A DNA stretch of 32,000 bases from the NCBI RefSeq assembly GCF_000012925.1, contig NC_007517.1, positions 2,010,001-2,042,000 on the forward strand. Reading direction: 5' to 3'. Positions 1 through 32,000 of the stretch are shown piece by piece. The stretch is from Geobacter metallireducens GS-15. Lineage in GTDB: Bacteria > Desulfobacterota > Desulfuromonadia > Geobacterales > Geobacteraceae. Below the pieces are notes generated by a model. It saw only the letters and a list, made by a program, of their open reading frames with translations, searched no databases and was not told the origin of the DNA. The position numbers were made by a program, and so were the translations under genes. How positions within the stretch are numbered: position 1 is the first letter of the stretch; each line of letters opens with the position of its first letter.

Positions 1-287
1 TCTATCAAACGTGTTCGGACCTCCTGGCTGAATTGGGCCAGGCTCGGGAAGCAATTAAGCTTCTTAAAAACGGCATAAACGGCCCACGGATGGGGAATAT
101 CGCGTCATTGATCATGCGATGTGCTGAGCTGCTGGCTGCTGAAGGGCGGCTAGAAGAGGCAATTGAACTATTGTTAAAGGGGATCAATAATTCTCCTAAT
201 GATAGACAGTTGAGCGAACGCTTGGTGAAATTAAAAGAACTCTACGGAGGCAGTCCGAGCTTTCTAGATAAGCTACCGACACAATAA
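1..287 (+). CDS. TPR-like repeat protein, C-terminal end (5' part lies left of the window)
   Basis: Frame 3 is open from nt 3 to TAA 285-287; the track ORF 33..287 begins at an internal TTG. Helical repeat text ...LAELGQAREAIKLLKNG...LLAAEGRLEEAIELLLKGI... is typical of TPR/Sel1-like repeats. Confidence 0.55.
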   Translation, partial: YQTCSDLLAELGQAREAIKLLKNGINGPRMGNIASLIMRCAELLAAEGRLEEAIELLLKGINNSPNDRQLSERLVKLKELYGGSPSFLDKLPTQ

Positions 288-292
288 CTTAG

Positions 293-547
293 ATGCTCAC
301 GATCGACCTCACCTCCACCCTCAAACTCTTTACCTCCCTCTACCGCGCCCCCGGCGCGGTCTGGACCGAGGCCACCAGACGCAAGGCGCCACATAAGCCG
401 TTGCTCCTCCTGGCGGTGCTGGACCTGGTGCATCGCGGCGTCATCACCACCCCGTTCATCGACGTCACCGCCGATCTGGTGGAGTTTAACTCGTTGGAAA
501 AAGACGGGCTGCTCGCGCCGAAAACATGGTCGAAGAAGATACTGTGA
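293..547 (+). pseudogene. N-terminal fragment of an HNH_2-type endonuclease (gene split, see 1826-2278)
   Basis: The 84-aa ORF carries the family-typical N-terminal signature RKAPHKPLLLLAVLDLVHRG...DLVEF. Resemblance to full-length members (about 330 aa, from memory) stops near nt 490 and the frame hits TGA at 545-547. The matching HNH half lies 1.3 kb downstream in the same frame (frame 2). Confidence 0.6.
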
Positions 548-1815
548 CAAGAATGCTTTATAACGAAACTGATAGCGGGGAGTTCACACGAAAGGTCGTC
601 ACTCTTTTGGGAGAGGCTACCGCATTGCAGGGAACGCTGCATATGCCCGGAGTACGCGATGATTATCGATCTCGGCTGGAGCAGGTTGTTCTGTTGGCCA
701 GAAGGGCGCTGGGCAATGCGGGGGAGAACCGGGAGGTTGCGTTGCTCCAATGGGTGTTGGTTCAGGCTTTAGGGGCCCGGGGAGAGGATGCGCGCTATGG
801 TGCCGGGCAGCTCTCTCGCGGTTCTCAGCGGGCGCCCACATTGGAAGATTGCGAAGACGGCTGGCAGCGAGTAGAGCAGATCGTTTGCAATGCAGAAGAT
901 GCGGCATTGGAGACCGCACGTATTGCCCAGCTACTTAATACGGCCAAAGCGAGAGAGATTGCCCGCAGAGCTGAAGTTGCCGGAAAAGCCGCCAGGAAAA
1001 TCGTCCTGGAGCGGAACCGCGCATATACTTTCCATGCCGATCCCGGCTTCTCGTTTGGCGAAGGCTGGTACCTGGCTGCTGCGGCACTGTTTGCCGGCCT
1101 TTCTATTCAGATCAGACCTGGCGCTGCCCAAGAATTGCAAGTCAGGCGGTTCCTTTTCGATGCCGGGTTAGAAGGATCCCTTCGCCCTTATCGGTCTCGT
1201 CCGGCGAGCCCCAAGCATCTGACTCATATCATTGCCGAGGCTTTTCGCACCGACGCGCCAGGAGCACAGTGCACGCTGCGCGCAGGCTTTCTGGGAGACG
1301 AATCGCCGTCGGCTGCCTTAAGATCATGGATTGATGGCAAGGTGGGGGGGAAGCTGGAACAGAAGGTGCTGCTTTGGGTTCGAACGGGTGACCACGATGC
1401 CCAGCGCAATACCTGTTTCGATGAATTGCGTCAGCTTTCTGAACTGGTATTGAATGCCGGGCTCACCCCCATCTTTTTCGGCGATAAAGTTCCTCTGGAG
1501 CTTGTTCCGCCAAGCGCAGTCAACCTGACCCTGTGCTGGAAAGAGCCGCTCTTCCAGGGGCCGGACATGCGCCGAGCGCAACTGCAACTGTTTGAAGAGT
1601 TGAGATGCCGCCACGGCCTGGTGGGCCAGATTGGCGTTACCACTGCCGGCATGGACGGACCGGCGCTTATGGGATTGCCCACCCTTTATCTCACCCAGGA
1701 ACGCAACGTCCGACTGGGCAAGTGGGTGGGAGCCGTTCCGGGATATCAAGAGGTCGTGCGGGAGCCGGGCTATTTCGAAATCATTCGCACCACCCAGCAT
1801 CATTGGCAGCAGTGA
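526..1815 (+). CDS. hypothetical protein (429 aa); helical N-terminal half, C-terminal half weakly GT-B/heptosyltransferase(GT9)-like
   Basis: Long uninterrupted ORF sitting exactly in the gap of the split HNH gene. The C-terminal text KVLLWVRTGDHDAQRN...LTPIFFGDKVP...GLVGQIGVTTAGMDGPALMGLPTLYL resembles the nucleotide-sugar-binding Rossmann half of GT-B enzymes. The start is ambiguous (ATG 526 or 553) and there is no strong RBS. Confidence 0.6.
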   Translation: MVEEDTVTRMLYNETDSGEFTRKVVTLLGEATALQGTLHMPGVRDDYRSRLEQVVLLARRALGNAGENREVALLQWVLVQALGARGEDARYGAGQLSRGSQRAPTLEDCEDGWQRVEQIVCNAEDAALETARIAQLLNTAKAREIARRAEVAGKAARKIVLERNRAYTFHADPGFSFGEGWYLAAAALFAGLSIQIRPGAAQELQVRRFLFDAGLEGSLRPYRSRPASPKHLTHIIAEAFRTDAPGAQCTLRAGFLGDESPSAALRSWIDGKVGGKLEQKVLLWVRTGDHDAQRNTCFDELRQLSELVLNAGLTPIFFGDKVPLELVPPSAVNLTLCWKEPLFQGPDMRRAQLQLFEELRCRHGLVGQIGVTTAGMDGPALMGLPTLYLTQERNVRLGKWVGAVPGYQEVVREPGYFEIIRTTQHHWQQ

Positions 1816-1825
1816 CCCTCGGGGC

Positions 1826-2278
1826 ATGCTGGCCAATCTGGAGCAGGCCCACCTGCCGCTGGTGAAGGAGATCGTGGAAGCGGACAACTATCGGCCGGCG
1901 GTGCGGGATCAGGCCTTCCGACGGGTGGTGACCACGGCCTACGACCCCCGCTGCGCCCTGTGCGGCATTCGCATCGTCACTCCCGACGGCCACACGATGG
2001 TGGAGGCGGCCCATATCGTACCGTGGAGCAGAAGCCAGAACGACGACATCCGCAACGGCATGGCACTCTGCCGGCTCTGCCACTGGGGGGTCGACGAGGG
2101 GATGCTCGGCGTCTCCGACAACTACACCGTCATCACCTCCCGCAGCATCGGCATTGATCGCAACGTCCCCGGCCTGCTCCTAACCCTCTCCGGCCGTGGC
2201 ATTATCCCTCCGGCAGAGCGCGATCACTGGCCTGCGCCGAAGTATCTGGCCGAGCATCGACGGGAATGGCGGTTGTAA
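1826..2278 (+). CDS. HNH nuclease domain protein (C-terminal half of the split HNH_2 endonuclease; possibly still expressed)
   Basis: NYRPAVRDQAFRRVVTTAYDPRCALCGIRIVTPDGHTMVEAAHIVPWS...NDDIRNGMALCRLCHWGVDEG is the classic HNH_2 core. The frame is open from 1631, but family similarity begins about 1830. ATG 1826 lies 11 nt after the stop of the 429-aa ORF. Confidence 0.7.
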   Translation: MLANLEQAHLPLVKEIVEADNYRPAVRDQAFRRVVTTAYDPRCALCGIRIVTPDGHTMVEAAHIVPWSRSQNDDIRNGMALCRLCHWGVDEGMLGVSDNYTVITSRSIGIDRNVPGLLLTLSGRGIIPPAERDHWPAPKYLAEHRREWRL

Positions 2279-2332
2279 AATACGTCATGAATTACGAATA
2301 CATATTTAGATACGAGTCAGAAGTGAGGAGAT

Positions 2333-3400
2333 ATGGCACGACAACGAACTAGCCCAATGGAAGATATGATTTTGGTCGCCAGCAAACTTCCGTGGTGGGC
2401 GTGCCTGCTACTGGCGCTTGTGTCGTACGCCGTGCTTCACACGATGGCAATGCGCCCTGTAATGCCTGCTACGGTTGTTCCAGGCCAGATGGGCGACGCC
2501 GTAGCCCGGGGACTCATTACGACTCTGGCCATGTTCGGACAGTACGTGATGCCATTCGCTTTTGCACTGGCTGCTCTGTTGTCGGCCGTTACGTCGTCTC
2601 GTCAGAAAAAGCTTTACGATACCGTTGCAGGTCGTGGCGATGTTGCAGCTCTGAATGAAATGGGATGGGATGAGTTTGAAATGTTGGTAGGAGAGCATTT
2701 CCGCCGTCAAGGGTTCCAGGTGACCAGACAGGGAGGAAACGGTCCGGATGGTGGTGTTGATCTGATACTCAAGAATGGCGGCGAAACGTACCTTGTGCAG
2801 TGCAAGCAGTGGAAAGCTTACAAGGTCGGTGTGCAGCCAGTTCGTGAGCTATACGGCGTGATGGCATCGCGAGGTGCCGTTGGAGGTTATGTCGTCACTT
2901 CAGGCAAGTTTACCGACGAGGCGGTTGACTTCGCTCGCGGTTTGAATGTCGAATTGATTGATGGTCGCCAGCTTCGGCAGATTATCGATAATGCTCGTAG
3001 ACCATCGACAGATGTCGTTCGCCACGAGATATTTCCGAAAGCGGTTTCCTCTCCTAACTGTCCCAAGTGCGGAGCTGAAATGAAAAAGCGTGTAGCACGA
3101 CAGGGCAGTAATGCTGGCAGGGAATTCTGGGGGTGCTCAACCTATCCAAAGTGTAAGGGAATTGTCCCCGTTACAATAAATCAGGACACAGACCAGGCAA
3201 AGGTAACAATGCAACCGACTATCCCCCCAGTGGATGCCAGTAAGAAACTATGCCCTCAATGTGGTGAAGAATTAGTTTTGCGGCAATTCCAGAGTGGCCC
3301 TCGAATTGGACAGCAATTCTATGGCTGCCTCACATGCAAAAAAGGGTGGCCTGTCGACACGTTAGCGCAGCATGCAGCGCTTGCCGATGGAGGTAAATAG
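2333..3400 (+). CDS. membrane-anchored Mrr-cat type restriction endonuclease with two topoisomerase-type C4 zinc fingers
   Basis: GAGGAG RBS upstream of the ATG. Two N-terminal hydrophobic helices (LPWWACLLLALVSYAVL; LAMFGQYVMPFAFALAALLSAV). Mrr_cat core GGVDLILKNGGETYLVQCKQWK. CPKCGAEM...FWGCSTYPKCKG and CPQCGEEL...FYGCLTCKKGW zinc ribbons. Confidence 0.85.
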   Translation: MARQRTSPMEDMILVASKLPWWACLLLALVSYAVLHTMAMRPVMPATVVPGQMGDAVARGLITTLAMFGQYVMPFAFALAALLSAVTSSRQKKLYDTVAGRGDVAALNEMGWDEFEMLVGEHFRRQGFQVTRQGGNGPDGGVDLILKNGGETYLVQCKQWKAYKVGVQPVRELYGVMASRGAVGGYVVTSGKFTDEAVDFARGLNVELIDGRQLRQIIDNARRPSTDVVRHEIFPKAVSSPNCPKCGAEMKKRVARQGSNAGREFWGCSTYPKCKGIVPVTINQDTDQAKVTMQPTIPPVDASKKLCPQCGEELVLRQFQSGPRIGQQFYGCLTCKKGWPVDTLAQHAALADGGK

Positions 3401-3518
3401 GAGGCGCTCCCCGGTTTAGTTCTGTAGGAGCTTCAGCGAGCTGTTAAAACCTCTACTGGCAGTGGGTCGTACCGCTGGGCCAGACCAGCAGCATCACCGA
3501 ACTTTATGAGGAACCTGT

Positions 3519-4112
3519 ATGAACCGAGCCGATAAGGCAATAGTCCTATATCAGACTCCGGACGGGTCATCTTCTCTTCAAGTCCATCTCGACCATGACA
3601 CCGTCTGGCTTACACAGAAGCAGATGGCCGAACTGTTTGGAAAGGATGTCAGAACCGTCAACGAACACATCAGGAACATCTTCAGGGAAGGGGAGCTTGA
3701 TGATGCTTCAGTTATCCGGAAATTCCGGATAACTGCCTCAGACGGTAAAAGCTACGATACGGCCCACTACAACCTCGACGTGATAATTTCCGTAGGCTAC
3801 CGGGTGAAGTCACAGCAAGGGACCCGCTTCCGCCAATGGGCGACCAGGGTGCTGCATGACCATATCGTCAAGGGGTACACGCTCAACGAGCAGCGGCTGC
3901 GGGAGGAGAGCGCCAAGTTGCAGGCGATGCAGCAGACGGTGGCATTGCTGGCGCGGACCCTGACCAATCAGGAGCTTGTCAGCGATACCGGCCGGGACGT
4001 GCTGCGGGTCATCGACGATTACGCCTATGCGCTGGCAACCCTTGACCGTTACGACCACGGGACGCTGGCCATCGAAGGAATTACCCGCCAGGCCCAACAG
4101 AGAATTGTATAA
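3519..4112 (+). CDS. RhuM-family protein, C-terminally truncated
   Basis: WLTQKQMAELFGKDVRTVNEHIRNIF...YNLDVIISVGYRVKSQQGTRFRQWATRVL...IVKGYTLNEQRL is the RhuM N-terminal module. At 197 aa it is far shorter than the 300+ aa members I recall, and the stop arises right at a junction with unrelated PAS-coding sequence. Confidence 0.75.
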   Translation: MNRADKAIVLYQTPDGSSSLQVHLDHDTVWLTQKQMAELFGKDVRTVNEHIRNIFREGELDDASVIRKFRITASDGKSYDTAHYNLDVIISVGYRVKSQQGTRFRQWATRVLHDHIVKGYTLNEQRLREESAKLQAMQQTVALLARTLTNQELVSDTGRDVLRVIDDYAYALATLDRYDHGTLAIEGITRQAQQRIV

Positions 4113-4239
4113 AACAAAGGTGTACCTCTATCACAAGGATGGTCACAGAATCCCTGTATCAGTTCGTGTCACCCCCATGACCGATGAAGAAGGCAACATT
4201 ATCGGCAAAGTCGGATTGTTCAGCGACATCAGAAAGGAT
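4108..4239 (+). pseudogene. remnant of a PAS-domain sensor gene (C-terminal PAS strands only)
   Basis: Frame-1 text YKTKVYLYHKDGHRIPVSVRVTPMTDEEGNIIGKVGLFSDIRKD matches the end of a PAS fold (..rkDG..ipv..s..p..de.G.iig.vg...DI). There is no start codon or N-terminal part, and it begins exactly where RhuM ends. Confidence 0.4.
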
Positions 4240-4297
4240 AGCGGATCAACCTTTCGGGGAGTGCCCAACCGCGTGCCGATTACCCTGCAGAAGGAAT

Positions 4298-5650
4298 TTA
4301 TGCACTTACGGCACCTTGGTTCTCCTGCCGGACATCCCTGATCTGCCGTTTCCCGGTGCCGGTCGTGAACCAGCCGGCCCTGTCGAAGGTGATGCTCCCC
4401 AGCGTCAGCCCCCCCTGCCGGAACAGGGGATCGCTTGATTCGGCGCGCACAAGGGCGGCAACGGCCCCTCTGGCGACCTGTTCTTCCTGCCCCTCGCATG
4501 CCTGGAGACAGAGGTTGAGTTGATCCCGGCCGCCGTTATCGGCGATTTCGGCCGTAAAGTTCAGCAGTCCGGGAATCGGAAGCAACGCCTCGTCCAGAGT
4601 TGCCATGGCGATGCTTGCCCCATCCCTGAGCCTCACGGTCGCCCCGATTCGTCCCTGCACCCGCCCGAGACGTTTCAGCACCGTGCCGCAGGGGCAGGAT
4701 TCCGGCATCATCCTCGCCATATCCCCGGTCCGGTACCTCACGAGCGGCATCCCGCTTCGGGTGAGGGTCGTGAAGATCACTTCCCCGAACTCGCCATCGG
4801 CTACCGGCCGGCCTGTGGCCGGGTCGACGATTTCCGTGTACAGGTCGGCCTCGCGCAGATGGTAGCCGTCCCTTGCCTCACACTCCACGCCTCCCCCCAG
4901 CCCGGTTTCCGTCATGCCGTAGTGGGTGAAGACCCGGCAGCCCCAGTGCTGCTTCAGTTCCTCCACGATCGCCGTGGGCACGTAGTCCGTGGAAAGAAGG
5001 ACGCTCTCCACCCAGCCCCGTGGAATCGCCTCGCCACCCTCACCACGGGCCAGAGAAAGAATCTGGGTCGGTATCCCCACCAGGCAAGGGGAAGGGTGGC
5101 GCAGAATCTCCGCCCGTGCCGCTATCGGGTCCCGTACCGGTCCAAAGGCGACCGGCCTCACCCCCAGCCGTGCCAATCCCCGAGCCAGCAGATCACCAAC
5201 GCTGTCGGGTCGTTCGCCGGGCAGAAAGATGATGACGGTTGCCCCGGCAGCGACCATGGTCGCCATGCCGTGATGGAAAAAATCGACCGTCAGCTCCAGG
5301 TCTTCTGCCGTGAAAAATATCCGCTTTGCCTCGCCGCTGGTCCCTGAGGTTTGCAGGGTGACCACCCGTTCGATTTCGTCCTGGGAGGCGCAGAGCATCC
5401 GCATCCCCTGGGTTCGCACATCGTCCGGCGTCGTGAAGGGGAGGCGGCTGAATGCCTGCAGATCCTTCACGTCCCGACCGTCGATTTCGGCAAGAAGGTT
5501 CCGGTAGAAGGGGCTCTTCGTCCGGGCATAGGCGACCACCTCCCGCAGTTTTCGCACCTGATAGGCCTCGAGGTCGCTCCGCGTCAGTGCCTGCGTGCCG
5601 GGCAGAAGCAACTTGTCCCGTATCCACCCCTCCAGCGGCGTCCTATTCAT
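4298..5650 (-). CDS. adenylate-forming PaaK-like (phenylacetate-CoA-ligase family) enzyme, divergent paralog
   Basis: TSGTSGEAKRIFF (AMP motif), THYGMTETG, YRTGD. ATG at 5650 is preferred over 5671 because AAGGGG sits 8 nt upstream. It lies about 50 nt downstream of the C_GCAxxG_C_C gene on the same strand. Confidence 0.85.
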   Translation of the reverse strand: MNRTPLEGWIRDKLLLPGTQALTRSDLEAYQVRKLREVVAYARTKSPFYRNLLAEIDGRDVKDLQAFSRLPFTTPDDVRTQGMRMLCASQDEIERVVTLQTSGTSGEAKRIFFTAEDLELTVDFFHHGMATMVAAGATVIIFLPGERPDSVGDLLARGLARLGVRPVAFGPVRDPIAARAEILRHPSPCLVGIPTQILSLARGEGGEAIPRGWVESVLLSTDYVPTAIVEELKQHWGCRVFTHYGMTETGLGGGVECEARDGYHLREADLYTEIVDPATGRPVADGEFGEVIFTTLTRSGMPLVRYRTGDMARMMPESCPCGTVLKRLGRVQGRIGATVRLRDGASIAMATLDEALLPIPGLLNFTAEIADNGGRDQLNLCLQACEGQEEQVARGAVAALVRAESSDPLFRQGGLTLGSITFDRAGWFTTGTGKRQIRDVRQENQGAVSA

Positions 5651-5699
5651 CGCGGCACCCCTTTCTTCCATGCTTGTTTCACAGGGGGTAACGGAGTGG

Positions 5700-6155
5700 T
5701 CATTGACCTGTACCGCCCACGGTCGCCAGTATCGACTGGAGTTTCTCCATGGTTGCCAGCAGCAGGTCCGAGCAGGCCCGCTTGTCGGGGCTCGCCTTCA
5801 GGATTTCATCGCAGTTGATCCCGCCGTACTCTTTTTCCGCCCTGACCGAGAACCAGTCCCACAATTCAGCCAGCAGCAGGGGAAACTCCGAGTCCTGCAT
5901 CTCCCTCTCCCTCGAACCATCCAGTGCCAGTGACAACGCACATGACGCACCGGTGAGCACCCCGCAGGTGACGCCGGCGTAAAAACCGTTGCAGAGGGCC
6001 GCCATCGACCTGACCAGGTCCGGGTTGTCCCGACCCAGGTCGCGCAACACCAGCTTGACCACGATCTGGCTGCAACAGAGCCCTTGATGCTTCATGAGCA
6101 AAATGTCGAGATAGGGGCCATCGAAGGTGATCGTGTTCACTGACTGGTCGTTCAT
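5700..6155 (-). CDS. C_GCAxxG_C_C family protein
   Basis: LCCSQ...ALCNGFYAGVTCGVLTGASCAL...INCDEIL...RACSDL fits the C_GCAxxG_C_C cysteine pattern. ATG at 6155 has GGAG 9 nt upstream; the longer 186-aa version adds a non-homologous N-terminal extension. Confidence 0.8.
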   Translation of the reverse strand: MNDQSVNTITFDGPYLDILLMKHQGLCCSQIVVKLVLRDLGRDNPDLVRSMAALCNGFYAGVTCGVLTGASCALSLALDGSREREMQDSEFPLLLAELWDWFSVRAEKEYGGINCDEILKASPDKRACSDLLLATMEKLQSILATVGGTGQ

Positions 6156-6331
6156 GGTGTTGTTCTCCAGGTGAATCTTTTTATGGCCTGTTGTCATTCT
6201 TGGGCAGACAAGGCACCTTACAGATATTTGCACACTAAGCGAGATTTTTTTGTTTGACAAGTAAAATAGTAATGTAGTACTAATTTACGCAAATAAGCGT
6301 GAGCTTATGGTGGAGTCGTAGTAACAGGGTG

Positions 6332-6347
6332 CGGCAGATGCTTTGCA
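6332..6347 (+). promoter_or_regulatory. candidate sigma-54 (-24/-12) promoter
   Basis: cGGCAGatgctTTGCA: the GG (6333-34) and GC (6345-46) have the canonical 12-nt register of TGGCAC-N5-TTGCW. The predicted start near 6358 coincides with the beginning of riboswitch copy 1. The -24 hexamer matches only 4/6. Confidence 0.25.
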
Positions 6348-6363
6348 CCGCGAAAATTTAAAA

Positions 6364-6517
6364 CCGTCTCCGAGCTGCGGCGCCTAAAGGGAACATCCCC
6401 AAGGCGGTCCGGCCTATGGGTATCGCTGGAAACGGCGTTGCCTTCCTTATGCAAAGGGGACCCAACGGTGCGGAGGTGTGTCCGCGACGTTCAGGGGCCT
6501 TTCTATCCAGGAGAGCG
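6364..6517 (+). promoter_or_regulatory. Moco/Tuco (molybdenum/tungsten cofactor) riboswitch-like aptamer, copy 1
   Basis: Closing helix TCTCC(6367-71)/GGAGA(6510-14). Hairpin CGCTG-GAAA-CGGCG (6424-6437) has a GNRA tetraloop. CCTAAAG (6383-89) plus TATGG (6415-19) resemble the 11-nt tetraloop receptor. Further hairpin at 6463-6490. It lies upstream of pterin-cofactor enzyme and moeA genes. Confidence 0.65.
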
Positions 6518-6532
6518 CCCCTTTTGTTTTTT
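6493..6532 (+). terminator. intrinsic terminator of riboswitch copy 1
   Basis: AGGGGC-CTTTCT [atcca] GGAGAG-c-GCCCCT stem followed by TTTTGTTTTTT. Confidence 0.6.
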
Positions 6533-6590
6533 CCCTCCGAGGCTCTAGTGCGGGCTGTCGGCGGAAAGCGGGTCTTGAAAAAATTTAAAA

Positions 6591-6743
6591 CCGTCTCCGA
6601 GCCGCGGCGCCTAAAGGGAACATCCCCATGGCGGTCCGGCCTATGGGTATCGCTGGAAACGGCGTTGCCTTCCTTATGCAAAGGGGACCCAGCGACGCGG
6701 AGGTATGTCCGCGACGTTCAGGGGCCTTTCTATCCAGAGAGCG
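6591..6743 (+). promoter_or_regulatory. Moco/Tuco riboswitch-like aptamer, copy 2
   Basis: Same elements as copy 1, shifted by 227 nt. In the 3' hairpin a T-G wobble of copy 1 becomes a C-G pair, so the structure is preserved. Confidence 0.65.
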
Positions 6744-6759
6744 CCCCTGTTGTTTTTTT
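6720..6759 (+). terminator. intrinsic terminator of riboswitch copy 2
   Basis: AGGGGCCTTTCT [atcc] AGAGAGcGCCCCT stem followed by GTTGTTTTTTT. Confidence 0.6.
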
Positions 6760-6834
6760 GCGGGATAGACCGCGTACAACGTGTCCGGTGTGATGATGCC
6801 GGATTACGACAACAAGTGGAGAGAGGAGGAGGAT

Positions 6835-7017
6835 ATGAAATACGAAGAGGTCGGATGTTATCTGGAAATCAATCTGGCAACGGGAACTATCGAACGGGTG
6901 GCGCTGGAACCCGAGGTAATGAGAGAGCATCTGGGACGTCCCGGGGCCTGCATCGGGGAAGCGTGCGAGGGATTCTGCCAGCATTCGCTACAGACCTGCC
7001 TCCGCATAGAAAATTAG
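6835..7017 (+). pseudogene. 5' remnant of an AOR-family gene (60-aa ORF; could alternatively act as a leader peptide)
   Basis: MKYEEVGCYLEINLATGTIERVALEPEVMREHLG parallels the N-terminus of the next gene, MRYAEAGYYLEVDLAKGNIERVATDPRLMELHLG. It has its own GGAGGAGGA RBS. Similarity ends after about 34 codons, followed by unrelated sequence and a stop. Confidence 0.5.
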
Positions 7018-7050
7018 ACACAGGGTGTACATCGGGAAAAAGGAGGAAAA

Positions 7051-9021
7051 ATGAGATACGCAGAGGCAGGATATTATCTGGAAGTCGACCTGGCGAAGGG
7101 GAACATCGAACGGGTCGCAACCGATCCCAGGCTGATGGAGCTCCATCTCGGGGGGTTGGGAACAAGCGTCAAGCTCCACTGGGACAGGGTACCACCGGAA
7201 ACCAGGGCATTCGATCCCGAAAATCTGCTGGTATTCAGTACCGGCCTGCTGAACGGCACGCCGGTGTTCAGCGCCAACCGCACCGTTGTCTCTTTCATTT
7301 CGCCCCAATCGGGCACACTGGCCTATCCGATGATGGGGGGCTTTTTCGCGGCCGAGCTGAAGTATGCCGGCTACGATAAGATCATCTTCAAGAACAAGTC
7401 GCCCGACTGGGTCTACCTGTACGTCTCCAATAACAAGGTGGAGCTGCGTGATGCGTCGCATCTGAAGGGGAGGGGGGCGGTTGAGACCCAGGAACTCATC
7501 CGGAAGGAGCTGAACGATCCGAAAGCCCAGGTGGCTGCCATCGGTATCGCCGGCGAGAACCGGGTCTTTACGGCTTCCATTGAGCAATCCCGCTCAAGCG
7601 CCAGCCGACTCGGCGGCGGCGCGATCATGGGCGACAAGAAGATCAAGGCCGTGGCTGTCCGCGGCACCGGCGATGTCTTCCTTGCCCGGCCGGAAGAGTT
7701 CATGAAAGAGTTGCAGGGGGTGACGGATTATATCAAGTACCGGTGGGCCAACCCCATTAAGGACGTCATGACCATCCTTTCCGGCATCGGGTCGCCCCAG
7801 GAGATGCTCCATACCGATGAAAAATGGCATACGGAGAACTTCGCCTGGGGCAATGCCCGGACCCGGAGAAGGGACTTCTGGACCGAAGAGATCGACGAGT
7901 CATGGTCAAAGTCACAGCATGGCGCAGTAAAGCGTCTGATCAGCTGTTACAACTGTCCGACCCATTGCGGGGCGCTTATTTCCCACAAGGATACCCCACG
8001 GTATATGGCGAAATGCTTCGGCAAGCTCACCTATGCCATGGCGGCTTATGTGGATGACCTTGATTTCTCCTGGAAGATCCTCCAGCGCGCCACCGAGTAC
8101 GGGGTTGATTCCTTCTCGACGCCCCAGATTCTTGCCTTTGCCGTTGAGCTCTATGAAGCCGGCATTCTCACTGACAAGGACTTCAAGGGGTGTCCATCCG
8201 ACAAGGAAGGGAGATTCTTCTGGCTCCTCGACCGGGTCGCACGTCGTGAGGGGATTGGCGATATCCTGGCCGACGGCGTCTATTTCGCAGCCCGCAAGAT
8301 CGGCAACGGTGCGGAAGCCTTCGATCACAACACCATCAAGAAGCACGAGCAGCTCCCGGTCAAGCTCGGGACCCTGGATCCGCTCTATTTCCTCATGTAT
8401 TCCACCAACGAGAAGATCAGCATCACCCAGATGGAAGGACAGTGGCCCCAATCGGCCTTCCCAACCATGGAGCAGCGGGAGGAATTCGTCCGCGACTGGC
8501 CCCAGATTCCCGACGAAAAGTTCAAGCAGATCGTGCTGGACTGGGAACTGAGGGGGGAGAAGTCGATTCCCTACTTCCCGACACCGGACATGTGCTCTGA
8601 AATCGTGGACTGGATGGAGATGATGCACAACATCGATGACGCCGTGGGGATGTGCTGCGGCATGTCGTCCTTCTGCCTGAAGCCGCCCTATCACATCCAC
8701 AACTACCCGAAAATAATCTCCGCGGCTACCGGCCTGGATCTGGACGAGTCAGGGCTGAAGCAGATTGCCAACAGGAGCCGGAACCTGCACCGAGCCTACA
8801 ACAACAGGCTGGGTATCAGGAGGGTTGACGAAAAGCCGCCCGCTGACCACTGGAAGAAACGCTTCCCCGAACTGGAAGAGCAGCTTCTTTCCACCTATTA
8901 CACGTACAAGGGATGGAACCACGACGGCATTCCCACACGGGAAAAGCTGGAAGAACTGGACCTGGGCTATGTCGCCGACGACCTGGAAAAGAGGGGGATC
9001 TTGAAAAATGGCCAAAATTAA
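7051..9021 (+). CDS. tungsten-pterin aldehyde:ferredoxin oxidoreductase family protein, BamB-like subfamily
   Basis: AAGGAGGA RBS. AOR N-terminal domain. [4Fe-4S] motif CYNCPTHCG. 656 aa. The N-terminus MRYAE.GY.LEVDL.KG.IERVATDP and blocks such as EKWHTENFAWGNARTRR match what I remember of Geobacter BamB (class II benzoyl-CoA reductase active subunit); unverified. Confidence 0.9.
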   Translation: MRYAEAGYYLEVDLAKGNIERVATDPRLMELHLGGLGTSVKLHWDRVPPETRAFDPENLLVFSTGLLNGTPVFSANRTVVSFISPQSGTLAYPMMGGFFAAELKYAGYDKIIFKNKSPDWVYLYVSNNKVELRDASHLKGRGAVETQELIRKELNDPKAQVAAIGIAGENRVFTASIEQSRSSASRLGGGAIMGDKKIKAVAVRGTGDVFLARPEEFMKELQGVTDYIKYRWANPIKDVMTILSGIGSPQEMLHTDEKWHTENFAWGNARTRRRDFWTEEIDESWSKSQHGAVKRLISCYNCPTHCGALISHKDTPRYMAKCFGKLTYAMAAYVDDLDFSWKILQRATEYGVDSFSTPQILAFAVELYEAGILTDKDFKGCPSDKEGRFFWLLDRVARREGIGDILADGVYFAARKIGNGAEAFDHNTIKKHEQLPVKLGTLDPLYFLMYSTNEKISITQMEGQWPQSAFPTMEQREEFVRDWPQIPDEKFKQIVLDWELRGEKSIPYFPTPDMCSEIVDWMEMMHNIDDAVGMCCGMSSFCLKPPYHIHNYPKIISAATGLDLDESGLKQIANRSRNLHRAYNNRLGIRRVDEKPPADHWKKRFPELEEQLLSTYYTYKGWNHDGIPTREKLEELDLGYVADDLEKRGILKNGQN

Positions 9022-9544
9022 ACGGAAAGTCAGGACGATCACGGTTGATGCCGACAAGTGCAACGGCTGCCGGACCTGCGAAATCATGTGCTCCGCCTTC
9101 CACGCGGTTCCGCCGTACAGCAGCAACAACCCGGCACGGTCGCGCATCCAGGTCATCACCAACCGGCTCGAGGACATCTGGATGCCGGTCTTTGCCGGCG
9201 AGTACACCGAATCCGAGTGCATGGGGCGGAACAAGTACATCATCGACGGCAAGGAATACAACGAGTGCGACTCCTGCCGTGCCGCCTGCCCCTCACGGGA
9301 TCTGTTCAAGGAACCGGATTCGGGTCTGCCCCTGAAATGCGACATGTGCGACGGCGAAGATGAGCCGGTATGTGTCAAGTGGTGCCTGGTCGATGCCCTA
9401 GTCTACGAGGAGCGGGAAGAGGAAGTGGAAGAGAAGGATATACAAACAACGGTGACCGAGATGGAGGTCGGTCTGGAATCGCTGGTGCGAAAACATGGTT
9501 TCGACAAGGTAATGGATACGGTTGCCCGAATGTCGAAGAAGTGA
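9008..9544 (+). CDS. multi-[4Fe-4S] ferredoxin-like protein, BamC-like partner of the AOR
   Basis: 14-nt overlap with the AOR stop. CNGCRTCEIMC, CDSCRAACP and CDMCDG...CVKWC cluster motifs. Confidence 0.85.
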   Translation: MAKIKRKVRTITVDADKCNGCRTCEIMCSAFHAVPPYSSNNPARSRIQVITNRLEDIWMPVFAGEYTESECMGRNKYIIDGKEYNECDSCRAACPSRDLFKEPDSGLPLKCDMCDGEDEPVCVKWCLVDALVYEEREEEVEEKDIQTTVTEMEVGLESLVRKHGFDKVMDTVARMSKK

Positions 9545-9581
9545 TACTACTTCCGGGCGCAAGAACGGGTAGCATGATACT

Positions 9582-9602
9582 CCCCCCGGCAGGGCCGGGG
9601 GG
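9582..9602 (+). other. GC-only hairpin between the ferredoxin gene and moeA
   Basis: CCCCCCGGC-agg-GCCGGGGGG, a perfect 9-bp stem with no U tract. Confidence 0.3.
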
Positions 9603-9653
9603 ACCACAACATGCGTCCAACATGGAAGCTGAACGGATTTTGGAGAAGGTGAG

Positions 9654-10958
9654 ATGCCAGGCTCAGAGGAAACCCTCCGGATTATTCTTGATAACATAAC
9701 TCCGCTCGGAGTGGAGCGTGTCGACCTGCAGTCCGCCCTGGGGAGGGTCCTGGCCAGGGATGTGGTGGCACCATGGGATTTGCCGCTTTTCGACAATTCG
9801 GCGAGGGACGGATTCGCCCTGAGAAGTGCGGACTGCACGGGCGAGGGGACCACCCTACGGATTACCGGCTTTATTCCGGCCGGATGCAATGTGTCGGAGC
9901 CGGTTCTGGGGGGGTGCGCCGTCCGGATCATGACCGGTGCACCTATCCCCCACAACTGCGATGCGGTGGTGCCGGGGGAGGATACCCTGGAGACAGATGG
10001 CCAGGTGACGGTCATGGCGCCGGTCCGTCGCCGGCAGTATATCCGCTTCCGGGGTGAGGACCTGACAGGCGGTGACCTGGTGCTGACGGAGGGGACGGTC
10101 ATTCAGGCACAGGAAATAGGCTTGCTGGCCTCATTTGGCCAAGCGGTGGTGCCGGTCTACCGGAAGGCGCGGGTGGCGGTGCTCTCCACCGGCGATGAGT
10201 TGATCGAACTGGGAGAGCAGCCGTCAAACGGACGCATCATCAACAGCAATGCCCAGTATCTGGCTGCGGCTCTCAGGGAGATCGGCGCCGAGCCGATTCT
10301 CCTCTGCATCGGTCGTGACAACCGGGAAAGCCTGAAAGAGCAGCTTCAGACGGGACTGAAGGCCGATGCGCTGATCACTACGGCCGGCGTCTCGGCAGGA
10401 GCCCGGGACCTCGTGCGGGATGTGCTGGTTGAGGTGGGGGTCAGGCAGATGCTCGGAAAGATTGAGATGAAGTCGGGCGGACCCAAGGCCTTCGGCATGA
10501 AGGACGGGATCCCGGTCTTCTCCCTTCCCGGCAATCCGCTGTCGACCATGGTCACGTTCGAGGAATTCGTCAGACCGGGGCTGCTCAGGCTGATGGGGCA
10601 TCGCCGGACGGTCAGGCCGAACCTCAAGGCACGGCTGCGGGAAGATATCCGCAAGGAGCCCGGCCGGGTCCATTGCCAGTCGGTCCGGGTAGAGGCGGAG
10701 AACGGCCGCTACATGGCCACCACGGTCGGAAACCACAAGGCGTGCCGGCTGAGTACCATCCAACGGGCCAATGCCATTGTCATCCTCCCCGAAGGACCGT
10801 CGGTGGTGGCGGCAGGGGAAGAGGTGGAGGTACATCTGCTGCGCGGTGACCTGGTCCTGCTGGAAGAACCGAACCTCACTGCCGGTTGCGTACCTGATGA
10901 CCGTGTGTCGGAAGAGGGGGAGACCTTCGAGAGAAGGGTGCGGGTGGCAACCCGTTAG
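9654..10958 (+). CDS. moeA: molybdopterin molybdenum/tungsten transferase MoeA
   Basis: LPLFDNSARDGFAL, IMTGAPIP, VLSTGDEL and TTAGVSAG are the standard MoeA domain order. 434 aa. Confidence 0.9.
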   Translation: MPGSEETLRIILDNITPLGVERVDLQSALGRVLARDVVAPWDLPLFDNSARDGFALRSADCTGEGTTLRITGFIPAGCNVSEPVLGGCAVRIMTGAPIPHNCDAVVPGEDTLETDGQVTVMAPVRRRQYIRFRGEDLTGGDLVLTEGTVIQAQEIGLLASFGQAVVPVYRKARVAVLSTGDELIELGEQPSNGRIINSNAQYLAAALREIGAEPILLCIGRDNRESLKEQLQTGLKADALITTAGVSAGARDLVRDVLVEVGVRQMLGKIEMKSGGPKAFGMKDGIPVFSLPGNPLSTMVTFEEFVRPGLLRLMGHRRTVRPNLKARLREDIRKEPGRVHCQSVRVEAENGRYMATTVGNHKACRLSTIQRANAIVILPEGPSVVAAGEEVEVHLLRGDLVLLEEPNLTAGCVPDDRVSEEGETFERRVRVATR

Positions 10959-10999
10959 GGAAGGGGTAGATATCATGCGACAGGATGGGGGACCGTCAG

Positions 11000-11482
11000 A
11001 TGAACGCGTATGAGCAGATCAGTTTGCAGATACCCGGGGAGGTCGAGCGTCTCATGGAGGACCGCTCGATCCTGAGGGAGGATGCGCAGAAGGTCATCCT
11101 TCATGCCGAGACCACCGGCAGGAAGCTGCTCAACTCTGCCACCGGCCATTTTCTCGCCTTCCATCGCCCCAAAGCGGTCACCTACTGGGCGGAGTATGTC
11201 CGGACCGGTGATGACTATCGGCTGGTCACCGCGTATTCCCACCGGATGGCGATGAAGTCCAGCGGGAGCACGCAGGAGTGGGTAAAATCCGGCAGCGGCA
11301 GCGAATGGCTCTGCAATCAGTGCCAGGCCCCCCTGGAGGAGCAAACTGTCAGGCTCCAGTACATGCAGTCCATATTTCCCATCACTCTTCCGGCCTGCTC
11401 CGGGTGCGGCTTCATCCTTGTCACTGAGGAGTTGGCAACCGGGAAGCTGGCCGCGGCAGAACAGGCGCTGGAAGACAAGTAA
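11000..11482 (+). CDS. small CxxC...CxxC (zinc-ribbon) protein of unknown function
   Basis: Alternative start at 10985; ATG 11000 has GGGGGA 9 nt upstream. CNQCQAPL...CSGCGFILV ribbon at the C-terminus. It sits between moeA and the methyltransferase with 23-41 nt gaps. The architecture fits what I recall as the DVU_1557-type 'redox protein' family; unverified. Confidence 0.65.
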   Translation: MNAYEQISLQIPGEVERLMEDRSILREDAQKVILHAETTGRKLLNSATGHFLAFHRPKAVTYWAEYVRTGDDYRLVTAYSHRMAMKSSGSTQEWVKSGSGSEWLCNQCQAPLEEQTVRLQYMQSIFPITLPACSGCGFILVTEELATGKLAAAEQALEDK

Positions 11483-11505
11483 CTTTCCGGCGGCACGGTG
11501 AACCG

Positions 11506-12192
11506 ATGAACGGTACCGCACTCAACTGGTTGGAGCTCTGTCGCACCGTGGGTCCGTGCCTACGGCCGGGTGGGACCGCGCTTACAGACCGGGCACTGGA
11601 GGTCTGCAACCTTTCCGCCGATTCCCTGATTGCCGATGTCGGCTGCGGTGCCGGCGGAACCCTGTATCACCTGGAACAAATCGGTTTCCGCCGCCTGGTG
11701 GGGCTCGACCCGTCGGAGACCCTTCTCGGGGATGCCGCCCCCCGCCTCGAAACGGCCCGCCTTATCCGGGGGGAGGCTGCAACGATCCCCCTCCGGAGCG
11801 CCACCGTCGATCTCCTTCTGTGTGAATGCGTCCTTTCCGTCCTCCCTGGCCGGTCGGCTCCCCTCCGGGAGTTTGCGCGGGTCGTGAAGGACGGCGGATA
11901 TCTGGTAGTGAGCGACGTTTTCAGCACGGCTGGAGACGAGGCCACAGGACAGGCCGGCGGGCTCCTCACCCGCAAGGAACTCCTTGCCGCGGTGGCCGGT
12001 AATGGCTTCACCCTCCTTCGGTGGGAAACCCACGACCGTTTGCTGAAGGAATTCGCGGTCCGCATGATCCTGGCCGGCGAATGCCTGCCGGATGCGTGGA
12101 AGGGTGGTACGGAGAGGAAAGGGGAGGCGGCCCGTGGGGGCCTCGGCTATTTCCTCATGGTGGCCCGAAAGGCTGAAGACCCGCTTCCGTAA
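11506..12192 (+). CDS. class I SAM-dependent methyltransferase
   Basis: Motif I IADVGCGAGGT and post-I LVGLDPS; acidic/hydrophobic motif DLLLCECVL. Confidence 0.85.
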   Translation: MNGTALNWLELCRTVGPCLRPGGTALTDRALEVCNLSADSLIADVGCGAGGTLYHLEQIGFRRLVGLDPSETLLGDAAPRLETARLIRGEAATIPLRSATVDLLLCECVLSVLPGRSAPLREFARVVKDGGYLVVSDVFSTAGDEATGQAGGLLTRKELLAAVAGNGFTLLRWETHDRLLKEFAVRMILAGECLPDAWKGGTERKGEAARGGLGYFLMVARKAEDPLP

Positions 12193-12210
12193 CAGATAAA
12201 GGATAGTGTC

Positions 12211-13608
12211 ATGGAAACAGTGAATCTGGGTGAAACCGAAAGCATCTGCCCCGTCTGCCTGAAAAGGATAGCGGCGACACGACAAGTGCTGGGTGACGAG
12301 GTCTTCCAGGTCAAGGAGTGCGACGAGCACGGTTCGTTCAGGACCCTTATCTGGCGCGGAAAGCCGTCACTGGCCGAGTGGCGGAGACCGAAGCCGCCCG
12401 TCCACCCCGAGCTCTGCTACGGGACCGTCGAGCAGGGGTGCCCGTTCGACTGCGGCCTCTGCAGTGCCCATGCACAGATGCCCTGTTCGGTGCTACTGGA
12501 GGTGACTGACCGGTGCAACCTGCAGTGCGCCGTCTGTTTTGCCGATTCCGGCCGAAAGGATTCCGTGGATACCTCCCTGGACAGGATCACCTGGCTGCTA
12601 GAACGGGCCATGGCAGCGGCTGGGCCGTGCAATCTCCAGTTGTCCGGCGGAGAGCCCACACTGCGGGACGATCTGCCGGAGATCGTGGCAGCGGCGCGGC
12701 GGATCGGTTTTTCCTTTATCCAGCTCAATACCAACGGCCTGCGCCTTGCCGCCGACGGGAATTATGCCGCCCGGTTGCGGTCGGCGGGGCTTTCGGCAGT
12801 CTTTCTCCAGTTCGACGGGGTCGACGACGGCATCTACCGCACCTTGAGGGGACGTCCGCTTCTGGAGCAGAAGCTCCGGGCCGTCAGGCATGCCGGCGAG
12901 GCCGGCCTCGGCGTGATCCTGGTCCCGACCATCGTGAGCGGAGTGAACAGCCATGCCGTCGGCGCCATCGTGCGGCAGGCCCTTCAATTGGCCCCAATCG
13001 TGCGGGGGATTCACTTCCAGCCTGTCAGCTATTTTGGCCGTTTCCCTGAGCAGGGCTGCGGCAACCGCTTCACTTTACCCGAACTGATGGGGTGTCTCGA
13101 AGAGCAGACCGACGGACTGCTCAGGCTGGCCGATTTCTCTCCTCCCGGTGGGGAACATGCCCACTGTTCCTTTCACGCCACATATCTCTACTCGGCCGAC
13201 GGCGGGCTGCGCTCCCTCGGGGCGATGGGGGGCGATTCCTGCTGCACGACCGACTGTGGCAGCGGGGGAATCAGGAGGACCGTGGATACCGTGTCGCGCC
13301 GCTGGAAGCTTCCCTCAGCCGCACCATGCTGCGGCAATCCCAGAGAATCGGAGCAGACCGATTGTTGTGAGTCGGGCAGATCAAACCCGGTCCGGGTCGA
13401 AGGGGCCATTGATCTGGATAGCTTTCTCCGGGATGTCGCCACCAGGAGTTTAACCATCTCTGCCATGGCATTTCAAGATGCGGAAAACCTGGATCTGGAG
13501 CGCCTCAGGGGGTGCTGCATATCGGTTGTGTCTCCCGATGGCCTGCTGGTGCCATTCTGTGCCTATAACCTGACCAGCAGGGACGGAAGGAGCCTTTACC
13601 GCCGATGA
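12211..13608 (+). CDS. radical SAM enzyme with N-terminal zinc ribbon and extra Cys motif (pterin-methylase/Tes-like architecture)
   Basis: CNLQCAVC (Cx3Cx2C) preceded by CPVCLKRI...CDEHG and CPFDCGLCSAH. GGEPTL SAM-binding glycine motif. Cys-rich C-terminal part CCTTDCGSGG...CCG...CC. Confidence 0.9.
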   Translation: METVNLGETESICPVCLKRIAATRQVLGDEVFQVKECDEHGSFRTLIWRGKPSLAEWRRPKPPVHPELCYGTVEQGCPFDCGLCSAHAQMPCSVLLEVTDRCNLQCAVCFADSGRKDSVDTSLDRITWLLERAMAAAGPCNLQLSGGEPTLRDDLPEIVAAARRIGFSFIQLNTNGLRLAADGNYAARLRSAGLSAVFLQFDGVDDGIYRTLRGRPLLEQKLRAVRHAGEAGLGVILVPTIVSGVNSHAVGAIVRQALQLAPIVRGIHFQPVSYFGRFPEQGCGNRFTLPELMGCLEEQTDGLLRLADFSPPGGEHAHCSFHATYLYSADGGLRSLGAMGGDSCCTTDCGSGGIRRTVDTVSRRWKLPSAAPCCGNPRESEQTDCCESGRSNPVRVEGAIDLDSFLRDVATRSLTISAMAFQDAENLDLERLRGCCISVVSPDGLLVPFCAYNLTSRDGRSLYRR

Positions 13609-13766
13609 TCTGGCACGGCGGCAATCACTTCATGATTTACGTCCCATAAGATATATTATGTCAAGTACGCGAAATAAATTTTTGTCCTGTGCCCTTGAAA
13701 GATTCAGAAGACTATGCGACCCTGCAAAAGCCAATATCAATATCATTTAATCCAGAGGGGTAAGTC

Positions 13767-14027
13767 ATGCTTAAGGAGGATGTTGGGACCGAGATTTACA
13801 AGACTTGGAGCAATGCACAACGACGCGAGGAAATCGCCAAGCTGGTTCAGGGCTACAGGTCGGGTCTGCCGGCTTCCATTATGTGTAAGATTTCAGATAG
13901 TATTGCAGGCAACCGGAAACGGGCTCGGAAATATCTCCATGAAATGCTGACACCTGAAGAACGACAGATAGCAGTGGACAGTGAAACCGGAGAAATGATG
14001 GTTTTTGTTCGAGGATATATGCTGTAG
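13767..14027 (+). CDS. hypothetical small protein (86 aa) in an AT-rich islet
   Basis: GAGGGG RBS 7 nt upstream of the ATG; no recognisable motif; local GC is visibly lower than the flanks. Confidence 0.4.
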   Translation: MLKEDVGTEIYKTWSNAQRREEIAKLVQGYRSGLPASIMCKISDSIAGNRKRARKYLHEMLTPEERQIAVDSETGEMMVFVRGYML

Positions 14028-14122
14028 CTTCGGTCTTATGCCACTTCCATGCAAATCGCACCAGGCCTGGTGCTTCTTCCTCACCTTTGATTCTTCCGCG
14101 ATATAGGGAACGATCTGGTCGG

Positions 14123-14152
14123 GCAGCGGAGGGTCGAGAATCCCTCCGCTGC
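14123..14152. repeat. perfect 11-bp inverted repeat (GC-rich hairpin)
   Basis: GCAGCGGAGGG-tcgagaat-CCCTCCGCTGC; no U tract on either strand. Confidence 0.5.
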
Positions 14153-14282
14153 GAAAGACTTGATGAATTTCCTCGTACCCCCCTATTCCCTCGTAGTTGT
14201 TGATGACATCGCCACAACCATAGGGCTGATCTTGCCCCTGACCTACCTGGGTATTTGAAGATTAATGTCTGCCTCTCCCATT

Positions 14283-14310
14283 TTGACAGAAGCTAACTGG
14301 TTGCTATTAT
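14283..14310 (+). promoter_or_regulatory. candidate sigma-70 promoter of the ACIII-like operon
   Basis: TTGACA-N16-TATTAT, about 60 nt upstream of the ATG at 14370 (RBS AGGTGGA). Confidence 0.4.
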
Positions 14311-14369
14311 TAGTTGAACCGTAACGTTCCGCCGTCACCGCAACTGCCCGCTCCCGTTCAGGTGGATGC

Positions 14370-14885
14370 ATGAATAAAGTGAGGCTTATCATCGGATTGG
14401 CGATTGTGACTGTGGCCATCGTCGCCGCCTCTGTCTTGTTGTACCTTCTGCCATTGGATGTTCGAGACCACTCCCCTGTCCAGCCGATTGCCTTCAGCCA
14501 TAAGTTGCACGCAGGCGACAACGGCATCCATTGTCTCTTCTGTCATAGTTACGCCGCGAAGTCCCCGGCTGCGGGTATCCCATCGATGGAGGAGTGCCGG
14601 GCCTGCCATCTGTTCATCTCACCGAACACTCCAGAAATAAAGAAACTGATGAAATACTGGGAAAAGCGTGAACCGATTCCCTGGGTCAAGGTTTACAGCC
14701 TGCCGGACTTCGTCTATTTCCCGCACATGATGCACGTCCGCGCTAAACTTTCCTGTGCAGCCTGCCACGGCGAGGTGGCTGCCATGGAACGGATCACCCG
14801 GACCGCAAGCCTCAAGATGGGATGGTGCCTGAACTGCCACCATCAGCATAAGGCCAGTATCGACTGCTGGACGTGTCACAAGTAG
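14370..14885 (+). CDS. actA: pentaheme cytochrome c, ActA-like
   Basis: N-terminal TM helix plus five CxxCH motifs (CLFCH, CRACH, CAACH, CLNCH, CWTCH). Confidence 0.85.
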   Translation: MNKVRLIIGLAIVTVAIVAASVLLYLLPLDVRDHSPVQPIAFSHKLHAGDNGIHCLFCHSYAAKSPAAGIPSMEECRACHLFISPNTPEIKKLMKYWEKREPIPWVKVYSLPDFVYFPHMMHVRAKLSCAACHGEVAAMERITRTASLKMGWCLNCHHQHKASIDCWTCHK

Positions 14886-14895
14886 CGGAGCGCAA

Positions 14896-17088
14896 ATGAA
14901 ACGGAGAACGTTTTTACAGCTTGGTACAGTAATAGCTGCCGGCGCCGTACTGGATGGATGCCGGTCAAAAAATGAGCAGCTCATCCCCTATCTCATTCCG
15001 CCGGATGAGGGGATAACTCCCGGCAAAGGTACTTATTATGCCAGCTCCTGCAATGCATGTCCTGCCGGCTGCGGCATCCTAGTCCGAGTGTCCGAGGGAC
15101 GGGCAAAGAAGATTGAGGGAAACCCGGAACATCCCATCAATAGAGGGAAACTCTGCGCCCGGGGGCAGGCCGTTGTTCAGGAACTTTACCATCCCGACCG
15201 CGTGCCTCATCCCCTCAAACGGAATGGCCCCCGTGGTTCCGGTGCCTTCACGCGGATTTCCTGGCAAGAGGGTATTGGGCTGCTCACGGATAGGCTCAAA
15301 GCTTTGCAGCGGGAACAGAGCACTAATGGCCTGGCTCTGCTGACGCCTCATTTGCGGGGTACCCTGGCGGAACTCACGGGTCGCTTCATGCGCACGTTCG
15401 GCTCGACCAACCACGTCTCCTATGAGTTGCTCACCCCCGACTTGCTTCGGATTGCTGCCCGTCGTAGCTTCGGGCAGCCTACCCTTCCCTATTACGACAT
15501 CGCCGAAACGCGCTATCTGCTCAGTTTCGGGGCTGATTTTGTGGACTCTCACCTGTCGCCGGTCAAGTATGGTTCCGCCTTTGGTGAGATGCGCCAGGGC
15601 CGTGACACGGTTCGCGGGCATTTCACCTATGTGGGGGGGCGCATGTCACTGACTGCCGCCTCGGCCGACCGCTGGATGCCTGCCAAGCCGGGGAGCGAAG
15701 GAACCCTGGCCCTTGGCATTGCACGCCTGATTCTGGCCGAGTCGCTTTACGACAGCGGAGCACTCGCGATGAACGGGCTTGAGGCAAAGAAACTGCTGGC
15801 CGCGCTGGACAGATACGATCTCCCCCGAGTGGCGCAGCTCTCCGGTCTGCCGCAAGGAGCGATCGCTGAGGTGGCACGGGAGTTTGCCTCGACCCGTCCC
15901 GCACTCGCTCTGGCCGGGGAGATGGTTGCCTTTCAGAGCAACGGCCCTGAATCGGTCCGTGCGGTCCACCTGCTCAATCTCCTGGTGGGAAGCCTGAATC
16001 GGCCGGGTGGGATCTACCCCGATGCAGGGTCCCCATCCGGACCGGAAAATTCCTTTGCCGAACTCATCGCTCTTATCGAGACGATGCGCGGCGGCCACGT
16101 GAAGGTGGCCATGATTCATGGCGATCCGCTCTATTCCGTTCCTCCGGCGACTGGGTTTCACGACGCACTGGCAAAGGTTCCGTTCATCGTCAGCTTTTCC
16201 TCGCTGCTCGACGATACCGCCCTGCACGCGGACTTGGTCCTTCCGGACCACGCCGCCCTGGAAAGCTGGGGAGACGTGATACCGGTCGCCGGCACCCGGG
16301 AACCGCTGGTGGGGCTTATGCAGCCGGTTGTGGAGCCTTTGTTCGATACCCGCCAGTTCCCCGAAGTGTTGCTGGCTACTGCCCATGAGCTGGGAGGCCG
16401 GATGGCTGCAGCATTACCGGACGAGTCGTACCTGGAGTTGCTGAAGGGAGCGGTCAGGAAGCAAGCCGGATTTGGGGCCGGCGTGGATTTCGAAGCGGCG
16501 TGGGTCGACCTGCTTCAGCACGGAGGGCTCTTTAAAACCAAGAGTGTCCAGCCCACCGGTTATCGATGGTCCTCGGACGCACCACCGCCATTGCCCGAGG
16601 ACCCGGACTTTGCCGGGGACCAGAAGACGTACCCATTCCATCTGATTGCCTACCCTGCCACCGCCTTTTATGACGGCCGCGGTGCACCGTATCCCTGGCT
16701 GCAGCAACTCCCGGACCCGATGACCACCGTCGTTTGGGGAAGTTGGGTGGAGATCAACCCCGAGACCGCAGCCGAGCACGGGATCGGCTTTGGCGATCTG
16801 GTGGAGGTCTCATCGCCCCAGGGCACACTCCGTCTGCCGGCCGTCGTTTATCCCGGAATCCGTCCGGACATGGTGGCGATCCCCTTGGGGCAGGGGCATC
16901 GGGGGATGGGACGCTATGCCCAGGGGCAAGGGGTAAATCCTCTCGCGCTGGTGGCACGGCAAGGGACGAAACAGCAGCCTGCCTGGAATGCTACCCGGGT
17001 GCGGATAACCAGAATCTCAGGGAATGGGGAACTGGTTACGGCAGGACATCCCCAGGGAAGCCTCCGGAGCGAGTTGGTCGAGATATAG
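14896..17088 (+). CDS. Tat-exported molybdopterin-oxidoreductase-family subunit (ActB1-like) with intact FS0 Cys motif
   Basis: Twin-arginine signal MKRRTFLQLG ending in the lipobox-like LDGC. CNACPAGCG-x27-C [4Fe-4S] motif. 730 aa with MopB fold text. Confidence 0.85.
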   Translation: MKRRTFLQLGTVIAAGAVLDGCRSKNEQLIPYLIPPDEGITPGKGTYYASSCNACPAGCGILVRVSEGRAKKIEGNPEHPINRGKLCARGQAVVQELYHPDRVPHPLKRNGPRGSGAFTRISWQEGIGLLTDRLKALQREQSTNGLALLTPHLRGTLAELTGRFMRTFGSTNHVSYELLTPDLLRIAARRSFGQPTLPYYDIAETRYLLSFGADFVDSHLSPVKYGSAFGEMRQGRDTVRGHFTYVGGRMSLTAASADRWMPAKPGSEGTLALGIARLILAESLYDSGALAMNGLEAKKLLAALDRYDLPRVAQLSGLPQGAIAEVAREFASTRPALALAGEMVAFQSNGPESVRAVHLLNLLVGSLNRPGGIYPDAGSPSGPENSFAELIALIETMRGGHVKVAMIHGDPLYSVPPATGFHDALAKVPFIVSFSSLLDDTALHADLVLPDHAALESWGDVIPVAGTREPLVGLMQPVVEPLFDTRQFPEVLLATAHELGGRMAAALPDESYLELLKGAVRKQAGFGAGVDFEAAWVDLLQHGGLFKTKSVQPTGYRWSSDAPPPLPEDPDFAGDQKTYPFHLIAYPATAFYDGRGAPYPWLQQLPDPMTTVVWGSWVEINPETAAEHGIGFGDLVEVSSPQGTLRLPAVVYPGIRPDMVAIPLGQGHRGMGRYAQGQGVNPLALVARQGTKQQPAWNATRVRITRISGNGELVTAGHPQGSLRSELVEI

Positions 17089-17125
17089 GGAAGCCGCGCA
17101 AGCGGTCATCGGGATTGAGTCGATT

Positions 17126-17839
17126 ATGGAAACAATGACGAGTCAGTACAGATGGGGGATGGTTGTCGACCTTGATCGGTGCACCGGCTGCGGCGCTTGC
17201 GTTGTTGCCTGTCAGGCGGAGAACAACGTGGCCATCTGCGGCAAGAAGGAGATATCCGAAGGACGCAACATGCACTGGTTACGCATCGAGCGGTTCTGGG
17301 TGGGACAGTATCCGGACGTGCGGGCGCGCTTTCTCCCGGTACTCTGTCAGCACTGTCATGACGCCCCCTGTGAGCCGGTCTGCCCGGTTTATGCCAGCTA
17401 CCACAACCCCGACGGTCTTAATGGGCAGGTGTACAACCGCTGCGTCGGCACCAGGTACTGCGGTAATAACTGCCCCTATGCCGTAAGAGTCTTCAACTTC
17501 TACAACCACGAATGGCCCAACCCCCTCGATAATCAACTTTCTCCGGACATGACCGTGCGTACCCGGGGAGTGATGGAAAAATGCACTTTCTGCATCCAGC
17601 GCATCCGAAGGGCCAAGGAAGATGCCAAGTCCGAAAATCGCACCATTCGTGACGGAGAGATACAACCGGCCTGCGCCCAGACCTGTCCAACCGACGCTCT
17701 GGTGTTCGGGAACATGGCCGACCCTCGGAGCCGGGTCGCCATCCTTTCCCGCAGCCCCAGGCGCTTCCGGCTGCTGGAGCATCTGGGCACCCACCCCTCG
17801 ATTTGCTATCTCAAGGGAGGAGGACGCGAGCATGTCTGA
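17126..17839 (+). CDS. 4x[Fe-S] ferredoxin subunit (ActB2/PsrB/NrfC-like)
   Basis: CTGCGACVVAC, CQHCHDAPCEPVCP, CVGTRYCGNNCP and CTFC...CAQTCP. The track ORF was trimmed to ATG 17126, after the upstream stop at 17088. Confidence 0.85.
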   Translation: METMTSQYRWGMVVDLDRCTGCGACVVACQAENNVAICGKKEISEGRNMHWLRIERFWVGQYPDVRARFLPVLCQHCHDAPCEPVCPVYASYHNPDGLNGQVYNRCVGTRYCGNNCPYAVRVFNFYNHEWPNPLDNQLSPDMTVRTRGVMEKCTFCIQRIRRAKEDAKSENRTIRDGEIQPACAQTCPTDALVFGNMADPRSRVAILSRSPRRFRLLEHLGTHPSICYLKGGGREHV

Positions 17840-19202
17840 GCCGACACTTCCTGCCGCCAAGAACTCCAGCCAGTTGAATGACGAGATGTTGTCCTCCCTG
17901 CGGACCCCCACCTGGAGCTGGTACGCGCTCGCGCTATTCCTCGGGGCCGTGGTGGCGTGGGGACTCTACGCCTTTGGTTACATGCTGACGACCGACATGA
18001 GTTGCACCGGCCTGAACAGGCCGGTCATGTGGGGGGTGTACATCGTCAACTTTGTCTTCTGGATCGGGCTTTCCCACTCGGGAACCATGGTTTCTGCAAT
18101 CCTGCGCCTTTCCAGAGCCAACTGGCGGCGACCGATCCTGCGCGCCGCCGAGGCAATGACCGTCTTTACCGTTGCCGTTGGCGGCCTTTTCCCGCTCATC
18201 CACCTGGGCCGCAACTGGGTTTTTTTCTACCTCATCCCCTATCCCAACCAGCGCGGACTGTGGCCGAACTTCCGCTCGGCGCTCCTCTGGGACGCTACGG
18301 CAATCTTCACGTACATCATCGGGAGCAGTCTCTTCCTCTATCTCGGAATGCTTCCCGATCTCGCAGTAGCCCGGGACCGCTCGAGTGGTTGGAGATTCAA
18401 GCTGTACTCAGTTTTGGCAATGGGGTGGCGAGGGACGGCGCGGGAATGGGCAATCTTTCATCAGGCATCCACCCTGATGGCAGCGTTGATCATCCCGGTG
18501 GCCGTTTCGGTGCACTCCATCGTCGCCTGGGACTTCGCCGTTACCGTTATTCCTGGCTGGCATAGCACCATTTTCCCGCCATACTTCGTCATAGGCGCCA
18601 TCCATTCGGGAATTGCCGCCGTCATTACCCTGATGATCATCATTCGCCGGGTGTTCCACCTGGAGGATTACCTGACGCCGCTTCACTTCGACAACATGGG
18701 AAAACTCCTCCTGGTCATCGCACTCCTCTGGTCCTATGCCTATTTCGTCGAGGTCCAGACCACTTGGTACGCCCATGAACCGATTGAGTGGGAAGTCTTT
18801 AGTTTCATGGCCGACAAATATGCTTTCCTGCTTCTTTTAATGATTTTCGCCAACTCCGTTCTCCCGATCGTGGCACTCTGCTTCAAGCGGTTGCGTCGCT
18901 CAATCGGTGTGATGCTGGTGGTTTCGGTGCTGATCAATGTCGGCATGTTCATCGAGCGCTTCCTGATCATCGTGCCGTCACTCTCCCACAAAAACATGCC
19001 GTTCGTCTGGGGAACCTACCGCCCCACCTGGGTGGAACTCTCTGTTACCGCAGGCGCCTTTGCAGGCTTCGCCCTGATGTATACCCTCTTTGCCAAGTGT
19101 TTCCCGATGGTGTCGGTAACCGATGTGCGGGAGCTGGAGGCACAAAAGAGCGTGGTCACGCTCGGCCGAACCCGGCTTCAGTCGATCGCGGAAAAGGAGT
19201 AG
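17832..19202 (+). CDS. actC: NrfD/PsrC-type polytopic quinone-interacting membrane subunit (ActC-like)
   Basis: The ATG overlaps the upstream stop (ATGTCTGA). Many hydrophobic helices. NrfD-like text HLGRNWVFFYLIPYPN. Confidence 0.85.
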   Translation: MSEPTLPAAKNSSQLNDEMLSSLRTPTWSWYALALFLGAVVAWGLYAFGYMLTTDMSCTGLNRPVMWGVYIVNFVFWIGLSHSGTMVSAILRLSRANWRRPILRAAEAMTVFTVAVGGLFPLIHLGRNWVFFYLIPYPNQRGLWPNFRSALLWDATAIFTYIIGSSLFLYLGMLPDLAVARDRSSGWRFKLYSVLAMGWRGTAREWAIFHQASTLMAALIIPVAVSVHSIVAWDFAVTVIPGWHSTIFPPYFVIGAIHSGIAAVITLMIIIRRVFHLEDYLTPLHFDNMGKLLLVIALLWSYAYFVEVQTTWYAHEPIEWEVFSFMADKYAFLLLLMIFANSVLPIVALCFKRLRRSIGVMLVVSVLINVGMFIERFLIIVPSLSHKNMPFVWGTYRPTWVELSVTAGAFAGFALMYTLFAKCFPMVSVTDVRELEAQKSVVTLGRTRLQSIAEKE

Positions 19203-19206
19203 TCGA

Positions 19207-19791
19207 ATGGAAGTCCTCGGGATTTTCAGCGACAAGGAGAGCGCAGGGGTAGCCGTTGAGCACCTGATCAAAGAAGGGTTCGTCGAAAGGCAAATCACCT
19301 CTCTCACGTCGGTTGCCTATCCTGACGGCGTGCTTGTGAGGACAGAACAGCGTACCTGGTTCCGTTGGTTCACCCTGGCCTGCGGCATAGCCGGCGCCGG
19401 CGCCGGTTTCCTTCTTGCGGCAGGCACTGCTTGGCTCTATCCGGTTAAGACCGGCGACAAGCCCATTATCGCCTTTTACCCGACCGGCATCGTCACCTAC
19501 GAGCTCACCATGCTTTTTGCACTTGCAGGAACCATCATCGGGATGTTTCTGGAAATGGGCCTCCCTTCGTTACGAAAACGCGTTTACGATCCTCTCATAG
19601 CCGAGGGGTACATTGGCATCAGCGTTTCCATACATTCCGGAGGCGTGGCCGTAGCCTGCGAAGCGGACGTGTCGCCCCGCGAGTGTATTGGCACGGTTGC
19701 GGCTCTTCCCTCCGACGAGCAGGTGAGTCGGGCTGAGGAACTCATGAAGGCGGCCGGAGCCGTCAGGATCATTGCCGAGGATAGGATATGA
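19207..19791 (+). CDS. actD: DUF3341/ActD-like membrane subunit
   Basis: AAAAGGAG RBS. MEVLGIFSDKESAGVAVEHL N-terminus followed by two TM helices. Confidence 0.8.
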   Translation: MEVLGIFSDKESAGVAVEHLIKEGFVERQITSLTSVAYPDGVLVRTEQRTWFRWFTLACGIAGAGAGFLLAAGTAWLYPVKTGDKPIIAFYPTGIVTYELTMLFALAGTIIGMFLEMGLPSLRKRVYDPLIAEGYIGISVSIHSGGVAVACEADVSPRECIGTVAALPSDEQVSRAEELMKAAGAVRIIAEDRI

Positions 19792-20243
19792 GACGTGCGG
19801 TGAAACTGGCCATTCTGACGGCAACACCGGTGCTGATGGCAGCAATCTGGATGGATGAGCAACCCGCCTACAAACCATACCAGGCACCGGTCCTGGCTCC
19901 GCCCAAGGGTGCTGTTCCCGTCACCGGCAAGGAGAACGTGTCGCAAGAGTTCGTAGAGAAAAATCCCGTTGCGCCGACCGTGGAATCCCTGGAGCAAGGA
20001 GAAACGCTTTTCGCCATTAACTGTTCCCTGTGCCATGGCCTAAGCTCGGCGGAGCGCGGCCCGGTCGGCAAGAAACTCACTCCCCACCCACCAGGACTCG
20101 ATCACGACATGGTGCAGGGATTGTCCGACTCAGATATCTTCAGAGCCATTACCTCGGGTTTCGGCCGAATGCCACCCTTCCAGGGCAAACTCACGGTTCA
20201 GGACCGCTGGAACCTGATCAATTACCTGCGAACGCGCAGATAG
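19788..20243 (+). CDS. actE: monoheme cytochrome c (ActE-like)
   Basis: ATGA overlap with actD. N-terminal helix. Single CSLCHG haem motif with distal MPPF. Confidence 0.8.
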   Translation: MRRAVKLAILTATPVLMAAIWMDEQPAYKPYQAPVLAPPKGAVPVTGKENVSQEFVEKNPVAPTVESLEQGETLFAINCSLCHGLSSAERGPVGKKLTPHPPGLDHDMVQGLSDSDIFRAITSGFGRMPPFQGKLTVQDRWNLINYLRTRR

Positions 20244-20319
20244 CCGTTCTCGCCCGAAATCGTATCATGGCTGGTCACTACCCTGCGGTCCGACCGGCCA
20301 GAAAAATCGGCCGAAATAC

Positions 20320-20349
20320 AACGGGCCGAATCAGAAGACTCGGCCCGTT
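20320..20349. terminator. bidirectional terminator hairpin between convergent operons
   Basis: AACGGGCCGA-atcagaagac-TCGGCCCGTT, a perfect 10-bp stem. Weak T-rich tails on both strands (ATTCGTT / TGTATTTC). Confidence 0.45.
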
Positions 20350-20382
20350 ATTCGTTCAGGGGAGATTACGTAAAATGTTATG

Positions 20383-20547
20383 TCAAGCGCAGTGACTGCA
20401 TGTTGTAACGTCCGGTGATGGCAACTCACATCCGCATCGGACACAGGCATTCACCCATTCCGGATGTCCCGCGTCGGCGGCCCGCTTCTTCGCCTCCAGG
20501 CGCCTCACTTCTGCTTCCATTTCGTCGTTGTACTGCGTTTCGAACAT
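20383..20547 (-). CDS. unannotated 54-aa zinc-ribbon ORF (below the 60-aa track cutoff)
   Basis: My translation: MFETQYNDEMEAEVRRLEAKKRAADAGHPEWVNACVRCGCELPSPDVTTCSHCA. It starts 5 nt after the stop of the flavoprotein gene, with AAGG about 9 nt upstream. CxxC...CxxC pattern. Confidence 0.4.
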   Translation of the reverse strand: MFETQYNDEMEAEVRRLEAKKRAADAGHPEWVNACVRCGCELPSPDVTTCSHCA

Positions 20548-20552
20548 GGTCG

Positions 20553-21227
20553 CTACCTTGCCAGTGTCTTCTTCTGCCAGTAATCACGTTCGAATAACCA
20601 GAACTCTTTCATAAAGTCTACGAGGCCGGACATCCTTGATCGAAATGCCTCATGAAAGCGCTCCTGGTCCGGAAATCTTCGTTTTTCGCTGATACAGCGG
20701 CAGAGGTCACGGCCGAGGGCGCTGGCCTTCCCATAGAGGGTTGCCTCATCGGGGAACGTCCGTACGCCAGCGACAGGAGAGCCTATTCCGCCCGCAGAAG
20801 TCGCCCCCAACATGTTAATGACCCGCTCCATGTAAGAAATAACGTCCGCGTCCTCGCCTCCTCCGGAGGTTTCCACGACAGCGGCGTATTTACCCTCCAG
20901 GGCCATGCAGTGAATCATTCCGTTACAGCGGTCAAAGAGGGCCTTCATCTGGGCGGTGACGCTGAAGATGTAATTCGGGCTGGCCAGAATGAACCCGTCA
21001 CAGGCAAGAAGTTTCTCCTTGATGCCTTCGTAGTCGTCATTGATGGGACAGATGCCCGTCTTGTGGCAGTTGTCGCACCCGACGCAAGGTTGGACCTTCA
21101 GGGCGGAGAGGGAGAGAACTTCGGTCTCTGCCCCGGCCTCTCTTGCTCCGGCAAGGACTTCATCCAGCAAGCGCCCGGTATTTCCTCGCGTCCCCCTGGG
21201 GCTGGCAAGTATCGCCAATATTTTCAT
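20553..21227 (-). CDS. iron-sulfur flavoprotein / NADPH-dependent FMN reductase family
   Basis: MKILAILASPRG flavodoxin-like start and the compact Isf cysteine motif CVGCDNCHKTGIC (Cx2Cx2Cx5C). Confidence 0.85.
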   Translation of the reverse strand: MKILAILASPRGTRGNTGRLLDEVLAGAREAGAETEVLSLSALKVQPCVGCDNCHKTGICPINDDYEGIKEKLLACDGFILASPNYIFSVTAQMKALFDRCNGMIHCMALEGKYAAVVETSGGGEDADVISYMERVINMLGATSAGGIGSPVAGVRTFPDEATLYGKASALGRDLCRCISEKRRFPDQERFHEAFRSRMSGLVDFMKEFWLFERDYWQKKTLAR

Positions 21228-21670
21228 ATAACTTCTCCTTTAGAGGAATCACCTCGCCCGGCTGCCTCGGCGTTGCAGCGTTCAACAGCGTCCCTGAGCC
21301 AGGCGATCTCTTCGGGATGAAACTGCTTGGAGTACTCGGTCCCCGTGTTGAGCGCCCAGTGCAGCGGCGGCATAGTGGTTGCCGCCAGAACATGGCCCGG
21401 TACCTCCACGCTTTTGGCGTCGGTCTGGGTCCAGGCCTGAAGTCGCTCCCGAGTATCGAAGAGCATCAGGTAGTCATTTCCCTCAGCTTCAATGACCAGG
21501 GGGAGCACCTGCCCGTCCTGCGGTGCCTCCACCACCTCTGCAAGGGACTGCTCATCCAGAATGGGAACGAAAAAAGTGGAGTTGAGAAAGAGATCGTAGA
21601 ACTTCGACTGATTCTTTGCATCGCGCATATCCTGACGCAGAGTAACCAGCGCCTCATCGAGTTGAGTCAT
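21224..21670 (-). CDS. SseB-family protein
   Basis: FYDLFLNSTFFVPI...LPLVIEAEGNDYLMLFDTRERLQAW is SseB-like. ATG 21670 is preferred (AGGA 9 nt upstream) over 21688. Its stop overlaps the next gene's start (ATGA). Confidence 0.7.
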   Translation of the reverse strand: MTQLDEALVTLRQDMRDAKNQSKFYDLFLNSTFFVPILDEQSLAEVVEAPQDGQVLPLVIEAEGNDYLMLFDTRERLQAWTQTDAKSVEVPGHVLAATTMPPLHWALNTGTEYSKQFHPEEIAWLRDAVERCNAEAAGRGDSSKGEVI

Positions 21671-21693
21671 TCCGGGAGTTCCTTTCATGGTGG

Positions 21694-21972
21694 CTACCAG
21701 CGTTTTGTGATTTCGATCAGGTGATAGCCGAACTGGGTCCTGACCGGTCCGAGAACCTTGTTGATTTCACCGGAAAAGACGACCTCGTCGAACTCTTTGA
21801 CCATCTGACCGGGGACAAAGGCGCCGAGGTCGCCGCCCTGCATGCGCGACGGGCACGCGGAATTTTTTCTGGCTATCTCGGCGAAGTCGGCGCCGGCTTC
21901 TATCTCGGCCTTGAGTTGCAGGCATTCGGCTTCGGTGGACACGAGGATGTGACGGGCGGTTGCTGTTGGCAT
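21694..21972 (-). CDS. ppiC: parvulin-type peptidyl-prolyl cis-trans isomerase (PpiC-like)
   Basis: ARHILV...GGDLGAFVPGQMVKEFDEVVF...PVRTQFGYHLIE; 92 aa. Confidence 0.85.
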   Translation of the reverse strand: MPTATARHILVSTEAECLQLKAEIEAGADFAEIARKNSACPSRMQGGDLGAFVPGQMVKEFDEVVFSGEINKVLGPVRTQFGYHLIEITKRW

Positions 21973-22013
21973 GGGAACTCCTTGAATGTTTGCTGAATGG
22001 TGGATAGGATTGT

Positions 22014-23315
22014 TCAGAGCTTGCGCCGGTCAATGACCCGCTGGGCTTTCCCTTCATGGCGGGGAATACTGTTCGGCTCCACAAGCTTGACGGTGGCGCC
22101 GACGCCGAGCCTCGAATCGATCCGCTTCTCGACCATTTCGAGGAACGCACGCTGGCGCTTCATCTCGTCGAAGAAGATGTTTTCGATGACCTCGATCTGG
22201 ATCTCCAGGGTATCGAGGGTCCCCTTGCGGTCAACGATGATCTGGTAGTGGGGTTGGCACCCTTCGATGGCAAAGAGAACCTCCTCGATCTGGGACGGGA
22301 AGACGTTGACCCCCTTGATGATGAGCATATCATCGCTGCGCCCCATGGTCTTCTTCATGCGGACCATGGTCCTGCCACAGGCGCAGGGGGAGTAATCGAG
22401 GCACGTGATGTCCCGGGTCCGGTAACGGATCATGGGGAACGCCTCCTTGGTGAGGGTGGTCAGCACCAGTTCACCGACGCTCCCCGGCGGCAACACCTCG
22501 CCGGTATCCGGATCGATGATCTCGGGGATGAAGGCATCCTCGAAGATGTGCATGCCGCACTTGTGTTCACAGTCGCCGGCAATGCCGGGGCCAATAACTT
22601 CCGAGAGACCGTAATTGTCGGTAGCACTGATGAAAAGTCTGCTTTCGATTTCCTTCCGCATCGCTTCTGACCATGGCTCACCGCCGAAGAGCCCCACCTT
22701 GAGCGACAGGGTCTTGGGATCGATTCCCATCTTTTCCATCCGGTCCGCGATGGTGATGGCATAGCTGGGGGTGCTGACCAGCGCCGTGGTCTTGTAGTCC
22801 TGCATGATCATGATCTGCTTTTCGGTGTTCCCGGAGCTCATGGGAATCACCGACGCCCCGATGGTTTCAGTCCCGTAATGGAGGCCAAAAGCGCCCGTAA
22901 AGAGACCGTAACCAAAGGCGACCTGAACCACGTCGTCGAGGGTGACGCCGGCGGCGGTCATGAAGCGGGCCACCAGATTCGACCAGACCTTGATGTCGTG
23001 CTTGGTGTAACCGACCACCGTGGGCTTGCCGGTGGTTCCCGACGAGGAGTGGATCCGCACGACCTCCCGGAGCGGCACGGCGAACATCCCGTAGGGATAG
23101 TTCAGGCGTAAGTCCTCCTTGGTAGTGAAAGGGAGTTTCCTGAGGTCGTCGAGGGACTGGATGTCCTCAGGGACGATACCAAGCTCGTTGAACTTGTTCC
23201 GGTAGCAGGTGACATTCTTGTATACGCGGTTGATGGTTGCCTGGAGCCGTTCCAGCTGAAGCTGCTGCAGCTCCTCGCGCGGCATGCATTCGTATGTTGG
23301 TTCCCAGATCTGCAT
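22014..23315 (-). CDS. paaK: phenylacetate-CoA ligase family protein
   Basis: [19 protein letters not shown] and YRTRD. Trimmed to ATG 23315 (MQIWEPTY..., GAGG 8 nt upstream), giving 433 aa. Confidence 0.9.
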
Positions 23316-23328
23316 ACGGTGACCTCGC

Positions 23329-24072
23329 CTATCTTTCCCAGATTTCCTTCTTGTCTTTCCCGAGGTAAGCCCTCTGAACCTCCTTGTTTTCCAACAACTC
23401 AGAGGCAATTCCTTCAAGCACTACTTTACCTGTTTCAAGCACATACCCCCGGTCTGCCATCTTGAGGGCCGCCTTGGCGTTCTGCTCCACGAGGAGCACG
23501 GTGGTCCCCCGCTCGCTTCGGAGCTGCTCGATGACCCGAAAAATCTCCTGAACCACAAGGGGAGCAAGTCCCATTGAAGGCTCATCGAGCAGGAGGAGTT
23601 TGGGCCGCGCCATGAGTGCCCTCCCCATGGCCAGCATCTGCTGCTCGCCGCCGGAAAGAGTTCCGGCAGCCTGCTTGCGCCGCTCGTGGAGCCGGGGAAA
23701 GAGGGCATACATGTCGTCCAGGTCCTTGCGGATGGCGCTCCGCCCTTCCCTCCCCCGGTAGCGGAGATAGGCTCCCAGGTCCAGATTGTCCTCCACGGAG
23801 AGGGGTTTAAAGACCTGCCTCCCTTCGGGAACCTGGCAGATGCCAAGCTTCACGATCCTGTCGGGTCCGAGGCCAGCAATATCTTGGTCGTCAAAATGAA
23901 TCTGCCCGGTGGCCGGTGGTGTCACGGCGGAGATGGAATTGAGGATTGTCGTCTTGCCCGCGCCGTTGGCGCCGATCAGCGTGACAATCTCTCCCTGCTT
24001 CAGGTGAATCGAGATGTTTTTGAGGGCGTGAACCTTGCCGTAGAAGGTGTTGATGTTCTTGATTTTCAGCAT
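23329..24072 (-). CDS. livF: branched-chain amino acid ABC transporter ATP-binding protein (LivF type)
   Basis: [18 protein letters not shown] and LLLLDEPS. Confidence 0.9.
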
Positions 24073-24075
24073 TCC

Positions 24076-24828
24076 CTATCCTTCCCCGAGATAGGCTGAT
24101 ATCACTTCCGGATTTTCCTGAATTTCCCGCGGCGTCCCTTGGGCCAGCTTGCGCCCCAGATTGAGAACCACGATGGCGTCGCAGATGTCCATGACGAGTT
24201 CCATGTCATGCTCCACAAGGGCAACGGTGACACCCGATTCCCGGATTTTCTGGATGAGACGCGCCAGCTCAAGGGTTTCCCGGCTGTTGAGGCCTGCGGC
24301 CGGCTCGTCCATGAGAATTACCTTCGGCTCTAGGGCCATTGCCCGGGCGATTTCAAGGAGTCGACCCTTGCCAAAGGGAAGACTCCCCGCCTCATGGTCA
24401 GCCAGGTCGGTGATCCCCGTGAATTCGAGCCAGTGAAGAGCCCGCTCCCGGAACCTTCGCTCTTCGGCCACCTGCCAGGGAAGCCTGAGAGACGAAGCGA
24501 TGATGCCACTCTTCCCTTTCGTGTGGAGACCGACCATCACATTCTCCAGCACCGTCATCCTGCCGAAGAGCTCGATATTCTGGAAGGTACGGACCATGCC
24601 GAGGGAAGCCAGCCGTTCCGGCGTGAAACGGGTCACGTTCTTTCCCTGCAGATGCACCGTACCGCAGGTTGGCGTATAGATGCCGGTCACAATATTGAAG
24701 AGCGTGGTTTTCCCGGCGCCGTTGGGACCGATGATGCCGGTGATGGCCCCATCCGCCACCCGGAAGGAGACATCTTCGAGGGCGGTGACCCCACCAAAAC
24801 GTTGCGTGATTCCCTGAACCTCAAGCAT
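24076..24828 (-). CDS. livG: branched-chain amino acid ABC transporter ATP-binding protein (LivG type)
   Basis: GPNGAGKTT, LPFGKGRLLEIARA and ILMDEPAAG. ATG 24828 overlaps the livM stop (ATGCTTGA). Confidence 0.9.
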   Translation of the reverse strand: MLEVQGITQRFGGVTALEDVSFRVADGAITGIIGPNGAGKTTLFNIVTGIYTPTCGTVHLQGKNVTRFTPERLASLGMVRTFQNIELFGRMTVLENVMVGLHTKGKSGIIASSLRLPWQVAEERRFRERALHWLEFTGITDLADHEAGSLPFGKGRLLEIARAMALEPKVILMDEPAAGLNSRETLELARLIQKIRESGVTVALVEHDMELVMDICDAIVVLNLGRKLAQGTPREIQENPEVISAYLGEG

Positions 24829-25807
24829 CGGCCTTGCTCCCTGCCCCGGCCCGCGAGACGATCTGGCCCACGAGCGCCGGAATCCCCCGGACAAGGCCGC
24901 CGGGCATAAACAGGGTCATGAAGATGAGCAGAAGGCCGTAGACCACGATGTCGTAATCCTGAAACGCCCTGAGAATCTCGGGCAGGAATGTCAGGAGCGC
25001 TGCGCCGAGGAACGAGCCGTAGATGCTCCCGAGTCCGCCGATGATTACCATGGTCACCAGTTCCACCGAAAAATTGAAACCAAAGGAGGTGGGGGAGACA
25101 AAGGTCATGGTGTGGGCGTAAAGGCTGCCTGCTATGGAAGAAATTACCGCCGACAGGGCAAAAATCTGTACCTTGAGAAACCGTACGTTCACCCCCATCA
25201 CCCGTGCAGCCACCTCGGAATCGTGGATCGCCTTCAATCCCCTCCCGATGCGGGAATTGACCAGATTGAGCGACAGGAGGATCGTCACCAGCGTCATCCC
25301 CCAGATGAGGTAGTAATTCTTGAAATCCGTGTCGAAGGAAAATCCACCAAGGGAGAGATTCGGAATTCCCGAAAACCCGGAAGGGCCACCTGTCAACTCA
25401 ACCGCCTCGTTGAAAGCGATGTACACGATAATGCCGAAGCCAAGGGTTGCCATGGCCAGGTAGTGCCCTTTGAGCTTCAGGATCGGGAACCCGATGATGA
25501 AGGCAAGGGTGCCCACGGCAGCAGCCACAACCGCCATGGCAAGCCAGGGGTTCTGGCCATGGGTTGCGGTCAGTATCCCCGAAGCATAGGCGCCGAGCCC
25601 GAAAAAGGCGGCATGCCCCAGGGAAATCTGCCCCGCGTACCCAAGAAGCAGGTTCAACGCCACGGCAAGGAGGGTGTGGATCCCTACAAAGACAAAAACG
25701 TTGAGGAGATACCCTCCCTTGAACGCCAAGGGAAGGAAGAGGATCAGGATGGTGAACAGGATGAACTTCACCATTTCATGTTTCAGGAATGATCTCAATT
25801 TCGTCAT
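24821..25807 (-). CDS. livM: branched-chain amino acid ABC transporter permease (LivM type)
   Basis: Polytopic; LLGYAGQISLGHAAFFGLGAY signature. Confidence 0.9.
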   Translation of the reverse strand: MTKLRSFLKHEMVKFILFTILILFLPLAFKGGYLLNVFVFVGIHTLLAVALNLLLGYAGQISLGHAAFFGLGAYASGILTATHGQNPWLAMAVVAAAVGTLAFIIGFPILKLKGHYLAMATLGFGIIVYIAFNEAVELTGGPSGFSGIPNLSLGGFSFDTDFKNYYLIWGMTLVTILLSLNLVNSRIGRGLKAIHDSEVAARVMGVNVRFLKVQIFALSAVISSIAGSLYAHTMTFVSPTSFGFNFSVELVTMVIIGGLGSIYGSFLGAALLTFLPEILRAFQDYDIVVYGLLLIFMTLFMPGGLVRGIPALVGQIVSRAGAGSKADA

Positions 25808-25825
25808 AACAAGAGCCCGTGTTTG

Positions 25826-26710
25826 TTAAACCCGCTCCGTATCGCCTTTTGAGAAGAGCCCATGGGGACGGATGAAGAGGATAATGAGCAGAATGATGAA
25901 GGCGATGGCATCCTTGTAGCCGGACGAGAAAATGCCGGCGCCGAGGGATTCAAGAATTCCGAGGATCACACCGCCGAATACGGTGCCGAGTCCGCTGCTC
26001 ATTCCTCCGATGATGGCGGCACAAAATCCCTTGAGGCCCAGCATCACGCCGACATCGTAGGAGGTCATGGTGAGGGGGGCGATGATGATGCCGGCCATGG
26101 AGCCCATGGCGGAGCTGATGGCGAAGGAGAAAAGCACCATGCGCCTGACGTCAATTCCCACGAGCCCCGCGGCGCGGCTGTTGTACGCACAGGCCCGCAT
26201 GGCCTTGCCGCTGATAGTGTAGTTGAAATAGAGCTTGCTGCAGATGATGACAACCGTCGTCACGGCGAAAATCCAGAGATGCTGCGGCAGGATCGTCGCC
26301 TCCCCCAGTTGGATCGGCTCGTTGCCGGAAAAGGTTTCGAGCGCATGGGTATCCTTCCCCCAGACGAGCATGGCGATTCCCCGGATGAGGATGCTCCCGC
26401 CGACGGTGATGATGACCAGGCTGATGGGGGAAGCGTTCTTCATGGGACGTATGGCGAGCCGCTCGAAGGCAACCCCCGCAATGGTTGATGCGGCTATTGC
26501 CAAAATTACCGAGACCAGAAGCGGCAGATTGAGAACCGTGAGAAAGAACACCGTGAACATGCCCCCCAACATCACGAATTCACCCTGGGCAAAATTTATG
26601 ATGCCGGTGGCATTGTGGATAATGGCGAAGCCGACGCCGATAAGGGCGTAGATGGCTCCCGTCGACAGGCCTGAAAGAAGGTACTGCGCTATCTGCTGAC
26701 CGATATGCAT
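25826..26710 (-). CDS. livH: branched-chain amino acid ABC transporter permease (LivH type)
   Basis: Polytopic; GIINFAQGEFVMLG signature. Confidence 0.9.
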   Translation of the reverse strand: MHIGQQIAQYLLSGLSTGAIYALIGVGFAIIHNATGIINFAQGEFVMLGGMFTVFFLTVLNLPLLVSVILAIAASTIAGVAFERLAIRPMKNASPISLVIITVGGSILIRGIAMLVWGKDTHALETFSGNEPIQLGEATILPQHLWIFAVTTVVIICSKLYFNYTISGKAMRACAYNSRAAGLVGIDVRRMVLFSFAISSAMGSMAGIIIAPLTMTSYDVGVMLGLKGFCAAIIGGMSSGLGTVFGGVILGILESLGAGIFSSGYKDAIAFIILLIILFIRPHGLFSKGDTERV

Positions 26711-26734
26711 AGATTATGTGTCTGGCTCACAAGG

Positions 26735-26767
26735 AGGGAGCGCAGACCGACAAAGCCTGCGCTCCCT
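26735..26767 (-). other. intercistronic stem-loop between the binding-protein and permease genes
   Basis: AGGGAGCGCAG-11 nt-CTGCGCTCCCT, a perfect 11-bp stem with no clear U tract. Confidence 0.4.
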
Positions 26768-26800
26768 TGATTGGTTGAAGGTCCATGTATGATTAAGCGG

Positions 26801-27949
26801 TTACTTGACCAGGGCGAAATCTTGTTTTCTTATCTCCACAAGGACGAAAGCGTCCTTGGTGAGTCCCGCGTGATCGGAAGGAGAGTAGCTGAAAACACCG
26901 CCGATGCCGGCAAAGCCCCGCGTCCGTTCCAGCTGGTCCCGTATGGCTGCCGGATTTTCGCCGCCACGCTCGATAGCGCCTTTGAGAAGCATGATCGCAT
27001 CCCAGGCATGGCCGCCAAAGTGGTCACCCTCCGCCTTGTAGTGCTTCTGGTAATCCTTCACGAAGGCAAGAAGGGACTTTTTCTGACGGTCTGAATTGGG
27101 AAGCAGATCGGCCACGATAACTCGTCCGGACGGGAGAAGGATTCCTTCGGCAGCACCTCCGGCAAGACCGATGAACTTCTTGGAGGAAACGCCGTGGCTC
27201 ATGTAGAGGGGAAGCTTCAGGCCAAGCTGCTTGGCGTTGCGGGCAACCACTGCCGGCCCCGGATTGGTGCCCCAGCAGATGACGGCCTGGGCGCCGCTCC
27301 CCTTGATTTTGGTAAGCTGGGCTGTCATGTCGGTATCCTTCGGGCCATAGGTGTCGTCAGACACGATCCTGATCCCGTAGGCCGATGCCTGCGCCTTCAG
27401 CTGCTCGCGTCCCGACGAACCGAAACCGTCGGAAACGGTGAGGATAGCAATCTTTGATATTTTTTTCCTCTTCAGATCCCCATAGATTCTCGCCACGGCG
27501 AGGCCATCATTCTGAGCGGTCTTGAAAATCCACTTTTTGACCGGCTCGGTGATTTTGCTTCCGGCGGCACAGGAAATCATCGGAATTCTTGCCCGTTCCA
27601 CAACCGGAATGACGGCCATGGTGTCACCAGTGGTGCTGGGGCCTATGATTGCGGCAACCTTGTCCTCTTTGATGAGGCGGTTGGCAGCCTGCACCGCCTT
27701 GGTGGCATCCCCTTGCGTGTCGTAGGCGATCAGTTCAAGCTTGCGACCTTTGACGCCACCGGCAGCATTGATCCCGTTCACCACCATCTGGGCGGTGTTG
27801 CGCTCAGGCTCGCCAAGGAACGATGCAGGACCAGTCACAGCGAAGAGCCCGCCGATCTTGATGGGGGGAGCCGCAAGGGCGCTTCCGGCCAGAAGAGCCA
27901 GCGACACGACAAACGTCAGTATGAAAGAACTTTTCTTCAGCATGGACAA
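26801..27949 (-). CDS. ABC transporter periplasmic substrate-binding protein (Leu/Ile/Val-binding family)
   Basis: Signal peptide MSMLKKSSFILTFVVSLALLAGSALA. Type I PBP text IKIGGLFAVTGPASFLGEP. Confidence 0.9.
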   Translation of the reverse strand: MSMLKKSSFILTFVVSLALLAGSALAAPPIKIGGLFAVTGPASFLGEPERNTAQMVVNGINAAGGVKGRKLELIAYDTQGDATKAVQAANRLIKEDKVAAIIGPSTTGDTMAVIPVVERARIPMISCAAGSKITEPVKKWIFKTAQNDGLAVARIYGDLKRKKISKIAILTVSDGFGSSGREQLKAQASAYGIRIVSDDTYGPKDTDMTAQLTKIKGSGAQAVICWGTNPGPAVVARNAKQLGLKLPLYMSHGVSSKKFIGLAGGAAEGILLPSGRVIVADLLPNSDRQKKSLLAFVKDYQKHYKAEGDHFGGHAWDAIMLLKGAIERGGENPAAIRDQLERTRGFAGIGGVFSYSPSDHAGLTKDAFVLVEIRKQDFALVK

Positions 27950-28019
27950 CCTCCCCGTTGATTACTTCACCAACTCCCAGTCTCCCCTGATGATCCCCGC
28001 GGCTCTCCCAGCGTAGCGA

Positions 28020-28451
28020 TCACATGGCGTAGAGCCGGGCGCCCTTGAGAACAGTGAATCCATTTCCCGTGAGGGTACTGATTGCTTTTGCGGTCTCGTC
28101 GAAACGGAAGATGATGACGGCATTCTCACCGCACCGCTCCACAAAGGCGTACATGTATTCCACGTTGATCTGATCGCGGTCCAGTGCCTGAAGGATCTGG
28201 GAGAGGCCGCCGGGACGGTCGGGGACCTCGACGGCCACCACCTCGGTCTTGCTGACGGTAAAGCCCCTTTCCTTCAGGACCTGCTTCGCTGTTTCCCGGT
28301 CATTGACGATGAGGCGCAGAATGCCGAAGTCAGAGGTGTCAGCCAGGGAGAGTGCACGGATATTTACCCCCGCGTCGCCAAGGACCTTGGTGATTTCAGC
28401 AAGACGGCCGGACTTGTTTTCAATAAAAATTGAGATCTGCTCAACGTTCAT
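28020..28451 (-). CDS. tandem ACT-domain protein
   Basis: 143 aa. [34 protein letters not shown] and [20 protein letters not shown] are two ACT repeats. Confidence 0.85.
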
Positions 28452-28525
28452 TCCATCCTCCTCGCAGGGTCAGGCCTGCTCGCTCTCCTTGTTTTGGACG
28501 CGGCACGAGTGTGCCCCGGCGGGCA

Positions 28526-29833
28526 TCAGCTGCTTTTCCGATTGTCGATGACCCGCTTCGCCTTGCCTTCACTCCGGGTTATGGTCTGGGGTTCCACAAG
28601 ACGGACCCGGCATGATATGCCAAGAATGTCCTTTATCTCCTTTTCGACCCGTTGGGACAGGGACTGGAGCACCTTGATCTCATCGGAGAAGAGCCGTTCG
28701 TCCACTTCCACCTGAACCTCAAGGGAATCCAGGTTATCCTTGCGGTCGACAATGAGAACATAGTGGGGTTCGACCCCCTCGATTCCCATGAGGATTGACT
28801 CAATCTGCGACGGGAACACGTTGACTCCGCGGATAATGAGCATGTCATCGCTTCTGCCGGTCATACGGGTAAGGCGGGCGTGGGTCCTGCCGCAGGCACA
28901 CGGCTCGTACGTGAGGCTTGTGATGTCGCGGGTACGGTACCGGATGAGGGGGATCCCCTCCTTGGTGATAGTGGTGATGACCAGTTCGCCTCGCTCCCCT
29001 TCCGGAAGAACCTCACCGGTCTCGGGATTGATGATTTCGGGGATGAAGTGGTCTTCCCAGATGTGGAGCCCCTTCTTCGCCTCGCAGCATTCGATGGCCA
29101 CACCCGGCCCCATTATTTCCGACAGGCCGTAGATGTCGATGGCGCAGAGGTTCAGCTTCTCCTCAATCTCGCTCCGCATCGCCTCTGACCACGGTTCTGC
29201 CCCGAAGATACCGACGCGGAGCTTCAACTCGCGGAAATCCACTCCTTCCTCCCGTGCGGCCTCGGACATGAAGAGCGAATATGACGGGGTGCAGGTGAGG
29301 ACCGTGGAACCGAAATCCTTCATGATTAAAATCTGCTTCTTGGTGTTCCCCCCCGACATGGGGATGACTGAAGCGCCGAGCTTCTCCGCGCCATAGTGGG
29401 CGCCAAGGCCGCCGGTGAAGAGGCCGTAGCCGTAGGAGTTATGGATGATGTCCCCCCGGTGGACCCCGGCGGCGGCGTAGGAGCGGGCCATGAGCTCGGA
29501 CCAGGTATCGATGTCCTTGCGGGTGTAGCCGACCACGGTCGGCTTACCGGTGGTGCCGGAGGAAGCATGGATGCGGACAATCTCCTCCATGGGCGCCGCA
29601 AAGAGGCCATAGGGGTAGCTGTCGCGCATGTTCTGCTTTAGGGTGAAGGGGAGCCGTTGCAGATCGGCCAGGGACTTGACACTGTCGGGGGTGATGCCGG
29701 CCCGGTCAAAGCTCTGCCGGTAGAAGGGAACCGATGTGCAAACCCGGGCTACAGTGGCCTGAAGCCGTTTGAGCTGCAGGGCCTCCAGGGCTTGGCGGGG
29801 AAGCGTCTCGAACTCTTCATTGTAATAGCTCAT
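28526..29833 (-). CDS. paaK: phenylacetate-CoA ligase family protein (second close paralog)
   Basis: [19 protein letters not shown] and YRTRD; 435 aa; about 60% identical by eye to 22014-23315. Confidence 0.9.
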
Positions 29834-29851
29834 CGTGAACTCCTTACCCGA

Positions 29852-30430
29852 TCAAAGACTCCGGCCCAGTTGGAACGCAACATGGTTAACTTTGAGGGCC
29901 TTCGGTGGAATCATCTTTTCCAGGGCCTTGATCCAACATTCATCGGGAATGTCGAGCCGCTTCGACACAGCCCCGAGAAGCACCGTATTGGCTGCACGGA
30001 CATTTCCCGCCTCGGCGGCCAGCTTCTGGCCGTCAACCAGGAGTGAATCGGGGAACATGGCCGCGATCTTGCCGGGAAGGTCGTCCGGATAGGTCTCCTG
30101 CCCAAGGAGAACCGATGGCGGTGGAATGCGCAGGTCGTTGGCAATCACTGTCCCACCGTTTTTCATGAGGGGAAGTGAGCGGTAGGTTTCCAGTATCTCG
30201 AAGCCGAAAAGAATATCCCCTTCACCTTCGGGAATGATGGGGGAGTGAACTTCCCGGCCGTAACGGACGTGGGATACGACGCTCCCTCCCCGCTGGGACA
30301 TGCCGTGGATCTCGCTTTTCTTTACGTCGTAACCGGCCTGCATGAAGGTCTCCGAAAGAACCTCCGAGGCGAGCAGAATCCCCTGCCCACCCACGCCGAC
30401 AAGGAGGATGTTGGTGATGGTGTCGCTCAT
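29852..30430 (-). CDS. iorB: indolepyruvate:ferredoxin oxidoreductase beta subunit
   Basis: ILLVGVGGQGILLAS...MSQRGGSV. ATGA overlap with the iorA stop. Trimmed from the track ORF, giving 192 aa. Confidence 0.9.
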   Translation of the reverse strand: MSDTITNILLVGVGGQGILLASEVLSETFMQAGYDVKKSEIHGMSQRGGSVVSHVRYGREVHSPIIPEGEGDILFGFEILETYRSLPLMKNGGTVIANDLRIPPPSVLLGQETYPDDLPGKIAAMFPDSLLVDGQKLAAEAGNVRAANTVLLGAVSKRLDIPDECWIKALEKMIPPKALKVNHVAFQLGRSL

Positions 30431-32000
30431 TTGGCACTCCCGATCGCGTTGAATTTGCAAAGCTGTCGGCAGACGTCGCATCCGTTGCAGAGCAGCGGGT
30501 CGATGTATGCCTTCCCCTTCTTCCCGTCAGGGGCTGGCTGCCACTCGATGGCCGGACAGCCGATCTTGAGGCATGCTTTGCAGCCGGTGCAGTGATCCTG
30601 GTCAATCGAGAGGAGAAGCCCTTTTTTGAATACCCCTTCACGCTTCACCAGCACACAGGGACGGTTGGTTATGATGACTGACGGCTCGGGGCGTTCCATC
30701 TCCTCATTGAGCGCTGCACGGGTTTCTTCCAGGTTCAAGGGGTCGACCACCCGCACGTGCCTGATACCGACGGCCTTGCAGAGTTGCACAAGATCGACGG
30801 CGTTGGTCTCGCCGCCCGACAGGGTCCAGCCGGAGGCGGGGTTATCCTGGCGTCCGGTCATGGCGGTTATCCGGTTGTCGAGGAGCACGACCGTGGCGGG
30901 AGACTGATTGTAGGCCATCTCCATGAGACTGTTTATGCCGGTATGAAGGAAGGTGGAGTCGCCAATGACCGCCACCACTTTCTTCTTTTCTTCGGGGGAA
31001 AGGACCCGGACCATGCCGCTGGCGCTGCTTATGCTCGCACCCATGCAGACACAGGTATCCATGGCGTTGAGGGGGGGCATGAAGCCGAGGGTGTAGCAGC
31101 CGATATCGCCGGTGACGTATGCCTTGAGCTGGCTGAGGCTGTAAAAGACCCCCCGGTGGGGACAGCCGGGGCACATGTTGGGAGGACGACCCGGGAGCTT
31201 TTCAACGGTGGTCTGGCTTGCGTCAGGGAGGTTGAATGCCTTGCGGAGCCTTCCGGGGGTGAGCTCCCCGCAACGGGAGATGATCTCCTTGCCGATGACT
31301 GCGATGCCGGCGGCTTTCACCTGCTCCTCGATAAAGGGATCAAGCTCTTCGACAACGTACAGCTTCTTCACCTTGGCGGCAAACTCCTTAATGAGCGCCA
31401 TGGGGAGCGGATGGACCATGCCGAGTTTGAGGACCGACGCGGTGGGGAGCACCTCGCGCACATACTGGTACGAAACGCCGGCAGTGATGATGCCGATCTC
31501 GGTGTCACGCATCTCAATCCGGTTGAGGGTTGCCGTGGCGCCATACTCGGCAAGCTTCACGAGCCGCTCCTCCACGAACGGGTGACGGATCTTGGCGTTG
31601 CCGGGAAGCATGACGAGCTTGGAGGGGTTCTTTACGAGCTTCGGGGTCGGGAGACCGGCCACCGGTTCCGCCAGTTCAACGATGGATTTCCCGTGGGAAA
31701 TGCGGGTGCAGCTGCGGAGCATCACCGGGGTATCGAACTGCTCGGATAGTTCAAAGGCGATCCGGGTGAACTCCTTGCACTCCTGGGAGTCAGACGGCTC
31801 CAGCATCGGCACCTTGGCGAACTTGGCATAATTGCGGCTGTCCTGCTCGTTCTGGGACGAATGCATCTCCGGGTCGTCGGCAACCACCAGGACAAATCCC
31901 CCCCCGACGCCGGTATAGGACAGGGTGAACAGGGGATCGGCCGCCACGTTGACCCCCACGTGCTTCATGCACGCGATGGCCCGTCCGCCGCCAAAGGAGG
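30427..32000 (-). CDS. iorA: indolepyruvate:ferredoxin oxidoreductase alpha subunit (N-terminus beyond the right edge)
   Basis: The frame stays open upstream of the track's M (..GGGRAIACMKHVGVNV..). TPP-binding GDIGCYTLG...GDSTFLHTG. C-terminal CTGCKACLKIGCPAI...CNGCDVCRQLC ferredoxin domain. Confidence 0.9.
   Translation of the reverse strand, partial: SFGGGRAIACMKHVGVNVAADPLFTLSYTGVGGGFVLVVADDPEMHSSQNEQDSRNYAKFAKVPMLEPSDSQECKEFTRIAFELSEQFDTPVMLRSCTRISHGKSIVELAEPVAGLPTPKLVKNPSKLVMLPGNAKIRHPFVEERLVKLAEYGATATLNRIEMRDTEIGIITAGVSYQYVREVLPTASVLKLGMVHPLPMALIKEFAAKVKKLYVVEELDPFIEEQVKAAGIAVIGKEIISRCGELTPGRLRKAFNLPDASQTTVEKLPGRPPNMCPGCPHRGVFYSLSQLKAYVTGDIGCYTLGFMPPLNAMDTCVCMGASISSASGMVRVLSPEEKKKVVAVIGDSTFLHTGINSLMEMAYNQSPATVVLLDNRITAMTGRQDNPASGWTLSGGETNAVDLVQLCKAVGIRHVRVVDPLNLEETRAALNEEMERPEPSVIITNRPCVLVKREGVFKKGLLLSIDQDHCTGCKACLKIGCPAIEWQPAPDGKKGKAYIDPLLCNGCDVCRQLCKFNAIGSAK

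Follow-up and report, generated by a model that had tools for sequence, protein, structure and literature searches.

Closest described systems and the bamB2 locus

The class II benzoyl-CoA reductase of Geobacter metallireducens, BamBCDEFGHI (PDB 4z3w-4z40), and the Moco/Tuco riboswitch family RF01055 with its tandem arrangements (Regulski 2008; Sherlock 2022), within which a tungsten-cofactor class has been proposed, are the closest described relatives of the elements considered here. A third relative is the DVU_1551-DVU_1559/TrsS neighbourhood (NCBIfam NF045663-NF045669, NF045645, NF045646), the four-protein core of which was noted in Clostridium ljungdahlii (PMC5640608). The first-pass annotation had named part of this neighbourhood (DVU_1553, DVU_1555, DVU_1556 and DVU_1557), and the set proves to be real, conserved and functionally unassigned.

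The stretch described here lies in a window of 32,000 nucleotides (NC_007517.1:2010001-2042000, the whole DNA analysed) and is shown to be the known bamB2 locus, its protein sequences being exact matches to Geobacter metallireducens GS-15 (genes Gmet_1800-1807). Earlier publications or RefSeq entries already cover the locus, the pair of riboswitches and the family names. The features are as follows.

4298..5671, minus strand: Gmet_1800, DVU_1553-family adenylate-forming ligase (NF045666, 483 bits, cut-off 300)
5700..6155, minus strand: Gmet_1801, DVU_1555-family C-GCAxxG-C-C protein (NF045669, 142.5 bits, cut-off 103; PF09719, E 1.3e-20)
6356-6475, plus strand: Moco/Tuco riboswitch aptamer 1, without P3 (RF01055, 63.6 bits, E 3e-13)
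6493..6531, plus strand: intrinsic terminator 1, hairpin 6493-6522 and U-run (-30 kcal/mol, z -3.2)
6583-6702, plus strand: Moco/Tuco riboswitch aptamer 2, without P3 (RF01055, 68.1 bits, E 1.4e-14)
6719..6759, plus strand: intrinsic terminator 2, hairpin 6719-6749 and U-run (-34.2 kcal/mol, z -4.65)
6835..7017, plus strand: 60-codon ORF with a Cys-rich tail, ending in TAG, between the riboswitches and bamB2
7051..9021, plus strand: Gmet_1802, BamB2 (1017 bits, full length, to PDB 4z3w_A; exact match ABB32031)
9008..9544, plus strand: Gmet_1803, BamC2 polyferredoxin (279 bits to 4z3w_E; 14-nt overlap with bamB2)
9654..10958, plus strand: Gmet_1804, MoeA-3, metal insertion into molybdopterin (Pfam MoeA_N, MoCF_biosynth and MoeA_C all found)
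10985..11482 (annotated start 11000), plus strand: Gmet_1805 (NF045645, 91 bits, cut-off 60, residues 107-165)
11506..12192, plus strand: Gmet_1806, DVU_1556-family class I SAM methyltransferase (NF045667, 193 bits, cut-off 155; exact match ABB32035)
12211..13608, plus strand: Gmet_1807, radical SAM protein TrsS, Cys form (NF045646, 622 bits, cut-off 490)

The rightward operon thus comprises the 60-aa ORF, BamB2-BamC2, MoeA-3, Gmet_1805, the methyltransferase and TrsS, with spacings of -14, 109, 41 (from start 11000), 23 and 18 nt from bamB2 onwards, while the C-GCAxxG-C-C protein and the ligase form a divergent operon, so that the TrsS cassette is split between the two. These gene calls and spacings agree with the first-pass annotation except at the AOR gene, which had been started at 6835; it begins at 7051, and 6835-7017 is a separate ORF. 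The first 40 residues of this ORF are 53% identical to the BamB2 N-terminus. Its reading frame is conserved in Geoanaerobacter pelophilus (L003) and at one further locus (L086), and it is gene-called in 23 assemblies read. Gmet_1800-1807 are induced on benzoate, both operons being up: bamB2 23.6-fold (PMC1924859), the ligase gene 5.6-fold, Gmet_1801 5.0-fold, the gene named moeA-3 4.5-fold and trsS 2.6-fold.

The BamBC-like enzyme and its riboswitches

The BamB-like AOR and BamC-like ferredoxin suggested earlier are borne out by the matches to 4z3w. Like BamB, BamB2 keeps Cys322 (tungsten ligand) and His260 (proton donor) as well as Glu251, Glu257 and the [4Fe-4S] motif, and, as in BamBC, BamC2 adjoins and overlaps it and the locus is benzoate-induced; BamB2 is reported to be 66% identical to BamB1. 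In contrast to BamB, the Zn-site His255 is replaced by Thr, with a His at 254, and no bamDEFGHI genes follow bamB2-bamC2 in the window. On these alignments, BamB2 is a predicted W-bis-pyranopterin, AOR-family paralogue of the catalytic subunit of class II benzoyl-CoA reductase, and BamB2/BamC2 a paralogue of its catalytic module. Gmet_1804 scores 340 bits on the NCBIfam MoeA model, below the equivalog cut-off of 440.

Two Moco/Tuco riboswitches had been proposed upstream of this operon, and both matches lie far above the RF01055 gathering score of 36. The aptamers constitute a tandem duplication with a 227-nt period (a direct repeat 96% identical over 158 nt), and each is followed by a GC-rich terminator hairpin. 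As judged from the RF01055 matches, both are real, full-length, P3-less riboswitches of the tungsten-cofactor type; the absence of P3 is shared with the proposed tungsten-cofactor class, and no essential difference from described RF01055 riboswitches, tandem ones included, is seen. The tandem arrangement in G. metallireducens has itself been published (PMC2408646). Since the riboswitches lie on the plus strand, each with its own terminator, only the rightward operon is gated, presumably by two serial OFF switches; and because both face rightward, the divergent ligase/C-GCAxxG-C-C operon is outside their control, so that the term "riboswitch-centred", applied earlier to the whole gene set, was an overstatement. 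Supply of the tungsten cofactor would be the task of MoeA and the riboswitches. A riboswitch heading an enzyme gene is a known arrangement for this class. Among 80 diverse cassette loci, a riboswitch accompanies five, and its presence beside the cassette is lineage-specific.

The accessory cassette

All five accessory genes score above curated NCBIfam cut-offs (DVU_1553, DVU_1555, DVU_1556, DVU_1557 and TrsS), as the family guesses of the first-pass annotation had anticipated, and all five cassette families are in the window. The canonical order 1557-MT-CGCA-TrsS-Lig, conserved across phyla, is found in close relatives of the locus (L001, L002, L003 and L038). The window differs from the DVU_1551-DVU_1559 arrangement in several respects: its partner enzyme is BamB2/BamC2 (tungsten, AOR family) instead of a Mop-type Mo aldehyde oxidoreductase, MoeA stands in place of XdhC-like and MocA-like helpers, the genes for the ligase and the C-GCAxxG-C-C protein are relocated to the divergent operon, a tandem Tuco riboswitch is added, and the PNDR/CCG flavoprotein is represented only by its C-terminal domain, fused to DVU_1557, with no PNDR body in the window.

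This fusion is Gmet_1805 (160/165 aa), previously described as a 160-aa Zn-ribbon protein. The description holds for the C-terminal, DVU_1557 half; the N-terminal half is an "AYSHR" domain, and residues 4-91 of the protein align with positions 671-758 of the NF045663 flavoprotein family, its C-terminal domain. An AF2 model supports two domains (pLDDT 88, pTM 0.83). The DVU_1557 domain ends in LEDK, and an LEDK or LEEK end is found in 40 of 41 aligned members. Neither sequence nor fold searches related Gmet_1805 to a known carrier protein, and no solved relative of Gmet_1801 was found by sequence.

Gmet_1800 (450 aa from the annotated start, 4298-5650; exact match ABB32029) is PaaK/F390-synthetase-like, with P-loop, hinge and C-terminal Lys motifs intact, its nearest solved structures being PaaK (113-121 bits). 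A ligase of this kind could convert a carboxylic acid, aromatic or otherwise, into its CoA thioester; the large enzyme would then reduce this, and the methyltransferase and TrsS would decorate the product. Benzoate induction, the Fe-alcohol dehydrogenase in six cassette loci and the occurrence of both BamB and BcrAD/HGD families, all CoA-thioester enzymes, as partners point in this direction. On this reading, BamB, class-I-BCR/HGD-like and XO-family enzymes would be non-orthologous alternatives, used in different genomes, for the difficult reductive step. Such a substrate pathway is nevertheless improbable, as the ligase stands well apart from true PaaK (125-153 bits on PaaK models with cut-offs of 646-700, against 585-615 for the window's own PaaK genes), the commonest partner, a Mop-type aldehyde oxidoreductase, is no CoA-ester enzyme, and such a pathway gives no role to the invariant Zn-ribbon protein, the C-GCAxxG-C-C protein and the disulfide reductases. 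Many host taxa, among them Blautia, Acetobacterium and Clostridium tyrobutyricum, are also not known to degrade aromatics.

For the methyltransferase, the next-best matches after its own family include ArsM-type models, and RefSeq calls Gmet_1807 "radical SAM (seleno)protein TrsS". The ArsM-type matches would fit a role in metalloid, selenium or sulfur handling, in which methyltransferase and radical SAM protein would make or detoxify methylated metal(loid) or chalcogen species and the redox enzyme would either be a bystander or supply electrons. Family names imply selenoprotein forms of TrsS, MbdU ("metal-binding double selenoprotein") is fused to TrsS or lies near it, and one variant in Oscillospiraceae carries an ArsR regulator and an ABC transporter. 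The window, however, has no transporter, ArsR or arsenic gene, the cassette is benzoate-induced within an operon with BamB2 and MoeA, and the ArsM similarity (36-40 bits) reflects no more than the generic class I fold, which makes this role very unlikely.

The name TrsS was reportedly given by Haft and Tolstoy in 2025. The protein shares with the tetraether lipid synthase GDGT-MAS/Tes (PDB 7tol) a CX2CX20CX2H rubredoxin-type site, an N-terminal auxiliary cluster Cys/His motif and the CX3CX2C radical SAM cluster. The alignment with 7tol (270 bits) covers only residues 8-311, however, the C-terminal domain differs and holds three other invariant Cys, and the score on the Tes model (314 bits) is below its cut-off of 450. 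The bacterial hosts, with the genomic setting of the cassette, speak against a part in lipid synthesis.

Partners across genomes and possible function

A TrsS relative is encoded in at least 599 species genomes, and 80 loci were examined. The cassette adjoins an XO-family enzyme in 55 (53 clustering as Mop-type Mo aldehyde oxidoreductases), BamB2 in one and a DMSO-reductase-type enzyme in another (L024), giving a pterin enzyme at 57/80 loci; in four more, the neighbour is a non-pterin, ATP-dependent double-cubane/HGD-type reductase with its activase, and some loci have no large enzyme nearby. Viewed from the enzyme side, the cassette adjoins 16/32 BamB2-clade loci and 2/47 comparison loci (p = 2.5e-6), the BamB clade that carries it being that of BamB2 (at least 78% identity). 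The usual neighbour is a pyranopterin enzyme, in line with the first-pass annotation. The comparison shows a portable accessory module, with other large low-potential oxidoreductases as its partners in other genomes.

A disulfide-reductase-type flavoprotein stands beside the cassette almost always: an NF045663 PNDR/CCG relative was found in 72 of 86 sequences searched (85 loci and the window), and in the Oscillospiraceae variant a dihydrolipoyl-dehydrogenase-type enzyme (457 bits, cut-off 409) and a Sir2 protein deacylase replace it. Small cassette proteins are Cys-rich, and TrsS occurs fused to the ligase, the methyltransferase, the MocA-like DVU_1551 NTP transferase or MbdU. Cofactor helpers that fit the respective partner (XdhC-like, MocA-like, MoeA, MOSC) accompany the cassette, as does a cysteine desulfurase in six loci and, in L003, a probable molybdate/tungstate-type ABC transporter with a TOBE domain.

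These neighbours, the TrsS-MocA-like fusion, the three non-homologous pterin enzyme families among the partners and the position of moeA-3 in an operon controlled by a Tuco riboswitch would fit dedicated maturation or tailoring of the partner's W/Mo pyranopterin cofactor or metal site, be it by changing the pterin, by providing a special ligand, by sulfuration or by insertion. Such tailoring seems unlikely, since the helpers are accounted for by the partner enzyme's own needs and the cassette is found beside non-pterin reductases too, or away from any large enzyme. In the high-resolution Desulfovibrio gigas Mop structure the cofactor is reported to be ordinary MCD. That of BamB is likewise described as an ordinary W-bis-metallopterin with Cys322 and water: a 2025 review gives water as the sixth tungsten ligand, and aqua-W-bis-metallopterin is the form assumed in a 2026 preprint. 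The earlier proposal that the pterin is modified or an additional metal ligand built thus finds no support. As for a pterin-specific system, the four loci with non-pterin reductases mean that pterin is not the sole common denominator, and the "pterin methylase" name carried by TrsS/Tes relatives is uncorroborated by the structure's authors. Since its partners are low-potential redox enzymes of several unrelated kinds, the cassette probably does not serve to tailor the pterin.

The best explanation, put forward tentatively, is an enzyme-coupled accessory module that would perform thiol or protein-bound-group chemistry and no pterin tailoring. The cassette may build and service a redox group or relay, based on cysteine or thiols and possibly bound to protein, that the partner needs: the ligase would activate and load a carboxylate, TrsS and the methyltransferase would modify it, and the C-GCAxxG-C-C protein would recycle the modified group with the flavoprotein. 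An analogy, in function only, is offered by the lipoyl-protein system (LplA/LipB, LipA, a lipoyl-Lys carrier, dihydrolipoyl dehydrogenase, Sir2-type lipoamidase), to which correspond an adenylating ligase, a radical SAM enzyme with auxiliary clusters, a disulfide-reductase flavoprotein and a small carrier-like protein with an invariant terminal Lys, and in one variant the dihydrolipoyl-dehydrogenase-type enzyme and Sir2 deacylase. Comparison of sequences and folds showed no relation to LplA, LipA or lipoyl domains, and the methyltransferase has no lipoyl counterpart.

Against thiol chemistry, the pterin link is statistically strong (57/80), TrsS-MocA-like fusions fit a cofactor role, Gmet_1805 is unlinked to known carriers and the PNDR body is missing from the window. 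The non-pterin variant, at just 4/80 loci, may be a diverged system, since its methyltransferase scores 109 bits, below the family cut-off of 155. In favour stand a disulfide theme (flavoprotein, Cys-rich small proteins, cysteine desulfurase, the LEDK/LEEK end) and the retention in TrsS of the rubredoxin site, N-terminal auxiliary cluster and radical SAM cluster of GDGT-MAS, an enzyme that acts via a carbon-sulfur(cluster) intermediate.

The locus and its tungsten enzyme

The AOR, TrsS, methyltransferase, ligase and C-GCAxxG-C-C proteins encoded in the window are identical to the Geobacter metallireducens entries ABB32031, ABB32036, ABB32035, ABB32029 and WP_004512046, respectively, and the locus therefore spans Gmet_1800 to Gmet_1807. 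Gmet_1802 and Gmet_1803 were previously described as paralogues of bamB and bamC ("bamB2/bamC2") located outside the aromatics island, their products sharing 66% and 64% sequence identity with BamB and BamC, respectively (Butler et al. 2007, PMC1924859), and Gmet_1804 was named moeA-3 (Aklujkar et al. 2009, PMC2700814). The cluster Gmet_1795-1810 is benzoate-induced, with benzoate/acetate expression ratios of 23.6, >15 and 4.5 for Gmet_1802, 1803 and 1804 in the main text of Butler et al. (PMC1924859), and of 5.6, 5.0, 2.3 and 2.6 for Gmet_1800, 1801, 1805 and 1807 in the supplementary table of that paper. Since the ratios are raised in Gmet_1800-1801 as well as in the rightward genes, both divergent operons respond to benzoate.

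BamB2 aligns over its full length with the crystallised BamB (1017 bits), and its ferredoxin partner with BamC (279 bits). When aligned to 4z3w_A, BamB2 conserves the AOR-family fold, the tungsten ligand Cys322 and the proton path formed by His260, Glu251 and Glu257, and differs at His255, which is replaced by Thr. No BamD-I gene lies within the window, BamC2 being the sole companion from the BamBCDEFGHI set, unlike in G. pickeringii, where BamD-I genes accompany an orthologue 97% identical to BamB2. MoeA-3 reaches 340 bits against the NF007960 equivalog model, under its cut-off of 440, and contains all three Pfam MoeA domains; it is therefore a family member below the equivalog level.

Accessory proteins of the cassette

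Five further genes of the locus are hereafter called the cassette, and four of them had been matched in the first-pass annotation to the NCBIfam families built on DVU_1553, DVU_1555, DVU_1556 and DVU_1557. Family searches bear out every one of these names, and all five proteins score above the curated cut-offs.

Family assignment of the cassette proteins in the window
Gmet_1800, ligase: NF045666 (DVU_1553), 483.2 bits, cut-off 300
Gmet_1801, C-GCAxxG-C-C protein: NF045669 (DVU_1555), 142.5 bits, cut-off 103
Gmet_1805, Zn-ribbon domain (residues 107-165): NF045645/DUF7479 (DVU_1557), 91.3 bits, cut-off 60
Gmet_1806, methyltransferase: NF045667 (DVU_1556), 192.9 bits, cut-off 155
Gmet_1807, radical SAM enzyme: NF045646 (TrsS), 622.5 bits, cut-off 490, model positions 2-441

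The ligase is remote from genuine PaaK, scoring 125-153 bits against TIGR02155/NF041878 (cut-offs 646-700), whereas the window's own pair of PaaK genes reaches 585-615 bits. Gmet_1805 (160/165 aa) is a fusion in which residues 4-91 match the final 88 positions of NF045663, a 759-aa pyridine nucleotide-disulfide oxidoreductase (PNDR)/dicluster protein, and residues 107-165 form a DVU_1557 domain complete with its four-Cys ribbon and a C-terminal LEDK. Thus, the window retains just the C-terminal 88 residues of the canonical flavoprotein, as a fused domain. This AYSHR domain, constantly paired with the DVU_1557 ribbon across loci, can form the C-terminal end of the flavoprotein, stand alone as a ~91-aa protein or be fused to the ribbon, as it is in the window. 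The ribbon domain itself ends in LEDK or LEEK followed by the stop codon in 40 of the 41 aligned members, which come from very distant phyla. A confident AF2 model of Gmet_1805 (pLDDT 88, pTM 0.83) predicts two domains and a terminal helix bearing the C-terminal Lys. A kinship with the carrier LysW was considered and dropped, as a PDB profile search (E<=10) and a Foldseek search of the model returned no significant match and no LysW; the likeness survives as a functional analogy only.

TrsS exhibits the radical SAM motif CX3CX2C, an N-terminal Zn-ribbon/rubredoxin site and an auxiliary cluster motif, all visible in the window protein and as invariant Cys columns among 43 sequences. The alignment with its closest solved relative, GDGT-MAS (7tol), is confined to residues 8-311, where TrsS keeps the CX2CX20CX2H rubredoxin site, the N-terminal auxiliary cluster motif and the radical SAM cluster; the C-terminal domain, in contrast, is unlike that of GDGT-MAS and bears three invariant Cys. 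TrsS scores 313.8 bits against the Tes/GDGT-MAS model NF045702, under the cut-off of 450, membership also calling for the C-terminal cluster domain. Relatives of TrsS are labelled "7,8-dihydro-6-hydroxymethylpterin dimethyltransferase" by JGI and "HMPTM" by Pfam, but the authors of the GDGT-MAS structure found no corroboration for this function and consider the annotation incorrect; a role as pterin methylase was rejected on these grounds. Three loci with TrsS outside its cluster were translated for a selenocysteine site, and all yielded uninterrupted Cys forms.

Conservation and gene order across genomes

A HMMER scan of 1.84 billion representative proteins (E <1e-30) returned 576 relatives of TrsS, and at least 599 species-representative genomes from many anaerobic phyla encode one. 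Some relatives are predicted to be fused to the DVU_1553 ligase, the DVU_1556 methyltransferase, the MocA-like DVU_1551 NTP transferase or MbdU (proteins P0123, P0124, P0127, P0128, P0131, P0132, P0149, P0165, P0169 and P0170 of the scan). For comparison of gene content, 80 taxonomically spread loci were taken from Bacillota, Desulfobacterota, Chloroflexota, Bacteroidales, Synergistales, Actinomycetes, Alphaproteobacteria and one Hadarchaeum, all their ORFs were clustered in an unbiased manner and the cluster representatives were named by NCBIfam.

The canonical order emerging from these loci is Mop-type aldehyde oxidoreductase (NF045668), PNDR/dicluster flavoprotein (NF045663), DVU_1557, methyltransferase, C-GCAxxG-C-C, TrsS, ligase, XdhC-like factor (NF045664), DVU_1551 NTP transferase-HD and CobC-like phosphatase. 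Among 86 sequences (85 loci plus the window), the clusters comprise the ligase in 70, the methyltransferase in 68, the C-GCAxxG-C-C protein and the PNDR/dicluster flavoprotein in 63 each, and the XdhC-like factor and NTP transferase-HD in 42 each, all of them lower bounds, since several contigs are incomplete. A disulfide-reductase-type flavoprotein, either GltD-like with CCG domains or dihydrolipoyl-dehydrogenase-like, is nearly always present. The window departs from this DVU_1551-1559 neighbourhood, containing no NF045668 Mop-type enzyme, full-length NF045663, NF045664 XdhC-like factor or NF045665 NTP transferase. The consecutive NCBIfam accession numbers make clear that curators already treat the set as one neighbourhood, and a four-protein core has been described in Clostridium ljungdahlii (Aklujkar et al. 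2017, PMC5640608).

Close relatives of the window share a more specific arrangement. In G. pickeringii, MoeA-DUF7479-MT-CGCA-TrsS-Lig (MT, methyltransferase; CGCA, C-GCAxxG-C-C protein; Lig, ligase) lies immediately 5' of BamB-BamC-BamD-BamE and further bam-type genes. In Geoanaerobacter pelophilus, tandem riboswitches and a 62-aa ORF precede BamB-BamC-DUF7479-MT-CGCA-TrsS-Lig and an ABC transporter with a TOBE domain, probably of the molybdate/tungstate type. A Sterolibacterium metagenome-assembled genome (MAG) and an alphaproteobacterial MAG carry the same BamB-BamC-cassette block as these close relatives, with BamB proteins 80% and 89% identical to BamB2, respectively (BamB2-clade genes compared, that of G. 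pickeringii included: L002 13045-15015, L038 3852-5822 and L001 164-2134). Set against the 66% reported for BamB1 of G. metallireducens itself, this unusual conservation of 80-97% across classes suggests that the whole BamB2-cassette block has spread horizontally.

A cassette with changing partner enzymes

The identity of the large enzyme beside the cassette varies markedly. A Mop-type enzyme is present in 53 of the 80 genome loci according to the clustering, and a member of the XO family in 55 of 80 according to BLAST, whereas BamB2/BamC2 is the partner in one of the 80 (L038) and in the Geobacter-type loci. In a deltaproteobacterial MAG (L024, 4316-16256), the partner is a DMSO-reductase-family enzyme with an N-terminal 2Fe-2S domain, by its sequence an unusual hybrid pterin enzyme, accompanied by an XO-type FAD subunit and then by MoeA, a MOSC protein and a DUF3641 radical SAM enzyme. 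Altogether, a pterin enzyme occurs in 57/80 loci, which upholds the co-occurrence of accessory genes and pterin enzymes postulated in the first-pass annotation. Four loci pair the cassette with non-pterin reductases, so that the pterin is not the sole shared element. Cofactor maturation for the partner enzyme, which this count favours together with the fusion of TrsS to a MocA-like enzyme, is a serious rival to the thiol-based reading presented below.

The four loci of the non-pterin variant (L068, L076, L073 and L057), from Oscillospiraceae/Syntrophales, have no pterin enzyme beside the cassette. In L068 (762-15586), an acyl-CoA dehydratase activase and two HGD-D/double-cubane-type subunits adjoin a cassette with two TrsS paralogues, together with a flavoprotein of the dihydrolipoyl-dehydrogenase type (scoring 457 bits with TIGR01350, cut-off 409), a Sir2/CobB protein deacylase, an MbdU-like DUF5714 protein, ArsR and an ABC transporter; L073 and L076 share these gene clusters and L057 has a subset. 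A third possibility for the cassette as a whole is a substrate-level pathway, in which the ligase would form a CoA ester, to be followed by class I-like, class II-like or XO-type reduction. In 12 loci with full or nearly full flanks, no large oxidoreductase is found nearby.

Seen from the side of BamB, 79 metagenomic BamB loci were divided at 78% identity to the window BamB. Cassette genes adjoin BamB in half of the loci at or above this value (16/32) versus 2/47 below it (Fisher p = 2.5e-6), where BamD/E mostly come next. The tie is thus specific to the BamB2 clade and does not extend to BamB in general.

Tandem riboswitches and the start of bamB2

The two Moco/Tuco-like elements noticed on first reading are genuine RF01055 members, both extending across model positions 1-135 and exceeding the gathering threshold of 36 bits. 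The gene calls and spacings of that reading were likewise correct, apart from the start of the AOR, which had been set at 6835; the segment 6835-7017 is a separate ORF.

Features upstream of bamB2
6356-6475, + strand: Moco/Tuco aptamer 1, full-length, 63.6 bits
6583-6702, + strand: Moco/Tuco aptamer 2, full-length, 68.1 bits
6835-7017, + strand: 60-codon ORF
7051, + strand: start of the AOR gene bamB2

Both aptamers lack the P3 stem (model positions 60-74 are deleted) and thus belong to the Tuco subclass as delimited by Regulski et al. 2008 (PMC2408646), who proposed that P3-less Moco RNAs sense the tungsten cofactor. The same paper already reported the tandem Moco RNAs of G. metallireducens, and tandem Moco/Wco arrangements have been catalogued (PMC9481103). 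The pair is a tandem duplication with a 227-nt period and 96% identity over 158 nt, and folding places a stable hairpin and a U-run after each aptamer (-30 and -34 kcal/mol, z -3.2 and -4.7). Scans of 6100-7100 for σ70 promoters and simple terminators gave no matches, the hairpins having been missed because their loops and bulges fall outside the scan pattern. To judge by sequence, the two aptamer-terminator units look like serial transcription-termination OFF switches; as both aptamers point rightward, the leftward operon (ligase and C-GCAxxG-C-C) is outside their control. We infer that MoeA-3 and the Tuco switches manage the tungsten-cofactor supply of BamB2.

The 60-codon ORF, preceded by a strong Shine-Dalgarno sequence, comes after the terminator of the second riboswitch and before bamB2. 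Over its first 40 residues it matches the BamB2 N-terminus at 53% identity, and its tail carries the Cys-rich motif C.GFCQHS..TCLR.E. Geoanaerobacter pelophilus (L003, 5497-5685) and locus L086 keep the ORF in frame, whereas it is missing in the other BamB loci; it may represent a relic, a leader peptide or a small protein.

When the 80 diverse loci and the 79 metagenomic BamB loci were searched with two covariance models derived from the hits, a riboswitch was detected in 5 and 2 of them, respectively. The riboswitch was thus rejected as a general feature of the cassette system and is a local regulatory addition. In four of the five positive diverse loci it stands directly 5' of the gene for the large enzyme; in the fifth, L069, it is followed by the C-GCAxxG-C-C gene at the head of the XO operon. 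On one MAG contig (L043, 2167-16808), a Moco riboswitch stands at the head of a complete Mop-type cassette operon, and the opposite strand bears a separate gene of the AOR family (27% identity to BamB2) with a riboswitch of its own.

Possible function of the cassette

We infer that the cassette is an enzyme-coupled accessory module. Tailoring of the pterin cofactor or construction of a special metal ligand, as proposed in the first-pass annotation, is rated less likely, because non-pterin partners exist, because the "pterin methylase" label of TrsS relatives is uncorroborated and because the D. gigas Mop structure reportedly shows plain MCD. The BamB cofactor, moreover, is described as an ordinary W-bis-metallopterin with Cys and water: a 2025 review identifies the sixth tungsten ligand as water and in a 2026 preprint the cofactor figures as aqua-W-bis-metallopterin, which removes an extra tungsten ligand as motivation. 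A search of publications on BamB maturation turned up none that connects BamB with the accessory genes of the cassette.

Instead, we tentatively suggest, as a hypothesis and not as a result, that the cassette makes a thiol-based, possibly protein-tethered, redox group. This reading draws on the recurring disulfide-reductase flavoproteins, the Cys-rich small proteins, the presence of a cysteine desulfurase at some loci, the ribbon ending in Lys and the kinship of the radical SAM enzyme with GDGT-MAS, which works via a carbon-sulfur(cluster) intermediate. A more specific version, which we regard as improbable, is that the DVU_1557-type Zn ribbon of Gmet_1805 is a new carrier protein whose thiol or dithiol arm represents a previously unknown protein-bound cofactor. 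The DVU_1553 ligase would load an acyl group on or near the invariant C-terminal Lys of Gmet_1805, TrsS and the methyltransferase would turn it into a lipoyl-like thiol or dithiol arm, and the C-GCAxxG-C-C protein and the disulfide-reductase flavoprotein would recycle this arm. Low-potential oxidoreductases, the BamB2-type dearomatising tungsten enzyme among them, would thereby have a dedicated redox relay in the arm.

Previous literature or RefSeq annotation already covers the bamB2 locus, the tandem riboswitch and the names of the accessory families. As far as checked, four points are new: the specific tie of the cassette to the BamB2 clade, its exchange of partner enzymes across three pterin families and one without a pterin, the shrinkage of the flavoprotein to a fused domain and the invariant C-terminal Lys; part of these may already be covered by Haft & Tolstoy 2025.

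Should the partner enzymes depend on the cassette for activity, it would constitute an overlooked requirement for making them in foreign hosts. The Mop-type aldehyde oxidoreductase, which accompanies the cassette in most loci examined, is plentiful in sulfate reducers and common among gut Firmicutes, and the window cassette accompanies a paralogue of tungsten benzoyl-CoA reductase, which is the key enzyme when strict anaerobes degrade aromatics. G. metallireducens is amenable to genetic manipulation and the locus is induced by benzoate, so that the question is directly testable in this organism. The comparative result shifts what a knockout study should look for: as the partner enzyme varies whereas the disulfide-reductase flavoprotein and the Lys-terminated Zn ribbon are constant, protein adducts and thiol chemistry should be examined, and not the pterin alone.

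Genomic surroundings

Further features of the window lie around the bamB2 locus.

14370-20243, + strand: Qrc/alternative-complex-III-like membrane redox complex, directly 3' of TrsS
22014-31968, - strand: two genuine PaaK ligases (585 and 615 bits), a Liv-type ABC transporter and an indolepyruvate:ferredoxin oxidoreductase
1631-2278 and 3519-4112, + strand: phosphorothioated-DNA restriction-endonuclease-like ORF and RhuM-family ORF, just left of the ligase

The Qrc-like complex consists of a QrcA-like multihaem cytochrome, a QrcB-like molybdopterin-family subunit (Gmet_1810), a QrcC-like FeS subunit, a DsrP/NrfD-like membrane subunit and an additional cytochrome c. Given that Gmet_1810 was reported to be 2-fold induced on benzoate, the complex may serve as the quinone link of the bamB2 locus. 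The segment with the PaaK ligases is an aromatic amino-acid-type module, unrelated by family score to the DVU_1553 ligase. Finally, the restriction-endonuclease-like and RhuM ORFs fit the island-like, mobile character of the region noted by Butler et al.

Follow-up and report, generated by a model that had tools for sequence, protein, structure and literature searches.

Tandem Moco RNAs were described by Regulski et al. (2008; PMC2408646), with Geobacter metallireducens as one of the two named examples, and the supplement to that paper lists Gme-1-4 from 2016356 and Gme-1-3 from 2016583 on the + strand of NC_007517.1, in the context RNA->RNA->COG2414->HycB. In the same work, P3-less Moco RNAs were linked to the tungsten cofactor by gene correlation only, and for Syntrophomonas wolfei the first two units of the array were assigned putative terminators and a more 'digital' Tuco response was proposed. 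In the later survey of Sherlock et al. (2022; PMC9481103), Moco tandems number 13 doublets and 2 triplets, and Wco tandems are listed separately. In the tandem TPP riboswitch of Bacillus anthracis tenA (Welz and Breaker 2007), the independent action of the two riboswitches sharpens the response.

The stretch analysed here, referred to as the window, comprises 32,000 nucleotides of G. metallireducens GS-15 (NC_007517.1, positions 2,010,001 to 2,042,000). The listed starts of Gme-1-4 and Gme-1-3 are 227 nt apart, equal to the period of the repeat in the window, and the published flanks, which are machine-read rows with dropouts, align to window positions 6530-6690 (140 of 150 letters) and 6758-6916 (145 of 150) and give a closer fit to the window than to the nearest other assembly. 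This combination of spacing and flank alignment identifies the tandem in the window as the Gme-1-4/Gme-1-3 locus, or that of a near-identical strain. The tandem riboswitch at the bamB-2 locus has accordingly been known since 2008, and the view of an earlier, sequence-only reading of this DNA that tandem Moco units are unusual does not hold, given the tandems described in 2008, with G. metallireducens among those named, and those counted in 2022. As a discovery the locus therefore offers little; the additions made here are modest and consist of the P3 status of the units, the predicted switching helices, the identity of the operon, the evidence for concerted evolution and the variation between two and three units among relatives.

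Two P3-less units in the leader of the bamB-2 operon

The whole window was scanned with Rfam 15 at curated thresholds, which returned exactly two matches, both to RF01055 (the Moco RNA motif, gathering score 36 bits) and both full length, covering model positions 1-135 in the covariance-model alignment. This was the check that the sequence-only reading had proposed for its two units, and both matches, at 63.6 and 68.1 bits, lie above the gathering score. A permissive Rfam rescan of 5900-7100 added chance-level matches only (BjrC68 at 16-17 bits; mir-630), and a tRNA scan of the window found none. The elements assigned to each unit are as follows.

6356..6475, + strand: unit 1 aptamer, P3-less Moco/Wco type (RF01055, 63.6 bits, E = 3e-13 in the whole-window scan; MFE fold)
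6366-6371 with 6456-6461, + strand: unit 1 P1, GUCUCC with GGGGAC (RF01055 consensus alignment)
6383-6389 with 6400-6404, + strand: unit 1 tetraloop receptor, CCUAAAG with CAAGG (RF01055 consensus alignment)
6424-6437, + strand: unit 1 P4, the CGCUG-GAAA-CGGCG hairpin (RF01055 consensus alignment)
6455..6502, + strand: unit 1 predicted antiterminator (MFE fold of the transcript cut before the terminator 3' strand)
6464-6491, + strand: unit 1 hairpin X (MFE fold)
6493..6532, + strand: unit 1 predicted intrinsic terminator (fold; stem 6493-6504 with 6510-6522, C6516 bulged)
6533..6579, + strand: unique inter-unit spacer, outside the repeat; loosely like the spacer of the Geobacter hydrogenophilus locus (L004), with a common CCNCCGAGGC core
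6583..6702, + strand: unit 2 aptamer, P3-less (RF01055, 68.1 bits, E = 1.4e-14 in the whole-window scan; fold z-score -3.0)
6593-6598 with 6683-6688, + strand: unit 2 P1 (RF01055 alignment and fold)
6627-6631, + strand: unit 2 receptor 3' half, CAUGG (RF01055 alignment)
6682..6729, + strand: unit 2 predicted antiterminator, hairpin X lengthened by a helix between the P1 3' strand and the terminator 5' strand
6691-6718, + strand: unit 2 hairpin X (MFE fold)
6719..6759, + strand: unit 2 predicted intrinsic terminator (fold; stem 6719-6731 with 6736-6749, C6742 bulged)

Whether P3 is present, which had been left undecided by eye, is settled by the alignment to RF01055: in both aptamers a single U replaces model positions 60-75 and P3 is absent, which places both units in the Tuco/Wco subtype. 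The gene context agrees with this assignment, with an AOR-family BamB paralogue and MoeA downstream. The conserved junction sequences CCGAGC, GCC...GGG and AAAGG are present along with P1, P2 and P4 in the alignment to the RF01055 consensus, and independent MFE folds reproduce these three helices in both units. Each unit combines a GNRA tetraloop with its receptor, the GAAA tetraloops lying at 6429-6432 in unit 1 and 6656-6659 in unit 2, and the A variant of the unit 1 receptor (CAAGG) recurs in unit 2 of the related locus L008 and in the more distant L062.

The earlier assignment of these elements by eye was accurate for some and not for others. The CGCUG-GAAA-CGGCG hairpin was correctly recognised, at 6424-6437. 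For the receptor, proposed as CCUAAAG...UAUGG, the CCUAAAG half stands while the UAUGG half does not, the 3' half being CAAGG in unit 1 (6400-6404) and CAUGG in unit 2; the junction that stands in for P3 accounts for the UAUGG at 6414-6418. The proposed closing helix, TCTCC/GGAGA, was mistaken, as the P1 of the aptamer is formed by GUCUCC at 6366-6371 and GGGGAC at 6456-6461. The GGAGA in question lies in the 3' strand of the terminator, and its pairing with TCTCC was seen in a suboptimal fold only, where it spans 5 bp in unit 1 but, owing to the deletion of G6510, 4 bp in unit 2.

Both aptamers are complete, belong to the same class and lie on the same strand of one leader with no gene between them: the mechanical ORF list holds, between the units, only overlapping ORFs inside the repeat, and the gene calls of public assemblies place no gene there. 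These observations support the reading of the bamB-2 leader as two complete P3-less Moco-family riboswitches of the Tuco/Wco subtype in series.

The repeat finder reports positions 6353-6510 and 6580-6737 as a direct repeat with 96% identity and a 227-nt period, which continues after a 1-nt indel as 6511-6532 and 6737-6758, bearing out the tandem repeat and the period read by eye. The count of about 8 differences made at that time is also correct, as pairwise alignment of unit 1 with unit 2 gives exactly 8 within the repeat (T6376/C, A6402/T, A6465/G, GT6468-6469/AC, G6478/A, G6510/deleted and T6523/G); the window units are 93-96% identical to each other. In the same alignment, the homology of the units ends at their U-runs, and the spacer of about 45 nt that follows unit 1 (6533-6579) does not recur after unit 2. 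Wherever a substitution between the units falls in a helix, pairing is kept, the changes being U-G to C-G in P2 and hairpin X and A-U to G-U; the one in hairpin X, U6469-G in unit 1 and C-G in unit 2, is the structure-preserving change in the 3' hairpin that had been noticed from the letters. The aptamer cores differ at two positions only, the U-G to C-G change in P2 and A/U in the receptor. A two-input logic gate, in which the aptamers would sense different ligands such as Moco and Wco, has parallels among the tandems of other riboswitch classes (PMC9481103), but with cores so similar and P3 absent from both units it appears very unlikely at this locus.

In the MFE folds, the predicted order in both units is P1/P2/P4, then hairpin X, then a bulged terminator of 12-13 bp with a U-run. 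The terminator of unit 1 is predicted to have the loop AUCCA and the tail UUUGUUUUUU (6523-6532), that of unit 2 a U-rich tail at 6750-6759, and the computed hairpin energies are -18.3 and -20.8 kcal/mol, respectively. The GC stem followed by a U run that had been read in each unit is thus recovered by the predicted folds (6493-6522 then 6523-6532, and 6719-6749 then 6750-6759). A consensus terminator scan of 5900-7300 flagged neither hairpin, a negative that is uninformative because the bulged C splits the stem. Each aptamer is therefore predicted to be followed by an antiterminator and a terminator with a U-run of its own, i.e. by a separate expression platform.

The genes and candidate control elements around the pair are as follows.

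6254..6288, + strand: putative promoter region, placed by inference only, with a TTGACA -35 box at 6254-6259
6269-6288: 20-bp palindrome GTAATGTAGTAC/GTACTAATTTAC, candidate operator (palindrome search)
6835..7017, + strand: conserved 60-aa ORF, first regulated gene (called as a gene in public assemblies)
7051..9021, + strand: bamB-2 (Gmet_1802), AOR-family tungsten enzyme (Pfam AFOR_N, AFOR_C)
9008..9544, + strand: bamC-2 (Gmet_1803), 4Fe-4S ferredoxin-like subunit
9654..10958, + strand: moeA-3 (Gmet_1804), which inserts Mo/W into molybdopterin (Pfam MoeA_N, MoCF_biosynth, MoeA_C)

This context confirms the earlier placement of the units upstream of an AOR-family tungsten enzyme. The bamB-2 product matches BamB of PDB 4z3w with 1017 bits and, judged by sequence, is a paralogue of BamB, the active-site subunit of class II benzoyl-CoA reductase; genes for a DUF7479 protein, a methyltransferase and a radical-SAM protein lie 3' of moeA-3. 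Gmet_1802 is described in PMC1924859 and Gmet_1804 in PMC2700814, and on benzoate the transcripts of bamB-2, bamC-2 and moeA-3 are reported there to increase 23.6-, 15.7- and 4.5-fold (PMC1924859; PMC2700814). A consensus sigma-70 promoter scan of 5900-7300 found nothing; the block formed by TTGACA and the palindrome is kept upstream of the array in L004, L007 and L008, and is a candidate promoter with operator and possibly the site of the reported benzoate induction.

The 60-aa ORF has a strong ribosome-binding site of its own, and its N-terminal 40 aa share 53% identity with the N-terminus of BamB-2 (E = 7e-13), with a corresponding DNA repeat between 6835-6921 and the start of bamB-2 at 7051-7137 (74% identical). 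Its tail is Cys-rich (EACxGFCQHSLxxCLRI), and it has equal length in L002, L004, L007 and L008, with pN/pS of 0.2-0.36. From these sequence features it looks like a maintained small gene rather than a decaying fragment, and the G. bemidjiensis genome paper records a similar small gene adjoining bamB-2.

Elsewhere in the window, the DNA upstream of the riboswitch locus encodes a restriction endonuclease of Mrr type that has zinc ribbons (2333-3400) and a RhuM-family protein (3519-4112), consistent with published work that places the bamB-2 cluster on a species-specific island. At 14896-20243, a gene for a molybdopterin oxidoreductase precedes 4Fe-4S, NrfD-like, ActD-like and cytochrome c genes, together forming an alternative-complex-III-like module with no Moco riboswitch ahead of it.

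The locus makes a good experimental case, in that the organism can be cultured and its paralogue of tungsten-dependent benzoyl-CoA reductase is induced 23.6-fold on benzoate; the two near-identical Wco-type switches ahead of bamB-2 offer a direct test bed for ligand identity, for the proposed OFF direction and for the 'digital' response.

Predicted switching helices and direction of control

Nascent transcripts of 13 homologous units were folded, each cut at the terminator loop, before the terminator 3' strand. In all 13 the best fold was the antiterminator, at 2-6.5 kcal/mol below the P1 state, the difference being 2.0-2.2 kcal/mol for unit 1 and the energies for unit 2 being -58.5 kcal/mol for the antiterminator and -56.5 for the P1 state. 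Beyond hairpin X, the unit 1 antiterminator pairs CCC (6461-6463) with GGG (6494-6496) and AGGGG (6455-6459) with CCUUU (6498-6502). As it thereby takes up both the P1 3' strand and the terminator 5' strand, it would exclude P1 and the terminator alike. The consensus fold of the 13 units contains a compensatory pair in hairpin X (GC in eight, AU in three and CG in two) and further compensatory changes at the tip of P2. The antiterminator extension is invariant across the 13 units, with 97% of cells paired, so that covariation speaks neither for nor against it; in L006, one pair of the extension is A:C.

Constrained folding of the full-length units gave no competitive antiterminator, nor any pairing that ties the formation of P1 to the disruption of the terminator. 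Of the full-length folds, the one with the terminator lies 8-14 kcal/mol below the best terminator-free fold found, and the terminator is so favoured that a decision to read through would have to be kinetic. The full-length MFE folds of both units hold P1 and the terminator together, and the MFE fold of the whole 410-nt leader includes some cross-unit pairings.

The most likely interpretation is that each unit is a transcriptional OFF switch of standard design. Without ligand, the P1 3' strand (AGGGG-A-CCC) would pair with the terminator 5' strand (GGG-G-CCUUU) and extend hairpin X, and with the antiterminator formed RNA polymerase would read through. Cofactor binding would lock P1 and leave the terminator 5' strand free, whereupon the terminator would form and transcription end. 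RNA polymerase would have to pass both such checkpoints, so that expression would approximate the product of two read-through probabilities, and two units would act more tightly and steeply than one, the arrangement termed 'pseudo-cooperative'. The expectation that two units in series would respond more steeply comes from analogous tandems, those of TPP riboswitches among them; we infer, as parts of the same model, which ligand is bound, that control is of the OFF type, that the two units act independently and what shape the dose response takes.

Repression by the cofactor of an enzyme that consumes it is counter-intuitive, which counts against the OFF model. The opposite arrangement, of ON switches in which cofactor binding blocks termination and the apo-enzyme is produced only in the presence of tungsten cofactor, would be physiologically sensible for such an enzyme, but is at odds with the competition between the P1 3' strand and the terminator 5' strand, by which a ligand-stabilised P1 should free the terminator; further, none of the constrained folds coupled P1 formation to terminator disruption, and P1 and terminator occur together in the full-length MFE fold. 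Control by ON switches is thus considered improbable, and the OFF design is retained. A plausible rationale for OFF control is that the operon also holds the insertase, so that the switches could form a loop matching the supply of apo-enzyme and insertase to free cofactor.

Variation and homogenisation of the array among relatives

Eighty loci with BamB-like proteins of at least 70% identity were fetched, of which 77 were scanned (L081-L083 were left out), and three contigs encoding the identical AOR protein were added to these 77, with Rfam applied at gathering thresholds. The single-versus-double comparison of orthologous loci suggested by the sequence-only reading was thereby made, and gave two to three units in five related genomes and a single unit in L062. 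The loci carrying units are as follows.

L002, 2301-2710: two units (NCBI assembly GCA_018531165.1, encoding the identical AOR protein)
L004: two units (G. hydrogenophilus)
L006: two units (Desulfuromonadaceae MAG)
L008: two units
L007, 2328-2950: three units, upstream of the bamB-2 orthologue (uncultured Geobacter)
L062, 678-800: single P3-less Moco RNA, 67.7 bits, about 1.4 kb upstream of a BamB-like gene (Dehalococcoidales MAG)
L001, 2533-2720, and L003, 54-240: single chimeric unit 1/unit 2, in contigs encoding the identical AOR protein

Tandem units are confined to the closest clade among the scanned loci, in which every close relative that has the riboswitch carries two or three units, and of the 77 related loci scanned, L062 alone has a riboswitch while lying outside the Geobacter clade. 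The remaining scanned loci had no unit, including L005 at 89% protein identity, and in L005 and L009-L011 no degenerate riboswitch came up when Rfam was run permissively. At one of the scanned loci, L033 of delta proteobacterium NaphS2, a group II intron domain (RF02005, 123.6 bits) was found at 4206-4437, downstream of the BamB-like gene.

In the relatives, the units of one genome are 84-90% identical to each other. The two units of the window have the AAAATTTGAAACC-like leader of the gene-proximal unit in L004 and L008 and resemble that unit, not the distal type. In L002, both units carry a derived CAGGG and unit 1 has a hairpin X of the unit 2 type, i.e. homogenisation in L002 took a different course from that in the window. 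In L007, the spacer was copied along with the third unit, the second spacer being a near-copy of the first, which indicates that unequal crossing-over also occurs, and recently. Because the array is clade-wide, the spacer of the window unrepeated, both leaders of gene-proximal type and L002 separately homogenised, gene conversion in an old tandem array appears to be the best explanation for the near-identity of the two units, in preference to a fresh duplication. Of the two origins offered by the sequence-only reading, recent duplication or concerted evolution, comparison with relatives consequently favours the second and not the first.

Contigs L001 and L003 bear on the number of units as well as their origin. 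Their chimeras have different junctions, located in identical stretches of 31 and 62 nt, for which collapse of a k=31 assembly graph is a likelier cause than deletion. The single units are thus more likely the product of collapsed short-read assembly, with a real one-period deletion allele as the alternative. A metagenome scan with a 24-nt core gave one match, at a contig end and hence uninformative as to copy number.

A recent neutral tandem duplication, in which just one of the units is of consequence and its neighbour is carried along until it decays, would account for the 96% identity of the units and would gain from the public contigs that show one unit beside an identical AOR protein (L001 and L003), were their chimeric junctions not as expected from k=31 graph collapse. 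A simple copy would, moreover, have taken the whole 227-nt period, yet the spacer is unrepeated; two to three units are kept in five related genomes, the helix substitutions between the window units preserve structure, and both units score well above the RF01055 gathering score. Recent duplication is accordingly regarded as unlikely. The disagreement of short-read contigs on unit number could also be taken to mean that the repeat is itself an artefact of assembly. However, two units are present in the finished GS-15 genome as published in 2008, and a two-unit or tandem form recurs in L002, an independent assembly, in L004 with diverged units and in three MAGs, making an artefact exceedingly improbable.

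The model as a whole, of tandem Tuco/Wco OFF switches that would act pseudo-cooperatively and have been homogenised by gene conversion, is given high confidence. The comparative pattern on which its last part draws is a small but clean case of a cis-regulatory RNA under concerted evolution. A more speculative extension, offered tentatively and perhaps wrong, is that the array is a dynamic homogenised repeat in which conversion and crossing-over vary the number of units (1, 2 or 3) and so tune shut-off within a supply-matching loop. If this were true, unit number would tune, between close strains, the shut-off by free cofactor of a benzoate-induced tungsten-enzyme operon, and OFF logic on an operon of BamB-2 and MoeA-3 would read free Wco as saturation of the apo-enzyme.

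Comparison with known tandem and single riboswitches

The closest published counterpart, Gme-1-4/Gme-1-3, is the same locus, for which Regulski et al. (2008) note the tandem arrangement only and do not describe how nearly identical the units are, which helices switch or how relatives compare. The Moco riboswitch of E. coli moaA shares with the window units the RF01055 family and the GAAA tetraloop with its receptor, and is an OFF switch; however, it has P3, is a single unit, acts by sequestration of the ribosome-binding site and responds to Moco and not the tungsten form. In B. anthracis tenA, two complete riboswitches of the same class likewise stand in series with a terminator each, but the aptamer class and ligand are different, and that system is experimentally validated whereas the window pair is known from sequence.

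Nearer in kind is the S. wolfei triple, which like the window has P3-less units in series in a single leader (PMC2408646). It differs in having three units, ahead of an operon for MPT synthesis and transport in a member of another phylum, as compared with the two units ahead of bamB-2, bamC-2 and moeA-3 in the window. The tandem Moco and Wco RNAs of Sherlock et al. (2022) are described as pseudo-cooperative with multiple expression platforms, and in this the window pair is predicted to be alike (PMC9481103). The Wco tandems of that survey lie upstream of genes unrelated to cofactor synthesis, whereas the operon in the window joins a tungsten enzyme with moeA.

Follow-up and report, generated by a model that had tools for sequence, protein, structure and literature searches.

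Radical SAM proteins of the TrsS family are catalogued, together with the genes around them, as the TrsS / DVU_1551-DVU_1558 system, which is defined by the NCBIfam models NF045645, NF045646, NF045663, NF045665-NF045667 and NF045669. In its usual order this cassette consists of a MOP-type molybdenum aldehyde oxidoreductase, a flavo-FeS oxidoreductase of ~760 aa (NF045663), a DVU_1557 zinc-ribbon protein, a methyltransferase, a C-GCAxxG-C-C protein, TrsS, an AMP ligase, XdhC and a MocA-like nucleotidyltransferase with an HD domain. The name TrsS is cited to Haft & Tolstoy 2025 (mSystems) in PMC13188914. In our literature search no paper was found that mentions DVU_1555-1557, nor any description of the TrsS cluster beside an aldehyde oxidoreductase. 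The cassette is nearly inseparable from the classic Desulfovibrio MOP, an enzyme with some 40 years of study behind it. In a recent history of MOP, which has no flavin domain, the only electron partner given is a putative one, a flavodoxin, and no operon or gene cluster is mentioned (PMC10223205).

The closest characterised enzyme is the tetraether synthase GDGT-MAS / Tes (MJ0619; PDB entries 7TOL and 7TOM). The pterin-methylase activity ascribed to MJ0619 was not corroborated by Lloyd et al. 2022, and the protein was shown instead to synthesise lipid and to have a hydrophobic tunnel (PMC9433317). A different radical SAM subfamily, the MoaA-like TIGR04317, is annotated in NCBIfam as a tungsten-cofactor oxidoreductase maturase and, like TrsS at the locus described here, is tied to a tungsten enzyme of the AOR family. 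Unlike TrsS it lacks the rubredoxin and N-terminal cluster domains and is not accompanied by a methyltransferase, ligase and zinc-ribbon set. Finally, the class II benzoyl-CoA reductase BamBCDEFGHI of Geobacter metallireducens has the paralogues BamB-2 and BamC-2, which share 66% and 64% identity with BamB and BamC, respectively, and are co-induced on benzoate. No BamDEFGHI electron-bifurcating module follows BamB-2/BamC-2; MoeA and a TrsS cassette are found there instead.

A rearranged TrsS gene set in Geobacter metallireducens

The window, that is the whole stretch of 32,000 nucleotides that was analysed, carries downstream of moeA three tightly spaced genes that the earlier note had treated as a self-contained trio. 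The three open reading frames were recovered with exactly the coordinates read before, co-directional and with gaps of 26, 23 and 18 nt counted from the end of moeA, and published locus tags identify them as Gmet_1805-1807. Each product exceeded the NCBIfam curated cut-off of its family: in order, a DVU_1557-family zinc-ribbon protein, a DVU_1556-family methyltransferase and TrsS. We assigned the trio, by sequence, to the core of the TrsS system, of which it is the G. metallireducens copy. It is not self-contained, as its genes belong to a named system of five to ten genes. Two further cassette genes, the DVU_1553 ligase and the DVU_1555 C-GCAxxG-C-C protein, run divergently from the riboswitch region, so that all four characteristic neighbours of TrsS lie within 4298-12192, and curated cut-offs were passed by all five cassette proteins in the window (Table 1).

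Table 1. Positions of the cassette genes, the Mo/W enzyme genes and the riboswitch aptamers in the window.
Feature	Locus tag	Position	Strand	Match or architecture
DVU_1553-family AMP-dependent (PaaK / F390-synthetase-like) ligase	Gmet_1800	4298..5671	-	NF045666
DVU_1555-family C-GCAxxG-C-C protein	Gmet_1801	5700..6260	-	NF045669
Moco/Wco riboswitch aptamer, copy 1		6356..6475	+	RF01055, 63.6 bits (gathering score 36)
Moco/Wco riboswitch aptamer, copy 2		6583..6702	+	RF01055, 68.1 bits
BamB-2, tungsten AOR-family paralogue of class II benzoyl-CoA reductase	Gmet_1802	7051..9021	+	AFOR_N, AFOR_C
BamC-2, iron-sulfur ferredoxin-like partner of BamB-2	Gmet_1803	9008..9544	+	Fer4 matches
MoeA-3, Mo/W insertion enzyme	Gmet_1804	9654..10958	+	MoeA_N, MoCF_biosynth, MoeA_C
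NF045663 C-terminal domain fused to DVU_1557-family zinc ribbon	Gmet_1805	10985..11482	+	NF045663, NF045645
DVU_1556-family class I SAM methyltransferase	Gmet_1806	11506..12192	+	NF045667
Radical SAM protein TrsS, Cys form	Gmet_1807	12211..13608	+	NF045646; GDGT-MAS-like four-metal-site architecture

The gene set is Geobacter's rearranged copy of a widespread, already catalogued radical SAM set that accompanies molybdenum and tungsten enzymes. Like the standard TrsS system it adjoins a Mo/W pyranopterin enzyme, but it has BamB-2/BamC-2 and MoeA in place of MOP, the big oxidoreductase, XdhC and MocA-HD. It further differs in that only the C-terminal domain of the big oxidoreductase is left, as a fusion with the zinc ribbon, that tandem Moco/Wco riboswitches control the operon and that the ligase and C-GCAxxG-C-C genes sit in a divergent one. 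The window thus holds a BamB-2-linked, riboswitch-controlled variant of the cassette, in which BamB-2 (1017 bits against the BamB structure 4Z3W) is the Mo/W partner enzyme. The last 14 nt of BamB-2 are shared with the start of BamC-2 (named in PMC1924859); MoeA-3 was named in PMC2700814.

The cofactor riboswitch that the earlier note had placed upstream was confirmed as the two aptamers of Table 1, which lie on the strand of the trio. Terminator-like matches within 4000-14500 were no commoner than in shuffled sequence. For expression we relied on published benzoate microarray data, in which growth on benzoate raised the transcripts of BamB-2 23.6-fold, BamC-2 15.7-fold, Gmet_1800 5.6-fold, Gmet_1801 5.0-fold, MoeA-3 4.5-fold and TrsS 2.6-fold. 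The induced genes comprise Gmet_1800-1805 and Gmet_1807; Gmet_1806 is not listed.

Gmet_1805, earlier described as a Zn-ribbon protein, does contain a ribbon, at residues 107-165 (DVU_1557/DUF7479, NF045645 / PF24292; 91.3 bits, cut-off 60), with the two CxxC pairs of the family consensus, C109xxC112 and C137xxC140. The description missed a second domain: residues 4-91, which contain no Cys, match positions 671-758 of the oxidoreductase family NF045663 with 95.7 bits. The same fusion occurs in loci L048, L050 and L023, and in L016 and L049 the two domains are encoded by separate genes with a 4-nt overlap. In the AF2 model (pLDDT 89, pTM 0.82) both domains were packed together, and a PDB fold search with this 165-aa model gave no match at E ≤0.001. 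We propose that Gmet_1805 is a docking and electron-transfer adaptor.

The methyltransferase Gmet_1806 scored 192.9 bits against NF045667 (cut-off 155). Its glycine-rich SAM loop (D44, G46, G48, G50) and E107-C108 were conserved in 91-99% of 97 homologues; D68 and D137 are conserved as well. ArsM-like metalloid methylation, suggested by ArsM models among the NCBIfam matches, was considered and rejected, these models (17-40 bits) and marginal PDB matches to ArsM (23.6 bits) reflecting generic class I similarity. The ligase Gmet_1800 reached 483 bits against NF045666 (cut-off 300) and 125-153 bits with phenylacetate-CoA ligase models; C264, C326 and C328 are 100% conserved. Gmet_1801 scored 141.6 bits against NF045669 (cut-off 103) and is 42% identical to the in-cassette copy of another BamB-linked locus (L016:8523-8975).

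Architecture of TrsS and the question of pterin methylation

TrsS is present as a single copy in the genome and matched NF045646 over residues 8-464 with 622.5 bits (cut-off 490). Every radical SAM motif listed in the earlier note was found. Among 117 TrsS sequences the motifs C13x2C16...C37x2H40, C77/C81/C84/H87 and C102x3C106x2C109 were 100% conserved, and the metal ligands C13, C16, C37, H40, C77, C81, C84, H87, C102, C106 and C109 are all present in the window's protein (99-100% conserved, n=117). Three candidate C-terminal ligands that had not been listed, C319, C435 and C450, were conserved to 99-100% in the same set. Of the Cys-rich C-terminal tail described in the earlier note, only the first CC held up (C344/C345, 78%/74% conserved); the remaining Cys are poorly conserved, with C349, C373/374 and C385/386 at ≤21% and situated in low-confidence loops of the model. 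The window's TrsS has Gly314 where 75 of the 117 homologues carry Cys and where one locus, L089, has an in-frame TGA (Sec), a position placed by eye against the window's protein. Since the family name "(seleno)protein" permits forms without Sec, Gly314 does not exclude TrsS membership.

The AF2 model of TrsS (pLDDT 86.9) superimposed along its full length on 7TOM (TM score 0.81, 32% identity), and the match to GDGT-MAS 7TOL reached 270 bits. The two proteins have a four-domain architecture in common, with a CX2CX20CX2H rubredoxin site, a Cys3His N-terminal cluster, the CX3CX2C motif and a C-terminal cluster, and all metal ligands of GDGT-MAS are retained in TrsS. This relationship bears directly on the earlier inference that TrsS stems from a pterin-methylating lineage. 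MJ0619 has been re-assigned to the lipid synthase (PMC9433317), and TrsS is its structural homologue over the full length. TrsS could not be placed among class D pterin methylases ("HMPT dimethyltransferase") either, a class whose founding member, MJ0619 itself, is without validated pterin C-methylation (PMC9433317). Clustering with a family unrelated to pterins had been named beforehand as an outcome that would count against the pterin reading, and the full-length match to a lipid synthase is in part such an outcome. The Pfam name "HMPTM" for the zinc ribbon is a legacy, and the labels "HMPTM" and "pterin dimethyltransferase" on this family are obsolete, an annotation trap that the present analysis corrects. 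Taken as a whole the earlier reading was supported in part, and methylation of the pterin cofactor was not supported by the evidence.

The same homology raises the question whether TrsS might couple or modify hydrophobic acyl or alkyl tails, with the ligase activating fatty acids and the methyltransferase adding branches. GDGT-MAS is its nearest characterised relative and the Tes model NF045702 gave 313.8 bits, but this is below the cut-off of 450 and covers profile positions 2-309 of 486 only. Residues 312-405, in part a low-confidence, Cys-rich loop, did not align by sequence with residues 331-445 of GDGT-MAS, in its C-terminal part. The hosts of TrsS are anaerobic bacteria that lack archaeal lipids, its genomic context differs altogether from that of GDGT-MAS, no conserved lipid-biosynthesis genes were found nearby, and tight coupling to MOP would be left unexplained. 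We regard such lipid chemistry as very improbable.

A role as RiPP maturase with a nearby precursor peptide seems still more remote. The radical SAM core is weakly similar to maturases of the SkfB and PqqE type (50-70 bits), but all peptide-maturase models, SPASM-type and others, stayed far below their cut-offs, and no SPASM domain was found in the Pfam search. In the neighbourhood survey the zinc-ribbon and C-GCAxxG-C-C proteins were the only small conserved open reading frames of the cluster, and no precursor-like one was seen. TrsS also fell far short of TIGR04317 (50.3 bits, cut-off 380).

Exchange of the Mo/W enzyme beside TrsS

We surveyed 120 TrsS loci from Thermodesulfobacteriota, Bacillota, Synergistota, Chloroflexota, Actinomycetota, Acidobacteriota, Campylobacterota and Pseudomonadota. 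Anaerobes of many kinds carry the cassette, gut Bacillota and sulfate reducers among them. Its gene order was kept across at least eight phyla, which argues against a chance juxtaposition of unrelated genes; on this survey chance adjacency and the RiPP maturase role were both rejected. Per 120 loci we counted the AMP ligase in 105, where it lies directly downstream of TrsS, the methyltransferase in 104, the big oxidoreductase in 102, the C-GCAxxG-C-C protein in 97, the zinc ribbon in 86 and the XO-family enzyme, the MOP-type aldehyde oxidoreductase adjoining the cassette, in 83. The fusion partners of TrsS vary by lineage: the ligase (P0128, P0131, P0143, P0169), the methyltransferase (P0124, P0165), DUF5714/MbdU or MocA-HD.

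Placement next to Mo/W-enzyme genes, as pointed out in the earlier note, proved to be general: in most of the 120 loci a pyranopterin enzyme and matching cofactor-maturation genes adjoin the cassette. A BamB-like AOR was found in five loci (the window, L012, L016, L048 and L050) and a DMSO-reductase-family partner in two, as an FAD subunit with a [2Fe-2S]::MopB chimera in L049 and as MopB with AsrA/AsrB-like subunits in L023. As MOP, BamB-2 or a DMSO-reductase-family enzyme can stand beside the cassette, the link to Mo/W enzymes is therefore real and general. Each swapped partner comes with its own electron-transfer subunits, and the small C-domain and zinc ribbon were retained in four of the five BamB-linked loci and in both MopB swaps.

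In a TrsS tree (FastTree, SH-like support) the window's clade had a support of 100 and was nested among XO-linked TrsS. A single replacement in this clade put BamB-2/BamC-2 in the place of MOP and the big oxidoreductase, and MoeA took over from XdhC/MocA; of the big oxidoreductase only the last ~90 residues survive. A second well-supported, "reduced" clade has no Mo/W gene nearby and contains HdrA-, FrhB- and DHODB-like redox proteins, a CCG protein, the methyltransferase, TrsS, the ligase and an MFS transporter. Among the phylum's 401 genomes, 30 had MOP orthologues (≥60% identity); TrsS was present in 29 of them, the exception being a decayed locus. TrsS was found without MOP in 11 of 40 genomes.

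Possible roles of the gene set

Broadened beyond methylation, the earlier reading would have the cassette act on the neighbouring Mo/W enzyme, tailoring or maturing either its pyranopterin cofactor or its active site, for example through C-methylation, provision of a special ligand or delivery of metal or a sulfido group. All three pyranopterin families are accompanied by the cassette and the cofactor is their sole obvious common feature; MOP orthologues almost never occur without TrsS; TrsS::MocA-HD fusions exist; many proteins of the set are rich in Cys or Sec; TIGR04317 is already annotated as a maturase; and a Moco/Wco riboswitch controls the window's operon. On the other hand, the MCD-Mo, W-bisMPT and bis-PGD sites are very different, and the methyltransferase-TrsS-ligase core exists without Mo/W genes nearby, nine such genomes lacking any MOP orthologue, which speaks against tailoring as the role of the core. 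We also know of no place for a PaaK-type ligase in known Moco chemistry. The "pterin methylase" precedent has been withdrawn (PMC9433317), and the covalently modified pterin earlier suggested is at odds with native D. gigas MOP, whose MCD at 1.28 Å is well defined and ordinary (PMC10223205). The sixth tungsten ligand of BamB was rejected as a product of the cassette, the literature identifying it as water. We consider tailoring improbable. Equally doubtful in our view is that the cassette installs or maintains a feature that enzymes of the XO, AOR and DMSOR families share in their active sites or cofactors, which could be a transient modification of the pterin or metal site, or a metal or chalcogen delivery invisible in crystal structures of the finished enzymes. 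If true, anaerobes would have a general route for maturing Mo/W enzymes that had so far gone unrecognised.

The best reading, which we infer tentatively and at somewhat less than an even chance, is a chemistry module built around TrsS, with a low-potential redox partner that can be exchanged. TrsS, with a rubredoxin-type site and three [4Fe-4S] sites, would cleave SAM and abstract hydrogen from an unactivated carbon of a small molecule, the ligase would adenylate the carboxylate of this molecule or of a partner, and the methyltransferase, with its conserved active-site Cys, would add a methyl group. The Mo/W enzyme would not be the target of the chemistry but would give or take electrons at very low potential, wired to the module by the adaptor of oxidoreductase C-domain and zinc ribbon. 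All three types of Mo/W partner are expected on general grounds to work at very negative potentials. Against such a partner it must be said that radical SAM enzymes are normally reduced by a general flavodoxin or ferredoxin, and that a Mo/W enzyme dedicated to reducing one would, as far as we know, be without precedent. A model in which the Mo/W enzyme is a redox partner and nothing more also leaves the TrsS::MocA-HD fusions unexplained. When Geobacter grows on benzoate, the full cassette is expressed together with bamB-2 from behind the tandem riboswitches. This variant, which shows that MOP can be swapped for a tungsten BamB paralogue, bears on the reason for the tie of TrsS to Mo/W enzymes and offers a genetically tractable host with a known inducer for asking what a Tes-like radical SAM protein does outside lipid synthesis.

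The ligase and the benzoate induction could equally fit BamB-2 acting on the product of the module. More broadly, ligase, methyltransferase, TrsS and Mo/W enzyme might act in turn on one small compound such as an aromatic aldehyde or acid: the acid would come from MOP, the ligase would convert it to a CoA or AMP ester, TrsS and the methyltransferase would modify the ester, and in Geobacter BamB-2 would dearomatise the aryl-CoA. We hold such a single pathway to be unlikely, if less so than tailoring of the cofactor. The same slot is held by three unrelated families (XO, AOR, DMSOR) of differing chemistry, the reduced clade has none of them, and no conserved beta-oxidation or ring-cleavage genes were found in the cluster. 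To our knowledge most hosts (e.g. Desulfovibrio, Acetobacterium, Blautia) are not aromatic-ring degraders. In its favour, MOP oxidises aromatic aldehydes in vitro, the ligase is PaaK-like, BamB-2 closely resembles the benzoyl-CoA reductase subunit BamB, Gmet_1800-1805 and Gmet_1807 respond to benzoate, and an MFS transporter gene follows the ligase in two loci (L124 and L127).

The trio and its gene set in the window

Three co-directional, closely packed ORFs had been read from the sequence downstream of moeA, and this arrangement was borne out (Table). The radical SAM protein scored 622.5 bits on NF045646 (cut-off 490), the profile of 'radical SAM (seleno)protein TrsS'; this selenoprotein family is attributed to Haft & Tolstoy 2025 (PMC13188914). 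The methyltransferase scored 192.9 bits on NF045667 (DVU_1556 family, cut-off 155). In the 165-aa protein, residues 107-165 gave 91.3 bits on NF045645 (DVU_1557 family, cut-off 60) and also matched Pfam DUF7479, whereas residues 4-91 matched positions 671-758, at the very C-terminal end, of NF045663, a family of ~760 aa named 'pyridine nucleotide-disulfide oxidoreductase/dicluster-binding protein'. In the AF2 model of this fusion (pLDDT 89, pTM 0.82) the two domains were packed together, and a fold search of the model against the PDB gave no match.

By its profile matches the trio is part of a larger gene set also present in the window, where a ligase and a C-GCAxxG-C-C protein are encoded divergently; the latter was 42% identical to the in-cassette copy of a related genome. 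The predicted cofactor riboswitch was found as two tandem Moco/Wco aptamers on the strand of the trio. The AOR-family protein encoded between the aptamers and moeA matched BamB (4Z3W) at 1017 bits. Terminator-like matches in 4000-14500 were at chance level (12 vs 8.8 expected). Microarray values for growth on benzoate versus acetate (Butler et al. 2007) cover Gmet_1800-1805 and Gmet_1807, and they showed expression both of the trio, as represented by Gmet_1805 and Gmet_1807, and of the divergent pair, with induction alongside bamB-2.

Features of the window, with fold induction on benzoate vs acetate (Butler et al. 2007); bamB-2, bamC-2 and moeA-3 are published names
Feature	Position	Strand	Remark	Fold
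Mrr-type restriction endonuclease with Zn-ribbons	2333-3400	+	close upstream of divergent ligase	
RhuM-family protein	3519-4112	+	close upstream of divergent ligase	
DVU_1553-family AMP-dependent ligase (Gmet_1800)	4298-5671	divergent	483 bits, cut-off 300	5.6
DVU_1555-family C-GCAxxG-C-C protein (Gmet_1801)	5700-6260	divergent	141.6 bits, cut-off 103	5.0
Moco/Wco riboswitch aptamer 1	6356-6475	+	tandem, upstream of trio	
Moco/Wco riboswitch aptamer 2	6583-6702	+	tandem, upstream of trio	
AOR-family gene bamB-2 (Gmet_1802)	7051-9021	+	upstream of trio	23.6
Ferredoxin gene bamC-2 (Gmet_1803)	9008-9544	+	overlaps AOR gene	15.7
moeA-3 (Gmet_1804)	9654-10958	+	directly upstream of trio	4.5
Zn-ribbon-containing protein, 165 aa (Gmet_1805)	10985-11482	+	trio; 26 nt past moeA	2.3
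SAM methyltransferase, 228 aa (Gmet_1806)	11506-12192	+	trio; gap 23 nt	
Radical SAM protein TrsS, 465 aa (Gmet_1807)	12211-13608	+	trio; gap 18 nt	2.6
AT-richer spacer	13609-14369		3' of TrsS	
86-aa ORF in spacer	13767-14027		Pfam search: no family	
Sigma-70-like promoter match	14283-14310		strong; ahead of next operon	
MopB-family protein, 730 aa	14896-17088	+	opens next operon, 1.3 kb past TrsS	
PaaK-like AMP-ligase paralogue	22014-23417	-	339 bits on cassette-ligase HMM	
PaaK-like AMP-ligase paralogue	28526-29833	-	273 bits on cassette-ligase HMM	

According to published work, Gmet_1784-1815 has no orthologues in G. sulfurreducens and lies near a tRNA-Gly and an integrase. Together with the Mrr-type endonuclease and the RhuM-family protein, this suggests that the cassette may lie on an acquired island of the 4.01 Mb genome. 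The MopB-family protein, the sole other pyranopterin-family gene in the window, was treated as an unrelated neighbour, yet it was scored 'MopB' in the automatic tally.

Composition of the TrsS cassette across genomes

The survey drew on 39 TrsS loci found in a sample of 401 genomes of the phylum and on a further 80 from species-representative genomes of many phyla. All ORFs of these loci were scored with HMMs built from clusters, whose representatives were identified by Pfam and NCBIfam. The canonical cassette runs on one strand as MoCF_biosynth-domain protein (absent from some loci), XO-family enzyme, NF045663 oxidoreductase, DVU_1557 Zn-ribbon, methyltransferase, C-GCAxxG-C-C protein, TrsS, AMP ligase, XdhC and a MocA-like nucleotidyltransferase with an HD domain (MocA-HD). 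Among 120 TrsS loci the ligase was present in 105, the methyltransferase in 104, the oxidoreductase in 102, the C-GCAxxG-C-C protein in 97, the Zn-ribbon in 86, the XO-family enzyme in 83, MocA-HD in 59 and XdhC in 53; a Mo/W gene was missing from 29 loci, many of which run into contig ends. In a 50%-identity representative library TrsS was also found fused to the ligase, the methyltransferase, DUF5714/MbdU or the MocA-HD protein.

Judged by its sequence, the XO-family neighbour corresponds to a crystallographically known enzyme, the Desulfovibrio-type aldehyde oxidoreductase (MOP): the copy at locus L034 matched D. desulfuricans MOD (1DGJ) at 1896 bits and D. gigas MOP (1SIJ/1VLB) at 1445 bits. 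Of the 401 genomes, 30 encoded a MOP orthologue (at least 60% identity), with TrsS present in 29 of them. The remaining one, G360, has a decayed locus (L130, G360:C40:10696-30000) with the XO-family gene in fragments followed by AMP-ligase fragments. MOP was missing from 11 of the 40 TrsS-positive genomes. We concluded that MOP is more dependent on the cassette than the cassette is on MOP, and that the cassette's link to Mo/W enzymes is genuine and general, which bears out part of what the earlier note had supposed for the window. A maturation role of the cassette for Mo/W enzymes would agree with this near-obligate co-occurrence and with the TrsS::MocA-HD fusions; we nevertheless regard it as improbable.

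Partner swaps and a clade without Mo/W genes

A BamB-like AOR was linked to the cassette at L012, L016, L048 and L050 too, in varying gene orders. In a FastTree phylogeny of 117 TrsS sequences these four, the window and L049 formed one clade (support 100), nested among XO-linked TrsS, and this topology indicates that MOP was replaced once in the clade of the window. The partner at L049 is an XdhB-like FAD subunit with a [2Fe-2S]x2::MopB chimera, accompanied by MoeA. At this locus an ArsS-type radical SAM (seleno)protein (L049:15141-16253; TIGR04167, 415 bits) is encoded ~2.4 kb downstream of the cassette-terminal ligase gene. At L023, where the switch was independent of the BamB-linked clade, a MopB enzyme with AsrA/AsrB-like subunits takes the place of the partner. 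Loci without MOP and the big oxidoreductase still kept its C-terminal ~90 residues beside the Zn-ribbon, either fused to it (the window, L048, L050 and L023) or as separate overlapping genes (L016 and L049). In genomes G152 and G286, TrsS and the ligase were found with AOR, and MOP, oxidoreductase and Zn-ribbon at a second locus.

A well-supported 'reduced' TrsS clade (L124, L127, L031, L042, L047 and others) had no Mo/W gene at its loci, which contain the CCG protein, the methyltransferase, TrsS (two copies in some) and the ligase. Both annotated Dehalococcoidia members also carry an MFS transporter. In one of them, L124, HdrA-, FrhB- and DHODB-like redox proteins are encoded upstream of tandem TrsS paralogues (L124:9989-12769; 645 and 597 bits), which are followed by ligase and transporter.

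TrsS and the proposed role of the cassette

PDB sequence and fold searches returned a sole close relative of TrsS, the lipid enzyme GDGT-MAS (MJ0619), with 270 bits, TM 0.81 and 32% identity over the whole length. TrsS retains the rubredoxin-type C13x2C16x20C37x2H40, the N-terminal cluster ligands C77/C81/C84/H87, the radical SAM triad C102/C106/C109, and C319, C435 and C450, all conserved at 99-100%. Every motif that the earlier note had quoted was present; its Cys-rich C-terminal tail exists, but is conserved only in the first CC. In a TrsS homologue from a MAG labelled uncultured Desulfobacterium sp. (L089:9977-11350), an in-frame TGA inside 'PPG-U-ENAL-C' likely encodes selenocysteine, four residues ahead of an invariant C-terminal-cluster Cys; the site aligns to Gly314 of the window's TrsS. 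A second in-frame TGA in the TrsS of L081, at residue 389, was ambiguous.

The earlier note had placed TrsS in a pterin-methylating lineage and proposed that the trio tailors the cofactor. The first premise is removed by Lloyd et al. 2022 (PMC9433317), who were unable to corroborate that MJ0619 is a pterin methylase and showed instead that it couples lipids through C-C bonds, with a hydrophobic tunnel in the enzyme and a carbon-to-cluster-sulfur intermediate. With this precedent gone, cofactor tailoring is the weaker reading. It is weakened further since native D. gigas MOP at 1.28 Å has an ordinary, well-defined MCD (PMC10223205), the sixth tungsten ligand of BamB is water (literature), the chemistry core occurs without Mo/W genes, and what is kept across swaps is a docking/Zn-ribbon unit, along with whichever electron-transfer subunits come with the partner. 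We therefore favour a TrsS-centred module for small-molecule chemistry, in which ligase, methyltransferase, radical SAM enzyme and thiol protein would act on a small molecule and the Mo/W enzyme would serve as a swappable, very-low-potential redox partner. The leading alternative is a linear pathway, with a single substrate on which the Mo/W enzyme would act as well as the module. The cassette itself is already catalogued by NCBIfam; new in the Geobacter variant are BamB-2/BamC-2/MoeA as partner, the tandem riboswitch control, the fused adaptor, the displaced pair of ligase and C-GCAxxG-C-C protein, and the induction on benzoate.
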